NCBI GenBank assembly: GCA_038087875.1
Contig: CM075990.1
Location: 1,800,159 to 1,864,000, forward strand
Direction of reading: 5' to 3'
Length of the DNA stretch: 63,842 bases
DNA from: Malacoraja senta
Lineage: Eukaryota
Shown here: positions 1 to 63,842 of the stretch, piece by piece
Layout of the letters: each line of letters starts with the position of its first letter
Position numbering within the stretch: the stretch's first letter is position 1
Program-made: the position numbers and the translations under genes
Notes under the pieces: model-generated
Database searches by the model: none
Seen by the model: only the letters and a program-made list of their open reading frames with translations
What the model was told of the DNA's origin: nothing

Positions 1-70
1 GCAGCAAGCAAGAATTTCATTGTCCTATCTGGGACACATGACAATAAACTCTCTTGACTGGACTTGACTT
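1..70 (+). mobile_element. 3' tail of a non-LTR retroposon (Rex1/L2-like tail)
   Basis: GCAAGAATTTCATTGTCC...ATGACAATAAA followed by a (GACTT)n tail; the same tail recurs at ~22372-22524 inside a CR1. Confidence 0.55.
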
Positions 71-131
71 AAGGTAGATGCAGGAGTACTCACGGACAGA
101 GGCAACAAAACACACAGAATGAGGCCGGAGC

Positions 132-235
132 AGTCTGAAGGTGGACCTCGACCCGATAAATTCACCTATTCCTTTTCTCCAGAAATGCTGCTTGACCCGC
201 TGATTTACTCCAGCATTCTGTAGCATTCTGTCTAT
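132..235 (+). mobile_element. Penelope-like element 3' end fragment with degenerate hammerhead motif
   Basis: Similar to the 3' end of the GIY-YIG element at 11447-11543 (CTGAAG...GACCCGA...CCTATTCCTTTTCTCCAGAAATGCTGC). Confidence 0.65.
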
Positions 236-244
236 CTTAAGAGC

Positions 245-864
245 AATCAAAGACAGAAGCAGGTGGAGTCACGGGCAGGGGCAGAACCACTCACAGATAG
301 AGGCAATCTCACAGAGAGAGGCAGTGATATTCACAGAGAAAAATCAAGATATCCAAGCTCAGTGTGAGAGACACCAACAGATAGTTGCAGGGACACTCGT
401 CGACAAAGGAAGTGAAACTCACTGGCAGAGGCATGAATACTCACTGGCAGAAACACACTTAATGAGTCATGAACACTCAAAAAACATTCATGGGGACGCT
501 CACCGACATAGGCGAGAAATTACAGTCAGAGGAATGGTCAAAGATCGAGGCAGAAACAGTGACAGATAGAGCGAGGGACACTCACAGACGGAGGAAACAA
601 CACTCACAGTGAGAGGCAGGAATACTGGCAGATTCAGACAGTGCTACTCGCAGAGAGATGCAGGGAAAGTCGAGGACAGTTCGAGGGACGCGCAAATACA
701 GAAGGAAAACACTCACAGATAGGCAAGAACTCTCACAGAGAATGACATGAAGACTCACAGACAGAGGTAGGAAATCTCACAGACCGAAGGAGGAGTACTC
801 ACAGACAGAGGAGGAACACATGTAAGCAAAGTCAGGGACAGTCAGAAAAGCAGGAAAACTACTG
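245..864 (+). repeat. Degenerate GA-rich minisatellite (recurrent CACTCACAGA(C/G)AGAG)
   Basis: Motif recurs many times with irregular spacing. Confidence 0.6.
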
Positions 865-909
865 TCAGAAGGGGCTAGGGGCCCTGGAACAGCCCAACAG
901 CGTCACGTG

Positions 910-1225
910 GAGGTTGTGGGGGCGGGGGGGAGGGGGTTGTGGGGGCGCGGGGAAATTTGTGGGGGCGGGGGAAGTGTGGGGGAGTAATGTTGGGGTGGGG
1001 GGGCTGTTGTGGGGCGGGGGGATTTGTGGGGGAAGGGGGAGATGTGGTGGCACGGGGAGGTTTGTGGGGGCGGGGGGAGTGTGGGGAAGTAATGTTGGGG
1101 AGGGGGGTGTTGGCGGGGGGAGTTGTGGGGGGAGAGGGGTGTGTAGGCGGGGGGGGGAGTTTTGAGGGGAGAGGGGTGTGTGGGCGGGGGGGAGTTGTGG
1201 ATGGAGAGGGGTGCTTGGGGCTGGG
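910..1225 (+). repeat. G-rich VNTR (GTGGGGGCGGGGG... units), G-quadruplex-prone
   Basis: Tandem G-tract units visible directly; source of the spurious Pro/Gly-rich ORFs. Confidence 0.85.
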
Positions 1226-1375
1226 CTTCTTTGGGTCCCTCCGAAAATTGGAAACCACCGCCGGCCATCCACAGCTCCATTAAAGATGCGATGGTGCAGG
1301 AAGGGGCGGACCGTCCCGGTGAGTGACGGGGGAAGAGACTAATCCACACGGTGCTTAACGGCAGGAGAAGAGATA

Positions 1376-2448
1376 AAGGCCTGTCTCACGAGTCTGCGGT
1401 CATTGGCGGTGATACAGGAAGTATCTACCGCTCGTGGACCACCAGAGACCGGGAGTTCGGTCAAACGCACACCGCTGAGGCCGTGCGGCGTTGGTCCCAA
1501 CACCGCACGGTGCTCACAAAAAGTCAGCAATGTTCAAAAATAATTTCTTGCCGCCAGTGAGGCACGAGTGCGGCACGGTCACCGCCACAGCCGCCGCCAG
1601 TGTGGCACGAGCGCCGCGAGTCAAACCTTCACCGCCACAGCCTCCGCCAGTGAGGCACGTGTGAGGCACGGGCACCGCCACAGCGCCGCGATCAGCACTA
1701 CCGCCGCCACAGCCCCGCGATCCTAAATGACGTTATTACTAACTTTGTTATTGCTGGTCTACAATTCCTAGGCCCTAACCCCCTTTATAAAATTGTCTTT
1801 TATAAAGCAAATTTCTATAACACCAGGTGTTTTAGGAACAAAACTCTCATATTATAGCAGAACCACCTGTAGTCTAAAAAAAATCAGTGCAGGCAGTTAT
1901 ACTATAATGGGACAGTTGTGTTTCTAAGAAACCTCTTGGTATAGAAAATCAGGCTATAAATCAATTATATTAATAGTGGTTAGAATGTTTCAGACTCTCA
2001 ATATTAAAGACCTTTTCCCAGCATGATTTTGAAAATTATATATCTTTTTGATAGCCAGCGACTTTGATTACCTGCAAAAAAATGGCGTCAGGCTCGAGCT
2101 TCACGAATACGCTCAAAATGGCGTCAGGGCTCGAGCTTATAGACTCCTCCCAAGACTCCGCGCACCCCCCCCCCCCCCTTCCGGTAAGTCCGCGATCGCA
2201 TGCTGGTTGGACAGGCCGTGCGGTGGTCACCCGGCATACGCGCAGCAACAGCTTCCGGAAAGGCTAAATATTTTTAACTTACCGCAAGCTCGTGGGACCG
2301 GCCGTACTGAGCTCACTCGGCCCCCGCGCAGCATCCGTGCAGCGCTCCCGCGGCATAGGCTCGGCGCTCTTGCGGTTGACGTGCGGTCCCCTCTTCCGGC
2401 GACGCAGCGCTTCACCGCCAATGACCGCAACACCGTGAGACAGAGCCT
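1376..2448 (+). mobile_element. PIF/Harbinger-like MITE, copy A
   Basis: Imperfect TIRs AAGGCCTGTCTCACG...CGTGAGACAGAGCCT; flanks ATA/TTA; reverse complement of copy B with extra internal sequence. Confidence 0.7.
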
Positions 2449-2867
2449 TTAGACCTGCGCACGCACGGTTTTTAAGCTTTTTTAAAACCTTGCTAACGTT
2501 TACGACATCAACCCATCGAAATTAAACTTGGAGGACTCGCACCACAGGAGAACAATGAGTGAACTGGTGAAAAATCGTAGCACTACCTCGAACCATTTTT
2601 GTGTAAATAGAAAGACCGCGCAAACCGGAAGATAACAAGATCAGAGTTTTAGTTATGTGTTGATAGAATAGAATAGAATAGAATTGAATTGAATAGATGG
2701 TGATGGAGTGGGAAATGTTGATGTCCAAAATACGCGTATTTGTACAGGTTGAGAGAGAGTAAGTACAGAGTTTGAATCTGTGCGTGTATGTGAGAGAGAG
2801 TGCATGTGAGCGTGGGTGCGCATTTGTATGTATGTGAGGATGTTTTTGTGTGTGTGTGAGTAAATAA

Positions 2868-3394
2868 AGGCTCTGTCTCACGGTGTTGCGGTCATCGGCG
2901 GTGAAGCGCGGCGTCGCCGGTAGAGGGGACCGCACGGCAACGGCGAGAGCGCCGAGCCTATGCCACGGGAGCGCCGCACGGATGCTGCGCGGGGGCCGAG
3001 TGATTTAAGTACGGCTGGTCCCACGAGCTGCCGGTAAGTTAAAAAAAAGGGCGGGCCGATGCGATGACGTCATTTCGGATCTACGGGGCTGTGGCGGCGG
3101 CAGTGCTGATCGCGGCGCTGTGGCGGCGGCCGTGCCGGCGGCCGTGCCTCACTGGTGGAGGCTGTGGCGGTGAAGGTTCTACTCACGGCGCTCGTGCCAC
3201 ACTGGCGGAGGCTGTGCGGTAGGAACATATTTTTGAACAGTGTTGGGTTTTATTTAGCACCGTGCGGTGTTGGGAACAACGCCGCACGGCCCCGGAATTG
3301 TGCGTTTGACCGAGCCCGCGGTCTCTGGCGGCCCAGGAGCGGTAGATAGTTCCTGTTTCGCCGCCAATGACCGCAGACTCATGCGACAGGCCTT
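2868..3394 (-). mobile_element. PIF/Harbinger-like MITE, copy B
   Basis: TIRs AGGCTCTGTCTCAC...GCGACAGGCCTT flanked by TAA TSDs (2865-2867, 3395-3397). Confidence 0.75.
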
Positions 3395-4104
3395 TAAGTG
3401 TGCATGTCTGTACATGAAGGTGTTTTGTGTGTGTGTGTGTTTGTGAGTGAGTATGTGTGTTTATGTGTGAGTGAGTGTATGTAAGGGAGTGTGTGTAGGT
3501 GAGAGAGAGAGTGGTTGGGTAGTCACGGCGGGGGGATGCAGAGGAGAAGGTCGATAAATATAGGAGATGGGAGGTGAGGGAAGACAGCGATTGGAACGGG
3601 GAATGGAAGATAGTGGGGAGGGAACAAATAGTGGGCACAGAATTATAGCATTAGGCCACTAATGAGGGAGGAAAGCCAAAAAGATGACAGACATAGGAAA
3701 AGAGTGGTGACGAGGAAGGGTAAACAGAGTCTGAAGGATAATTCTTGGGCGAATAGCAATGGAATTGTGTTGGTGAACTACGAGTTTGGGCGAATTAAGG
3801 CAATGGTGTGGTGGGTGCAGTCAAAAAGGGGAAATGGGGAAGTGAGAACGAGGAAAACTGGAGAGATGAGCGGGAACGGGGAGAGAGCACATCTGGGAGG
3901 AGGGAGTGAGAATGATGGTGGGGGGGGGTGCCAGGGGAAGTAGAAAGAACAAGTCTGGGTCATAGAACAAAGAAGCGGGCGAGGGATTTGGGAGACCGTC
4001 TGCGAGTAACAATGGTGGGAAGTGGGACGTTGTGGCAGGAACCTAAGCGCCCGGGGGTGGGAGAGTGGGGGGGGGGGGGGTTGCATTGTGAGCCGCAAGG
4101 AATG

Positions 4105-4385
4105 AGTGAGTATGTGTGTGTGTGTGTGTGTGTGTGTGTTTGTGTGTGTGGCGCATGTGTGGGGGATGAGTGTGTGTGAGCGGGTGTGTAAGTGTGTCTA
4201 TTTGAGTGGGTTTTCAGCGTGCGCGTGTGAATGCCTGTTTGTGAGTGCATTTTGTGTGTGTTCGTGTGTGTGTATGTGCTCGCGTGAGTGTATGTCTGCA
4301 TGTGAGGTGTTTTTGAGTCTGAATGAATCCCTGTGTTGTGAGTGTATGCGTGTGTGAAACTATCTGTGTCAGAGACTATGAGTGT
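4105..4385. repeat. (TG)n and degenerate TG microsatellite
   Basis: Direct inspection. Confidence 0.85.
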
Positions 4386-4444
4386 CAGAGGAGCATAACG
4401 GTTGGAACGATGGAAAGACATTGAATGCAAGCGACCGGGATGGT

Positions 4445-5100
4445 CAGTTGGTGTAGGAAGGAACTGCAGATGTTGGTTTAAACCGACGATGGATACAACA
4501 CGCTGTAGTAACAGCAGGACAGCTGGAGAGAAGGAATGGGTGACCTTTTGGGTCAGTCTGAAGAAGGGGCTCGACCCGAAACATCACCCATTCCTTCTCT
4601 CCAGACATGCTGCCTGTCCCACTGAGTTACTCCAGCATTTTGTGTCTATGGCCAGTAGGACTGATTGAAATGTACCCCTGCTCTTCCCGCCCCTACTTCT
4701 CACTCTACTTCGTCCTTTTCATTTCATACCCTCCCATCTCTGCCGTCTCTTTTTCTGCCTACATCATTCTCCCTCCACTTTGTCTCCGGAGTTACCCACA
4801 GCCGCATCCCGACTTCTTCAAATGCAACCACATGTTACCAGGCGATCTACTGAGAGATTATATTTCAATGATAGACACAAAATGCTGGAGTAACTCAACG
4901 GGACAGGCAGCATCTCTGGAGAGAAGGAATGGGTGACGTTTCGGGTCGAGACCCTTCTTCAGACTAATGTCAGGGGAGTGGGCGGGACAGAGGTAGAATG
5001 CAGTCGGAGACAGTAAGACTGATGGGAGAACTGGGAAGGGGGAATGGATGGAGAGAGAGGAAAAGCATGCGCTATGTGAAGTTAGAGAAATTATATTCCA
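4445..5100. mobile_element. Three Penelope-like 3' end fragments in alternating orientation
   Basis: Minus 4445-4554, plus 4555-4649, minus 4871-5100; 4555-4649 and 4871-4965 form a ~95-bp inverted repeat. Confidence 0.75.
4931..4965 (-). ncRNA. Minimal type-I hammerhead ribozyme motif (Penelope-associated)
   Basis: Minus strand reads AGT-CTGAAGA-A-GGGTCTCGACCC-GAAAC-GTC-ACCC: CUGANGA and GAAA cores, stem II, palindromic ACGT helix III, GUC site; helix I is very short. Confidence 0.6.
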
Positions 5101-8007
5101 ATGGTGGGTGTGGAAGTCACGCGCCGATGAGAAAGCGACCGAATCTGAGGGTGGGGGGGATGGTGGGGATACGGGGGAGATGGTGGGGGTAGGGAGGGGT
5201 TGTGGGGGCGGGGGGGTTGTGGGGGTAGGTGAAGGGGTGTGACGTAGGGCGCAGTGTGGCAGAGTGTGGGGGAGGAGTGTGTGTGATGGGAGGAGTGTGG
5301 GGAAGGGGGGTAGGGGGGCTGTAGGGAGGGGGGTGTAGGGGATGGGGGTGTAGCGGAGGGGGTATGTAGTGGAGGAGGATGTGTAGGGGAGGGAGGGGTG
5401 TGGGGGGTTGTAGGGGAGGAAGGGTGTGGGGGGTGGGGGTTGTGGGGTAGGGGAGGGGTATATGTCGGAGGAGGGGAGGGGTGTGTGTGGTTGGGGGGAG
5501 GGGTGTGCGTGGTTGGGGGGGAGGGGTGGTGTGGGATGGGAGGGGGTGGTGTGGGGTAGGAGGGTGTGGTGTGGGGGGGAGGGGGTGGTGAGTGGTGTGG
5601 GGTAGGGGGGGTTGTGGGGCTCAGGTGCTCCAGGACCCGGCTGCACACATCGGCTTCCGGCTCGTCGTGGTGGTCGCCGCCCCCGCTCGCAGAACACAAA
5701 GCACAGACCCCGTTCGCAGAACACACAATCTGCTCGCACTGGGCGTCGTTGTCCTGGCGAAGAACACACCAATAGCTTTTCTAATATTTCACCGATCTGA
5801 ACAAAACTTGGTGCGCTTGGAGCAAAGGAGAACGGTGAGTAAGGTGGCTTAAAAATCCGAGCGATTTTTAATCACAAAACCTCAAATTACTATACCAAAC
5901 ATATTAAATTTAATTGAGGATTTTGAATCCTTTTCTGGATACAGAATATATTGGAACAAACGTGAAATTATGTCAATAAAACCGAAAGACTCAACACACC
6001 TCTTAAAATTCCCTTTTAAAATAGATACAGAAAAATTTAAATACTTGGGTTTTGAAATTACCAGAAAATATCAAGCCATGTTCAACGCAAATTATAATCC
6101 TCTACTTAAGAAATTAAATACCTTAATTAAATTCTGGAAAACGCTTCCGATGTCTTTAATAGGCCGAATAAATGCTATAAAAATGATCTTTTTACCACAA
6201 ATTCAATACCTATTCCAATCAATTCCTATATACCTACCAAAAAAGTTTTTTTTTAAACTGGATTCAGACATTACAAATTTTATATAGGATTATAAATCCC
6301 ATAGAATAAAAAGAACACATTTGAACAAACCCAAAGTATTAGGTGGCTTAGCACTCCCTAACTTTATGTACTATTATTGGTCAGTAAATATTAAAAATAT
6401 GATTCAACTGATGGACAACTCTGCCCAGCAGGTGGATTGGATTATAATGGAGAGAGAGGACTGCTCCTCTTGTAATATTGGAGCGATCCTCCTCTCACCA
6501 ATGAAGTTGAATAACACATACTATAACACAAATCCAATTATACATAGTACAATTAGAACTTGGAAACAAATAAAACATAATTTAAAATTAAGAAATCTAT
6601 CACTCTTCTCTCCAATAGTTAATAACCCTTCGTTTAAACCCTCCATTATAGATAAATCATTTATACAATGGGAAAGATTAGGAATTAAAATGCTCGGAGA
6701 CTTGTATGAAACTGGAAAATTACTATCATTCCAACAATTACAACTAAAATATAATCTGGGAAACAATCAATATTTTAAATATTTCCAAATATGTGATTAT
6801 CTGAAAAAATATACAAAAGATTATTATAATATGCCACTAGATTTACTGGACGAAGCAATGAAGACAAAAGCCGAATCAGCAAATTTAATATCTTATTTGT
6901 ATAATATTATTTTAAATGTAGAAATACCAGCAACGGAAGGTATTAGAAGAGACTGAGAACAAGAACTAACTATTAAAATTTCATAAGAGAGGTGGGATGA
7001 ACATTTATTAAATGTGCACAAATGCTCGATTAATGTAAGACACACTTTAATTCAATTCAAAATTTTACATAGATTATACTACTCAAAAACCAAAATTAGT
7101 AAAAAATTTCACAACGTATCATCTATCTGTGATAAATGCCAGTCTCAAGAAGCTACTATAGCGCATTCATTTGTCTTTAGCACAAAAATTCAAAAATTTT
7201 GGATTGACATTTTTGAAATCTTTACAAAATTATTTAAAATAAAACTGATACCAAAAGCAGAATGGATTATTTTTGGAACAACGGAAGGTAGCCCTGAACT
7301 AAATGTGTTTCAAAAGAACCTATTTGATTACGGGTTAATAACTGGAAAAAAGCTTATTCTAAATTTCTGGGAAAATGCTCCGATACCAACAATAAACATG
7401 TGGATTTCAAATATGTTTGAAACATTACACCTGGAAGAGATGAGACTCCTCCTGGCAGGTAAATCAGATCACTTCTATAGGACGTGGTCTTCATTTATAG
7501 AATTATTACAAGCAAAGGTGCAACAGTACTTTAAAAAGGTACCGATGTCAGGACTTGGTAAAGGGGGATGAAAGGTGGCGAGCTGGTATATCCCTTTTGC
7601 GCGATGTTTATAATAGAGTATCTGTTTTTCTCTTTTTTCTTCTTTCTCTTTTTTCTTTCCTAAGGTCTATCTCTTAATCTCCTTTCTCTAATTTCTCGTC
7701 TACAGGGTCTTTCTTCTTTCCTTTTGACACGCTTTTACACTAACACAATTTTCTTTCACTTTCTCTTTCTTCTCAATTTCAACCTTTTTTTAATAGCTTT
7801 AAAAAATGAAGGAGTACATTGAATGTAATAAGATATACGCAGAGTGCATTAATGTAATTGGTTGTAATTTAATGTACTTCTAATAAATAAAATTAAAAAA
7901 AATTAAAAATCCTAGCGATATAGGTACCGTTTTGCGCAAATTTAAAAACAACGCAAACCGTAAGTGGTCAAGATGAGAGTTTTAGTAATAGTATAGTAGA
8001 GTATAGA

Positions 8008-8008
<1 letters not shown>
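5100..8008 (-). mobile_element. Putative non-autonomous Helitron-like element, copy 2 (split by an L1)
   Basis: G-rich VNTR 5150-5620; terminal region shared with copy 1; minus strand begins TCTATAC..CTATACTATTACTAAAAC, resembling Helitron 5' ends. Confidence 0.45.
5866..7904 (+). mobile_element. 5'-truncated L1-clade LINE (ORF2 C-terminal part, 3' UTR, polyA)
   Basis: KYLG and GGLALPN motifs, C-terminal Cys/His motif, AATAAA and A tail; 15-bp TSD AAAAATCC(G/T)AGCGAT at 5851-5865 and 7905-7919 at a TT/AAAA site. Confidence 0.92.
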
Positions 8009-8590
<582 letters not shown>

Positions 8591-10361
8591 TGACGATATT
8601 GCTCTAACTCGATTCTTTCTTGTAACATGACAAGAACCTTGATGTAATTAATGTAACGGTTGTGTTTCAGTTTATAATTCATTTTATTGGCTGCACAGCG
8701 AGTACAGAGCCATCTCTGATGACCATAAACGCGCGCATTCGCAAGTAGGATACCAATCATTAACAACAGCGCCTTCATCGTCCTGCGCCGAGTTCAAAGA
8801 GTCCGGGTCTGCTGGCTGGGGCAGAAATCTTCCGGTTATGAACTCCGAGTTAATCTTGATTTAGGATCGGCTCACACGGGTCTGAACTCTCAGTAAATCT
8901 CGGGAAAGGTACCTCCAACTTACGTAATGTGATCACGTTAGCTCGGCACAATCGGATCCGGAGCCCAATCGCAGCTGGTCCATAGCCACGTGTCAACTAC
9001 ATAAAATGGACGATTAACTCATAAATGCCCGACTGTGTAAGACCAGGCGTTCTAATCCTTACTCTCGCTCCTCTAGTTCCCCGTAAATGTTGTACTCTCA
9101 GTTTGATATCTCCGTCTGTGTGCCACCCAAGGGCGGCGCTGGGCTGAGGGAGCTTCGCCAGTCTGGTGGCACATGGTGTGCAGGAGCCCCTGGTGACTGT
9201 ACCCATTGAAAACAGGTACACGCTCATGGGAGCTGTCGGTGCGGATGACACGAGAAGATTGAGTGGCAGCCAGGGCTGTGGCTCCAACCCTGGTGCTGAG
9301 GCTCAACGTGGAAGAGTGACCTCAGGCATAGCCGGAGTGGTGGCGGACTCGATAGTCAGAGGTGCGGACAGGAGATTTTGCGGCAACTGGCGAGACTCCA
9401 GGATGATGTGCTGCCTCCCTGGTGCAGGGTCCAGGACGTCTCGGACCGGCTGCACGGCATCCTCAAGAGTGAAGGGGAGCAGCCGAAGGTTGTTGTGCAT
9501 GTTGGCACTAACGAAATCGGTAGGAAGAGGAAGGAGGTTCTGCAACACGATTTTACGGAATTGGGCATAAGACTGAAAAGTAGGACCTGCAGAGTAATGA
9601 TCTCAGGATTGCTTCCAATACATCGTGCTGGTGAAGATAAGAACAGGAAGATAGGGGAAATGAAAGTGTGGCTGAGGAGTTGGTGCACAGGGCATGGATT
9701 TACATTTCTGGATCATTGGATCTCTTCTGCTGCAGGGGTGACCTATACAAAAGAGACGGGTTGCACCCCCACTCCCAATTCCTCCGTCTACGCCGCATCT
9801 GCTCCCAGGATGAGGCGTTCCACACCAGGGCATCCGAAATGTCCTCATTCTTCAGGGAACGGGGGTTCCCCTCCTCCACCATAGATGAGGCTCGCACCAG
9901 GGTCTCTGCCATACCCCGCAAGACTGCTCTCTCTCCCCATCCCCCCACTCATAACAAGGGCAGAGTCCCCCTAGTCCTCACCTTTCACCCCACCAGCCGT
10001 CACATACAACACGTGATCCTCCGTCAGTTTCGCCACCTCCAACGTGACCCCACCAATCGCCACATCTTCCAATCCCCCCCATGTCTGCCTTCTGCAAAGA
10101 CTGCTCCCTTTGTAACTCCCTTGTCAATTCTTCCCTTCCCTCCCGTACCACCCCTCCCCGGACACTTTCCCTTGCAACCGCAAGAGATGCAACACTTGTC
10201 CCTTCACCTCCCCCCTAGACTCAATTCAAGGACCCAAGCAGTCGTTCCCGGTGCGACAGAGGTTCACCTGCATCTCCTCCAACCTCATCTATTGCATCCG
10301 CTGCTCTAGATGTCAGCTGATCTACATCGGTGAGACCAAGCGGAGGATTGGCGATCGTTTC

Positions 10362-11122
10362 TGTAGAATTGATAGTATTGCTTTCATGCGGAATGTCTAT
10401 AGGATCAACAAGTTCAGCCGTTCTACACGCATGAGCCGCGTCGTTTAGCGACAGCTCTGGCCGTCTCAAGAGCTCTGATCTGAGCTTTTGATCGGTGATA
10501 CCATTCACTAAAATATCCCTCGTTAACTGATCAGTCAACTGATCCGCAGGCATTTCCTGAAATCGACAACGTTGTGCTAGATACATCAAAGAGGAAATAT
10601 ATGCGTCCGCTCGTTCCCCGGGAAGTTGACGACGAGAGAAAAACCTTGCCCTGTCCAAAATGTGATTTGAGGGCAGGTCACAGATCTGAGCCAGTTTACG
10701 CAGCAAAACATTAGGGTCAGCGGGAGACTCCGCCAGTGTAATTACCTGGTCCTGGGCATCACGGATAGCCAGAGCATAACGGAATGTTCTCGATCGACGA
10801 AGGGCACCAGGTCCCGCAAGGTTGAGCAAGAGAGAAGCCTTAACAGCATCTGGTTATTTCGCTGTACAACTGGTCTCCAATTGGAGGCGTGGGTTCGTAT
10901 CCCACTTTTGACACCATGTATATCACTTCAAAGCATATAAGATTTACACACATCTTTATTCAGCACTTTAACTTGGCAGCATTACAGAGCTAGGTGTTGT
11001 CAGTTCATCCTGGCTGCTTCAACTAATGGTGCTGGGAATGGGCGTTAGTATAAATGTTATAATGGGGTGGAGTTAGTGATGCCAGCTAAGTGTGATTGAT
11101 TCACATGCATCATCAATCTACA
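10362..11122 (-). mobile_element. Aberrant Gypsy insertion: one LTR (10917-11122), tRNA-derived segment and gag fragment
   Basis: 5-bp TSD GTTTC at 10357-10361 and 11123-11127; gag similar to that of the 13930-18327 element (LLNLAGP, FFSRRQ.PGE, RDILV.G). Confidence 0.88.
10870..10916 (+). tRNA. 3' portion of tRNA-Leu(CAA)-like sequence with CCA (copied primer, not a tRNA gene)
   Basis: CTGGTCTCCAATTGGAGGCGTGGGTTCGTATCCCACTTTTGACACCA resembles the variable arm, T arm and acceptor stem of vertebrate tRNA-Leu(CAA), recalled from memory. Confidence 0.85.
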
Positions 11123-12931
11123 GTTTCGCCGAACACTTCCGGTCGGTCCGCAATAACCAACCTGACATCCCGGGGCTCAGCACTTCAAGTCCCCCTCCCT
11201 TTCCGTATCCGACCTCTCTATACTGGTCTCCTCCATGGCCACAGCGAGCAACACCGGAAATTGGAGGAAATGCACCTCATATTCCGCTTGAGCAGTCTGC
11301 ATCCTGGTGGCATGAACATTAAATTCTCCCAATTGTGCTAGCCCTTGCTGTCTCCTCCCCTTCCTCAGCCCTCTGGTTGTCTCCTCCCATCCCTCAGCCC
11401 TCGGGCTCCTCCTCCGCCTTTTTCCTTTCTTCTCCCCACCCCCTATCAGTATGAAGAAGGGTTTCGGCCCGAAACGTTGCCTATTTCCTTCGCTCCATAG
11501 ATGCTGCTGCACCCGCTGAGTTTCTCCAGCATTTTTGTGTACCTGCACCTTAACTAGAGGTGGACCAACATCCAAGCGGGCAGTTTTGCTGATGCTACAC
11601 GGGAGTGTTTGAACTAGATTGGCAGGGGGTGGGATCTCGTACAGGACAGAGGCACGTGAGAGGTTTAAAGTTGCTATGGAGTGTGGTGTGGGGAAGGTTG
11701 GTGGACAGAATAGGCAGGTGAAAGACGAAGCGCAAGGAAGGAAGATTGGTTTAAACTGCACGTATTTAATGCAAGCGGCCTGATGAGGCAGATGAGCTTA
11801 GAGCATGGATAACTACAAGCAACTGGGACGTTGTAGCCATGACTGAAACTTGGTTAAGGGAGCGGCAGGACTGGCAGCTCAATGTTCCGAGGTACATGAG
11901 CTTCAGGAAAGACCGGAGTGAAGGAAAAAGAGGATGGGATGGGGGTTGCATTGTTGGTTAAAGACGCTGCCACTGCACTGATCAGCGGTGACATTACGGA
12001 CGGTCGTCCAGTGAGGCTATGTGGGTGGAGCTAGGGAACAAGATAGGGATAGTCACGTTGTTGGAAGTCTATTACAGACCCCCAAATATAGTCAATGGTA
12101 ATTAGAATAACAAATGTGCCAGGAGACAGCAGACAGCTGCAGGTCAAATAGTAGGGGATTTAAACTTTCTCAATATAAACTGGGTAAATCATACTGTGAA
12201 GGGTTTAAATGGGGTGCAATTCCTCAAAGGTGTCCAGGGGAGTTTCCTTAAGCAGTATGTGGAGGCCCCCACATGTGAGAGGGCAACGCTGGATCTAGTA
12301 TTCGGAAATTGGGAAGGGCAAGTTAATGAAGTGTTTGTGGAGGAGCCTTTTGGGACCAGTGACCACAGTTCGATTAGGTTTAAGATAGTTATGGATAGAG
12401 ATCGAGAGGGTCCACATGTTAAAATGCTCAACTGAGGTAAGGCCAACTTTGAGGGTATGAGACAAGGTCTCTCTCAAGTTGACTGGAGCAGGTTATTTGA
12501 GGGGAAAGGAACTTCCGCCAAGTGGGATGTTTTTAAAAGTGCGCTGACGAAAGCTCAGGATATGTATGTATCCGTTAGAGTGAAAGGCAAAGCTGGCAAA
12601 TGTAAGGAAGCTTGGCTGATGTGGGAAATTGACGCATTGGTCAAAGACAATAAGGATGCATGGAACAGGTTTAGGCAGCTTGGGTCAGGTGCATCCCTGG
12701 AGGAGTTGCGGGATGCACCTGACCCAGGAGATCAGAAGGGCAAACAGGGGCCAGGAGATAGCTCTGGCGGGTAGCATTAAGGACAATCCCAAAAGAGTTT
12801 ATAAATACATAAGGAGGAAAAGGATAACTAGAGAGAGAGTGGCACCTCTCAGGAATCAAAGTTGTTGATTCTGTATGGAGCCACAGGAGATGGGCAAGGT
12901 CCTCAATAAGTATTTCACCTCTGTATTTACC

Positions 12932-13367
12932 GAGCACGGTGGCGCAGCGGTAGAGTTGCTACCTTACAGCGAATGCAGCGCCGGAGTCCGGGTTCGATCC
13001 CGACTATGGGTGCTGTCTGTATGGTGTTTGTACGTTCTCCCGTGACCTGCGTGGGTTTTCACTGAGATCACTCCAAAGACGTACAGGTATGTATGTATGG
13101 GAGAAGGCAGGCACGGGTTATTGATAGGGGACGATCAGCCATGATCTCAATGAATGGCGGTGCTGCCTTGAAGGGCCGAATGGCTCCTCCTGCACCTATT
13201 TTCTATGTTTCTATGTTTTCTATGTTAATTGATTTGGTAAATGTAAAAAATGTCCCTAGTGCATGGCAGGATAGTGTTAATATGAGGGGATCACTGATCG
13301 GCCCGACCCGGTGGGCTGACGTGTCTGCTTCCGCGCTGTATCTCGAAACTAAACTAAACTAAACTAA
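12932..13367 (+). mobile_element. tRNA-derived SINE (HE1/V-SINE type) with a CR1 3' tail inserted at ~13095-13225
   Basis: A box TGGCGCAGCGG 12940-12950, B box GGTTCGATCC 12991-13000, V-domain-like core, (AAACT)n tail. Confidence 0.85.
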
Positions 13368-13929
13368 AGGAGAAAGACAGTAGGACGGAGGAACTTGGGG
13401 CAATCAATGGAAGTGGCTTGAGAGCAGTCAATGTTACTGTCGAAGAAGTACTGAAGGTACAATCGTGTATGAAGTTACATAAATCTCCAGGGCGAAGTTA
13501 CACAAATCTCCATTCCTGTGGATTGGAGGATTAGCTATTGCCCCACTTTTCAAGAAAGGAGCGAGAGAGAAAACGGGGAATTACAGACCAGTTAGCCTGA
13601 ATTTGGTGGTGGGAAAGATGCTGGAGTCAATTATTAAAGAGGTAATAATGGGGCATTTGGATAGCATTAAAAGGATTAGTCTAAGTCAGCATGGATTTAT
13701 GAAAGGAAAATCAAGCTTGACTAATCTTCTGGAATTTTTTGAAAATGTGACAAGTAAAATGGATGAAGGGGTGCCAGTGGATGTAGTGTATCTAGACTTT
13801 CAGAAAGCCTTTGATAAGGTCCCGCACTGGAGACTGGTGACTAAAATTAGAGCACATGGTATTGGGGATAGGGTGTTGACGTGGATAGAAAATTGGTTGG
13901 CAGACAGGAAGCAAAGAGTAGGAGTGAAC

Positions 13930-16900
13930 TGTAAAGACTGTCCAAACACATGGTGTCTTCACTCTAGTTTATTTCATACATTGTATTCGTATACACACAT
14001 ATTGCCCTAGCTGTTCGTGGTCCGTTACCGGAGCTAGAGAGCGAGCTAGGGGTGGGAAGGTTACATTTATACTGAAGCAAATGGGGAGTGGTTAGTAGAA
14101 GTGAGGTCACCATGTTAAAGGAACATGCACGGCTCTACATCCTTCCCCTTGAAAAGGGAAACATAGCAATGATGACAGTGAGACCACGACTCATACGCTA
14201 GGCACAAACCCGCGCGTACATCGTCAGGAAAAACTTAAAACATTCAAGCAAACTCCCCGTAACGTTCAGGCGGCTTGACCAGACGCCCGGAGCGGGTATG
14301 CAGCCCGCCTCCCCCCCCCCCCCTCCGAAGGTAGAGTGGGCACCGAAGGTAGAGTGGGCACCGGGGCAGGAGCGGCGATAGGTGAACCAAAAGGGGAGTG
14401 AGCAGGAGGGGGAGAACGAGGAGACCGGGGAGGAGACAAGGGCACCGCAACGGGCACGCGAGCGGGAGATGGCTGATGGGGGGGGCCAGGAGGAGCAGCG
14501 GGAGAACGGGGCGCCAAGGGTCGCGAGGGCAGAGCAGCGGGAGGCAACGAGGCGGCAACTGGGGGAGCAAAAGGGGCTGTGGGAGGCGGAGCGGGCTCGT
14601 TGACCAGCAGCAAATGCTGGCGGGACCGGCGGTAGATTGTGCCCTCGTAGTCAACCAGGTAAGAGCGCGGAGAGTCGGCAAAGCCGATGACAACAGCCAA
14701 GCGGTGGTGTCCGGAGGGGGGACTGCATCCGGACGACCTGGCCCTCGAAGAGGGGCTGAAGGGGACGGCATGACTTGTCGTGGGAGCGCTTCTGGACGAC
14801 CTGTTTCTGGGTAATACGCTTCTGGACAGCAGCAGGGCTGCGGACTGCGGGCTGGAAGCGACCGCTGGGAGACAGGGATTGGAGGGCGAGTGGTGCGGGA
14901 CATGAGCCGTTGAGCCGGTGAGCCCATGGCAGGGTCGCGACTAATATTTCGGAGATTCAGTAGAGCCAGATAAAAATCCGAATGCGAAAGTCTGCAATGT
15001 TCCAGCAGCTCCTTGGCACTGCGGACGGCGCGCTCAGCAAGGCCGTTGCTCTGCGGGTACTCCGGGCTGCTGGTGATGTGGCGAAAGTTGTAGGCGGCGG
15101 CGAATGCGCGGAACTCAGCACTCGTGAACTGCCCCCGTTGTCAGACGGCACAGTCACGGGAATGCCAAAGGTTGCAAAGAGGGGTTGCAACGTCCGATGA
15201 CCGCAGCAGAAGTGAGGGAGTGCAGACGCTTAATCTCGAACCAGCTGGAGTAAGAGTCGACCAGGACCAGGAAATGTTTGCCACGCCACTCAAATATGTC
15301 AGTAGCGACCGCCATCCAAGCCAGGGCGGGGGCAGGCTGTTGCAGGAGTGGCTGGCGTTGCTGGTGGGGAGAGAGGGGTATTGCAGGTGGAGCAGGCAGA
15401 GACCCTCTCCCAGATGTCCTGCAAAAGCCAGCGGTGCGCGGACAGCGTGTCAGCCACAAACATGTCCTTGCCCTTGCGGTACACGATTTGAAACGTGAAG
15501 CGTTGGAGTTGCAGCATCATACGCTGCAAACGGGAAGAGGCAACGTGGATCGGTTTGTTTAAGATCGTGACCAGCGGCTGGTGGTCGGTTTTGATAGTGA
15601 AGGTGTTACCTATAATGTAGTCCCTGAACTTCGAGCAGGCAAACACCACGGCAAGGAGCTCTTTCTCGATCTGAGCGTAGCGTTGCTCGGTTGGAGTCAT
15701 GGTGCGGGAGGCGTAGGAGACAGGTAGCTGCAGGCGGTCGTGGATCTGCAGGCAGGCGGCACCGAGACCGAAACTTGATGCATCGCAGGTAATGACGATA
15801 GGGCGCTTTAAGTCGAAGAACTTTAGAGTGGGAGCGCGAACCAGCCGGGATTTCAAGTCATCGAAGGCTGCCTGATGCAGCGGGTACCAAACCCAGGCAG
15901 TGTCCATCTTGGTCAGTTCCCTCAGGGGCGCACTCAGCTCGCTGAGGTCGGGAATAAATTTCCCCAGATAGTTCATCATGCCCAAGAAGCGTTGCAGGCT
16001 TGGCACGTTGACCGGAGCTGGCATCTCTGAGACCGCAGCTGTCTTCTGTGGGTCTGGTTTCAGACCCTCAGCCGTAAAAACGTGGCCCACGTAGGTGACC
16101 TCCGGGACGCGGAAACGGCACTTCTTGGGGTTCAGTTTGAGGTTGATTTCCCGAGCCCGATCCAGGACCAGACGGAGGTGGAGGTCGTGCTCAGCGACGT
16201 CCCTCCCGTACACCAAGATGTCATCAACGATGATAGCACATGGCAGACCTGCAAATAACTGCTCCATGGTGCGCTGGAAAACCTCGCTGGCAGAATTGAT
16301 CCCGAAAGGCATGCGGAGGAAACGGAACCTGCCGAAAGGTGTACCAAACGTGGTCAGTAAAGATGAACGTTCATCCAGCGGAATCTGCCAGAAAGAGTTC
16401 TTGGCATCGAGGACAGAGAATACAGTGGCCGGGCCAACCTTTGCAGCGACATCCTCCACCGTTCGCATGGGGTAGTGCGGGCGCTTGATGGCAAGGTTTA
16501 GGTCCTTGGGGTTGATACAGATCCGAATCTCACTCTTGTCCTTCTTGGAAGCAACGACCATGGTGGAGACACACCGGGTGGCATCACTCACCTCCTTGAT
16601 GATGCCCATGGCCACCATCTGGCGCAGAGTCGACTCCACCCTGTCCTTCATAGCAAAGGAGACGCGGTGAGGAGGGCGGACTACCGGGTGGACCTCCGGG
16701 TCCACCTCGATTTCGTACTTGCAGGGTAGTTTGCCCAATACTTCGTCAAAACGGTCGGGGTACTCGCACATGGGATCCATGGGGGTCTGCACCGGGTGGA
16801 TGTCGTGGTGGAAGGACACCAAACCGAGGTCCTGGCACGCACTGGCGCCCAACAGAGTAACATTCTCAGATTCCAGCAGGAGGAAAGAGAGGGGCCGAGA

Positions 16901-18327
16901 GGCCTTCAGAACTGAGCAGATAAGGGTGGCCTTGCCGACTGGGAATAGCATGCTCCCCCCATATGCACGGAGGCGGGAGTGATCAGCGGTAATGTTGTCA
17001 CCAGCTCTTATCTGTTGAAAAAGACTTAACGACATAATATTCGTAAACGCCCCCGTATCTACCTTAGCAGAGAAGGTCATCCCATTCGCAGTAACTCGAA
17101 CTGATGGATCAGCTATCAAAGCATGTGCACCCAGGACTGAAAAAACAAGCGATTCATCATGGGGGGAGCTGTTATCAGAATCAGGGAGTTCGACTGGAAG
17201 GTATTCGGAGTCATAAACACTGTCAGTAGCAGTCAGGTTGTGTAGACTCTTTCTCGGAGCAGGGACAGGCTGGCCCCTGGAACGGCACGCTGCGGAGAAG
17301 TGATTAAGCTTCTTACACAAATTACAAGTCTTACCCAGAGCAGGGCAAACATCAAATTGATGATTGACAAAGTTGCAGTTTGGGCATCGGCGAGGGTTGA
17401 CCCTTGCAGGCGCAGGGGTGCTATGCTGGCGTGGCGGGCCATCGCGCCGCGGGCGTCCAGCAGCACCGGCATAGTTAATGTCCTCAGCTTCAGGGGGAGA
17501 TACGGCGTCGACAGCAGCAGACAGGCGAGAGGCATGCAAAGCGTTGTTTAAAGTGAGGTCCGGCTTTCTCAGAAGCTCAGCCCGTAGCTTCACGTCCTGT
17601 AGACCGTGAACTAGGACATCTCTGATCAACTGATCGGGGGTCAACGTCTCCAGGTGGCAACGCCGGGCCAGGTGACGCAGCGATGCCACGAAGGTATCGA
17701 TGTGCTCCCCGGGTTTCTGGCGCCTGCTGAAAAACTTGAACCACTCTAGAATGGAGTTGGTGGGAATGTCACACAGCGCGGCAAATTTATTGATGAGACA
17801 CACGGGGTCCTCTGCATTCTCACCATCGGCGTACTCAAAAGATTCAGAACATTCCATGGCCTCCGGGCCAGCCAGGTTGAGGAGCAGATGTGCTGTAATC
17901 GCAGGGGTAATATTAGGATGAGCGATGGCGACATAGTGCTGGAAGTCGCGCCGGAAAATAGTCCACCGGTGGACGATGTCCGAATCAAACACCAGAACGT
18001 CAGGCTTTCGACACGAGGTGGCCATAGTACATAAATAGTTGGAAAGGAAAATAAACACTTGGAGAAAAGAAAACAAACCCGATGAACAGGAGACGCAGGG
18101 TTAACTTCTTGACACCATGTAAAGACTGTCCAAACACATGGTGTCTTCACTCTAGTTTATTTCATACATTGTATTCGTATACACACATATTGCCCTAGCT
18201 GTTCGTGGTCCGTTACCGGAGCTAGAGAGCGAGCTAGGGGTGGGAAGGTTACATTTATACTGAACCTAATGGGGAGTGGTTAGTAGAAGTGAGGTCACCA
18301 TGTTAAAGGAACATGCACGGCTCTACA
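13930..18327 (-). mobile_element. Young Gypsy (Mag-like) LTR retrotransposon, 4398 bp
   Basis: 210-bp TG..CA LTRs at 13930-14139 and 18118-18327 with 2 visible differences; TSD TGAAC (13925-13929, 18328-18332); tRNA-Leu-type PBS TGGTGTCA; PPT at 14140-14150. Confidence 0.96.
15299..18076 (-). CDS. Gypsy gag-pol (Gag with Cys/His knuckles, protease, RT, RNase H); integrase downstream is frameshifted
   Basis: 925-aa ORF: CNLCKKLNHFSAAC, VDTGA, MPFG..IVDDIL, CDAS..YAQIEKE..TDH; integrase pieces at 14244-15400 in other frames. Confidence 0.9.
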   Translation of the reverse strand: MFSFLQVFIFLSNYLCTMATSCRKPDVLVFDSDIVHRWTIFRRDFQHYVAIAHPNITPAITAHLLLNLAGPEAMECSESFEYADGENAEDPVCLINKFAALCDIPTNSILEWFKFFSRRQKPGEHIDTFVASLRHLARRCHLETLTPDQLIRDVLVHGLQDVKLRAELLRKPDLTLNNALHASRLSAAVDAVSPPEAEDINYAGAAGRPRRDGPPRQHSTPAPARVNPRRCPNCNFVNHQFDVCPALGKTCNLCKKLNHFSAACRSRGQPVPAPRKSLHNLTATDSVYDSEYLPVELPDSDNSSPHDESLVFSVLGAHALIADPSVRVTANGMTFSAKVDTGAFTNIMSLSLFQQIRAGDNITADHSRLRAYGGSMLFPVGKATLICSVLKASRPLSFLLLESENVTLLGASACQDLGLVSFHHDIHPVQTPMDPMCEYPDRFDEVLGKLPCKYEIEVDPEVHPVVRPPHRVSFAMKDRVESTLRQMVAMGIIKEVSDATRCVSTMVVASKKDKSEIRICINPKDLNLAIKRPHYPMRTVEDVAAKVGPATVFSVLDAKNSFWQIPLDERSSLLTTFGTPFGRFRFLRMPFGINSASEVFQRTMEQLFAGLPCAIIVDDILVYGRDVAEHDLHLRLVLDRAREINLKLNPKKCRFRVPEVTYVGHVFTAEGLKPDPQKTAAVSEMPAPVNVPSLQRFLGMMNYLGKFIPDLSELSAPLRELTKMDTAWVWYPLHQAAFDDLKSRLVRAPTLKFFDLKRPIVITCDASSFGLGAACLQIHDRLQLPVSYASRTMTPTEQRYAQIEKELLAVVFACSKFRDYIIGNTFTIKTDHQPLVTILNKPIHVASSRLQRMMLQLQRFTFQIVYRKGKDMFVADTLSAHRWLLQDIWERVSACSTCNTPLSPPATPATPATACPRPGLDGGRY

Positions 18328-19551
18328 TGAACGGGTCCCTTTCAGAATGGCAGGCAGTGACGAGTTGGGGCCGCAACTGTTTACCATATATATTAATGAT
18401 TTGTAAGAGAGAATTAGGAGCAACGCTAGCAGGTTTGCGGACCACACAATGCTGGGTAGCAGTGTAAACTGTGAAGAGGATGTTAGGAGGTTGCAGGGTG
18501 ACCTGGAAAGGTTGAGTGAGTGGGCAGATGCGTGGCAGATGCAGTATAATATAGATAAATGTGAGGTTATCCACTTTGGTGGCAAAAACAAGGGGGCAGA
18601 TTATTATCTCAATGGGGTTAGGTTAGGTAACGGGGAGGTACAGCGAGACCTGTGTGTCCTTATACACCGGTCACTGAAGGTTGGCGTGCAAATACAGCAG
18701 GCAGTGAAGAAAGCTAATGGAATGTTGGCCTTCATAACAAGAGGATTTCAGTATAGGAGTAGGGAGGTTCTTCTGCAGTTGTATAGGGCTCTGGTGAGAC
18801 CACATCTGGAGTATTGCGTACAGTTTTGGTCTCCTAATTTGAGGAAGGACATCCTTGTGATTGAGGCAGTGCAGCGTAGGTTCACGAGATTGATCCCTGT
18901 GATGGCGGGACTGTCATATGAGGAAAGATTGAAAAGACTAGGCTTGTATTCACTGGAGTTTAGAAGGATGAGGGGGATTCTTATAGAAACATATAAAATT
19001 ATAAAAGGACTGGACAAGCTAGATGCAGGAAAAATGTTCCCAATGTTGGGCGAGTCCAGAACCAGGGGGCCACAGTCTTAGAATAAAGGGGAGGCCATTT
19101 AAGACTGAGGTGAGAAAAAACTTTTTTACCCAGGGAGTTGTGAATTTATGGAATTCCCTGCCACAGAGGGCAGTGGAGGCCAAATCACTGGATGGATTTA
19201 AGAGAGAGTTAGATAGAGCTCTAGGGGCTAGTGGAATCAAGGGATATGAGGCGAAGGCAGGCACGGGTTATTGATTGGGGACGATCAGCCATGATCGCAA
19301 TGAATGGCGGTGCTGGCTCGAAGGGCCGAATGGCCTCCTCCTGCACCTATTTTCTATGTTTCTATGTGATCATATATATCCGAGGACTTTGCGGGAAATT
19401 AGAGAGGAAATTGTGGGGAGCCCTGGTTGAAATTTACGAGTCCTTCTTAAATACAAGAGAGGTGACGAAAGACTGGATGGTTGCAATTGTTGTGCCTTTT
19501 TTCAAGAAGGGCTGCAGAGAAAATGCTGGCGATAGGCCGGTGAGCTTAACA

Positions 19552-19607
19552 GCGACTTTGAGTCCTGAAAAGCGCTATATAAATAAAATGTATTATTATT
19601 ATTATTA
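19552..19607 (+). mobile_element. Extreme 3' tail of an L2-type LINE
   Basis: GCGACTTTGAG..GAAAAGCGCTATATAAATAAA..(TAT)n interrupts CR1 sequence GAGCTTAACATCTGTA, which is intact near 21983. Confidence 0.65.
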
Positions 19608-20244
19608 TCTGTAGTTGGAAAGTTACTAGAGAATATTGTGAGGGATAGGTTATACAGGCGTTTGGATGCGCAAGGGCTGATTAAGGATAGTCAGCATGGT
19701 TTTGTACGTGGGAGGTCGTGTCTCACAAATCTGATTGATTTTTTTGCAGACTTGACCAAAAGGTGGACCAGGGCTGAGCTGTAGATGTTCACCTTCGGCT
19801 TATTTCGTCACTCAATTTGATCGCGGCTGATCCCCACAGGCCTCAACATCACCTCCACACAAATCCCAAAAGCCCACATTTCTCTGATCATTGACGAACA
19901 TATCTACTTCTTATTGAAATGTCCCGGTGATGTGACCTTCAGAAACGTCTGGGGTAGAGAATGTCAGACAGTCACTGACTGCCGAGAGAAGTTGCTCGGG
20001 ACACTAATGTTAATGCCGCGTTAAATTTCTACAACTGCAACACAGGGATTGAAACTCACGTACGAAATATCTGAGAGTTCTCCGAAATGAGTATACTAAT
20101 GCATCTGCATCGCCAGTAACTTTGTTTTTTGAACAAATCAATTTGTCTGTATTCGCTTGAGAATAATTATCCCAATTGCGAAACACCAGCATACAAACAT
20201 TCATGGAATATTTAGTAGAACTGCAATATCAGTCGGTTTGCATG

Positions 20245-21141
20245 CTATTTACACAGCCGCCCGTTTATTGTGAATAGATATATCATTCCATTCTTCATTT
20301 CTTCCCTAAATTTCCTTTGTGTCAGTGTATAAATACACGTGTTGGTGCAGGTGCTGAGAAACCGGAACATGAACCCAAATTGTTGCAGGATATATACAGG
20401 GGTACTTAAAAATCGGTCTGTGTAAAAATAATTCTCCGCTTGCCAGTTCACAGAGTGTACTATATAGGGCATCCATAGCAAGATGAAATTGGCCGATAGA
20501 GCGAACAAGAACATCATTGACTTTCTCCGGTTCTCCACCTCCGGATCACTCTGATTGTCGCTGCTGTTCCGTAGACCCTGGCGGACTCTGTTTGCCACAA
20601 TAATATGCCTGATTGTTAAAGCATTAAAGAACAGAATGAAAGTTATTGGTAATAATGGTGTTGTGATACTGTCAAATATCTCGTATATTTTCCATATGGA
20701 TGCTGTAAAGTATTCAACTGTCTGGACGCAACGCCAAGGGACGTTGTCAATTATAACGTAAGGCTCCACGGTGAAGAAAAATGGAACGCACCTCACACAG
20801 CTCACCGTCGTCACTGCTACTATCACGACAGTCGCAGTTTTCTCGGTGCAATATTCTTTCCGTAACTTTTGACAGCAGATGGCGATGCCACGATCGGAAG
20901 TGAAAGCGACAGTAAAGCAAACGGAAGTCCATCGCGACCATCCTCAGAACATGTGTTAATGCGCAAATTGGAGTTATGAGCAGGAAGTGAGCAAAGTAAT
21001 AAATGTTATTTATCTGCTCCACTATAACAGAGATAACAACAACCATCAGATCTGCTGCCGCCATGGCCACCAGGTAGCGTGTGACGCATTTGGAGAGACC
21101 ACACTTTCCGCGGGATAGGATCACCATCGCTGTTAAGTTAA
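20245..21141 (-). pseudogene. Exon 2 of a GPR139/GPR142-like rhodopsin-class GPCR with a 2-bp frameshift at ~20925
   Basis: Acceptor cccacag at 21142; VNLTAMVILSRGKCGLSKCVTRYLVAMAAADL, SDR, DPEVENRRKS, FILLWMP, STCTNTCIY, FREE; seven-TM layout once the frame is corrected. Confidence 0.85.
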
Positions 21142-21384
21142 CTGTGGGTATGAAACATCCAGAGTCAATTGCAAAGATTTCCAAATTCCTCGATTAAATG
21201 TAATCAGCATTAGTAAAGATAACGCGCTTTGCTACGGTCGCCCATGGACCCAGGCTGTCTGCACGTTGACCCATTGGGTAATGACGTAAAGTCACAGACC
21301 GTTCGCTATGTCGGTGAGGGCTGGTAATGCCGCGCGGAGAGGAACACAGGATATGCGCACGGCGTGTCGTCGTACAGGTAAAGG

Positions 21385-24300
21385 AACCATTAGGAGGTAG
21401 TGACCATAATATTATGTTTTAATCTGCAATTTGAGAGGGAGAAGGTAAAATCCGAAGTGTTAGTATTGCATTTGAACAAAGGGGTCTATGGAGGCATGAG
21501 GGAGGAGCTGCTGAAAGTTGACTGGACGGGGACCCTAGCAGAGATGACGATGGAACAGCAATGGCAGGAATTTCTGGGAAGGATGCAGAAGATGCAGGAT
21601 AATTTCATTCCAAAGAGGAAGAAATAGTCTAAGGGGAGGAAAAGGCGACCGTGGCTGACAAGGGAAGTCAAAGGCTGTATAAAACTAAAAGCGAAAATGT
21701 ATAACATAGCAAAGATGTTCAAAAAACAGCAGAAGGTAACTAAAAAGGCAATACGGGCAGAAAAGATGAAGTACGAAGGTTAGCTAACCAATAATATGAA
21801 GGAGGATAGATCAGATATATCCGAGGACATTACGGGGCACTAGAAAGGAAATTGCGGGAGCCCTGGTTGAAATCTATGTTGTCCTTAAATTCAAGAGAGG
21901 TGACGAAAGACCGGATGGTGGCAAATGTTGTGCTTCTTTTCAAGAAGGGCTGCAGAGAAAATGATGGGAACTATAGGCCAGTGAGCTTAACATCTGTAAG
22001 TTACTGGAGAGTATTCTGAGGGATAGGTTACACCGGCATTTGGGTGGGCAAGGGCTGATTAGGGATCGTCAGCATGGTTTTGTACGTGTCTCACAAATCT
22101 GATTGATTTTTTTGAAGACGTGACCAAAAAGGTTGATGAGGGCAGAGCTGTAGATTCAGTAAGGCATTCGACAAGGTTTCGCAGGGTGGGCTGCTCTGGA
22201 AGGTCAGATCGCATGGGATCCAAGGAAAGATAGCTGAATGGATAGCAAATTGGCTCAATGGAAGGAAGCAGAGGGTGACGGTGGAAGGATGCTTCTCAGA
22301 CTGGAGGCCTGTGACTAATGGTGTGCCTCAGGGTTCGGTATTGGGCCCGTTACTTTTTGTCATCTATATCACTGGTTTGTTGAGATAGTGTGTATATATT
22401 TGATTCATGTGTGTATATGTTTATAGAATGCCTTGTAGTCAATGCCTACTATGTTCTGTTGTGCTGAAGCAAAGCAAGAATTTCATTGTCCTATCAGGGA
22501 CACATGACAATAAACTCACTTGACGACATACAGGGCAAGTTTGCTGATGATAAAAAGTTAGCGGTTTTGCGGATAGTGAAAAAGGTTGTGAAAGATTGCA
22601 GCAGGATCTGGATCGATTGGCCTGGTGAGTGGAGGAATTTAATACAGAAAATTGTGAGGTGTCGCATTTTGGGATGTCAAACAAGGGCAGGACTTACACA
22701 TGAAATGGTAGGACTTTGGGTAATGTTGTAGAGCAGAGGGATCTAGGAGTACAGGTGCAAGGTTCCTTGTAGGTCGAGTCGCAAGTGGATAAGGTGGCCA
22801 AAAAGGCTTTTGGAAATTTGGCCTTCATCAGTCAGAGTATTGAGTCTAGAAGTTGGGAGGTCATGTTGCAGTTGTATAAGACGTTGGTGAGACCGCATTT
22901 AGAATATTGTGTTCAGTTCTGGGCACCATGTTTTAGGAAAGATATTGTCAAACTTGAAAGGGTTCAGAAAAGATTTACAAGGATGTTGCCAGAACTAGAG
23001 GGTGTGAGCTATAGGGTTTAGTAGGCTGGGTCTCTATTCCATGGAGCGCAGGAGGATGAGGGGAGATCTTATAGAGGTATGTAACATCATGGGAGTAATA
23101 GATCGGTTGATGCACAGAGTCTTTTGCCCAGAGTTATTGGAATCGAGGACAAGAGGACATAGTTTCAAGGTGAAGGGCAAAAGATAGGAATCCGAGGGGG
23201 TAACTTTTTCACACAAAGGGTGGTGGGTGTATGGTACAAGCTGCCAGAGGAGGTAGTTGAGGCTGGGACTATCCCATCCTTCAAGAAACAGTTAGACAGG
23301 TACATGGATAGGACATGTTTGGAGGGATATGGATCAAGCACAGGCAAGTGTAACTGGGACATTGTTGGCCCGTTTTGGGGAGTTGGGCCGAAGGGCCTGT
23401 TTCCACACTGTATCACTCTATGACTATGATAGTGAAAACATTTTTAGATATGTGAAGAGGGAAAGATTAGTTAAGACATATGTGGGTCCCTTGAAGCCAG
23501 AAACAGGTGAATATATTTTGGGGAACAAGGTAATGGCACACGAGTTGAACAGGTACTTTGGTTCTGTCTTCACCAAGGAAGACACAAACAATCTCCCAGA
23601 AGTACTAGGGGACAGAGGTTCTAGGGTGACGGAGGAACTGAAGGAAATTAACATTAGTCAGGAAATGGTGTTGGGTAGGCTGATGGGACTTAAATCCACA
23701 GGTCCTGATGATCTGCATCGTAGGGTGTTCAGGGTGGTAGCTCTGGAAATCATGGACGTATTGGTGATCATTTTCCAATGTTCTATAGATTCTGGATCAG
23801 TTCCTTTGGATTGGAGGATAGCTAATGTTATCTTACTTTTTAAGAAAGGAGGGAGAGAGAACACAGGGAATTATACACCAGTTTTCATGACATCGGTGGC
23901 CTGATGCTGGAATCAATTATTAAAGATGTAATAGCGGCGCATTTGAATAGCAGTCACAGGATCAGTCCAAGTCAGCATGGATTTATGAAGGGGAAACATT
24001 GCTTGACTAATCTTCTGGAATTTTTTGAGGATGTAACAAGTAAAATGGATAAGGGAGAGCCAGTATATGTAGTGTATCTGGACTTTCTGAAAGCCGTTGA
24101 TAATGGCCCACACAGGAGATTAGTGGGCAAAATTAGAGCACATGATATTGGCGGTAGGGTATTGACATGGAAAGAAAATTGGTTGGAAGACTGGAAACAA
24201 AAATTTGGAATAAACGGGTCCCTTTCAGAATGGCAGGCAGTGACTAGTAGGGTGACACAAGGCTCGCAGCTATTTCCAAATATATAACTGATTTTGATGA

Positions 24301-25195
24301 AGCAGATGACACAAAGCTGGGTGGCAGTGTGTACTGTGAATAGGATGCTATGAGGATTCAGGGTGACTTGGATAGGTTGTATGAGTGGGCAGATGCATGG
24401 CAGATGCAGTATAATGTGGATAAATGTGAGCTTGACCACTTTGGTGACAAGAACAAGAACGCAGATTAGTAGCCGAATGGTGTCAGATTAGGATAAGGGG
24501 AAGTGCAACGAGACCAGGGTGTCCTTGAATATCAGTCACTGAAAGTGAGCGTGCAGGTACAGCAGGCAGTGAAGAAAGGGGAAGGATTTGTATGTTGAAG
24601 CAAAGAGGTCCTTCTGCAGTTGTACAGGGCCTCCGTGAGACTACACCGGAGTATTGTGTGCAGTTTTGGTCACCTAATTTGAGGAAGGACATTCTTGCTA
24701 TTGAGGGAGTGTAGCGTAGGTTCACGAGGTTAATTCCAGGGATAGCGGGACTGTCATATGATGAAAGAATGGAGCGACTGGGCTTGTATTAACTGGAATT
24801 TAGAAGGATGAGAGGGATTCTTATAGAAACATAAAATTACTAAGGGATTGGACAAGCTAGATGCAGGAAACATGTTCCTGGTGTTGGGGAAGTCGGGAAT
24901 CAGGGGCCTCTGTTTAAGAATAAGTGGTAGGTCATTTAGAACTGAGATGAAGAAAAACTTTTACACCCAGAGAATTGTGTATTTGTGGAATTATCTACCT
25001 CAGAAGGCAGTGGGGGCCGATTCACTGGATGCATCCAAAAGAGAGTTAGATAGGACTAGCGGAATCAAGGGATATGGGGAGAAGGCAGGAACGGGGTACT
25101 GATTGTAGATGATCAGCCATAATCACATTGAATGGCGGTGCTGCCTCAAAGGCCCGAATGGCCTACTCCTGCATCTATTTTCGATGTTTTTATGT
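21385..25195 (+). mobile_element. Composite CR1: one subfamily (21810-23427) nested in another, within the GPCR intron
   Basis: RT motifs; inner copy ends in (CTATGA)n with GATAG repeated at 21805-21809 and 23428-23432; outer 3' tail at ~25195. Confidence 0.8.
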
Positions 25196-26649
25196 ACCGA
25201 CTGAGAAATGGTAATGCGGACTGCACTGATTACCCCTTTCATCAAAAGAAATGTGTTTTTGTTCTGATGTTCTGATGCCTGTTATATTCAATAAACTTTA
25301 AAAAGTAAGGAGTGTTACAGAATCTAAATATTCAAAGAATCATAGTTCCTGCCCGCGGTAGTGAGAACGACCTGAAGTGAGGAGCTGGCACTGCGCCACC
25401 AGACGGCATACAGGTGTACTGGATTGCGGACTGTTCGAGCCCTCGTGTTTACATCGATCATGGCCGAGGAGGTCGTCGATGCGCTTGCATGTCAATGGGG
25501 CTGGGGACGTACTTGGATCAGGATCAGATCAAGGGAATGCGAGGCTGGGTTATTTCACAAAAAGTAACAAATGCTGTAAGAGCTCCGACTGCCAAAAATG
25601 CATTTACGGTGAGAAAAATCGGTTCTCGGTTTTGTTCATGATCCCTCCCTCGGAACTGGAAATTGCACAGTTATGAACTTACTGGAATTACTTCGTAAAT
25701 TCCGTGCGTTTTATCGTGAAACAGAGAGAAGGGGGATGTCTGGAATGGGATGACCGCAACAAGAATGGGGAATCATCGGTGATGCGTGTAACATGAACAC
25801 TTCCTGCATTGCTCCATCAAAATGACAGCAACATGAAAAACAGTGACATCAAATAAATCACTACGAAATCAAAAATAATTGGGTTAACTAGTGAGTGATG
25901 AAAGCTGCGAATTGGACGATACATATAATTGTCTGACTTTATGCTGGCCACTCGCACAAAAGAAAAAAACAGAGGCTTTTTCACCCACAGAACAAAAAAA
26001 ATGTGGGGCGGATAAAATGCCGGTGATCAGTTCTAAAGGACAGTTGTTTTCCCTATATACATAATCAATTTACAGTTAAATAAGGGCCAAGCAGCAAATA
26101 TTTGTCAAAGCAAGTATATTGTGACTCACCTGATTCAGTTCATCAAAGTTATACCAGAGTTATTATGGCAAATAGATTTTGTAAGACCGTTTGGAATGGA
26201 TTGTCGAATGGCATTTCCGAAGAGAGCGCATGAGATTCATACAACATAAAATAATATTCGGGAACGATTGTCACTCGGATATGCAATTGGGATCGGAACG
26301 GGAGTCCAAGAATTAAGGAAGGTAAATAGATATTACATATTTTCTGACATTCACTATGTATTCTTTTATTAGTGTAATCATCTTAACTTGCTGTAAAGTC
26401 ACAGAGACTCTATCTGGAGGAAAGAAACGATTCTGCCCAACTCGTCCATGTAGACTAAGTTGCTAACCTGAGCTAATCCCATTTGCCTCCATTTGGCCCA
26501 TATGCGTCTGAACATTTATCTCTGAATGACTGAAAGCGTTGTAATTGCACCTTCCGTTCCCACTTGCACTGGCAGCTCTTTCCATCTGCTACCACCCGCT
26601 GTGTGAAATCTTTACCCATTTAAATCATCCGCTTTAAATCTTTACCCAT

Positions 26650-26850
26650 CTTAGACAATAGGCAATAGACAATGGATAGTGGGCGCAGGAGTAGGCCATT
26701 CAGCCCTTCGAGCCAGCACCGCCATTCAATGTGATCATGGTTGATCATCCACAATCAGTACCCCGTTCCTGCCTTCTCCCCATATCCCCTGACTCCGCTA
26801 TTTTTGAGCCCTATCTAGCTCTCTCTTGAAAGTATCCAGAGAACATGGCA
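26650..26850 (-). mobile_element. CR1 3' end fragment
   Basis: Reverse complement of a CR1 3' UTR with (CAATAGA)n tail. Confidence 0.75.
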
Positions 26851-26859
26851 TAGCTTTTC

Positions 26860-27975
26860 TTAAAGCCATGCCATGATGTAGGAAGATATAGAACAATGAA
26901 TGAAAGATATGCAAAAAGTAACACTGATAATCGAAACAGGCCGTTGTTAACAGTTTGTTGGGTGAGAACGAAAAACTGGTGCGACTTGGGTGGGGGAGGG
27001 ATGGCGTGAGAGGGAATGCAGGGGTTACTGGAAGTTGGAGAAATCAATGTGCATTCCACTGAGTTGTCAGCTTCACAAGCGAAATAGGAGATGCTGTTCC
27101 TCCAATTTTCGTTTAGCCTCACCCTGACAATGGAAGAAGCGTAGGACAGAAAGGTCAGTGTGGGAATGGAAAGTAGAGTTACAGTGTTTAGGAATACTCC
27201 TGCCCATTCCCACCCTGACTTTTCTATCCTCGGCCTCCTCCTTTGTCAGACTGAGGCTAAACGAATATTCCAGGATCAGCATCTCATATTTCGCTTGGGC
27301 AGCTTATACCCCAGTGGCATGAATATTAATTTATCCAACTGCAAGTACCCCCATGCACTCCTTCTCTCTCCATCCCTCACCCACCCAAGTCGCGCTAGTT
27401 TCTCGTTCTCAACGAACAAACAGAGAACAATGGTCTGTTTCTTTATCATATTTACTTTGTTGCATATATTTCACTCATTGTTTTTTATTGTTTTGTTCAG
27501 GGATACAGCACGGAACAGGCCCTTCAGCCCACCGGGTCCGCGCCGACCAGCGATCCCCGCACATTGACACTATCCTACACCCACTAGGGACATTCTTTTT
27601 ACACTTACCAAGCCAATTGACCTACAAACCTGTACGTCTTTGGAGTGTGGGAGGAAACGGAGATCTCGGAGAAAACCCACGCAGGTCACGGGGAGAACGT
27701 ATCAAGTGCGTACAGACAGCTCCCGTAGTCGGGATCGAACCCGGGTCTCCGGCGCTGCATTCGTTGCAAGGCAGCAACTCTACCGCTTCCATATCTGTCC
27801 ACATAATCGTCTATATCTCTAGTTTCCTTTTCCGGTAACTTCCAGTCTGAAGAAGAGTCACGACCCGAACCATCAGCCATTATTTATTTCCAGAGATGCT
27901 GCCTATCCCGTTGAGTTACTCCAGCTTATGGTGTCAATATTCGGTTGAAACCAGCATCTACAGTTCCTTCCTACA
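26860..27975. mobile_element. Inverted pair of Penelope GIY-YIG 3' fragments (minus ~26860-27180, plus ~27195-27975)
   Basis: RKLEEQHLLFRL (minus) and QHLIFRLGSLYPSGMNI (plus); degenerate hammerhead motif at ~27844-27875. Confidence 0.75.
27490..27789 (-). mobile_element. HE1/V-SINE-type SINE
   Basis: Reverse complement of the family at 12932-13367. Confidence 0.85.
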
Positions 27976-28409
27976 CATTCAACCTATGCCTTCTTATCTG
28001 TGTAACCCCACGTCATTTTGTATTTGAACAATGTCAACCTGAATGGAGAATTCACTGTTCTGGTTCTGTCACATTGGTAAATATTTATCTCGGATACTAC
28101 CAGAGTGCAGAATAAGGGTGGAACAGGAGACAAAGCGCCGTCACTTTTCAGCCAATTTATCCCACACTGAGAAAGAGGCCGCGCAGTTCTGTCAGGTAAT
28201 CTACGAGCGGATGAGCAGCTCCGTCAAACGGATTTGCTCCAGGACTGGCGATTCGTTCGCGTTAACAAAAGGATTTGAGAAAGCTTGTTACTTAGCCGGA
28301 CAAAACAATAATTTCACAACTGAATGTCTGGAAATAAATTACCGGAGAGCGTGCGTAAAGATACATTGCCCTTTGATACAGAAAAAAAGCAGTGCTGGCG
28401 TTACTGTGG

Positions 28410-28590
28410 GATAAGGAGTAAGGATGTACGGGCTGATGGCACCCATGTCTCCCATTCTGAAGAAGTCTTCCGACCTGAAACGCCATCTATCCATGTCCTT
28501 CAGCGATGCAACCCGATCCCTTGTGTTAGGCCAGCACTTTGGACTCTACTCAATATTCCAGCATTTACAATTGCTTGTGTCACCCTTTGA
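28410..28590 (+). mobile_element. Degenerate Penelope 3' end fragment
   Basis: CTGAAGAAG..GACCTGAAACGCC..GATGC motif. Confidence 0.55.
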
Positions 28591-28763
28591 AGCAAATATA
28601 CTAGAGCGCTCTAGTATCTTTGCTTTGAAGTTCAAAACGTCACGGATTGTATTTTTCTTTTTTGTAAAACTGTTTTCTTCCCCACTGATGCAAACTCAGA
28701 TATTGGTCAAGAGACGAAAAAGATGCATTTGACTAACCGACCCCACAGCATAATGCAATGTGA

Positions 28764-28935
28764 CAATACAATACAATACAATACAGTTTATTTGTTGTCA
28801 TTTGAACCTCATTGAAGTTCAAACGAAATTTGATTTCTGCAGTCATACAAGAAAAGAACCAAGACACAACACAATTTACACAAACATCCATCACAGCGAA
28901 TCTCCTCCTCACTGTGATGGAAGGCAAAGTCTTAT
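28764..28935 (-). mobile_element. 3' tail of the GC-rich retroposon family also at 53515-54357
   Basis: Shared CCTTCCATCACAG..GTAAATTGTGTTGTGTCT..AAATGACAA; (TATTG)n tail. Confidence 0.65.
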
Positions 28936-28985
28936 CTCTAACAGAACGAGGGATTCATAAAACAAAACCCAGACCCATATCTTAC

Positions 28986-29055
28986 CAGGAATGCCAATGG
29001 CTGCAAGCATGGGATAGTAGATGCTCACTAAGTGGTAAATTGCTGGATATTCCAT
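28986..29055 (-). pseudogene. Exon 1 of the GPR139-like GPCR (MEYPAIYHLVSIYYPMLAAIGIP)
   Basis: ATG 29055-29053; YYP..A.IG.P motif; phase-1 donor G/GTAAG joins in frame to exon 2. Confidence 0.88.
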
Positions 29056-29131
29056 GGTCAGTGTGCAACAGCGATGAGTTTGCAAGACTTAGGAACTGCT
29101 CACATATATTGGGAATTGCTTCAAATAGCTC

Positions 29132-29138
29132 TTATATA
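29132..29138 (-). promoter_or_regulatory. Putative TATA box of the GPCR gene
   Basis: TATATAA on the minus strand ~80 bp upstream of the exon 1 ATG. Confidence 0.5.
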
Positions 29139-29371
29139 GCAGATAGATCATCTTGGCTAATTAGTACCAAGATCACATCGCTCATATAGGGGGGCGCTGT
29201 TCTGGCAGCAGCCATGTCAGCAGTGTGTCAGTTTTTGAACTTTATTTTTTATTTTTGAGTATGTTTTAAAGTGTGTGTTAATGTTTCTTTGCGTGTCTTG
29301 TGTGGGGGGTGGTGTGGGGGGGGGGGGTAAGGGGGAAACCGCTTCGGTCACCTCCTCCATGGAGAGGCGAC

Positions 29372-29372
<1 letters not shown>

Positions 29373-29450
<78 letters not shown>
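29373..29450. repeat. (GATT)n microsatellite
   Basis: Direct inspection. Confidence 0.95.
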
Positions 29451-30152
29451 ATCAACCACAGACCACTAAACAAACACCGACATTTAACTATTTGTCCTCA
29501 ATTTGTCTGCCTTCTTTTGCATCGTTCCTTGGGGATGTTACAAGCGCTTGTTTGCTCTTGTTGTTCGAGGGGTGTTGGCAATTATAATTATATGACGCGA
29601 TGGTAGAGCTGCAGATTTTCAACGTTTCTCGAATAAATATTATTTGGAATATGAGCATTAATTGTGAAATAAATTTAAGATATTGGTTATGTACAACCCA
29701 CTGACTGGTAAACTTAAGGCAGGGAATTTACTGTTACGGCAAAATTAAGAAAAACGATCGCGGGGAGGGGTGGGGGTGGGGGGGTTGGGTATGATGCCTT
29801 CTTGTCCTTATGGTGTTTCATGTGCTGTAAACGATTGTAGCAGGCGATGGGATTTAAATATAGAAAATGTTCCTACCTTTGTTATCTCTAAATACCTCAA
29901 TGGAAACGAACCGGCATTGAAATCGTTGCGCATAACGCACCCCTCAAGGGATATGGGGAGAAGGCGGGATCGGGGTACTGATTGTGGATGATCAGCCATG
30001 ATCACAGTGAATGGCTTGATCACAGGGTTGACAGGGGCAGCCAGGGCTGTAAGCATCAGGGTAAACTGTGCGAGCTGGAGGTGGCATGGGCAGTGGTAAA
30101 GAAAACATTAAAACACACCACAAAGATCTGGCTTCGGAGTAGTAGAGAGAAT

Positions 30153-30686
30153 TTTTGTTTTTAATAATATTTTTATTAGAGGCAGGTACATATCATATTG
30201 AAAACATTTCATGTATATCATTCCTACATTACTAATATTATCGATTGAAATTAACTCTGCTTCTAGTATTTTTTTATTTTTTGATATAGGCAGAAAATAA
30301 GAGAGTAAAAGAAAGAAGGGAAAAAACATGATAAAGAAGAATGGAATAATTTACTAAAAGTACAACATTGGAGATAAATTCGTAAATTTTAAAATATAAC
30401 TTTTCATCTAATCCTTAATTCGAGTTTCAGTCAGGTTCTCGTGCCGAACCAGTCTGTCCCTTCAAATAGTCAATAAATGGAGACCATGTTCTGATAAAAA
30501 AGTTCTTCTTTGTCCATTAAGACAAGTCTGATTCTTTCCAAATGTAAGGTCTCCGACATTTCCATATTCCACATTTTAGTTGTGGGGGTTATAGGACTTT
30601 TCCAAAATGTTAATATTAATTTTTTTCCAGTTATTATACTATAGTCGATGAAGTTTCTTTGGGTTGTTGTAAGTGTTAGACTTTGA
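30153..30686 (-). mobile_element. Short 5'-truncated L1-clade insertion
   Basis: ORF2 C-terminus (GKKLILTFWK..ETLHLE); polyA; 13-bp TSD TAGTAGAGAGAAT at 30140-30152 and 30687-30699. Confidence 0.88.
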
Positions 30687-31291
30687 TAGTAGAGAGAATG
30701 CAAAAGGCAATCTTTGAATTGGCTGAGTCTGTGCATTTCTGTTACGAGGAGCTACGGGTGATTTGGAAAGAAATCTGCCGATGTATTGGTTAAATGACAA
30801 ATTGGCTAATTAGTCAATAAAAAAGAAGACAAGATGTAACGTGTTTGGCTAGGGCGGGGAGCGAGGCGAGGAGAGGAGAGGAGATGAGATGAGATGTTGA
30901 GCGTATATGCACGGCTTTGACTCATGCTGTTTCTTTTGTGTGATTGTTGTTTTGGCAGGTGAAAAGGTCCAATGCCGGTGGCGCCATGCAGCTGTGAGAG
31001 GCGCAGCTTTCAGCTCCGCTCCCGATTAATGCGTTAAAAGCGCTAAAAAAAAAAGCCTTCAAAGAAGACGGGACGGATCTAAAAATACTTACCGGGGATG
31101 CGTAAGTGGCGTCATCAGAAATCGCCGCAAAATAACAGGAATAACGGGACTTTTAAATGAGAAAAAGGAACCTACCACAAATACCCACTGCAAGACCTCT
31201 GACAAGACTCTGCTAAAGAGCTGGAAAAACACTTCAAACAACACCAGAAAGCTCTGAAGAAGTAACTGAAGCTCGAAGATCTGTTGCTGAA

Positions 31292-32160
31292 ATGGAAGTA
31301 AAGGCAAAAGAAATGGAACAGTCTATAAGAGCAGCTGTGAAAAAAGACGTTGCTGATATGCTACATAAGGAGATTTCTGCACAGTATACAAGAATGACTA
31401 CAAGTATGAAGCTCGGGAATCAGGAAGTTATCGAGACAGTCGGTACTCTAAAGCAACGTATTGAGGAAGTAGAGACCGAGCTAAAAGGAGAAATTGGACG
31501 GGTTGAAGAAGAGTGCAATGAAAAGTTGGACTCTGTCCTTACTACTTCTGAAGAACACAGCATTGCTATTAAAGATCTGGAAACTGGGATGATGGAAATG
31601 TCTGAAGAGATGAAGAGCATGAGAGAACATCAGGACCGTGTTTCTGGGCAACTGGCTAGAATGACCGACAAATGTCTGGGTCTGGAAGCTCGGTCAAGAC
31701 GGCAGAATTTAAGGATAGTTGGAGTGAGAGAAGGAAAGGAGACTGGAATGGACCCCTGGGAGTTCACTGCCAACTTACTTAAACAAGTATTCAAGCTGTC
31801 TGACAAACCGAAAATAGATGTTGCACATCGAGTTCAGAGAGCACAAAGGAGGCCAGGAGCCCCTCCAAGACAGATTATAGTGAAATTTCACGACATAGCA
31901 GCTCTTGGAGATATTATGAAACAAATTCCATTCGCAACAAATCTGATGTTCGAAGCTGAAACAGTAAGATTCTTTAGAGACTACCCACCAGAAGTGGCTA
32001 AGAAAGGGCCCTTTTTACAAAGACAAGACTGATCCTGAAAGGAATTCCGAACTTAAGATATGGGATAATCTACCCAGCAAAAATGAGGATCACATACAAG
32101 GATTTGGAGCGTGTCTTTACTGATCCAGAAGAAGCATTTAAATATGCACAAGAGCTAACA
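31292..32160 (+). pseudogene. L1 ORF1 (coiled coil, RRM/CTD), frameshifted
   Basis: LEARSRRQNLRIVGVREG, AHRV, PPRQIIVKF, FFRDYPPEV. Confidence 0.85.
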
Positions 32161-33210
32161 AAGGACATTAAGGATAAGTAAAATATCACGGTTATTAGTA
32201 GGTCTAACTGATATATATATATATATATTTGGAGAGGGGAAGCTCAGAAAATATGACTTTTTAAATAAATATAACCATAAATGTTCTCGATAAGATGGCC
32301 GAAAACTACACGTGGAGAAGTCTAGACACCTTATCGACTCTGGAATGCAAAACCAAGGACATATATATATATATTCGAATGAAAGACTTTTAAAAAATGG
32401 AACTATGCAGCATAGATAAATTAAATGGAGTTGAAAGTAATAATTTACTAATAAAAAGATATTTATCATTATATACTAACTCATAAATAACTGAACTAAT
32501 TCTTGTATATTAATCTGAAACGTACTAGCATAACCGAATAATGATTCAAATTTCTGGGGGGGGGTCTTTTTATTAGATAAGTCGATAATGAACATGTAGA
32601 TTTATGATTGCGAGTTAAATATACTGGAATATGACACTAACATACTAATCAACTAAAATATGCGTAATCGATTCGGGAAGACATTTATGCTCAAGATAAA
32701 CTAACAAGGATTCAAGCTGGAAGGGAAGGGAATCAAACACTTGGCAAGCAGCCAAGAGTGTAATTTCGGTTAACCCCTTCCAATCAGCAGTTTCTTACTG
32801 GGCTTTGCTTGAGAAGTTAAATACAGTAATTGTTAGTAAATAGTAAATACTTGTCCAGCCGAAGATTCAAGTTTGATGTTTTTCTCTATATTCCCCGGTT
32901 TTGAACTCTCTCTTCTTTTTTTACAATATTTGTTTAATGGAACGGAGCTCAATGTAATATAACATCTACGGAAGTTTTCAAGAATTTCTTTCCCACCATA
33001 TGGTGGGGGTTTTCTTGCAGTATTTTTCTTTTGAAATACTGTATTATCACTATTTCTATGATATTTATCACTTTTTCTGATTTTTCTTTAAGGGCACTTT
33101 CACAAGGGATATACCAACTAAGCCTAGTAGCCGTGAGTACCCACCCAACACCCAGAAGCTTGAGGTATTATGTTGCACCATCTGACATAAAGGTACCAAT
33201 GTAATTTATA

Positions 33211-36200
33211 ATGCAAGACGACACGCAAAAGAAAACTGGAGGAATTACGTTTTGTAGCTGGAACATAAGGGGCGCTAATGAGCTAATCAAAAGGGGTAAG
33301 ATTCTTGCCCAATTAAAATCTCTTAATGCCAATATAATTTTTTTACAGGAAACACACTTGAAACTCCAAGCTCAGACCAGGCTGAAGGCAAATTGGATCG
33401 GTCAAACATATCACTCCTCCTATCTCTCCAAATCTAGAGGTACCACAATTATAATTCATAAAGGCATACCATTTAAACAAAAGAATACCATATCAGACAA
33501 AGAAGGGAGGTATGTTGTAGTTACTGGAGAGATATACTCTACTCCGCTCACTATGGTAAATATTTATGCTCCTAATTTTGATAATCCACAATTTTTTAAT
33601 AAAATCTTGAATATAACCTCTGAGCTTAATTATCAAAATATGATAATTGGGGGAGATTTCAATTGCATTCTGGATCAATTCCTGGATAAATCTGCGCAAC
33701 AAAAGAGACTTAATATAAAATCAAAATCCAGTGAACTTTTAAATACATATATAAAAAACACAACTATAACAGATGTATGGAGGATTGCAAACCTAGCTGG
33801 AAGGGAGTATTCCTTTTATTCAATGGTACATAAAACCTATACACGCATTGATTATTTCCTAGTGGACACAAAATTAATTCCCTTTACAACTAATCCCAAA
33901 TATCATAATAGTGTCATCTCTGATCACTCACTGTTAACCTTCTTCCTAAAACTAGAAGGAATGTTCAATAAAAAAATCGTTTTGGAGGTTCAATCCCCAA
34001 ATTTTAAACAACCCAGATGGTTGTATATACCTAAAACAACAGATGGAACTATTCTTTGAGACAAACGATACCCCAGACATCTCACCGTCCCTATTATGGG
34101 AATCTTTTAAGGCGTTTATCAGAGGTTCTATTATTTCATATCAAGCATTTCAAAATAATAAGAATAGGACCGAACAATTGCAACTAGAAGAACAAATTAG
34201 ACAACTCGATCTAGAAAACACGAAAGAGCCTACTATAGATAAACACAACAAGACAACACTACTGAAATTTTAATTAACCGAATTCTATCTGCAAGAGTCA
34301 TCAGATTATTTCAAATTACAAAACAGGAAAATTTCAAATTCGGTGATAAGCCACATAAACTTCTGGCTCGTCAGCTGAAAAAAAGTGGAAAAGGATCATA
34401 CTATTCTAAAAATCAAATCAGATAAAGGCGAATTGTTAACGCTGCCTTAAGATATTAATAAAAGATTTGCTCAATTCTATCAAAATTTATAAATATCCAA
34501 AACAACAATAGACAGCATTAAAATTAGAAACTTTCTGGACAACTGTAATCTCCCAAAACTCAATCCGTTGGAACAAGAGCAACTAGGAGAATTAAAGAAA
34601 TAGAAGAGACAATAAACTCACCGAAGAATGGTAAAACACCGGGACCAGATGGATTCAGTAATGAATTTTATAAAGGATTTTACGAGATAATTTCACCACG
34701 TTTATATAAGCTTTATACATATGCATTTAAAGAACAGACACTACCAGAAACATTAACGAAATCAACTATTACACTCATACCCAAAAAAGATAAATAGTTA
34801 GAAGATCCTGAGTCATACAGAGCTATTGCATTATTAAATACAGTTCAGAAAATAGTAGCGAAAACTCTGGCAAGAAGATTAAGCAAATACGTTAGTAAAT
34901 TAATAAATGCAGATCAAACAGGGTTTATACCCAAGAGACATTCATTTAATAATCTGAGACGTCTTTTTAATATAATGTATTCACACAAAATAGAAGAAGA
35001 AGATTTATCAATTGTTTCATTGGATGCAGAAAAGGCATTTGACCAAGTAGAATGGGAATACCTCTTCAAAGTACTGCAGAAATTTCAAATGGGAGAGAAT
35101 TTTAGTTCATGGATAAAATTACTATATGACAGGCCGACAGCTAGAATATTGACCAACCACGTACTTTCTCCGAAATTTCACCTATCCAGGGGCAATAGAC
35201 AGGATTGTGCATTATCACCCCTGCTATTTGCTCTTGTGACAGAGCCTTTAGCGGAAAGTATAAGAAGGCATCCGAATATTTACGGTTATAATACTAAACA
35301 TTCCAATAATAAAATATCATTATATGCAGATGACGTATTACTATATATTACAAAATCGCAAGTTAGTATACCAAATACATTAAATCTAATAGAGGAATTC
35401 GGTTCTTTTTCAGGATATAGAATAAACTGGAACAAAAGTGAAATCATGGCGATAAAACCCCAAGAGTCGATACACCTTTTAAAATTCCCTTTTAGAATCG
35501 CTACAGAAAAATTTAAATACTTGGGTATCCAAGTAACCGGAAAATATAATTTTTTATTCAATGCAAACTTGCTGCCTTTATTTAATAAATTAAAGGCTTT
35601 GATTCAATTCTGGAAAACACTTCCGATGTCTCTAATAGGCAGAATAAATGCCATAAAAAAGATTTTTCTCCGAAAAATTCTCTACTTACTTCAATCAATA
35701 CTGATATATTTACCTAATTTTTTTTTTAACTCGACTCCTACTTCACAAATTTTATTTGGGACTATAAATCACACAGAATTCATAGACGACATTTATGTAA
35801 ACCCAAAGAAATTGGTGGATTGGCACTCCCCAATTTATTGTATTATTACTGGGCAGTGAATATTAAAAATTTAATTTACTGGTTGGACAATTCAGCCCAA
35901 CAGGTAGAGTGGTTTTAGCCTTTTAACATAGGCGCGATCCTTCTCTCCCCAATAAAGTTGAAGAATACAATATACAAGAAAAATCCGATTATTCATAGCA
36001 CCTTACGAATTTGGAGACAAGTAAAACTTACTTTTAAATTAAGAAATCTATCTTTTATTTCTCCTATAGCTAATAATCCGTCGTTTAAACCATCTATTAT
36101 AGACAAAACTCACTGGGAAAGACTAGGAATCAAAAAGATCGGAGATTTGTACGAAATGGGAAACCTTTAATCATTTCAGAAATTACAATTCAAATACAAT

Positions 36201-36955
36201 CTCAGAGGTAATCAATATTTTAGATATCTTCAAATTCGAGATTATTTGAAAAAATATACACGAATATCGAACTCTGATACCAGATATATTAGATGAAGGC
36301 ATTAACAGAAACGCAGAATCAAATAATTTAATATCATACTTGTATAATATCATTCTAAATATAGAAATTCCATTGTCAGATGCAATTAGAAGAGAGTGGG
36401 AACAGGAATTAAGTTTAAAAATTTCCAAAGACAGATGGGATGATTATCTTCTATATGTACATAACTGTTCGATTAATGTAAGACATATTCTAATTCAATT
36501 TAAAATATTACATAGAATATATTACTCGAATACTAAACTGAATAAAATCTTCCCAAATGTATCCCCCATCTGTGATAAGTGTTTATCTCAAGAAGCTACT
36601 ATAACACACTCCTTCGACTTGCATAAAACTCCATAAATTTGGAAAGAAATCTTTGAAATCTTCACAAAAGTATTAAAAACAAAACTGGACCCCCATATAG
36701 AATTAATTATTTTTGGAACAACAGGTGTCTGCTCTGAGCTATCAATATTTCAAAAACGTTTCCTCAACTACGGCCTGATAATGGCAAAAAAACTCATACT
36801 CAAATTTTGGAAAAATGCATCCACCCCAACGCTTAAAATGTGGATTACAAGTATGTCTGAGACGCTACATCTTGAAAACATGAGACTCGTCTTAGCAGGA
36901 AAATCAGAGCAATTTTTAAAGACGGTCTCCTTTTATTGATTCATTACAAGTATAG
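33211..36955 (+). pseudogene. L1 ORF2 (APE endonuclease and RT), multiple stops and frameshifts
   Basis: WNIRG, LQETH, GGDFN, RIDY, SDH; LDAEKAFD, LSPLLF, LYADD, KYLG. Confidence 0.9.
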
Positions 36956-39316
36956 TATGGTGCAACATAACTCTGGAAATAAACCGATTCACGAACTGGG
37001 TGATGGGTGTGGTGAGATATGAAGTAGGTATGTCCACACATAATGGTCCACTTCCACCCCCCCCCCCCCCCCCCCCTTTTTCACTATTTTCTCTTTCATT
37101 TTCGTTCTTTTTTATTATTTTACGGGTCTTTGTCTTGATTTTCTACACGCTATCACTTGCTCATCCCTGGACTACACGCATGGTAGTCTAGGGATTTACA
37201 CATCACTATTTCCTTCACTCTTTCTTTCTCTCGCTCTTTTTCTCTTGGTCTATCCTTCTTGTTAAAATTAAAATAGAAGTTGTACATGAAATGTATTTTG
37301 TCATATGTCATGGTTTATACTACTGTACACTACTTCTAATAAAAATACAACAACAACAAAAAGGAAAGGTCCAATGTTCCTTCTGCAGAATGTGTGAACT
37401 CAAATAAATTGCTTGTATCCCCGATGAAAATACCTGCGGAATTTGTGGCCAGGTGCAGCTCCTTAGAACTGCATTAGGGGCCAAATGTTGCAGCTGAGCG
37501 ATCTCGTGTTCATTTGGTAAAATTATCGCTTCTTAGATTGGCGTTGTCGGGAGATGGTCATGGCTAAGATACAGGAAGAGAGTTGCTGGGTGACAACGAG
37601 GAAAAGCAAGTAGACAGAGAGTGCAGGGGACACCTGTGGCCATTATCATTCAAAACAGATGTGAGCTGTTGGATATAATTGGGTTGGATGACCTGTCAGG
37701 ATTGTTCAGCAGTAGCAGTCATGGCTATTCTACCGAGCATGGCTCTGGGGCAAAGCGGAAAGGATATTGTGGGTAGAGCTATGGTGGTAGTAAAATCTTT
37801 AACTAGGACAGCAGACAGAAGATTCCGTGGCAGCAACGGCGAATCCAGAATCGTGTGTTACTACCCGGTACGCGGGGCCAAGCTGTTCCGGACATGGGTA
37901 GGAAAATGGATTGTGTGCTGCTAAATGATTTTGGGAGTTAGGCAAAATGTTAAAAAGCAGGTCCTCCAGGGTAGTGATTTCCGAATTACTACTGGTGCCA
38001 TGTACTAGTGATAGTAGGAATGGGAAGATAGGACCGATGAATGCATGGCAGATGATTTGGTGCAGGCAGCAGGGACCATTGGGATCTTCTCTGGGGCAAA
38101 AGTGACCTGTACAAAAGAAATGGGTGGCACGTTAACAGGAGGAGATGCCGCCCCCCTGCCAATCTTGTGTACACCCACCGGAGGAGCACGAGCAGAGCTA
38201 GGATATTTTCTAGCAGGTAGATTTGCTCGTGCTACATGGGTGAGTTTGCACAAGATGTGCAGGGCGGGATCCACTGCATACAGGATGCAGGTAAGAGGTT
38301 GGACGTCAGTATATAATGTTATGAAAGAACTTTCAGAGTACAAAATAAGCAGGAACACGACATGGAGCGATGACCGACTGTTGGATTCAATAACATTCAT
38401 TTTAAAGCGAGTCTGCCTGGCAGGTAGGTCGGATGAACTCAGCACGTGGATAGCTTCGTTCAGCTGGCTAACAGAGGAAAAGGACTTGATACCAATATTC
38501 CAGGTTAGGTGTGCTACGGGAGAGATAGAGATGGGAGTAAAAGAGAAGAGGGAAAGTCACAGTAGTAGTCAGAGGTGAAAGTATTGATGGTTCGTCCAAT
38601 GAGGTTATATGCGTGGAACTGATGAATAAAAAGGGATACATCACCTTGTTGAGAGAGCACTGTGCTGCTAAATACTCAATGGGAATTAGAAGATGAAATA
38701 CTCCAGCAAATTGCAAGCAGCTCTAAAACTGATAGGATATCATCGAAGGCGATGTTAATTCTCCCAATTTCGACCGGGGACTGGGGCGGGAGCGGCTACA
38801 TTCCCGTGCAGGTCTATAGTTCCTACCCACTGCTCAAACCAACGACATAGACGAGGTGGAATTAGTCAAATTAGTTCAGGAAAATGTGGTTGGGAAATAT
38901 TTAGAGGGCCCTACACCGGAAAGGGCAGAGATTAATCTATTCTTGGAAAACTGGGGAGGGGAGGGGAAGTGACCGTATTGTCCATGGGTGAAACTTCGAG
39001 ACCAGCGACCGCTGTTCTATAGGTTTAAAATAGTTGTGGATAAAGATAGTGCGGCTCCATAACGCAACATTCTGAAATGAGGCAAGGCCAACTTTAATGG
39101 TATGATACAGGAACTCGCTTAAGTCGATTGGACTACGTTGTTCGTGTACAAAGGATAATTCTGAAAATTGGATGATTTAAAGTGTGATAACAAGTGTTCA
39201 GGGCATGTGTGTTCCTGTTTGGGTGAAGGGCAGGGGGGAGTAATGAAGCTTAGATGACGACGGAAATTAAGACTCGTGTGTATGGGGGGGGGGGGGGCGG
39301 GGAGGGACGAGGCACA

Positions 39317-42300
39317 TGTAATCACTCAGGATCCGTACATAAGTATAAGTTGTTCATTATAGTAAACACATAGAGCTCAAATACGTAGGTGTCGTAAGCT
39401 CAAACTCAACAACGAATCTAACTAGAGGCTGGACAAACAGACTAGATAATAGGAGACACTCAACCAGGTGACTGTTTGAGTATACAGCGGTATGCAGTAA
39501 AACATGACATGGATCAGGTCAACTAATACTGACCGTTCTACATCCTCCTAAAGTATAATAAATCATGCAACTAAATAAGCATATAACTAAAACTTCCAAT
39601 GTATAGTCGCTTTATAAATCGCAACTAATCCGTGAATAATAATGTGGCCTAAGTAATCGAAGCCTGTAATCAGTATTTAATATAGTCTTAGTATTTAGGG
39701 TTAGGCCGAGAAAGCCGTCCTATACGCGTACGGAACAGGCCCTCTGCTGGAGGGGCGGGTGACATCATATCTGGTGGTGGTTCAACAGAATTAGTAAGAG
39801 ACATCATGGGTGACATCACCGGTGGTCTCATAGGTGATTTCGGCAATAATACCGGTGGCTCTTTGGCCATTGGGGGGCCATTACGATTTGAACCCACAGT
39901 CCCTGCATTAGTCTTTGGCACAAAGTCCTGAACACTGACGTAGCCATACGAGAACTGCTGAGATGGGGAACAAGGACATGGCAGACCAATTGAATAATTA
40001 CTTTGGTTCTGTCTTCACTAAGGAAGACATAAATAATCTGTCGGAAATAGCAAGGGACCGGGGGTTAAATGAGATAGAGGAACTGAGTGAAATCCAGGTT
40101 AGCCGGGAAGTGGTGTTAGGTAAATTGAATGGATTAAAGGCCGATAAATCCCCAGGGCCAGATAAGTTGCATCCCAGAGTACTTAAGGAAGTAGCCGCAG
40201 AAATAGTGGATGCATTAGTGATAATTTTTCAAAACTCTTTAGATTCTGGAGTAGTTCCTGAGGACTGGAGGATAGCTAATGTAACCCCACTTTTTTAAAA
40301 AGGGAGGGAGAGAGAAAACGGGGAATTACAGACCAGTTAGTCTAACATCGGTGGTGGGGAAAATTCTGGAGTCAGTTATTAAAGATGAGATAGCAGCACA
40401 TTTGGAAAGTGGTGAGTTCATTGGACAGTCAGCATGGATTTATGAAAGGTAAATCATGTCTGACGAACCATAGAATTTTTCGAGGATGTAACTAGTAGAG
40501 TGGATAAGGGAGAACCAGTGGATGTGTTATATCTGGACTTTCAGAAGGCTTTCGACAAGGTCCCACATAAGAGATTAGCATACAAACTTAAAGCACATGG
40601 TATTGGGGGTTCAGTATTGATGTGGATAGAGAACTGGCTGGCAGACAGGAAGCAAAGAGTAGGAGTAAACCGGTCCTTTTCAGAATGGCAGGCAGTGACT
40701 AGTGGGGTACCGCAAGGCTCAGTGCTGGGACCCCAGCTATTTACAATATATATTAATGATCTGGATGAGGGAATTGAATGCAACATCTCCAAGTTTGCAG
40801 ATGACACGAAGCTGGGTGGCAGTGTTAGCTGTGAGGAGGATGCTAGGAGGCTGCAAGGTGACTTGGATAGGTTGGGTGTGTGGGCAAAGGCATGGCAGAT
40901 GCAGTATAATGTGGATAAATGTGAGGTTATCCACTTTGGTGGCAGAAACAGGAAAGTAGACTATTATCTGAATGGTGGCCGATTAGGAAAAGGGGAGATG
41001 CAACGAGACCTGGGTGTCATGGTACACCAGTCATTGAAAGTAGGAATGCAGGTGCAGCAGGCAGTGAAGAAAGCAAATGGTATGTTAGCATTCATAGCAA
41101 AAGGATTTGAGTATAAGAGCAGGGAGGTTCTACTGCAGTTGTACAGGGTCTTGGTGAGACCACACCTGGAGTATTGCGTACAGTTTTGGTCTCCAAATCT
41201 GAGGAAAGACATTCTTGCCATAGAGGGAGTACAGAGAAGGTTCACCAGACTGATTCCTGGGATGGCAGGACTTTCATATGAGGAAAGACTGTATAGACTC
41301 GGCTTGTACACGTTGGAATTCAGACGACTGAGGGGGGATCTTATAGAAACTTACAAAATTCTTAAGTGGTTGGACAGGCTAGATGCAGGAAGATTATTCC
41401 CGATGTTCGGGAAGTCCAGAACTAGGGGTCACAGTTTAAGGATAAGAGGGAAGACTTTTAGGATGAGATGAGGAAATCATTTTTTACACAGAGAGCGGTG
41501 AATCTGTGGAATTCTCTGCCACATAAGGTAGTTGAGGCCAGTTCATTGGCTATATTTAAGAGGGAGTTAGATGTGGCCCTTGTGGCTAAAGGGATCAGGG
41601 GGTATGGAGAGAAGGCAGGGATGGGATACTGAGTTGGATGATCAGCCATGATCATATCAAATGGCGGTGCAGGCTCGAAGGGCCGAATGGCCTACTCCTG
41701 CACCTATTTTCTATGTTTCTATGTTTCTATGTTCTTGGTTCGCTCACCGGCATGATATGTTTTCTATTGCGCCTGTAAATTCCTCCTTCGGAACGGACTA
41801 AATATGAACGTGATTCCAGGCAAGTTTTTGCCTCTATGCCTATGTGGCCATGTCCTTTCTCTGTTTGTAGGCGGACCGATTGTCCGGGAGACCAAGACGA
41901 GAGGGGGCAGCTGGTTTGGTCGTAATATGTTTTTTGAACTTACCGTTTGTGTTATAGTTGAGCCTGGATAGCGAGTGGTACAGGAACCTGAGGTTTTAGC
42001 AGTTGCTTAACTACTGGAATGGAGTGCGGGTTTGTCTGGACATCAAACGCTGTGCAGGTGAACCTAACACTGCGTTTCGCGAAACGTTGCGTAAGTTGAG
42101 AACGTCCAGGAAGACATCAGACCCCGCCCTTTTAGATTTTTCCATCACCTGTTTCACACTGCGAACGGCTCTTTCCGCTAACCCGTTCGACTGCCGATAT
42201 TCCGGGCTGCTGGTGACGTGTTTGAAATCCCAGCGTTGGGCAAAATCTTTGAAGCTTTGGCTTGTAAATTGTCCTGCATTGTCCGACATGAGAGAGAGAG

Positions 42301-42860
42301 GGGGGCCCCATGAACTGACAAGTGTCTTGCAAGTTCACGAATAACTGCCGCCCATGAGGCAGTGCGGAGCAAATTGTTGTATTCGAGGGCTAAATAATTC
42401 ACAAACTACACTTGGTGTCCAGAACCCGAAGTGTATTTATTACAAATCAATTTCAAACCAACTGTAGTAGGAGTCCACTAGAACCAGGTACTGGTTGCCA
42501 TTCCAATCGAAAATGTCAGTCGCCAGTGTTGTCCACGGTAGATCAGGAACCGGGTGATGCAGTGGCGGTTCCTTCTGCTGGTGCGCTGCCAGACTGTTAG
42601 ATACCGCACACGACTGCGTCTTCTGGCGCACATAGTCCGACATGCCAGGCCAGAAGAACATGCTCTTGGCCTGTTGCACCGTTGCCTCTGAACCAGGGTG
42701 CCCTCTGTGTATGGCATAAAAGTACTCTTGCTGTAGTGAAGCTGGGACCACTGCTTTGTGGCCCTTCATAATAACTCCGTTCTCGTTAACCAGTTCGTCT
42801 CTGACGGGAAAGTTTGACTGCACCGAAAGTGGAAGTGAGTGCTGCTTGTTAGTAAAAATA
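39317..42860 (-). mobile_element. Truncated Gypsy element (integrase and 3' LTR 39317-39542) split by a CR1
   Basis: HRGHPG..C zinc-finger region, LVDSY, SDNAGQF, QSNGLAERAV, RTRIGR; TG..CA LTR next to a purine tract. Confidence 0.85.
39960..41732 (+). mobile_element. 5'-truncated CR1 with well-preserved RT (ORF 40500-41471)
   Basis: [25 protein letters not shown]; (TTCTATGT)n tail. Confidence 0.93.
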
Positions 42861-44440
42861 GTTATCAATAATTACAGCAGGATGGTGATCAGTTGGGCAA
42901 GTGAGTATATGGACAAGTGGGCAAATGAGTATTTAATGCAGCTTTATGCAGATAAGTGTGAGGTGTTTGATTTGGAGAATTTGAACCAGGGCAGGATTGC
43001 ACAGTGAATGGCAGGGCCCCATGGTGTGTTGTAGAGCAGATGACTCTAGGTGTGCAAGTACATAGTTTCTGGAAAGACCCGTCACAGGTGGAAATGATGG
43101 TCATGAATGCTTACAGAACATTGACCTTCATCAGCCTGGACACTGAGTACAGCAATTGGGATGTTATGTCACAGTTGTACAAGACGCTGGAGAGGCTGCA
43201 TTTGAAATTGTGTGCCGCAGTAGTCACCTTGCTCCAGGAAGGATGTTCCTAAGCTGGAAAGAACGCAGAGAACATTTACGAGGCCGTGCCAGAAATTAAG
43301 AACATGAGCTATAGGGAGAGTTTGGGCAGGTTAGGACTATATTCCCCACCATGACAAGGTGACAAATTATTGATGTAGATGACAAATTCACTGTGTAGGT
43401 CCAGCCCTTGTTAGACTTCCCAAAATACAACACCTCTCATTTCTCTACCATTCACTGTGTAGGTCCTGCCATCGTTAGACGTCCCAAAATGCAAGACCTA
43501 TCTTCATTAAATTTCATCAACCATTCCTCAGCCCACCTGGCCCATCGATCAAGATCCTGCTGCAATTTTTCACAACTGTCTTCACAATCTGCAAACCCAC
43601 CCACTTTCGCAACAGATGGATAAATGGATGGATGGAATGAGACAGGTACACAGAGGTAGACATTGATACAGGCACACAGAGAGAGACAGACAGACACAGA
43701 CACATACATTTGTCATCTACATCAATGATTTGGATGTGAATATTCAGGGCAAGAATAGCAAGTTTGCTGATGATACAAATGTGGGTGATTTTGCAAATAG
43801 TGAAGCTGGTTGTGAAAGATTGCAGCTGGATATGGATCAATTGGCCAGGTCGGCTGAGGAATGGTTGATGTAATTTAATGAAGAGAGGTATTGCATTTTG
43901 GGGAGTCTAACAATGACAGGATCTACACATTGAATGATAGGTCTCTGGAAGTGTTGTAGAGCAGAGGGATCTCGGAATGCAGGTGCGTGGTTCAGTGAAG
44001 GTGGAGTCGCACGTAGGAGGAACTAGCCCATCATTTGAGAAACAGTTAGACCGGTTCTTGGATAGGACAGGTTTGGAGAAATATGGACCAAACGCGGGTA
44101 GGTGAAACAAGTGTAGCTGGGACGTGTAGGCAGGTGTGGGGAAGATGGGCCGAGAGGCCCCTTTCCACACAGTATCATTCTATGACTATAACATCTCTGG
44201 CTCTATGACTATCTCTGTCCTTTTGTCGGTCTCCTGCGTGTCTATTTATCTACGTATTGGTGTACCTCGATCTTTCCCTCTTCGACGCGGTCGTGACAAT
44301 TAAGAGATGTTTAGTTAGGTGAATGGATATAAAGAGAACGCAACGATATAGATTGTGTCGGAGCAGAGGAGACTAATTTGACTTGGCATCATGTCAGCAT
44401 GGACATTGTGGGCCGATGGGCCTGTTCCTGTGCTGTAGTT
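42860..44440. mobile_element. Mosaic of CR1 RT/3' fragments in both orientations with short microsatellites
   Basis: Degenerate CR1 motifs and (CTATGA)n tail. Confidence 0.7.
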
Positions 44441-44620
44441 ATTTATGCTTTGTAGGTGCGGGTTTATGCTGTCATTTTAATCTCCGCTTCAATGTTTGTT
44501 TCCTATTGTATCGAGTACTACCATAGATAGATCGAGATCTGGGTGGTGGAAGAGTGGAACGGGTCAATTCTTCTGGAAACCAGCAGACAACGAATATAAC
44601 AATATGCTAATGAAATGAAC

Positions 44621-44626
44621 TTTATT
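44621..44626 (-). terminator. Polyadenylation signal AATAAA of the beta-defensin gene
   Basis: ~115 nt downstream of the stop codon on the minus strand. Confidence 0.7.
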
Positions 44627-44741
44627 GAACACAATTTACAGTATTACTCGAACAAAGCTTTGCGAGTATGGAGAATGGTTACTATGTTGGATTCCAGGAA
44701 CAAATCCCGGAGTCGCAGCTGACGTGGTGTTGTTCAGCTCC

Positions 44742-44860
44742 TCATTTTGCGAAGCAGCAGGCGTGCAACCAGCCGCACACACCCCTTACGGCGAATTCGT
44801 ACCTCTTACATAGATATATTCGGCAGATCCCATTGAATCGGTTGCATATTTTCCCGATAT
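44742..44860 (-). CDS. Beta-defensin exon 2, mature peptide (D)IGKICNRFNGICRIYLCKRYEFAVRGVCGWLHACCFAK*
   Basis: Polypyrimidine tract and cag acceptor (44863-44861); C-X6-C-X4-C-X10-C-X5-CC with GxC motifs; stop TGA 44744-44742. Confidence 0.9.
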
Positions 44861-45053
44861 CTGAAACAGGCAGAAAATAACAGTAATTGATTTTTGATTC
44901 TTTGCATTAGGGACAATGAGAGCCCAGGAAATGGTGAAACATCCGATTTCGGAGCTACGTACCTGTATGTTCACAGACCGATACACCAAGGACATTCCTT
45001 GGGCAGCTTACAAACCAGTGATCTGATCATCGGCGATCACTCGAAACGAGTAT

Positions 45054-45930
45054 AGGGAGGTTTCACGGCAGTCGGGTCACGACCCCATGACCCGTCCTGT
45101 TGCTACGCTACGCCAAGTGGAGTACACGCGATGAACTGCAGGCAGGCACTTACCATTGTTTCCAGCGTAGCGGGCCCGCTAAAACCCGCCGAAATGGTCA
45201 ATTTTTGCGCTGTAAATAATTATGGAAATCGGGATAAGCGTGAGAGACATTTAGCCAACTTCAGAATTCAAAAAGTGAGGAGAAATGACGGTAGATTGAA
45301 GCGAGAGCTGAAAGGAACAACAACAGCCAGAGTGCTTGGCGAACATTGGCCGTTTGCTCACTGCATTTCATCAACTAAGGCATTATTTGTGTTTTTTCTT
45401 GATTCCTTTGGTATCTAAAAAGTTTCAGAAGGGATAATCGCCCCTGGTTCTCGTGCGTTTTTACATACAAAAATAAAACGCCTCTGAAGCAAAATTTACA
45501 ACCAGATTTCCCACTTCTGAGACTTTTTAGATACCAAAGAAATAAAAAAATAAAAAAATAATGCCTTACCGTTAATGAAATGCAGCGAACAAACGCAATA
45601 AATCCCGATATTTTCAATTCCGATATCTGCACGGCCAATGTTCGCCAAGCACTTTAGCTGTTGTTGTCCCTTCAGCTCTCGCTTCTCTTTACCTTCATTT
45701 CGCTTCATTTTTGGAATTCTGAAGTTGGGTACATGTCTCTCACACTTACCCCGACTTCCACAATTTTTTACAGCGAAAAAATTCAACATTTTGGCGGTTT
45801 TTAACAGGTAGGAAAGTACGCGTTTCTTGTATTAATAACATATACCGGAAGTGACGGATGTCTTCCAGATGGATTGAGCGGCTCCGTGCGTCAAGCCCTA
45901 TGACCCGGTGACCGTACGTGCAACCCCCCT
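45054..45930. mobile_element. Palindromic MITE with two inverted THAP-domain remnants (ISL2EU/Harbinger-like)
   Basis: TIRs AGGGAGGTTTCACG / CGTGCAACCCCCCT with AT flanks; arms encode MVNFCAV..FRI.K (plus) and MLNFFAV..FRIPK..LANI.R..VCSLHF (minus). Confidence 0.75.
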
Positions 45931-45934
45931 ATAA

Positions 45935-46437
45935 CTGTCTTCTCATGGAGGACGCATGTGCGTGACTTTGTTTAACATGGGGAGACTGGTGCACACAGCC
46001 ACCACACGGTCCTTGACATATCTGAGTCAGAATCCAGTGGCATGGAATCCAAGACGACCGGGGACCCTTTCCTGTTGCAGCCTTCATCCGCCTTCCCAGC
46101 CGTTGTGACGGTCCACTAAAGTCAGCCATCATCCTCCGCCTGTTCCACCATTGAGGTCTTGGTTGGATTGCTTTTAGTCAGAGACCTCCCCCTCGACCTT
46201 ACCGCCATGGGTGACCCTACCAGGAACATATCCCAGGGGATATGGGGAGAAGGCAGGAACGGGGTACTGATTGGGGATGATCAGCCATGATCACATTGAA
46301 TGGCAGAGCTGGCTCGAAGAGCCGAATGGCCTACTCCTGCACCTATTGTTTGTTGTCTATAGCACCAGACGGCATCGCTCCCAGGATCTCAGGACCACGC
46401 AAGTTTCTCCACCACGACAAGGTGACAATCCACGGAG
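45935..46437 (-). mobile_element. RTE/BovB-like 5' UTR-derived element, with a CR1 tail inserted at ~46230-46360
   Basis: Minus strand starts GGATTGTCACCTTGTCGTGGTGGAGAAACTTGCGTG..GATGCCG..GGTAGGGTCACCCA, resembling RTE-clade 5' ends. Confidence 0.6.
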
Positions 46438-46444
46438 ATAGATC

Positions 46445-46825
46445 TGAATATTGATTTATCTAACTTCAAGTAACCCCTGCTTTCCAGCTTCCTCCATCCC
46501 TCCCCCATCCCAGTTGTACCAACTTCAAATTTGTCGTGTTGAGTCTCATTGGCTGTACTCGATCTCACCTAACAAACAGCAAACGATGGTCTGTTTCCTT
46601 TATTATCGTTACTTTTTTACTTATCTTTCATTCATCTGTTCTATATCTCTCTACATCACCGTCTATATCTCTCTTTTCCATTGCCCCTGCCTCTCATTCT
46701 GAAGAAAGGTCTTGACCCGAAATATCACCTATTCCTTTCTTCAGATATGCTGGCTGACCCGCTGAATTACTCCAGCTCTTTGTGCCTTTCTTCAGTTTAA
46801 ACCATCATTGCATTTCTTCCTACAC
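46445..46825 (+). mobile_element. Penelope 3' end fragment with hammerhead-like motif (~46697-46730)
   Basis: Homologous to 27320-27975. Confidence 0.7.
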
Positions 46826-46879
46826 AGCAAGGAATTACGGCATTTGCCCAAATTGATAAGCAGACTCTTTGTATTGTGG

Positions 46880-49800
46880 GCCTGTCTACTCTGCTTGAAT
46901 TTAGCCCATAACCCTTTAAATCATTTCTATCTCTATATCTGCACAAATGTCTTTTGAAAATGTCATTGTATCTGTTTCAATAGCATTCTCTCAGAGCTCT
47001 GAGAACTCCGAATATCATCCCAGTGCACATCGCCCCTGAATTCCCTGTATATTTTTTCACTCTCACATAATGCCCAGTTTTAGAATCCTCTACTCTGAAG
47101 AGGACTGTGCCCAGTCCGAGTAACATCCAATGCCATAACATCATACTTATTAGAGGGCGACCAAAACTGCACGCAGTAATGCAAGTGTGGCCTCCCCAAA
47201 GACCCGAATTACCGAACTTCATGTTATACTCCCACTATTCCCTCCCCAGAGCCCTCCCATTTGGAGTTGTAGAACCATACAGCAAAAAAAGAGGCACGTC
47301 GGCCCAACTCCCCATTCCGAACAAGATGCCCCATCAACACTAGTCTTACCTGTCAGCCTATGGCCCATATGACACCAACACTTTCTCATCGGTGTGTTTC
47401 TCAAAATCGTTTAAATGTTGTTAGAGACCTGTCTCAACTGCAGCTCATTCCATAAACACAACGCCCTCTGTGTGAAAAAGATGCCCTCGATTACCTAGAA
47501 AATCTTGCTCTTTCTCATCTTAAAACTGTCTTCTGGTTCTCGCTTTCTCTACTCGGGATACAAGACTCCGCGTATTCACCCTATCTATTTCCATCATGAT
47601 TTTATACACCTCTATAAAATAGTCCCTCAGCCTCCCTACCTGCAAGGAATATAGTCCTAACCTGCCCAACCTCTCCCTATAGTCCAGGTTTTCAATTTCT
47701 GGTACGTCCTCGTAAATGTTCTCTGCATTCTTTCCAACTTAGCAACATCCTACCCGTAGCAAGGTGACTACTGCTGCACACACTATTTCAAAAGCAGCCT
47801 CTCCAGTGTCTTGTACAAATGTGACATAACATCCCAATTGCTGTACTCAGTGCCCAGGCTGATGAAGGTCAATGTACTGTGAGCAGTCATGACCATCATA
47901 TCCACCTGTGATGGGTCTTTCTAGAAACTATGTACTTGCACACCTAGATTCATCTGCTCTACAACACTCCACCGGGCCCTGCCATTCACAATAGACAATA
48001 GACAATAGGTGCAGGAGTAGGCCATTCGGCCCTTCGAGCCAGCACCGCCATTCAATGTGATCATGGCTGATCATCCCCAATCAGTACCCCGTTCCTGCCT
48101 TTTCCCCATATCCCCTGACTCCGCTATCTTTAAGTGCCCTATCCAGCTCTCTCTTGAAACTATCCAGAGAACCTGCCTCTGCCACCCTCTGCGGCAGAGA
48201 ATTCCACACACTCACAACTCTCTGTGAGAAAAAGTGTTTCCACGTCTCCGTTCTAAATGGCTTACCCCTTATTCTTAAACTGTGCCCCCTGGTTCTAGAC
48301 TCCCCAACATTTGGAACATGTTTCCTGCCTCCACAATCCCTTCACAATCTTATATGTTTCAATAAGATCCCCTCTCATCCTAAACTCCAGAGTGTACAAG
48401 CCCAGTTACTTTATTTTCTCAGCATATGACAGTCCAGCCAACCCGGGAATTAACCTTGTAAACCTACGCTGCACTCCCTCAATAGCAAGAATGTCCTTCC
48501 TCAAATTAGGGGACCAAAAATGCACACAATACTCCAGGTGTGGTCTCACTAGGACTCTGTACAGCTGCAGAAGGACCTCTTTGCTCCTATACTCGACTCC
48601 TCTTGTTATAAAGGCCAACATGCCATTCGCTTTCTTCATTGCCTGCTGTACCTTTCATCGACTGGACCGCCAGATCCCGCTGTACTTCCCCTTTTCCCAA
48701 CTTGACGCCATTTAGATAGTAATCTGCCTTTCTTTTTTTGCTACCAAAATGGATAACCTCACATTTCTCCACATTAAACGTCATCTGCCATGCATCTGCC
48801 CACTCCCCCATCCTGTCCAAGTAACCCTGCAATCTCATAGCATCCTCCTCACAGTTCACACTGCCACCCAGCTTTGTGTCATCTGCGAAATTTGCTAATG
48901 TTACTTTGAATCCCTTCATCCAAATCATTGATGTATATTGTAAATAGCTGTGGTCCCAGCACCGAGCCTTGCGGTACCCCACTAGTCACTGCCTGCCATT
49001 CTGAAAGGGACCCGTTAATCCCCACTCTCTGTTTCCTGTCTGCCAACCAATTTTCTATCCATGTCAGCACTCCACCCCCAATATCATGTGCCTTAATTTT
49101 GCCCACTAATCTCTTGTATGGGACCTTATCAAATGCTTTGGGCAAATGCTTATCATTGCAATGTTGGGCGAGTCCAGAACCAGGGGACACAGTCTTAGAA
49201 TAAAGGGGAGGTCATTTAGGACTGAGGTGAGAAAAAATGTTTTCATCCAGAGAGTTGTGAATTTATGGAATTCCCTGCCACAGAGGGCAGTGGAGGCCAA
49301 GTCACTGGATGGGTTTAAGAGAGAGTTAGATAGAACTCTAGGGGCTAGTGGAGTCAAGGGATATGGGGAGAAGGCAGGCACGGGTTATTGATTGGGAACG
49401 ATCAGCCATGATCACAATGAATGGCGGTGCTGGCTCGAAGGGCCGAATGGCCTCCCCTGCACCTATTTTCTATGTTTCTATGATTCTATGCTTTCTGAAA
49501 GTCCAGGTACACTACATCCACTGGCTCTCCCTTGTCCATTTCCCTAGTTACATCTTCAAAAAATTCCAGAAGATTAGTCGAGCATGATTTCCCCTTCGTA
49601 AATCCATGCTGACTCGGACCTATCCTGTTACTGCTATCCAAATGTGCGGCTATTTCATCGCTTATAATTGACTCTTCCCCACCACCGATGTCAGGCTAAC
49701 TGGTCTATAATTCCCTGTTTTCTTTCTCCCGCCTTTCTTAAAAAGTGGGATAACATTAGTTACCCTCCAATCCACAGGATTAGCTACCCTCCAATCCACT

Positions 49801-50470
49801 GTGTAGTCCTGCCCCGGTTCGAATTCCCCAAATGAAACACCTCACACTTATCTGCATATAGCTGCATTAAATATTCATCTGACCACTTGCCCAACTGATT
49901 ACCATCCTGCTGTAATTATTGATAACTATTTTTACTATCTACAATACAGCCAACTTTTGTGCCATCTGCAACTTTCTAATCATACCTTCTACAGGTATAT
50001 ACTCATGCATATTGTTCATATAAGCCAGAAACAGCAACCTACCCAGCACCGATCACCAACGCACACAACTAGTCACAGGCGTCCAGTCGTGGTCCCCTAA
50101 TTTGGTCTCCTAATTTGAGGAAGGACATCCTTGCTATCCTTCCCTGTGGCAATTTTTCTATCCAGTCGCCTAGCTCTCCCTGGCCCCCATCCAATCTAAA
50201 CGTCAGGTGAAGCTTACCATGCCGATACCTGATCAAATACATTATCCCATGCCATCAATGACTGCGCTTGTGCCCTCAATTTATTTCTTCAAAAATCTCA
50301 ATCAGATTCATAAAGGGGTTCATTAAATGTAACATCTCCAAATTTGCGGATTACTCTAAGCTGTGTGGCAGTGTAAGCTGCGAGGAGGATGCTATGATGC
50401 TGCAGGGTGACTTGGATAGGTTGGACGATTGGGCAGGTGCATGGCAGATACAGTATAATGTGGATAAATG
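46880..50470 (-). mobile_element. Nested CR1 fragments, mostly minus strand (plus-strand CR1 3' end at ~49140-49490)
   Basis: RT motifs in ORFs 48406-48639, 48587-48982 and 48879-49190; CR1 tails. Confidence 0.8.
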
Positions 50471-50474
50471 TTAT

Positions 50475-51195
50475 CCATTTGCCTCAGAGCCATGCTCGGT
50501 AGATTAGCCATGACTGCTACTGCTGAACAATCCTGACAGGTCATCCAACCCAATTATATCCAAAAGCGCACGTCTGTTTTGAATGATAATGGCCCCAGGT
50601 GTCCCCTGCACTCTCTGTCTATTTGCTTTTCCTCGCTGTCGCCCAACAACTCTCTTCCTGTATCTAAGCCGTGACCTTTTCCCGACAACGCCAATCTAAG
50701 AAGCGCTAATTTTGCCAAATGAACCCGAGATCGCTCAGCTGCACCATCTGGCCCCTAATGCAGTTCTAAGAAGCTGCACCTGGCCACAAATTCTGCAGGT
50801 ATTGTCATCGGGGATACAAGCAATTTATTTGAGTTCACACATACTGCAGAAGGAACATTGGACCTTTCCACCTGCTATTGTTACTGCAGTTAAATCCAGA
50901 GATATTAATACAATAATCACACAAAAGAAACAGCAGCAATGAGTCAAAGCCGTACATATACACTCAAGACATCCTCTCCTCTCCTCTCATTCGCCCCTCC
51001 TCCGCCACCTCGCCTTGCCGCCAAACACGACTGCTCCCAATAAGCCGCTCTGCTACATATTGTCTTCTTTTTTATTGGGTGTTTAATTAGCCAATATGTC
51101 ATTTAACCAAATCATCGACAGCTTTCTTTTTAAATCACCCATTGCTACATCTAACAGAAATGCACAGACTCAACGAATTCAACGATTGCCTTATG
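50475..51195 (-). mobile_element. Decayed CR1 5' UTR/ORF1, inverted paralog of 30700-30974 plus 37363-37760
   Basis: High collinear identity; lacks the L1 insertion (empty site at ~50856-50872). Confidence 0.8.
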
Positions 51196-51249
51196 AAATC
51201 TGGATCTGGATGTAGCACACTGAAAAGCTCTAGGTAGAGCATCACTCAG

Positions 51250-53460
51250 CATTATGATGGTGGTGGACATGCTAGTCGAGATGGAGATGCTTTTGGAGTT
51301 GCATCTTTGTATGTATTGATATTTTGGAGGTCTCTGATTGTGGCTGGTTGGGTATTCCAATCCCTTGCTGTCTTGAAGAAAAATGAGTTAGAAAGTGCTA
51401 ATGAAGTGCCCTGTGGAATAAAATAATTTCCAGGTTGGTAGCTTCTGGTTGACATGCCTATGGGTGTTGGGTTAACTGGATGTGGTCCTCCATCTTTAAA
51501 TCAATAGTGGTATTCTTGATCTTGTGGAATGTTGTCAGTCTGATGAACTTGCGACGAGTAGTAGGTGGATGAAGTTTAAGGTCCTTTATCATGCTGGAGT
51601 CTGAGCTCTGCCACTTGTAGTTGTTTGTTATGAATCTTGCTGCTCCGTTTTGCGCTGCCTGGATGTTATTGATGTTCCCTTGAAAGGATCCCTCACGGAG
51701 CAGCAATATTCAACGTGTGGACATACAAGGCTTTTATATGCGTGGATCTTAACGTCTTTGGGAGCATTTTGCAGATTGCGACGTAGAAAGCTGATGACAC
51801 TGCCGGCTTTGTCTGTTGCCCCTTCAACATGCTTGATCCATTTCATGTTTTCAGACAAAGTAACTCCTAAGTATTTATGACTAGAAACTGCCTCTAGTTG
51901 ATGTCCAGGAAGTGTATAAGAATGATGGATTGGTTTAGATTTCCTAGTAAAACGCATGACATTACATTTTTCTGGTTCAAACATCATTTGCCATTTCTTC
52001 TCCCATCTCTCCAATGAGCGCAGATCTTTTCAAAGCGTCAGGCAATCATCATGAGACTTGATCGGTCGATAAACCACACAGTCGTCGGCAAAGAGGCAGA
52101 CCTCAGATGTGATGTTATCTGTGAGATTGTTAATGTAGACTAAAAACAGCAGCGGTCCCAGCACAGTGCGCTGTGGTACGCCAGAGTCGACATGGGATTG
52201 TTTTGAGGAAGTTCCCTGGACTACAACCGACTGCTCCCAGTCAGTTAAAAAGCCAGTTATCCAGGAGTGAAGTGAGCCCTCTACACCAAAGTATTTGAGA
52301 CGGCGAAGAAGCCTCTGATGTGGAATGGTGTCGAAAGCTTTTGCAAAATCTAGCACCACTGCGTCCACTTGTTTGGTTTATTCCACAGAGCTGAAGATTT
52401 GGTGAATGGTAGTTATCAGCTGGGATTCACATGACCGTCTGGCCCGGAAACCATGTTGAGGATGTTGTTTCTCTCCAGGTGTCCCATGATGTGTGGATAG
52501 ATGACATGCTCTAATAGTTTACAACAAACTGAGGTGAGCAATACCGGCCAGTAATTTGCAGGACCAGTTCACCTCCATTTCTTAAATGAAGCAGTGATGT
52601 CGGCTTGCCTCCAATTACGAGGTAGCTCACCGGTCTGAACACTCCGGTAGAAGATGATTTGCAAAATGGGTGCCACGTAAGTATTCTTGGAGAGATGCCA
52701 TCTGGACCAGAGGCTTTGTTTGCATCAAGATTCTTAAGAAGTTTCATTATACCCTCAGTAGGGATGGACAGATCAGAAATCCTTGGAGCCTGTCTAGGTC
52801 CTGATGAGGGGATGCTAGTGGTGTCTTCTTTGGTAAAAGTAGACTGGTATTGTTTACTAAGTGCCTCTGCATTTTCTTTGGGGGTACTAATTTGCCTTTA
52901 AATTGAAGGGCAGCAATTCCACTTGAATCATGTCTCTTTTGCTTGATGAATGACCAAAACTTCTTAACATTGGTTTTAAGGGAGTCAAAGACAGTGGTCG
53001 ACAAGTTCAGCTTTGCGAAGTTCTACTGAACCTGCTTACGAAGTTGTTTATAACGACGCCACTGACAAGAAGAACCCTCAGATTTGGCAGTATAGAAAGC
53101 TCTGTTCTTCTTCCTGGTGAGCCGTGTTAAGGGCTTGTTCATCCAAGGCAGATTGTAGCTAGAGATTTTGTATTTTGATGGAACATTAGACTCCTGGGAT
53201 GAGTTGATGGCCTCTATGAAACACCACCAGTTTTCTTCAACAGATCTGTTACCATGCACATCTAGGAAGGATTTGCAGAAGTTCTCCATCTCCTTCTGGA
53301 GGTCGGGAGCATTAGCTTTGTGCCAAAGATAGATCCTACAGCGTTCGGTCTTCTGAATAGTTGGTCGTAGGGAAGCTTAAACGGTCATTCTGAGATGATC
53401 CGATATGCCAGCTTCAGTTACTACGGGGTTTGTCACCAGTAGCAAGTCAAGAATATTCCT
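51250..53460 (-). mobile_element. Divergent CR1-group LINE ORF2 remnant unlike the other CR1s here
   Basis: LDFAKAFD, SGVPQ..LGPLLFL, LFADDC, KYLGV, FLRRNL..AYKSLV.P..EYC. Confidence 0.8.
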
Positions 53461-53514
53461 TACACTATAGGATCTCGTCTGGTGGTTGTGGTCAGGCTCA
53501 AAAGCACAGTGTAA

Positions 53515-54357
53515 ATGAGAAATCCTGAATCAAATCCAGATGGGCCTCCCGAGCACCCCGTAGCGGCCCGATGTTCATGCCCTCTCGCCGGGAACGATGG
53601 AACCCCGACATCGAACGGGAGAACATCCTTAGCGGCTTTAAAATCTTTCCCCTGCACGGGAGACCCGACCTTTTCTTTGTCGGGTCTCCATTGTCCTTGG
53701 GGCTGGGCAACGTGGAGCGGCCTCCAGCAGGAACGACCTGGGCCTCCAGTTGCGGAGCTGCGGACTACTCACCGTCACGGGGCTGGCCGAGTCCGGAGCG
53801 GGTGGAGCTGTGGTGGAAACAATCGCTGCTGCTACCCGACCCCTGGAGATTCGGAGGCCACAGCCGCGGGTCTGGCGGACGGCAACACCGGAAGCCCGCG
53901 GGTCCCTGGGGGGAGACCGCTTTTCGGGGCTTCCGCAGCGGCGACTTCTCCCGCCCGAGTTGCGGGGTTGAAGAGCACCTGGAGCGGGGCTTTACATCGT
54001 CGCCCCGCGCGGCTTGGAGTGGCCGCGGTACTTTGCGAGCGCGCGCCGGGGCTCTAACACCAAGACCCGGTGCGCGACCTTGCATTAACCGGCGTGGCTT
54101 TAATGGTCGGGGGATAATCACCATCGCCCGCCGGGGCTTTGACTTTGACATGGGGGGGGGGGGAGTGCAGTGGAGAGATACGTTTTTTTGCCTTCCATCA
54201 CAGCGCTGTGATGGATGTATGTGTAAATTGTGTTGTGTCTCGGGTCTTCTTCGTTTTGTAATGTATGGCTGCAAAAACGATATTTCGTTTGGACCTCGAG
54301 GGGTCCAAATGACAAATTTGTTCAAATGACAAATAAAAATAATTGAATTGAATTGAG
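53515..54357 (+). mobile_element. GC-rich non-autonomous retroposon with (AATTG)n tail
   Basis: No credible protein; LINE-like tail ATGACAAATAAA..(AATTG)n shared with 28764-28935. Confidence 0.6.
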
Positions 54358-54579
54358 GTCAAGCATTCCAACAGCTGCTACTCGAAATCTGCAGCTGCTA
54401 CTCCGACACAGAAATTCACTGACTCAACCAATCCAACTACTGCCTTTTAAAACCACCTGCTGCTGCTGCGACACTGAAAAAGGCTAACGCAAACAATCCA
54501 TGCAATTTTCCAATGCCTTTTTTTTCTCCCATCATCTTTCAAACCGCAGTCAACCTACTCCATTTCAAAACTTTGCACA

Positions 54580-55570
54580 CTGGTGGGCGATGGTGGAAGG
54601 TAGCTTCTCGGACTGGAGACCTGTGATTAGTGTTGCTACAGGGTTCAGGGCTGGGCCCGTTACTATTTCTCATCTACATCAACGTTTTCTGATGATACAA
54701 ACGTGGGTGGTTTTGCAGACAGTGAAGATAGTTGTGAAACATTGCAGCAGGATCTTGATCGTTTAGCCAGGTGGGCTGAGGAATGGTTGATGTAATTTCA
54801 TACAGAGAGGTGTTGCATTTTGGAACACCTAACAATGGCAGGACCTACACAGTGAATGGTAGGCCTCCTGGGAGTGTTCTAGAGAGATCAAGGAGTACAG
54901 GTGCATAGTTCCTTGAAGGTCGAGTCACGTGTATACAAGGTGGTAAAAAAGGCTTTTGGCACATTGGCCTTCATCAGTCAGAGTATTGAGTACAGATATG
55001 GGAGGTCATGTTGCAGTTATGAATAGAGACCGCATTTAGAGTATTATTTTCTGTTCTGGGCAGCATATAATAGGAAAGATATTGTCAGGTTCAGAGAAAA
55101 TTTACGAGGATGTTTCCATGGCTAAAGGGTTTCAGCTATAGAGGTTGAGTACGCTGGGTCTCTATTCATTGGAGCGCAGGAGGATGAGGAGTGATTTTAT
55201 ACAGGTGTATACAATCATGAGAGGAACAAATAGGGGAGATGCACAAAATGTCTTGCCCAGAGTATGGGAAACGAGGACTAGAGGACATAGGTTCAAGGTG
55301 GTAGAAAATATTTAATAGGTAACCTTTTCACACAGAGGGTGGTGAGGGTATGGATCAAACTGCCAGAGGAGTTAGTTGAGCCGGGGACTATCCCAACGTT
55401 TAAGAAACATTTAGACAGTTACATGGATATAACAAGTTTGGAGGGATATGGACCAAGCGCATGCAGCTGGGACTATTGCAGTTGGGTCGTGTTGGCCAGT
55501 GTGGGCAAGTTGGGCCGAAGGACCTGTTTCCACACTGTATCACTCTATGACTATGATTCTATGAATCTAT
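54580..55570 (+). mobile_element. CR1 RT/3' fragment
   Basis: Homologous to 22280-23430; (CTATGA)n tail. Confidence 0.8.
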
Positions 55571-57072
55571 CACAGATGTCTGCCCAGAGTCATGGGTGAA
55601 GTAAGATTAATTGTGCGTATTCACAGCGAACAACGAAATTCTTAGCATAGCAGGCTTGAAATCGCAATATACATAGATAATATAAAATAAACACAAAAAA
55701 TAATGCTCTAATACCAATTGAAATGCAAAAACAGGAAGTCCGTAGTGCAACCAAAGAGAGTCCAAGCCCATTGTTAAGGTTCGTAGCTTATAGTGTTTAA
55801 GAGCCCGATGGTTGCTATTTTGAACTTGATGAAAGTTAACTGACAGTCACTTGATCCTCCAGACGTTGAGAGCAAGATTCGTGTTCTGACATAATTCAAT
55901 CAGATTTGTAGCCTCCTACCTCCACTCTAATTCGTCGCTACCCGTTATTTGTGCAGCAGTGTGTGAAGTATATCTGGCCTTATAATGACTAAAGCAGGCA
56001 AACGAGCACGTAGGTGTTCATGTGCTGATGGCTATCGAGGAGGAAATCCGATTATCAATTCTTATTGATTGTAGTCCGCTGTAAGGAAGTCGATGATTTA
56101 GTTGATCGACGTCTTATTGTGCCTCGAGTACATCACAAAGTTTGCGCCACCCGCATATTTATGTATAATGCCATCGCTATATTTGTCCTCATCGAACGCG
56201 AATCTCACTACTTGGCAAGGTTTGTCTAATCTAGTTTCAGACTAATCTGCCCTGGGAAATGTCTGTAAGCATTCACATCTATATTCCGTATTATTTTATA
56301 AAACCCTATCGGGTCACTCCTCAGCCTCCTTCCCTCCTTCCCTCCACGGAAAGCATTCCCAGTTGTCCTGGCTAAATTGATGTTCCCGCCACATCCTTAT
56401 GGAGCTTTCCTGCTCTATTTCTAGCTGAATCACATCATCGCTCTAGTATGTGTGCCAGAACTGCACACCATGCCCCTTTCACGATCTCGCCAACGTATTC
56501 TACAGTTGAACCATGACGTCCCAAATCTTGCACACAATGCTCCGTCCGATGAGGTGAAGCGGACGACATACCATTTTGCCACCTTTCGTCTCTATGTCGC
56601 CCCGTTTTGAGGACTAAATACACAAGACTTACGTTTACGTTTCACTGTTTTACACGATTCCCCACGTACCTGCCATCTATTGTCCACATTCTACCCTGGT
56701 TTAACTTGCCAAAAAATGCACCACTTCGCAGCTGTTTGAGATAACTTCCATCTGCCATTGCTATTGCCCACTTTCCAAGTTAATCTATTTATTGTTGCAC
56801 GTCATAAATTGTTCAGTATTCTCCAGCACACCACCAATTTCAACCTTCCAAATCATGCAACTTGCATCTTCATCTAAATCGTTAATATGTGTTTTCAACA
56901 ACACCGGGCCCAGCACCGATACCTGCAGCATACCGTTGATCACTTCCCTCCAATCTGAAGAGCTACTCTCCACAAAACACAGTCTGGCGCCTATCGCCGC
57001 GCCAAGTCTTAAGCCACAAGACTATGCTTCAATAAAAAAGATCCTGGAAGAAGTCAGAATTGATACACTTAC

Positions 57073-57181
57073 CTTGGTATATGAGCCTTCCCTTCACTTC
57101 ATTTTCATCCGAACGGTAAAGTTGCAGATGCAGCGACAGAAGAACGCCTAAAACCAACAGAAGCGTGTTCATCTTCAGCAT
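57073..57181 (-). CDS. Beta-defensin exon 1 (signal peptide and short acidic propiece) MLKMNTLLLVLGVLLSLHLQLYRSDENEVKGRLIYQ
   Basis: ATG 57181-57179; hydrophobic core; consensus donor CAAG/GTAAGT; phase 1 matches exon 2 (G+AT = Asp). Pairing with exon 2 across 12.2 kb is inferred. Confidence 0.8.
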
Positions 57182-57983
57182 ATTTCCCTGCTCACATTGA
57201 CGTGGGTACTTTACTGGAACTCTTTAAAAGTACTCTGCGAACGGTGCAGTTGATTTGTGCAAGTTCGCATTGAAACACTAAGCTCGAAGCTGATCGCGAG
57301 CAGTTTGTTATTACCACATTGAGGAGCCAGTCTGTGTAATAATTGAACAGTGAAATTGTAATGTAACATCTTGTGTGTCCGGTGGCAGGTGCACAATCTC
57401 CAAACAGAATTCATTATATTACCATGGAGTGGAAATATTTACCCATCATGTGTGTCAGGTGGCCCATATCACCAGAGAAATGGTCTCGTTCCCACAGATC
57501 GGCCATTTCAGAGAACCAGACTAACGTGGACTTGCGAAACGTGTCAGTAAACTCAAGTTGTGCTCGCCGCCAGATGGCAATTTTAATTCTTAGATGGCAA
57601 TTCTTGACCTCACTGTCCAGGTGATAGACTACTGACAGACATCCACTATAACCCCACTGACTTCCATGTCTATCTGGACTACACTTCTTCCCACCCTGGC
57701 GGTTTAATACCAGATGGTATTAAAACCGTGGCCCAGCAATTCATCCATAGCGCTCGGTGCCTGAGCGAAACATCTGGACACGTATTAAATGCACCCAACA
57801 ACCGAATTTCATCCACTTTTTCACGCTGTACACACCAGGTTCTTATCCCAATTCCATGAAGGATTCTTCCCACATCTCCCCCTAAATCACGTCATGCTTA
57901 CCATAAATCTAGATTGTATCGGTTTATCTGCCTCTGCTAGGAGATTGCCGCAATATACACAACTCCCTGTTGTTTAAAAAGGA

Positions 57984-58183
57984 NNNNNNNNNNNNNNNNN
58001 NNNNNNNNNNNNNNNNNNNNNNNNNNNNNNNNNNNNNNNNNNNNNNNNNNNNNNNNNNNNNNNNNNNNNNNNNNNNNNNNNNNNNNNNNNNNNNNNNNNN
58101 NNNNNNNNNNNNNNNNNNNNNNNNNNNNNNNNNNNNNNNNNNNNNNNNNNNNNNNNNNNNNNNNNNNNNNNNNNNNNNNNNNN
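57984..58183. other. Assembly gap (200 N)
   Basis: N run. Confidence 0.99.
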
Positions 58184-61100
58184 TAACTTGTGTATAATAA
58201 AAATATATTGTTGGAATTGCTAATTGTTAAAGTTACAGTTTAAAGTGTATTAAAATTTTGCCATTGCTTTATTGTATTTACTGTGTCTTGCCTTTGATTT
58301 AAAGTTTTGAGTTACATGCACTGTTGTAATAGTGGTTCGAATCGGGACTGTATATGCATGATAGTGATAAGTGGTATAGTTTCTTGTCTACGTACAATTT
58401 TGCTTGAATGTTTAGAGCTCATTTGTCTGCGTCCAGATTAAGATGTTTTGAGTGCAGGAAATTTGCTGCTGGTGTGTTTGATTGTGTTTGATTGTTCACT
58501 GAAGCACCTTAACTTTTTGTCGACCAAGGACTGTTACTTAAAATTGTTTACAGGTTGAATGTTTGTGTAGTTTGTGTGAGACTGTAGAGGAATTTTTGGG
58601 TACCCAGGATTTGGAAGTAGATTGGATTGCGTGATTGTGTTGTGAGAAGTGCGAGACTGCTGACGTGCTGCGGAACCTTTGGCCATTGTTTGGGAGCGAG
58701 TTTGATAGTCTAGGAGATTGTGAGAGAAGTGTGAATTGTTGAGAGAGTATGTGAATTGTTGAGACTTTGTTTCCATTGTTAAAAACAATGGGAAATCATA
58801 TTGAACGAGATACAATTGAAGACCCAGAAAGCCCCGCTCCAGTTAGTGTGTAGCGAGTTTCCAGAAATGGCTGAGAGATTAAAAAACTTTTCGGCAGCGT
58901 TGAATAGGAAATTAGGAGATGATTTATGGTCCGAGGGGGGCGTGGGAACATTGAAGTATATCAAACAGATTATTTGGCAATGCAGTAACAGTGAGGCAGC
59001 GAATGAGTTAATAGGATTGTGGAGAAAATATTATGAAGATCAGAAAGCGAATTTAGAGGCCGTGATAATGGTGAGTTGGAAGGAAGAAGCTTCAAAACTT
59101 GGGATAGAACTGAAAGATAATGAAGTAAACCAACCTCCAGGCACCTTGTGAGAGGGGTGTGGATGTACTAGAGATCAGGAGCAGGAGAGAAAAAAATCTT
59201 CGGAAGGGAAACTGGCACCAGTAGATCTTGAATTTAAGGACCCGGTGGTTGGCATTGGCTTTGAGGGGGAGAAGACGAGTATTTGGAAGATTGGGAAAGT
59301 GTTAGAATTAGAAGAAGTTCACAGCCTCCATCTTATTCCTCTTGCGTTCCCCGTAATCCATCTACACATTGTTTAGCTTGTGCACACAACAGACACTCAG
59401 ATCCTGCAGCACCTTTAACACCACCTGCAGATTCCACAACAAAGCCTGCTTTACAAACAGCCGCAACACCAGTACAGGATTCTTTGACTCCAACCGCTCC
59501 ACTGACAGCAGGTAGTCCAGTAGCTCATGGTACCAGGAATAAAACAAAAAAGATAGCTCCAGTATTTATGGAGAAAGTGGTTATTAGAGACATAGTACAA
59601 CCACCAGAGTATTTTAGTGAGCCTAAGCCTAGACGAATTAGACGAGCAGCGAGAGAACAGAGAGGGGTCATTTAGGAGGTACCGTGATCCCCCCTAATGA
59701 AGAGGAAGACATATCTGATGGTGAGACAATAGCTGGAGACACTGAAGGAGATCCCGATATGGCAAAAATTCTGAAAGCAGAGCAAACATCCCGTAGGCAG
59801 TTCCCAGTCAGGGAAATGGGGTGGAAGATTGCAACCTTCACGTGGTCCATCCTGTTTCGACTAATGCAATCAACTCGACGTGCACAAACAGAAGATCAAA
59901 TAGAACAAGTTGTCCAACAACTTTAGGCTGTGCATGCCACACGAAAGAAGAAGTCAGGGAAATGCCTAATCTGGCTTTTGATCCGGTTAGTGCAGTGGGT
60001 GCAAATAATCCCCGAACTATAGATATCTATACCCCTTGGAAGCCGAATGAGATGATGGCAGTACTGAGCAAGATACCAGACCATAAGAAATCACCTGCTT
60101 CCTTTGTAGATTACCTTAGAACCACAATGCGTGTGTATCACGCAGACTCACGAGATTTATGGGCAGTGATCCAGCATATAATTACTCCGATTGAACATAC
60201 TAGATTCCTTGCAACCCTAGGACACCCAACTCATGAAGCACTGTCTAATGTGATCGCAGACAATAGCGCAAGAGAAGATGCCGTTTTAACTGCCCTTGCG
60301 AATACTCTTCAGAAACCAATTGATCTAGCTAGAATCTTGGATGTAAGACCGAAAAAGGCAGAGGGAGCAGATGAGTTCTTCGAAAGATTTTCAGAATTGT
60401 ACTTGTACCAATTAGGTAACCTAAATTATCGAAATAGGGCAAATTCTCCACAATACTGTGCCATATTGTTGAAGACTTCCAACCAGTGTGGCTGAATCAA
60501 TTAAAACTAATAATATGGACTGGTCGGAAACAGTGCCAGTCAGATGGCTCAGGCAGTAAGATACCACTGGAAAGATCTAAAAAAAACAGGAAAGTCAGCC
60601 TGCAGTTAAACCAAAATCAGAATATATAATTGAGAAAGAGGTGCCAAAATCTGACTTCGGACTGTGGAGTCCTAAAACATTACTGAAGTTTAGAATAGAA
60701 GAATCTAAGATCCCAAATTATCCAGATCCACTTTACGATGAGATACCTGCCTTAGAGCCGATTTCTCCGAGACCAAATTTGAGAAGAAATACTAAAATAC
60801 TGGGACCAGATCAGTGTTATACTTGTGGTGGAACAGGGCATTGGAGTAGAGCATGTCCGACTAGGGAACGAATTGAAGGAAGGGGTCTGAGAAGAGATTA
60901 TCAGGATCAGAGGAACTTTTGGGATCCTAGAGACTACAGGAGCACTCAAGATCCTAGAGATTACAGGAAATCTTTAAATCCTAGAGATCAGAGAGAACAG
61001 AGAGTAAGCTGGCCAGGAGATCAGGGACCAAGAAGACAAACACCTTTCTCACAGACCAATCCATTTTCGCAGTCCTGATTAGCTAGTCAGTCCAGAATTA

Positions 61101-62700
61101 ATGGACAGAACAACCTGACCCTTACCTCAGGACCCATCAAAATAATTTATCGAAATAAAGAAATTAAGTATACCATCACAATAAACACCGAAAATTGTAC
61201 CAGGAAGACAGTAAGGGAAGACAATCCAGAGTCAAGAAGGAATTATAGACAGCCCCATACTTACCCGGAGAAATATTTTGAAGTGAAGAAAATAGCAGCC
61301 TCAGGGGCTTGTTTCAATTGTAACCAATTAGATCACTGGAGCAGGGAATGGCCATCAAGAAGACAGAATAGAGCAGAGTATGAGAAGAGCAAACAACAAG
61401 TAGTAAAGAAACTAAGAAGGGAAACAAAGTAACTGTTAGTGATGTGAGAGAACAAAGTGGGAATAAGAATGTTGGCACTAGTTGAAGGTAAAGGAGGGCG
61501 CTGCGGAATACGCTGAGGTACCAGTGAATATATGGAAAAGGACTGCAGGGGTTGCTCCTTACATCACAAGAAAAGTAAACTATCCAGCAAGTGCAAAAGA
61601 ACTAGGAGTAATGGTGGAAAGGGCAGACCCGAATAATTATGAAAAGCAAAATTTGTCTAACCAGTATGTTGTTGAGTCCTATCAGGCCCCAAGGACAGTT
61701 GCTACCCGGCTTCGCCAGCATCTGGGGAGTGAGGTATGCAATTATGTGGACCCTCAAGTTTGGGCAGAAACACAGCTCAGGTAGGATGCGTGCACATCGA
61801 TCCCATCCAAGTAGCTCTCCAGAAAGGGGTAACACTGTGTTTGATACAGCAGTATCCACTGAAACTGCAGGCCATCAACAGCATTGACAAATTGATTCGG
61901 GGGCTGCTTGGGCAAGAAATTCTAGTAAAATGCCAATCCATCTGTAATACCCCAATCCTTGCAGTTCCAAAACCAGGAAAGGAAGGCAAGTAAAGACTGG
62001 TCCAAGAACTAAGATCGATTAACTCAGTTGTAGTACCGCTCCATGCGCTAGTGCCAAACCCTGCTCACATCTTGGCTCTGATACCAGCTGAAGTAAAAAT
62101 CTTCTCAATAGTCGACTTGCAACACGCATTCCTTTCCTTGCCTCTCCACAAGGATAGCCAATATTTGTTTGCTTCCACATATAGAGGCCAGCAATACACC
62201 TGGACCATTGCCTCAAGAGTTCATCAATTTGCTTACTTTATTTTCCAGGTGTCTACAAGAACAATTGAGTTCTTTAAATTTCAGAAGAAAGTCTACCTTA
62301 GTGCAGTACGTCGATGACATATTAGTGGCCAGCAAAGATGAACCAAGCAACCGTGAAGATACTGCACAATTATTAAACCATCTCGCTAATTTGGGATATG
62401 TGATCTCCCAGTCGAAAGTACTGATGGCCCAGGAGAAAATAAAGATTTTAGGGATCATAATTTCGGCAACCGAAAGGAGCCTAGAAAAAAGCTGACTTGA
62501 ACCCATCTGTGAATTCCAGATTCCTAGAGAAGCCAAACAAATGAGGCAATGGCTTGGTATGGTCAATTATTGTAGACCTTGGATCCCTAACATAGCTTTA
62601 GAAACTAAAGAGCCAATACTCTATACTAGTAAAGAGGGTGAATTCCAACTAACTAAGAAAGCGCAGGAGGCCTTTGAAAACTTAAAGAAATCACTAATGC
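58184..62700 (+). mobile_element. Endogenous retrovirus (class I, epsilon-like): leader, decayed gag and partial pol
   Basis: Gag start MGNH at 58788; capsid-like YTPWKP..IPD and MHR-like region; CCHC knuckles at 60815-60856 and 61310-61351; RT QYPL, CNTPIL.V.K, DLQHAF, QYTW, LPQ, QYVDDIL. Confidence 0.85.
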
Positions 62701-63274
62701 TGTAAATACGCTCTTCTAAGCTTCCCCCCAGTCTAGTTCAGTCAAAAAGCACTGTCAAGCACTGGAACAACTAATATTTATTTTTAGGTTGAACAGCAAA
62801 TTCCCCAATACGATATCTAAACCACCGTGGGTTCGATCCTTGTATCTGCCTGGCCAAGCCCTTCAGCCTCGTGCAAACAGAAACACTCCAAAAGGTCACG
62901 CAGTCCCAAGCGCTCTTCCAGAAGATCGACAAAGGACCTCGTAGGGCTGCCTTTTATAGGTCCCCGAACCTTGAGGTACTGAAGTACATAGGGGTGGTCT
63001 CTTTATAATCCAATCAAACATATTAATTACAATAATACATTATTGACAGTTCCCCAAACCAATAACAGAATCTCACATACATTGTTTCAGGAGAAGCTTC
63101 TGGAAGAAGCTAACTTAACTTGAATAATGCAACATTTGCCCTGGAATTCAAAACAACCCTGCCAGGGCTTAACACTTTGGCCAATCATCAAACTGCAGGG
63201 TAACTGTCTCGCAACATTATTTACAATATATACAATGCTTTTCCAGTAATCCAATCAACTTCATGCATTTTACA
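62701..63274 (-). mobile_element. LTR (probably the 3' LTR of an element running past the window end) truncating the ERV pol
   Basis: TGTAAA..TTTACA termini; minus-strand TATAAAA at ~62952-62958 and AATAAA at ~62777; several CCAAT motifs. Confidence 0.7.
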
Positions 63275-63842
63275 CTTCTTTGGAGGTCTTCTGCAGAAAT
63301 CTCATTCATTCTGTCAATTGAAGAGATACTCATACATTTCTTATCTGCAACACTGATCTGGGCCCTAGACTTAATGCCACCATCAACAGCTTGTCTTGTA
63401 TTTTAAAGAAACACAGACTTGACAAAAATGGCCTAACAATGCATGAAGCCTTTACTAAATGTTGCCGCTATTATTGCTCTGTTTTAGCCAGGATTTACAT
63501 TCCTCCCTTTTATCATATGATAACCATCATTATGATAACCAAATATACATTAGTGACTATTACATTATGTCAAACATATTAACAACAAGATGATGATGTA
63601 TCTTCCCAGAATCTCATCAAGCTTCCCGCGTTTTCGCGTGCATAGCTTCATAATTCCCGTCTGATGAGTCTTCACCTCCCGAGTTTTTGTGGGCGCGAAT
63701 CCCATCCATCCATGTCACCAATCCTTCTGTACTTGATCCATAGCAGAACATATAATTCCTAAGAGAACCTGGGACGAATCTGTTAGCAATCCAGACTTTC
63801 ACTGATGCTCTCCCATGCATTCCTGTCATCCACTGTCAACAA

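Follow-up and report, generated by a model that had tools for sequence, protein, structure and literature searches.

A candidate divergent beta-defensin gene with a proposed repeat-rich 12.2-kb intron in a probable cartilaginous fish genome

Do two short exons on the minus strand, lying 12 kb apart, together make up a beta-defensin gene? Both are found in a 63.8-kb window (the whole stretch of DNA that was analyzed) from the 1.94-Gb genome of what is very probably a cartilaginous fish. The acetylcholinesterase of this genome most resembles that of Torpedo, in support of this placement. The locus is best read as a diverged gene within the vertebrate beta-defensin family, with two exons apparently built like those of its paralogues, and this reading is given a probability of roughly 0.6. 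It adds a member to a known family and is not a new kind of gene. To our knowledge, the antimicrobial peptides of sharks, rays, and chimaeras have been little studied, and no paper describing their beta-defensins was found, in keeping with a preliminary description of the locus in which the defensins of this lineage appeared poorly characterized. A 2019 review names no more than transferrin, squalamine, and kenojeinin for these animals (PMC6795676). Annotation easily misses two short exons 12 kb apart whose peptide falls under the Pfam threshold, and no annotated protein nearly identical to the candidate peptide was found.

The coding part of exon 2 (44860-44742, minus strand) encodes a 39-residue cationic peptide with six cysteines spaced 6/4/10/5 and ends in a TGA stop codon at 44744-44742. 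The reading frame starts from the last G of the intron, and the translation is exactly the one first quoted. The exon follows a polypyrimidine tract and CAG acceptor (44861-44885), the sequence directly before it ending in ttattttctgcctgtttcag, and is succeeded by a 3′ untranslated stretch (44621-44741) that closes with AATAAA at 44626-44621, 115 nt past the stop, as had been described. A recount of charged residues reproduces the earlier 7 K/R versus 2 D/E, with a pI of 9.13 and a net charge of about +5. The spacing fits the pattern C-x(4-8)-C-x(3-6)-C-x(7-14)-C-x(3-7)-CC over a span of some 40 residues. In a six-frame scan, exon 2 is the only match to this motif in the window, compared with a mean of 0.01 per window in 100 shuffles; the match is not due to chance. 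Because the frame that stays open beyond the acceptor contains no Met, exon 2 must receive its start codon from an exon farther upstream. Over 44410-44899 the sequence is identical to a contig of run X1, from the same organism, and contigs of two related organisms also cover the exon, those of X12 differing over 44731-44970 by 12-14 substitutions and no gaps.

At least nine further six-cysteine exons occur in the same genome, giving at least 10 beta-defensin-type exons in all. The preliminary description set the X10/X5 spacing apart from the common X9/X6, but it is not unusual in this genome, where 6/4/10/5 occurs in 6 of 12 listed frames with the motif; it is common to the paralogues C815, C4412 (three copies), C3, and C12, while C9 has 6/3/11/5 and the C16 group 6/3/9/5. 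The closest paralogue is C815 (44% identity, E 3.3e-4), which has W-L-H-A-C-C in common with the exon 2 peptide; in the genome-wide search, the match to L002 has E 3.3e-4. Non-cysteine residues common to the paralogues and the exon 2 peptide include G11 and W31, and the phase-1 acceptor, cag|AT, recurs in L002 and L012. A signal-peptide exon with an ATG and a phase-1 GT donor lies 0.77-3.34 kb upstream of 7 of the 10 paralogous second exons, and an eighth was found at relaxed thresholds. These observations support the view that a signal exon, a phase-1 intron, and a mature-peptide exon are the rule in this family, and they agree with the layout proposed at the outset for the candidate. No signal-exon candidate was found within 30 kb upstream of C815; thus, intact orphan six-cysteine exons exist in this genome. 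An in-frame TAG interrupts the copy C4412:327996, which shows that some copies have decayed, whereas the copy studied here is intact. The candidate's motif is the only one in the window, and the candidate gene stands alone there, unlike the C16 and C4412 groups.

The link to known beta-defensins runs through these paralogues. Searched alone, the exon 2 peptide gives no match at E<=10 in Pfam, PF00711 (Defensin_beta) and PF00819 included, nor in the PDB. However, in an alignment of 10 exon-2 peptides (A2), eight match PF00711 at E<=10 and four pass its gathering cut-off of 21 bits (42.0, 31.9, 27.2, and 23.3 bits). Individual scores are 23.3 bits for L019, 20.1 for L034, 16.8 for L003, and 13.9 for L002, with the C16 copies at 27-42. 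Against the PDB, the A2 profile, which includes canonical members, places solved beta-defensins at the top (mBD-8, E 6.8e-6; hBD-2, E 1.3e-5); nearly all of the 31 distinct sequences at E<=10 are defensins, and crotamine appears at E 0.54. A profile of the putative subfamily alone (A4) reaches only E 0.083 for hBD-3 and 0.24 for mBD-8 against the PDB; in an hhalign comparison of A4 and the canonical group (A3), 38 columns align and all cysteines match (E 1.3e-4, probability 54%). In the protein atlas, PF00711 is the family of both nearest clusters (scores 0.87 and 0.81; 179/256 and 170/256 shared features), a result that serves as a lead only. The search for shared words turned up no protein with three 5-residue words in common with exon 2. 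When 1.84 billion representatives were searched exhaustively with phmmer, only two matches reached E<=0.001, both long repetitive proteins, and these were judged spurious. Because the exon family of this genome links to PF00711 and to solved beta-defensins, the assignment of exon 2 as a real coding exon of beta-defensin type is supported.

The beta-defensin fold has a short helix at the N terminus and an antiparallel sheet of three strands. The AlphaFold2 model of the exon 2 peptide, built from a 10-row alignment, is poor (mean pLDDT 63), with a helix at residues 2-8 and strands at 23-25 and 28-30. The top Foldseek match of this poor model is hBD-2 (E 0.91, TM 0.48), and VIA-align placed 0 of 110 chains at Z>=2. 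For the canonical paralogue L016, used as a control, the pLDDT is 71 and all 26 matches are beta-defensins, the best at an E of only 0.12.

The proposed first exon (coding part 57181-57073, minus strand) has the features attributed to it earlier. Its 109 nt encode 36 residues, comprising a start codon, a signal-peptide-like core, and an acidic S-D-E-N-E stretch, and end in one extra G, the first nucleotide of the junction codon. Since this G is followed by gtaagt (57072-57067, after CAAG; score 8.7 with a rough matrix), the intron is in phase 1; the junction codon, G|AT (Asp), is the same in C4412c. The hydrophobic core, with a mean Kyte-Doolittle value of 3.42 over nine residues, comes after a Lys-bearing N-terminal end, and a second in-frame ATG is present at 57172. 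Inspection by eye revealed no obvious cleavage site with small residues at −3/−1. A TATA-like TTTTAAAG at 57222-57229, 42-48 nt upstream of the first ATG on the same strand, is a possible core promoter; five paralogue signal exons have similar A/T boxes 55-65 nt before their ATG. No relatives of the exon-1 peptide occur elsewhere in the same genome, and BLASTP gave no alignment with the most similar-looking paralogue signal exon. The exon-1 region is also covered by contigs of related organisms. A 200-N assembly gap is located 800 nt upstream, at 57984-58183.

Signal exons were sought with home-made, rough scores (an ATG exon, a hydrophobic core of at least 2.2, and a phase-1 donor score of at least 3). 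On the minus strand, the 13.1 kb upstream of exon 2 (44861-57983) contain no candidate besides the proposed exon 1, which is also the only strict one in the 247.7 kb scanned. The background over 247.7 kb, four relaxed and zero strict candidates, corresponds to 0.21 relaxed and <0.16 strict per 13.1 kb. The scan yielded no candidate for a further coding exon between the two. The proposed intron measures 12,212 nt (44861-57072), 4-20 times longer than those of the paralogues.

Under the preferred reading, exon 1 would supply the start codon, the signal peptide, and a short acidic pro-piece, while exon 2 would encode the entire mature six-cysteine peptide, followed by a short 3′ UTR with AATAAA. 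Splicing of 57073 to 44860 and expression of the candidate gene are predicted, as are processing, fold, and activity. The phase-1 intron may have been enlarged to 12.2 kb through repeat insertions. The precursor would be secreted, its signal and pro-piece removed, and three disulfides formed, which in the defensin fold join C1-C5, C2-C4, and C3-C6. Like other beta-defensins, the cationic peptide would then target microbial membranes or serve as a ligand for a receptor.

Like vertebrate beta-defensins (PF00711; e.g., hBD-2, 1fd3; mBD-8, 1e4r; hBD-3, 1kj6), the candidate has a six-cysteine framework ending in CC, a Gly before the second Cys, and a cationic peptide of about 40 residues contained whole in the last exon; its predicted signal exon would likewise be set apart by a phase-1 intron. 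It differs from them in falling under every PF00711 reporting threshold, in its 6/4/10/5 spacing and conserved Trp after the fourth Cys, in its proposed 12.2-kb intron, and in its position outside any cluster. The canonical C16 group (L016-L018 and L026), four copies within 2.3 Mb of one contig, shows the layout predicted for the candidate, with a signal exon and a phase-1 intron before a second exon; all of its cysteines align with those of the exon 2 peptide, to which it is 22-28% identical. In contrast, its spacing is 6/3/9/5, its PF00711 scores reach 27-42 bits, and its introns measure about 0.7 kb. Teleost beta-defensins are cationic, carry a signal peptide, and have six cysteines, the final CC being preceded by five residues; their genes are described as having three exons with the cysteines split over two. 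The candidate, in contrast, has all six in one exon, as in mammals.

Two other systems were compared. The cysteine spacing of big defensins differs from the 6/4/10/5 of the candidate. In big defensins of molluscs, horseshoe crab, and amphioxus, the C-terminal domain resembles the beta-defensin framework, and a phase-1 intron has been considered the link to beta-defensins (PMC7203481). Their hydrophobic N-terminal domain is absent here, the 36 residues of exon 1 comprising only a predicted signal and a short acidic stretch. Crotamine and the myotoxins (PF00819) have a beta-defensin fold and a C-terminal Cys pair after five residues. The exon 2 peptide has no PF00819 match, and nothing suggests a venom context.

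It is possible, though doubtful, that this gene, C815, and the C4412 copies form a Trp-bearing beta-defensin subfamily specific to cartilaginous fishes, scoring below threshold, dispersed from the canonical cluster, and unannotated. If so, the subfamily would go unannotated because its members fall below curated thresholds and are dispersed. Together with the C16 group, it would place the two-exon, phase-1 layout with all cysteines in one exon already at the base of the jawed vertebrates, and some members may have a non-antimicrobial role, as ligand or toxin.

An unlikely alternative is that exon 2 is an orphan or decaying copy, stranded recently and unexpressed, whose first exon was lost or whose splicing was broken by repeats, the exon 1 candidate being dead or coincidental. 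The intron is far outside the range of about 0.6-3.3 kb in the paralogues, C815 has an intact six-cysteine frame but lacks a signal exon within 30 kb, another copy is clearly a pseudogene, and the candidate is isolated from the clusters, all as this alternative would have it. Against it, the two exons are intact, as are their splice sites, the stop, and AATAAA; chance would place <0.16 strict exon-1 candidates on the correct strand per 13.1 kb; and contigs from a related organism span exon 2 without gaps.

The gene may also be real while its peptide, as part of a diverged, Trp-containing subfamily, serves chiefly as a toxin or as an ion-channel or receptor ligand, a view that overlaps the preferred reading, so its likelihood is not additive, and that is decidedly unlikely. 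Crotamine, platypus defensin-like peptides, and CBD103 are examples of non-antimicrobial roles. The sub-cut-off PF00711 scores of the subfamily and its dispersal outside the canonical cluster are compatible with such a role, as is a faint match of L010 to Myotoxins PF00819 (10.7 bits, E 0.68). However, this match is far under the 25-bit cut-off and belongs to L010, not to the exon 2 peptide; there is no specific pointer to a toxin or ligand, and a +5 charge on this framework is ordinary among antimicrobial beta-defensins.

It is very unlikely that exon 2 is expressed with another first exon, located past the gap or missed by the scan, and that the 57181-57073 frame is part of another transcript or of none. 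The reliance on rough hydrophobicity and donor scores, the nearby gap, and an exon-1 peptide with no detectable relative leave room for this arrangement. However, the 13.1 kb contain no second candidate even at relaxed thresholds that find 7 of 10 paralogue signal exons, and the phase and junction codon of the proposed exon agree with the family. A chance open frame with a cysteine pattern and no gene is scarcely credible: although the exon 2 peptide alone has no curated family match, the motif is expected 0.01 times per window, the paralogues have the same spacing, acceptor phase, and several non-cysteine residues (G11, W31), and both the poly(A) signal and the splice sites lie where a gene would have them.

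The single locus is of limited value pending a transcript, its splice being predicted from sequence. The genome's beta-defensin-type exons, at least 10 and most with a recognizable signal exon, provide a gene set for the early organization of the family in jawed vertebrates and offer new peptides for testing.

The intron of the preferred gene model was described at the outset as repeat-filled, and much of it is indeed multi-copy by contig depth, which indicates mostly interspersed repeats. Summed depth is 10^4-10^7 in bins 45274-50517 and 53140-55761 and lower, about 30-600, in bins 50518-50954, 51829-53139, and 55762-57500. Copy search and self match delineate a high-copy interspersed repeat at 47989-49481 (no strand assigned), in whose frames no Pfam domain was found. 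Searching the same genome with segment 47900-49640 gave 22,870 first-look candidates; the 40 copies that were scored have 87-92% identity over about 1.1 kb. The ends of the repeat, 47991-48311 and 49160-49481, are inverted copies that are 81% alike (query 92-412 with 1261-1582).

The coding part of exon 1 (57181-57073, minus strand), as read in the sequence, starts with an ATG, harbors a second in-frame ATG at 57172, and encodes 36 residues plus one spare G. Its product consists of a Lys-bearing N-terminal end, a Leu/Val-rich core, and an S-D-E-N-E stretch, and gtaagt lies directly 3′ of the exon. Exon 2, the first base of which is 44860, is preceded by ttattttctgcctgtttcag and was translated from the last intron G, a stand-in for the G supplied by exon 1. 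Its frame terminates after 39 residues at a TGA (44744-44742, minus strand), and an AATAAA (44626-44621, same strand) follows 115 nt past the stop. The resulting peptide has six cysteines, seven K/R, and two D/E residues, with a pI of 9.1. Every sequence detail of the preliminary description (exon coordinates, donor, acceptor, 39-residue peptide, stop, AATAAA, and residue counts) was borne out on re-reading. The open frame upstream of the exon 2 acceptor contains no Met; therefore, exon 2 is not translatable alone. In a six-frame scan of the 63.8 kb window, a loose defensin framework matches exon 2 only, while 100 shuffles give 0.01 matches per window on average. In the assembly, the two exons fall on contig C14 at about 1.845-1.857 Mb. 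Of note, the assembly has a 200-N gap (57984-58183) on the 5′ side of the proposed exon 1, at a distance of only about 800 nt, such that the promoter region and everything farther upstream depend on a scaffold join.

The exon 2 peptide is isolated in the databases. The preliminary description had proposed a beta-defensin profile check, which fails on the peptide alone, as no Pfam family and no PDB chain is matched at E ≤ 10. Word-index searches among proteins of 22-72 and 29-95 residues found none with three five-residue words in common. When phmmer was run exhaustively against 1.84 billion representatives, it returned only two long repetitive proteins, which were dismissed as spurious after inspection. 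Searched in full text, the motif WLHACC gave a single, unrelated chemistry paper. In the protein atlas, the nearest two clusters both belong to PF00711 (Pfam Defensin_beta), with scores of 0.87 and 0.81, which by the tool's calibration are a lead and not a proof.

The decisive evidence for the link to beta-defensins comes from the window's own genome (1.94 Gb, 6,182 contigs), which was searched with PF00711 and with single proteins, among them this peptide and the frames on contigs C815 and C4412. The C815 frame matches the exon 2 peptide with 44% identity (E 3.3e-4) and the C4412 frame with 42% identity (E 0.158). The spacing 6/4/10/5, in residues between successive cysteines up to the final CC, is found in five frames besides this gene (C815, C4412:441198, C4412:307087, C3, and C12), while the C9 frame has 6/3/11/5. 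Contig C16 carries a canonical group (8557425, 8571439, 10107022, and 10865932) comprising three frames with 6/3/9/5 and one irregular copy (L026). A three-copy group is located on C4412 (307087, 327996, and 441198), in which the copy at 327996 is a pseudogene with an in-frame TAG, and dispersed single copies are found at C815:192864, C9:38727933, C3:68350659, and C12:540009. Besides this gene, the family (loci L002-L003, L009-L010, L012, L016-L019, L026, and L034) has at least ten beta-defensin-type exons, and for most of them a signal exon is recognizable 0.8-3.3 kb upstream; as the searches score the best candidates only, this number is a minimum. A Cys-Val simple repeat (L024) was left out as an artefact, and L004 (E 8.56) has no six-Cys frame and so is no family member. 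The closest paralogue is an intact six-Cys frame at C815:192864-192977 (L002, L036, L058, and L059) with 44% identity, and it has the W-L-H-A-C-C ending and the cag|AT acceptor of this gene.

Members of the family differ in how well they are recognized by PF00711. In an alignment of ten exon-2 peptides, eight match the profile at E ≤ 10 and four exceed the 21-bit cut-off; the C815 copy scores 13.9 bits, and neither this peptide nor L012 obtains a score. A profile of all ten searched against the PDB places beta-defensins on top (mBD-8, 6.8e-6; hBD-2, 1.3e-5), followed at lower ranks by avian and crocodile defensins and crotamine. The profile of the four-member subfamily reaches at best E 0.083 (hBD-3) and 0.24 (mBD-8) in the PDB. 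Aligned by hhalign with the canonical C16 group, this subfamily profile gives E 1.3e-4 and a probability of 54%, with every cysteine in register. On our reading of these sequence comparisons, the exon 2 peptide would be a diverged beta-defensin branch that is tied to accepted members via its paralogues and not directly.

From the ten-row alignment, AlphaFold2 yields a model (mean pLDDT 63) in which two short strands follow a short helix at the N-terminus. Foldseek ranks hBD-2 first for this low-confidence model (E 0.91, TM 0.48); none of its 110 rows at E ≤ 10 reaches E ≤ 0.001, and VIA-align places none of the 110 chains at Z ≥ 2. L016, the best canonical paralogue (42 bits to PF00711), served as a control with the same rows and has a pLDDT of 71. 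Foldseek gives 26 matches for this control, every one a beta-defensin, yet the best E is only 0.12; the method is therefore weak for peptides so small.

By profile, the peptide is not a myotoxin, and a big defensin is ruled out because there is no N-terminal domain. The cysteine framework and the charge are those of a beta-defensin, and the exon layout at the DNA level and the profile-level link via the paralogues point the same way, while the exon 2 peptide itself stays below the curated threshold of PF00711. Taken together, the gene probably is, and works like, a beta-defensin.

Whether exon 1 belongs to exon 2 was addressed with a signal-exon scan, which requires an ATG, 15-50 stop-free codons, a hydrophobic nine-residue window, and a phase-1 GT donor scored by a rough matrix. 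Between 44861 and 57983, only the proposed exon 1 satisfies these requirements on the minus strand, starting at either ATG. Over the whole window, the two strands together contain four relaxed candidates and one strict candidate, the latter being the proposed exon 1; in the antisense strands of twelve paralogue flanks of 10 kb each, the scan finds a single relaxed candidate and no strict one. The expectation is thus 0.21 relaxed and fewer than 0.16 strict candidates per 13.1 kb. The same scan finds a convincing signal-exon candidate 0.77-3.34 kb upstream of seven of the ten paralogue exon-2s and, with relaxed thresholds, one 2.8 kb upstream of an eighth (C16c), while for the pseudogene copy the one candidate, at 7.6 kb, is poor. 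These paralogue results show that the scan is able to detect real signal exons. The acceptor ...cag|AT is common to this gene, C815, and C4412c, and the junction codon G|AT to this gene and C4412c. By eye, start codons across the family are preceded at 40-65 nt by A/T-rich TATA-like boxes.

Other observations speak against the pairing. A search of the genome found no relative of the exon-1 peptide, BLASTP gives no alignment between it and the paralogue signal exon most like it, and the alignment of signal peptides displays generic likeness only. In addition, C815, the closest paralogue, has no signal-exon candidate within 30 kb upstream; this copy may have been orphaned, or its intron may be longer still. 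The contigs of all four sequencing runs (X1, X23, X2, and X12) behave like genomic DNA, and the 57073/44860 joint is not among the 15 joints listed for them, beyond which there are 4,023 more. Weighing the scan and the junction sequences against these results, we put the chance that exon 1 pairs with exon 2 at roughly two in three.

The proposed intron spans 12,212 nt and was originally described as filled with repeats, which the multi-copy depth over 45274-50517 and 53140-55761 corroborates. For contigs of the four runs on 44400-57500, the summed depth is 10^4 to 10^7 in these bins and tens to hundreds in 50518-50954, 51829-53139, and 55762-57500, the last of which contains exon 1; both exons are located in low-copy sequence. 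A search of the same genome with 47900-49640 yielded 22,870 first-look candidates, and the 40 that were scored account for the 92 matches listed, among which the long matches have 87-92% identity across about 1.1 kb. The very high-copy interspersed repeat itself lies at 47989-49481; its first 320 nt are present inverted near its own end, and other copies continue straight into the following repeat. Intron frames at 53529-54326, 53515-54054, 48299-48712, 51631-52029, and 52514-52897 have no Pfam domain, which makes the repeats non-autonomous or decayed elements.

The locus is also present in related organisms. An X1 contig from the same organism is identical over 44410-44899, although it is possibly the assembly's own source and so not independent, and a second, spanning 55536-57500, differs by 7 letters and has 5 gaps. 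Contigs of organism B (X2) have 33 other letters and 23 gaps over 44400-45053, and contigs of organism E (X12) have 12-14 other letters and no gaps over 44731-44970, with no indel within exon 2; contigs of both organisms also span 56062-57500. The locus is therefore common to related species at about 94-95% identity, which says little about selection.

The cartilaginous-fish host proposed earlier is supported by acetylcholinesterase. The large exon of this gene (contig C998) matches the PDB chains 1gqr, 1ea5, 1acj, and 1eve, which we take to be the Torpedo californica enzyme, with 956.8 bits over 474 residues without gaps. The next chains are far lower, at 777 bits (4qww), 689 bits (1j06/1maa, presumably mouse, and 1c2o, presumably electric eel), and 684.6 bits (4ey4, presumably human). 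This difference places the host far nearer to an electric ray than to the bony vertebrates with chains in the PDB.

The full-text literature searched, which lacks most subscription journals, yielded no description of a beta-defensin from a cartilaginous fish. The available parts of PMC6795676 name only transferrin, squalamine, and kenojeinin for cartilaginous fish, and those of PMC7203481, PMC9363672, PMC10707392, PMC9599618, and PMC10303038 contain nothing to the point on chondrichthyan beta-defensins. Predicted "beta-defensin-like" entries for other chondrichthyan species may well exist. The family of at least ten exons shares the two-exon layout of mammals and may outweigh this single locus in worth.

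Elsewhere in the window, 15302-18100 (minus strand) encodes a 933-residue Gypsy-type pol frame that carries reverse transcriptase and RNase H domains. Its best relatives (tilapia) are only 48% identical, and it was rejected as a guide to host lineage; a little-skate protein matches 9% of the query at 66% identity, a faint hint only. LINE-type frames occupy 33205-35856 (plus strand; an Exo_endo_phos endonuclease, then a reverse transcriptase), with a second reverse-transcriptase fragment at 40464-41468 (plus strand). A 232-residue frame at 20248-20943 (minus strand) matches the profile of rhodopsin-type receptors from position 71 onward, and many of the atlas clusters nearest to it are named GPR139-like (chordate). 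No domain is found in the upstream frame that overlaps it (20750-21193), and the 232-residue frame may derive from a receptor gene that is truncated or frameshifted. The frame at 60581-61075 (plus strand) harbors a CCHC zinc knuckle (29.7 bits) and is probably a retroelement gag.
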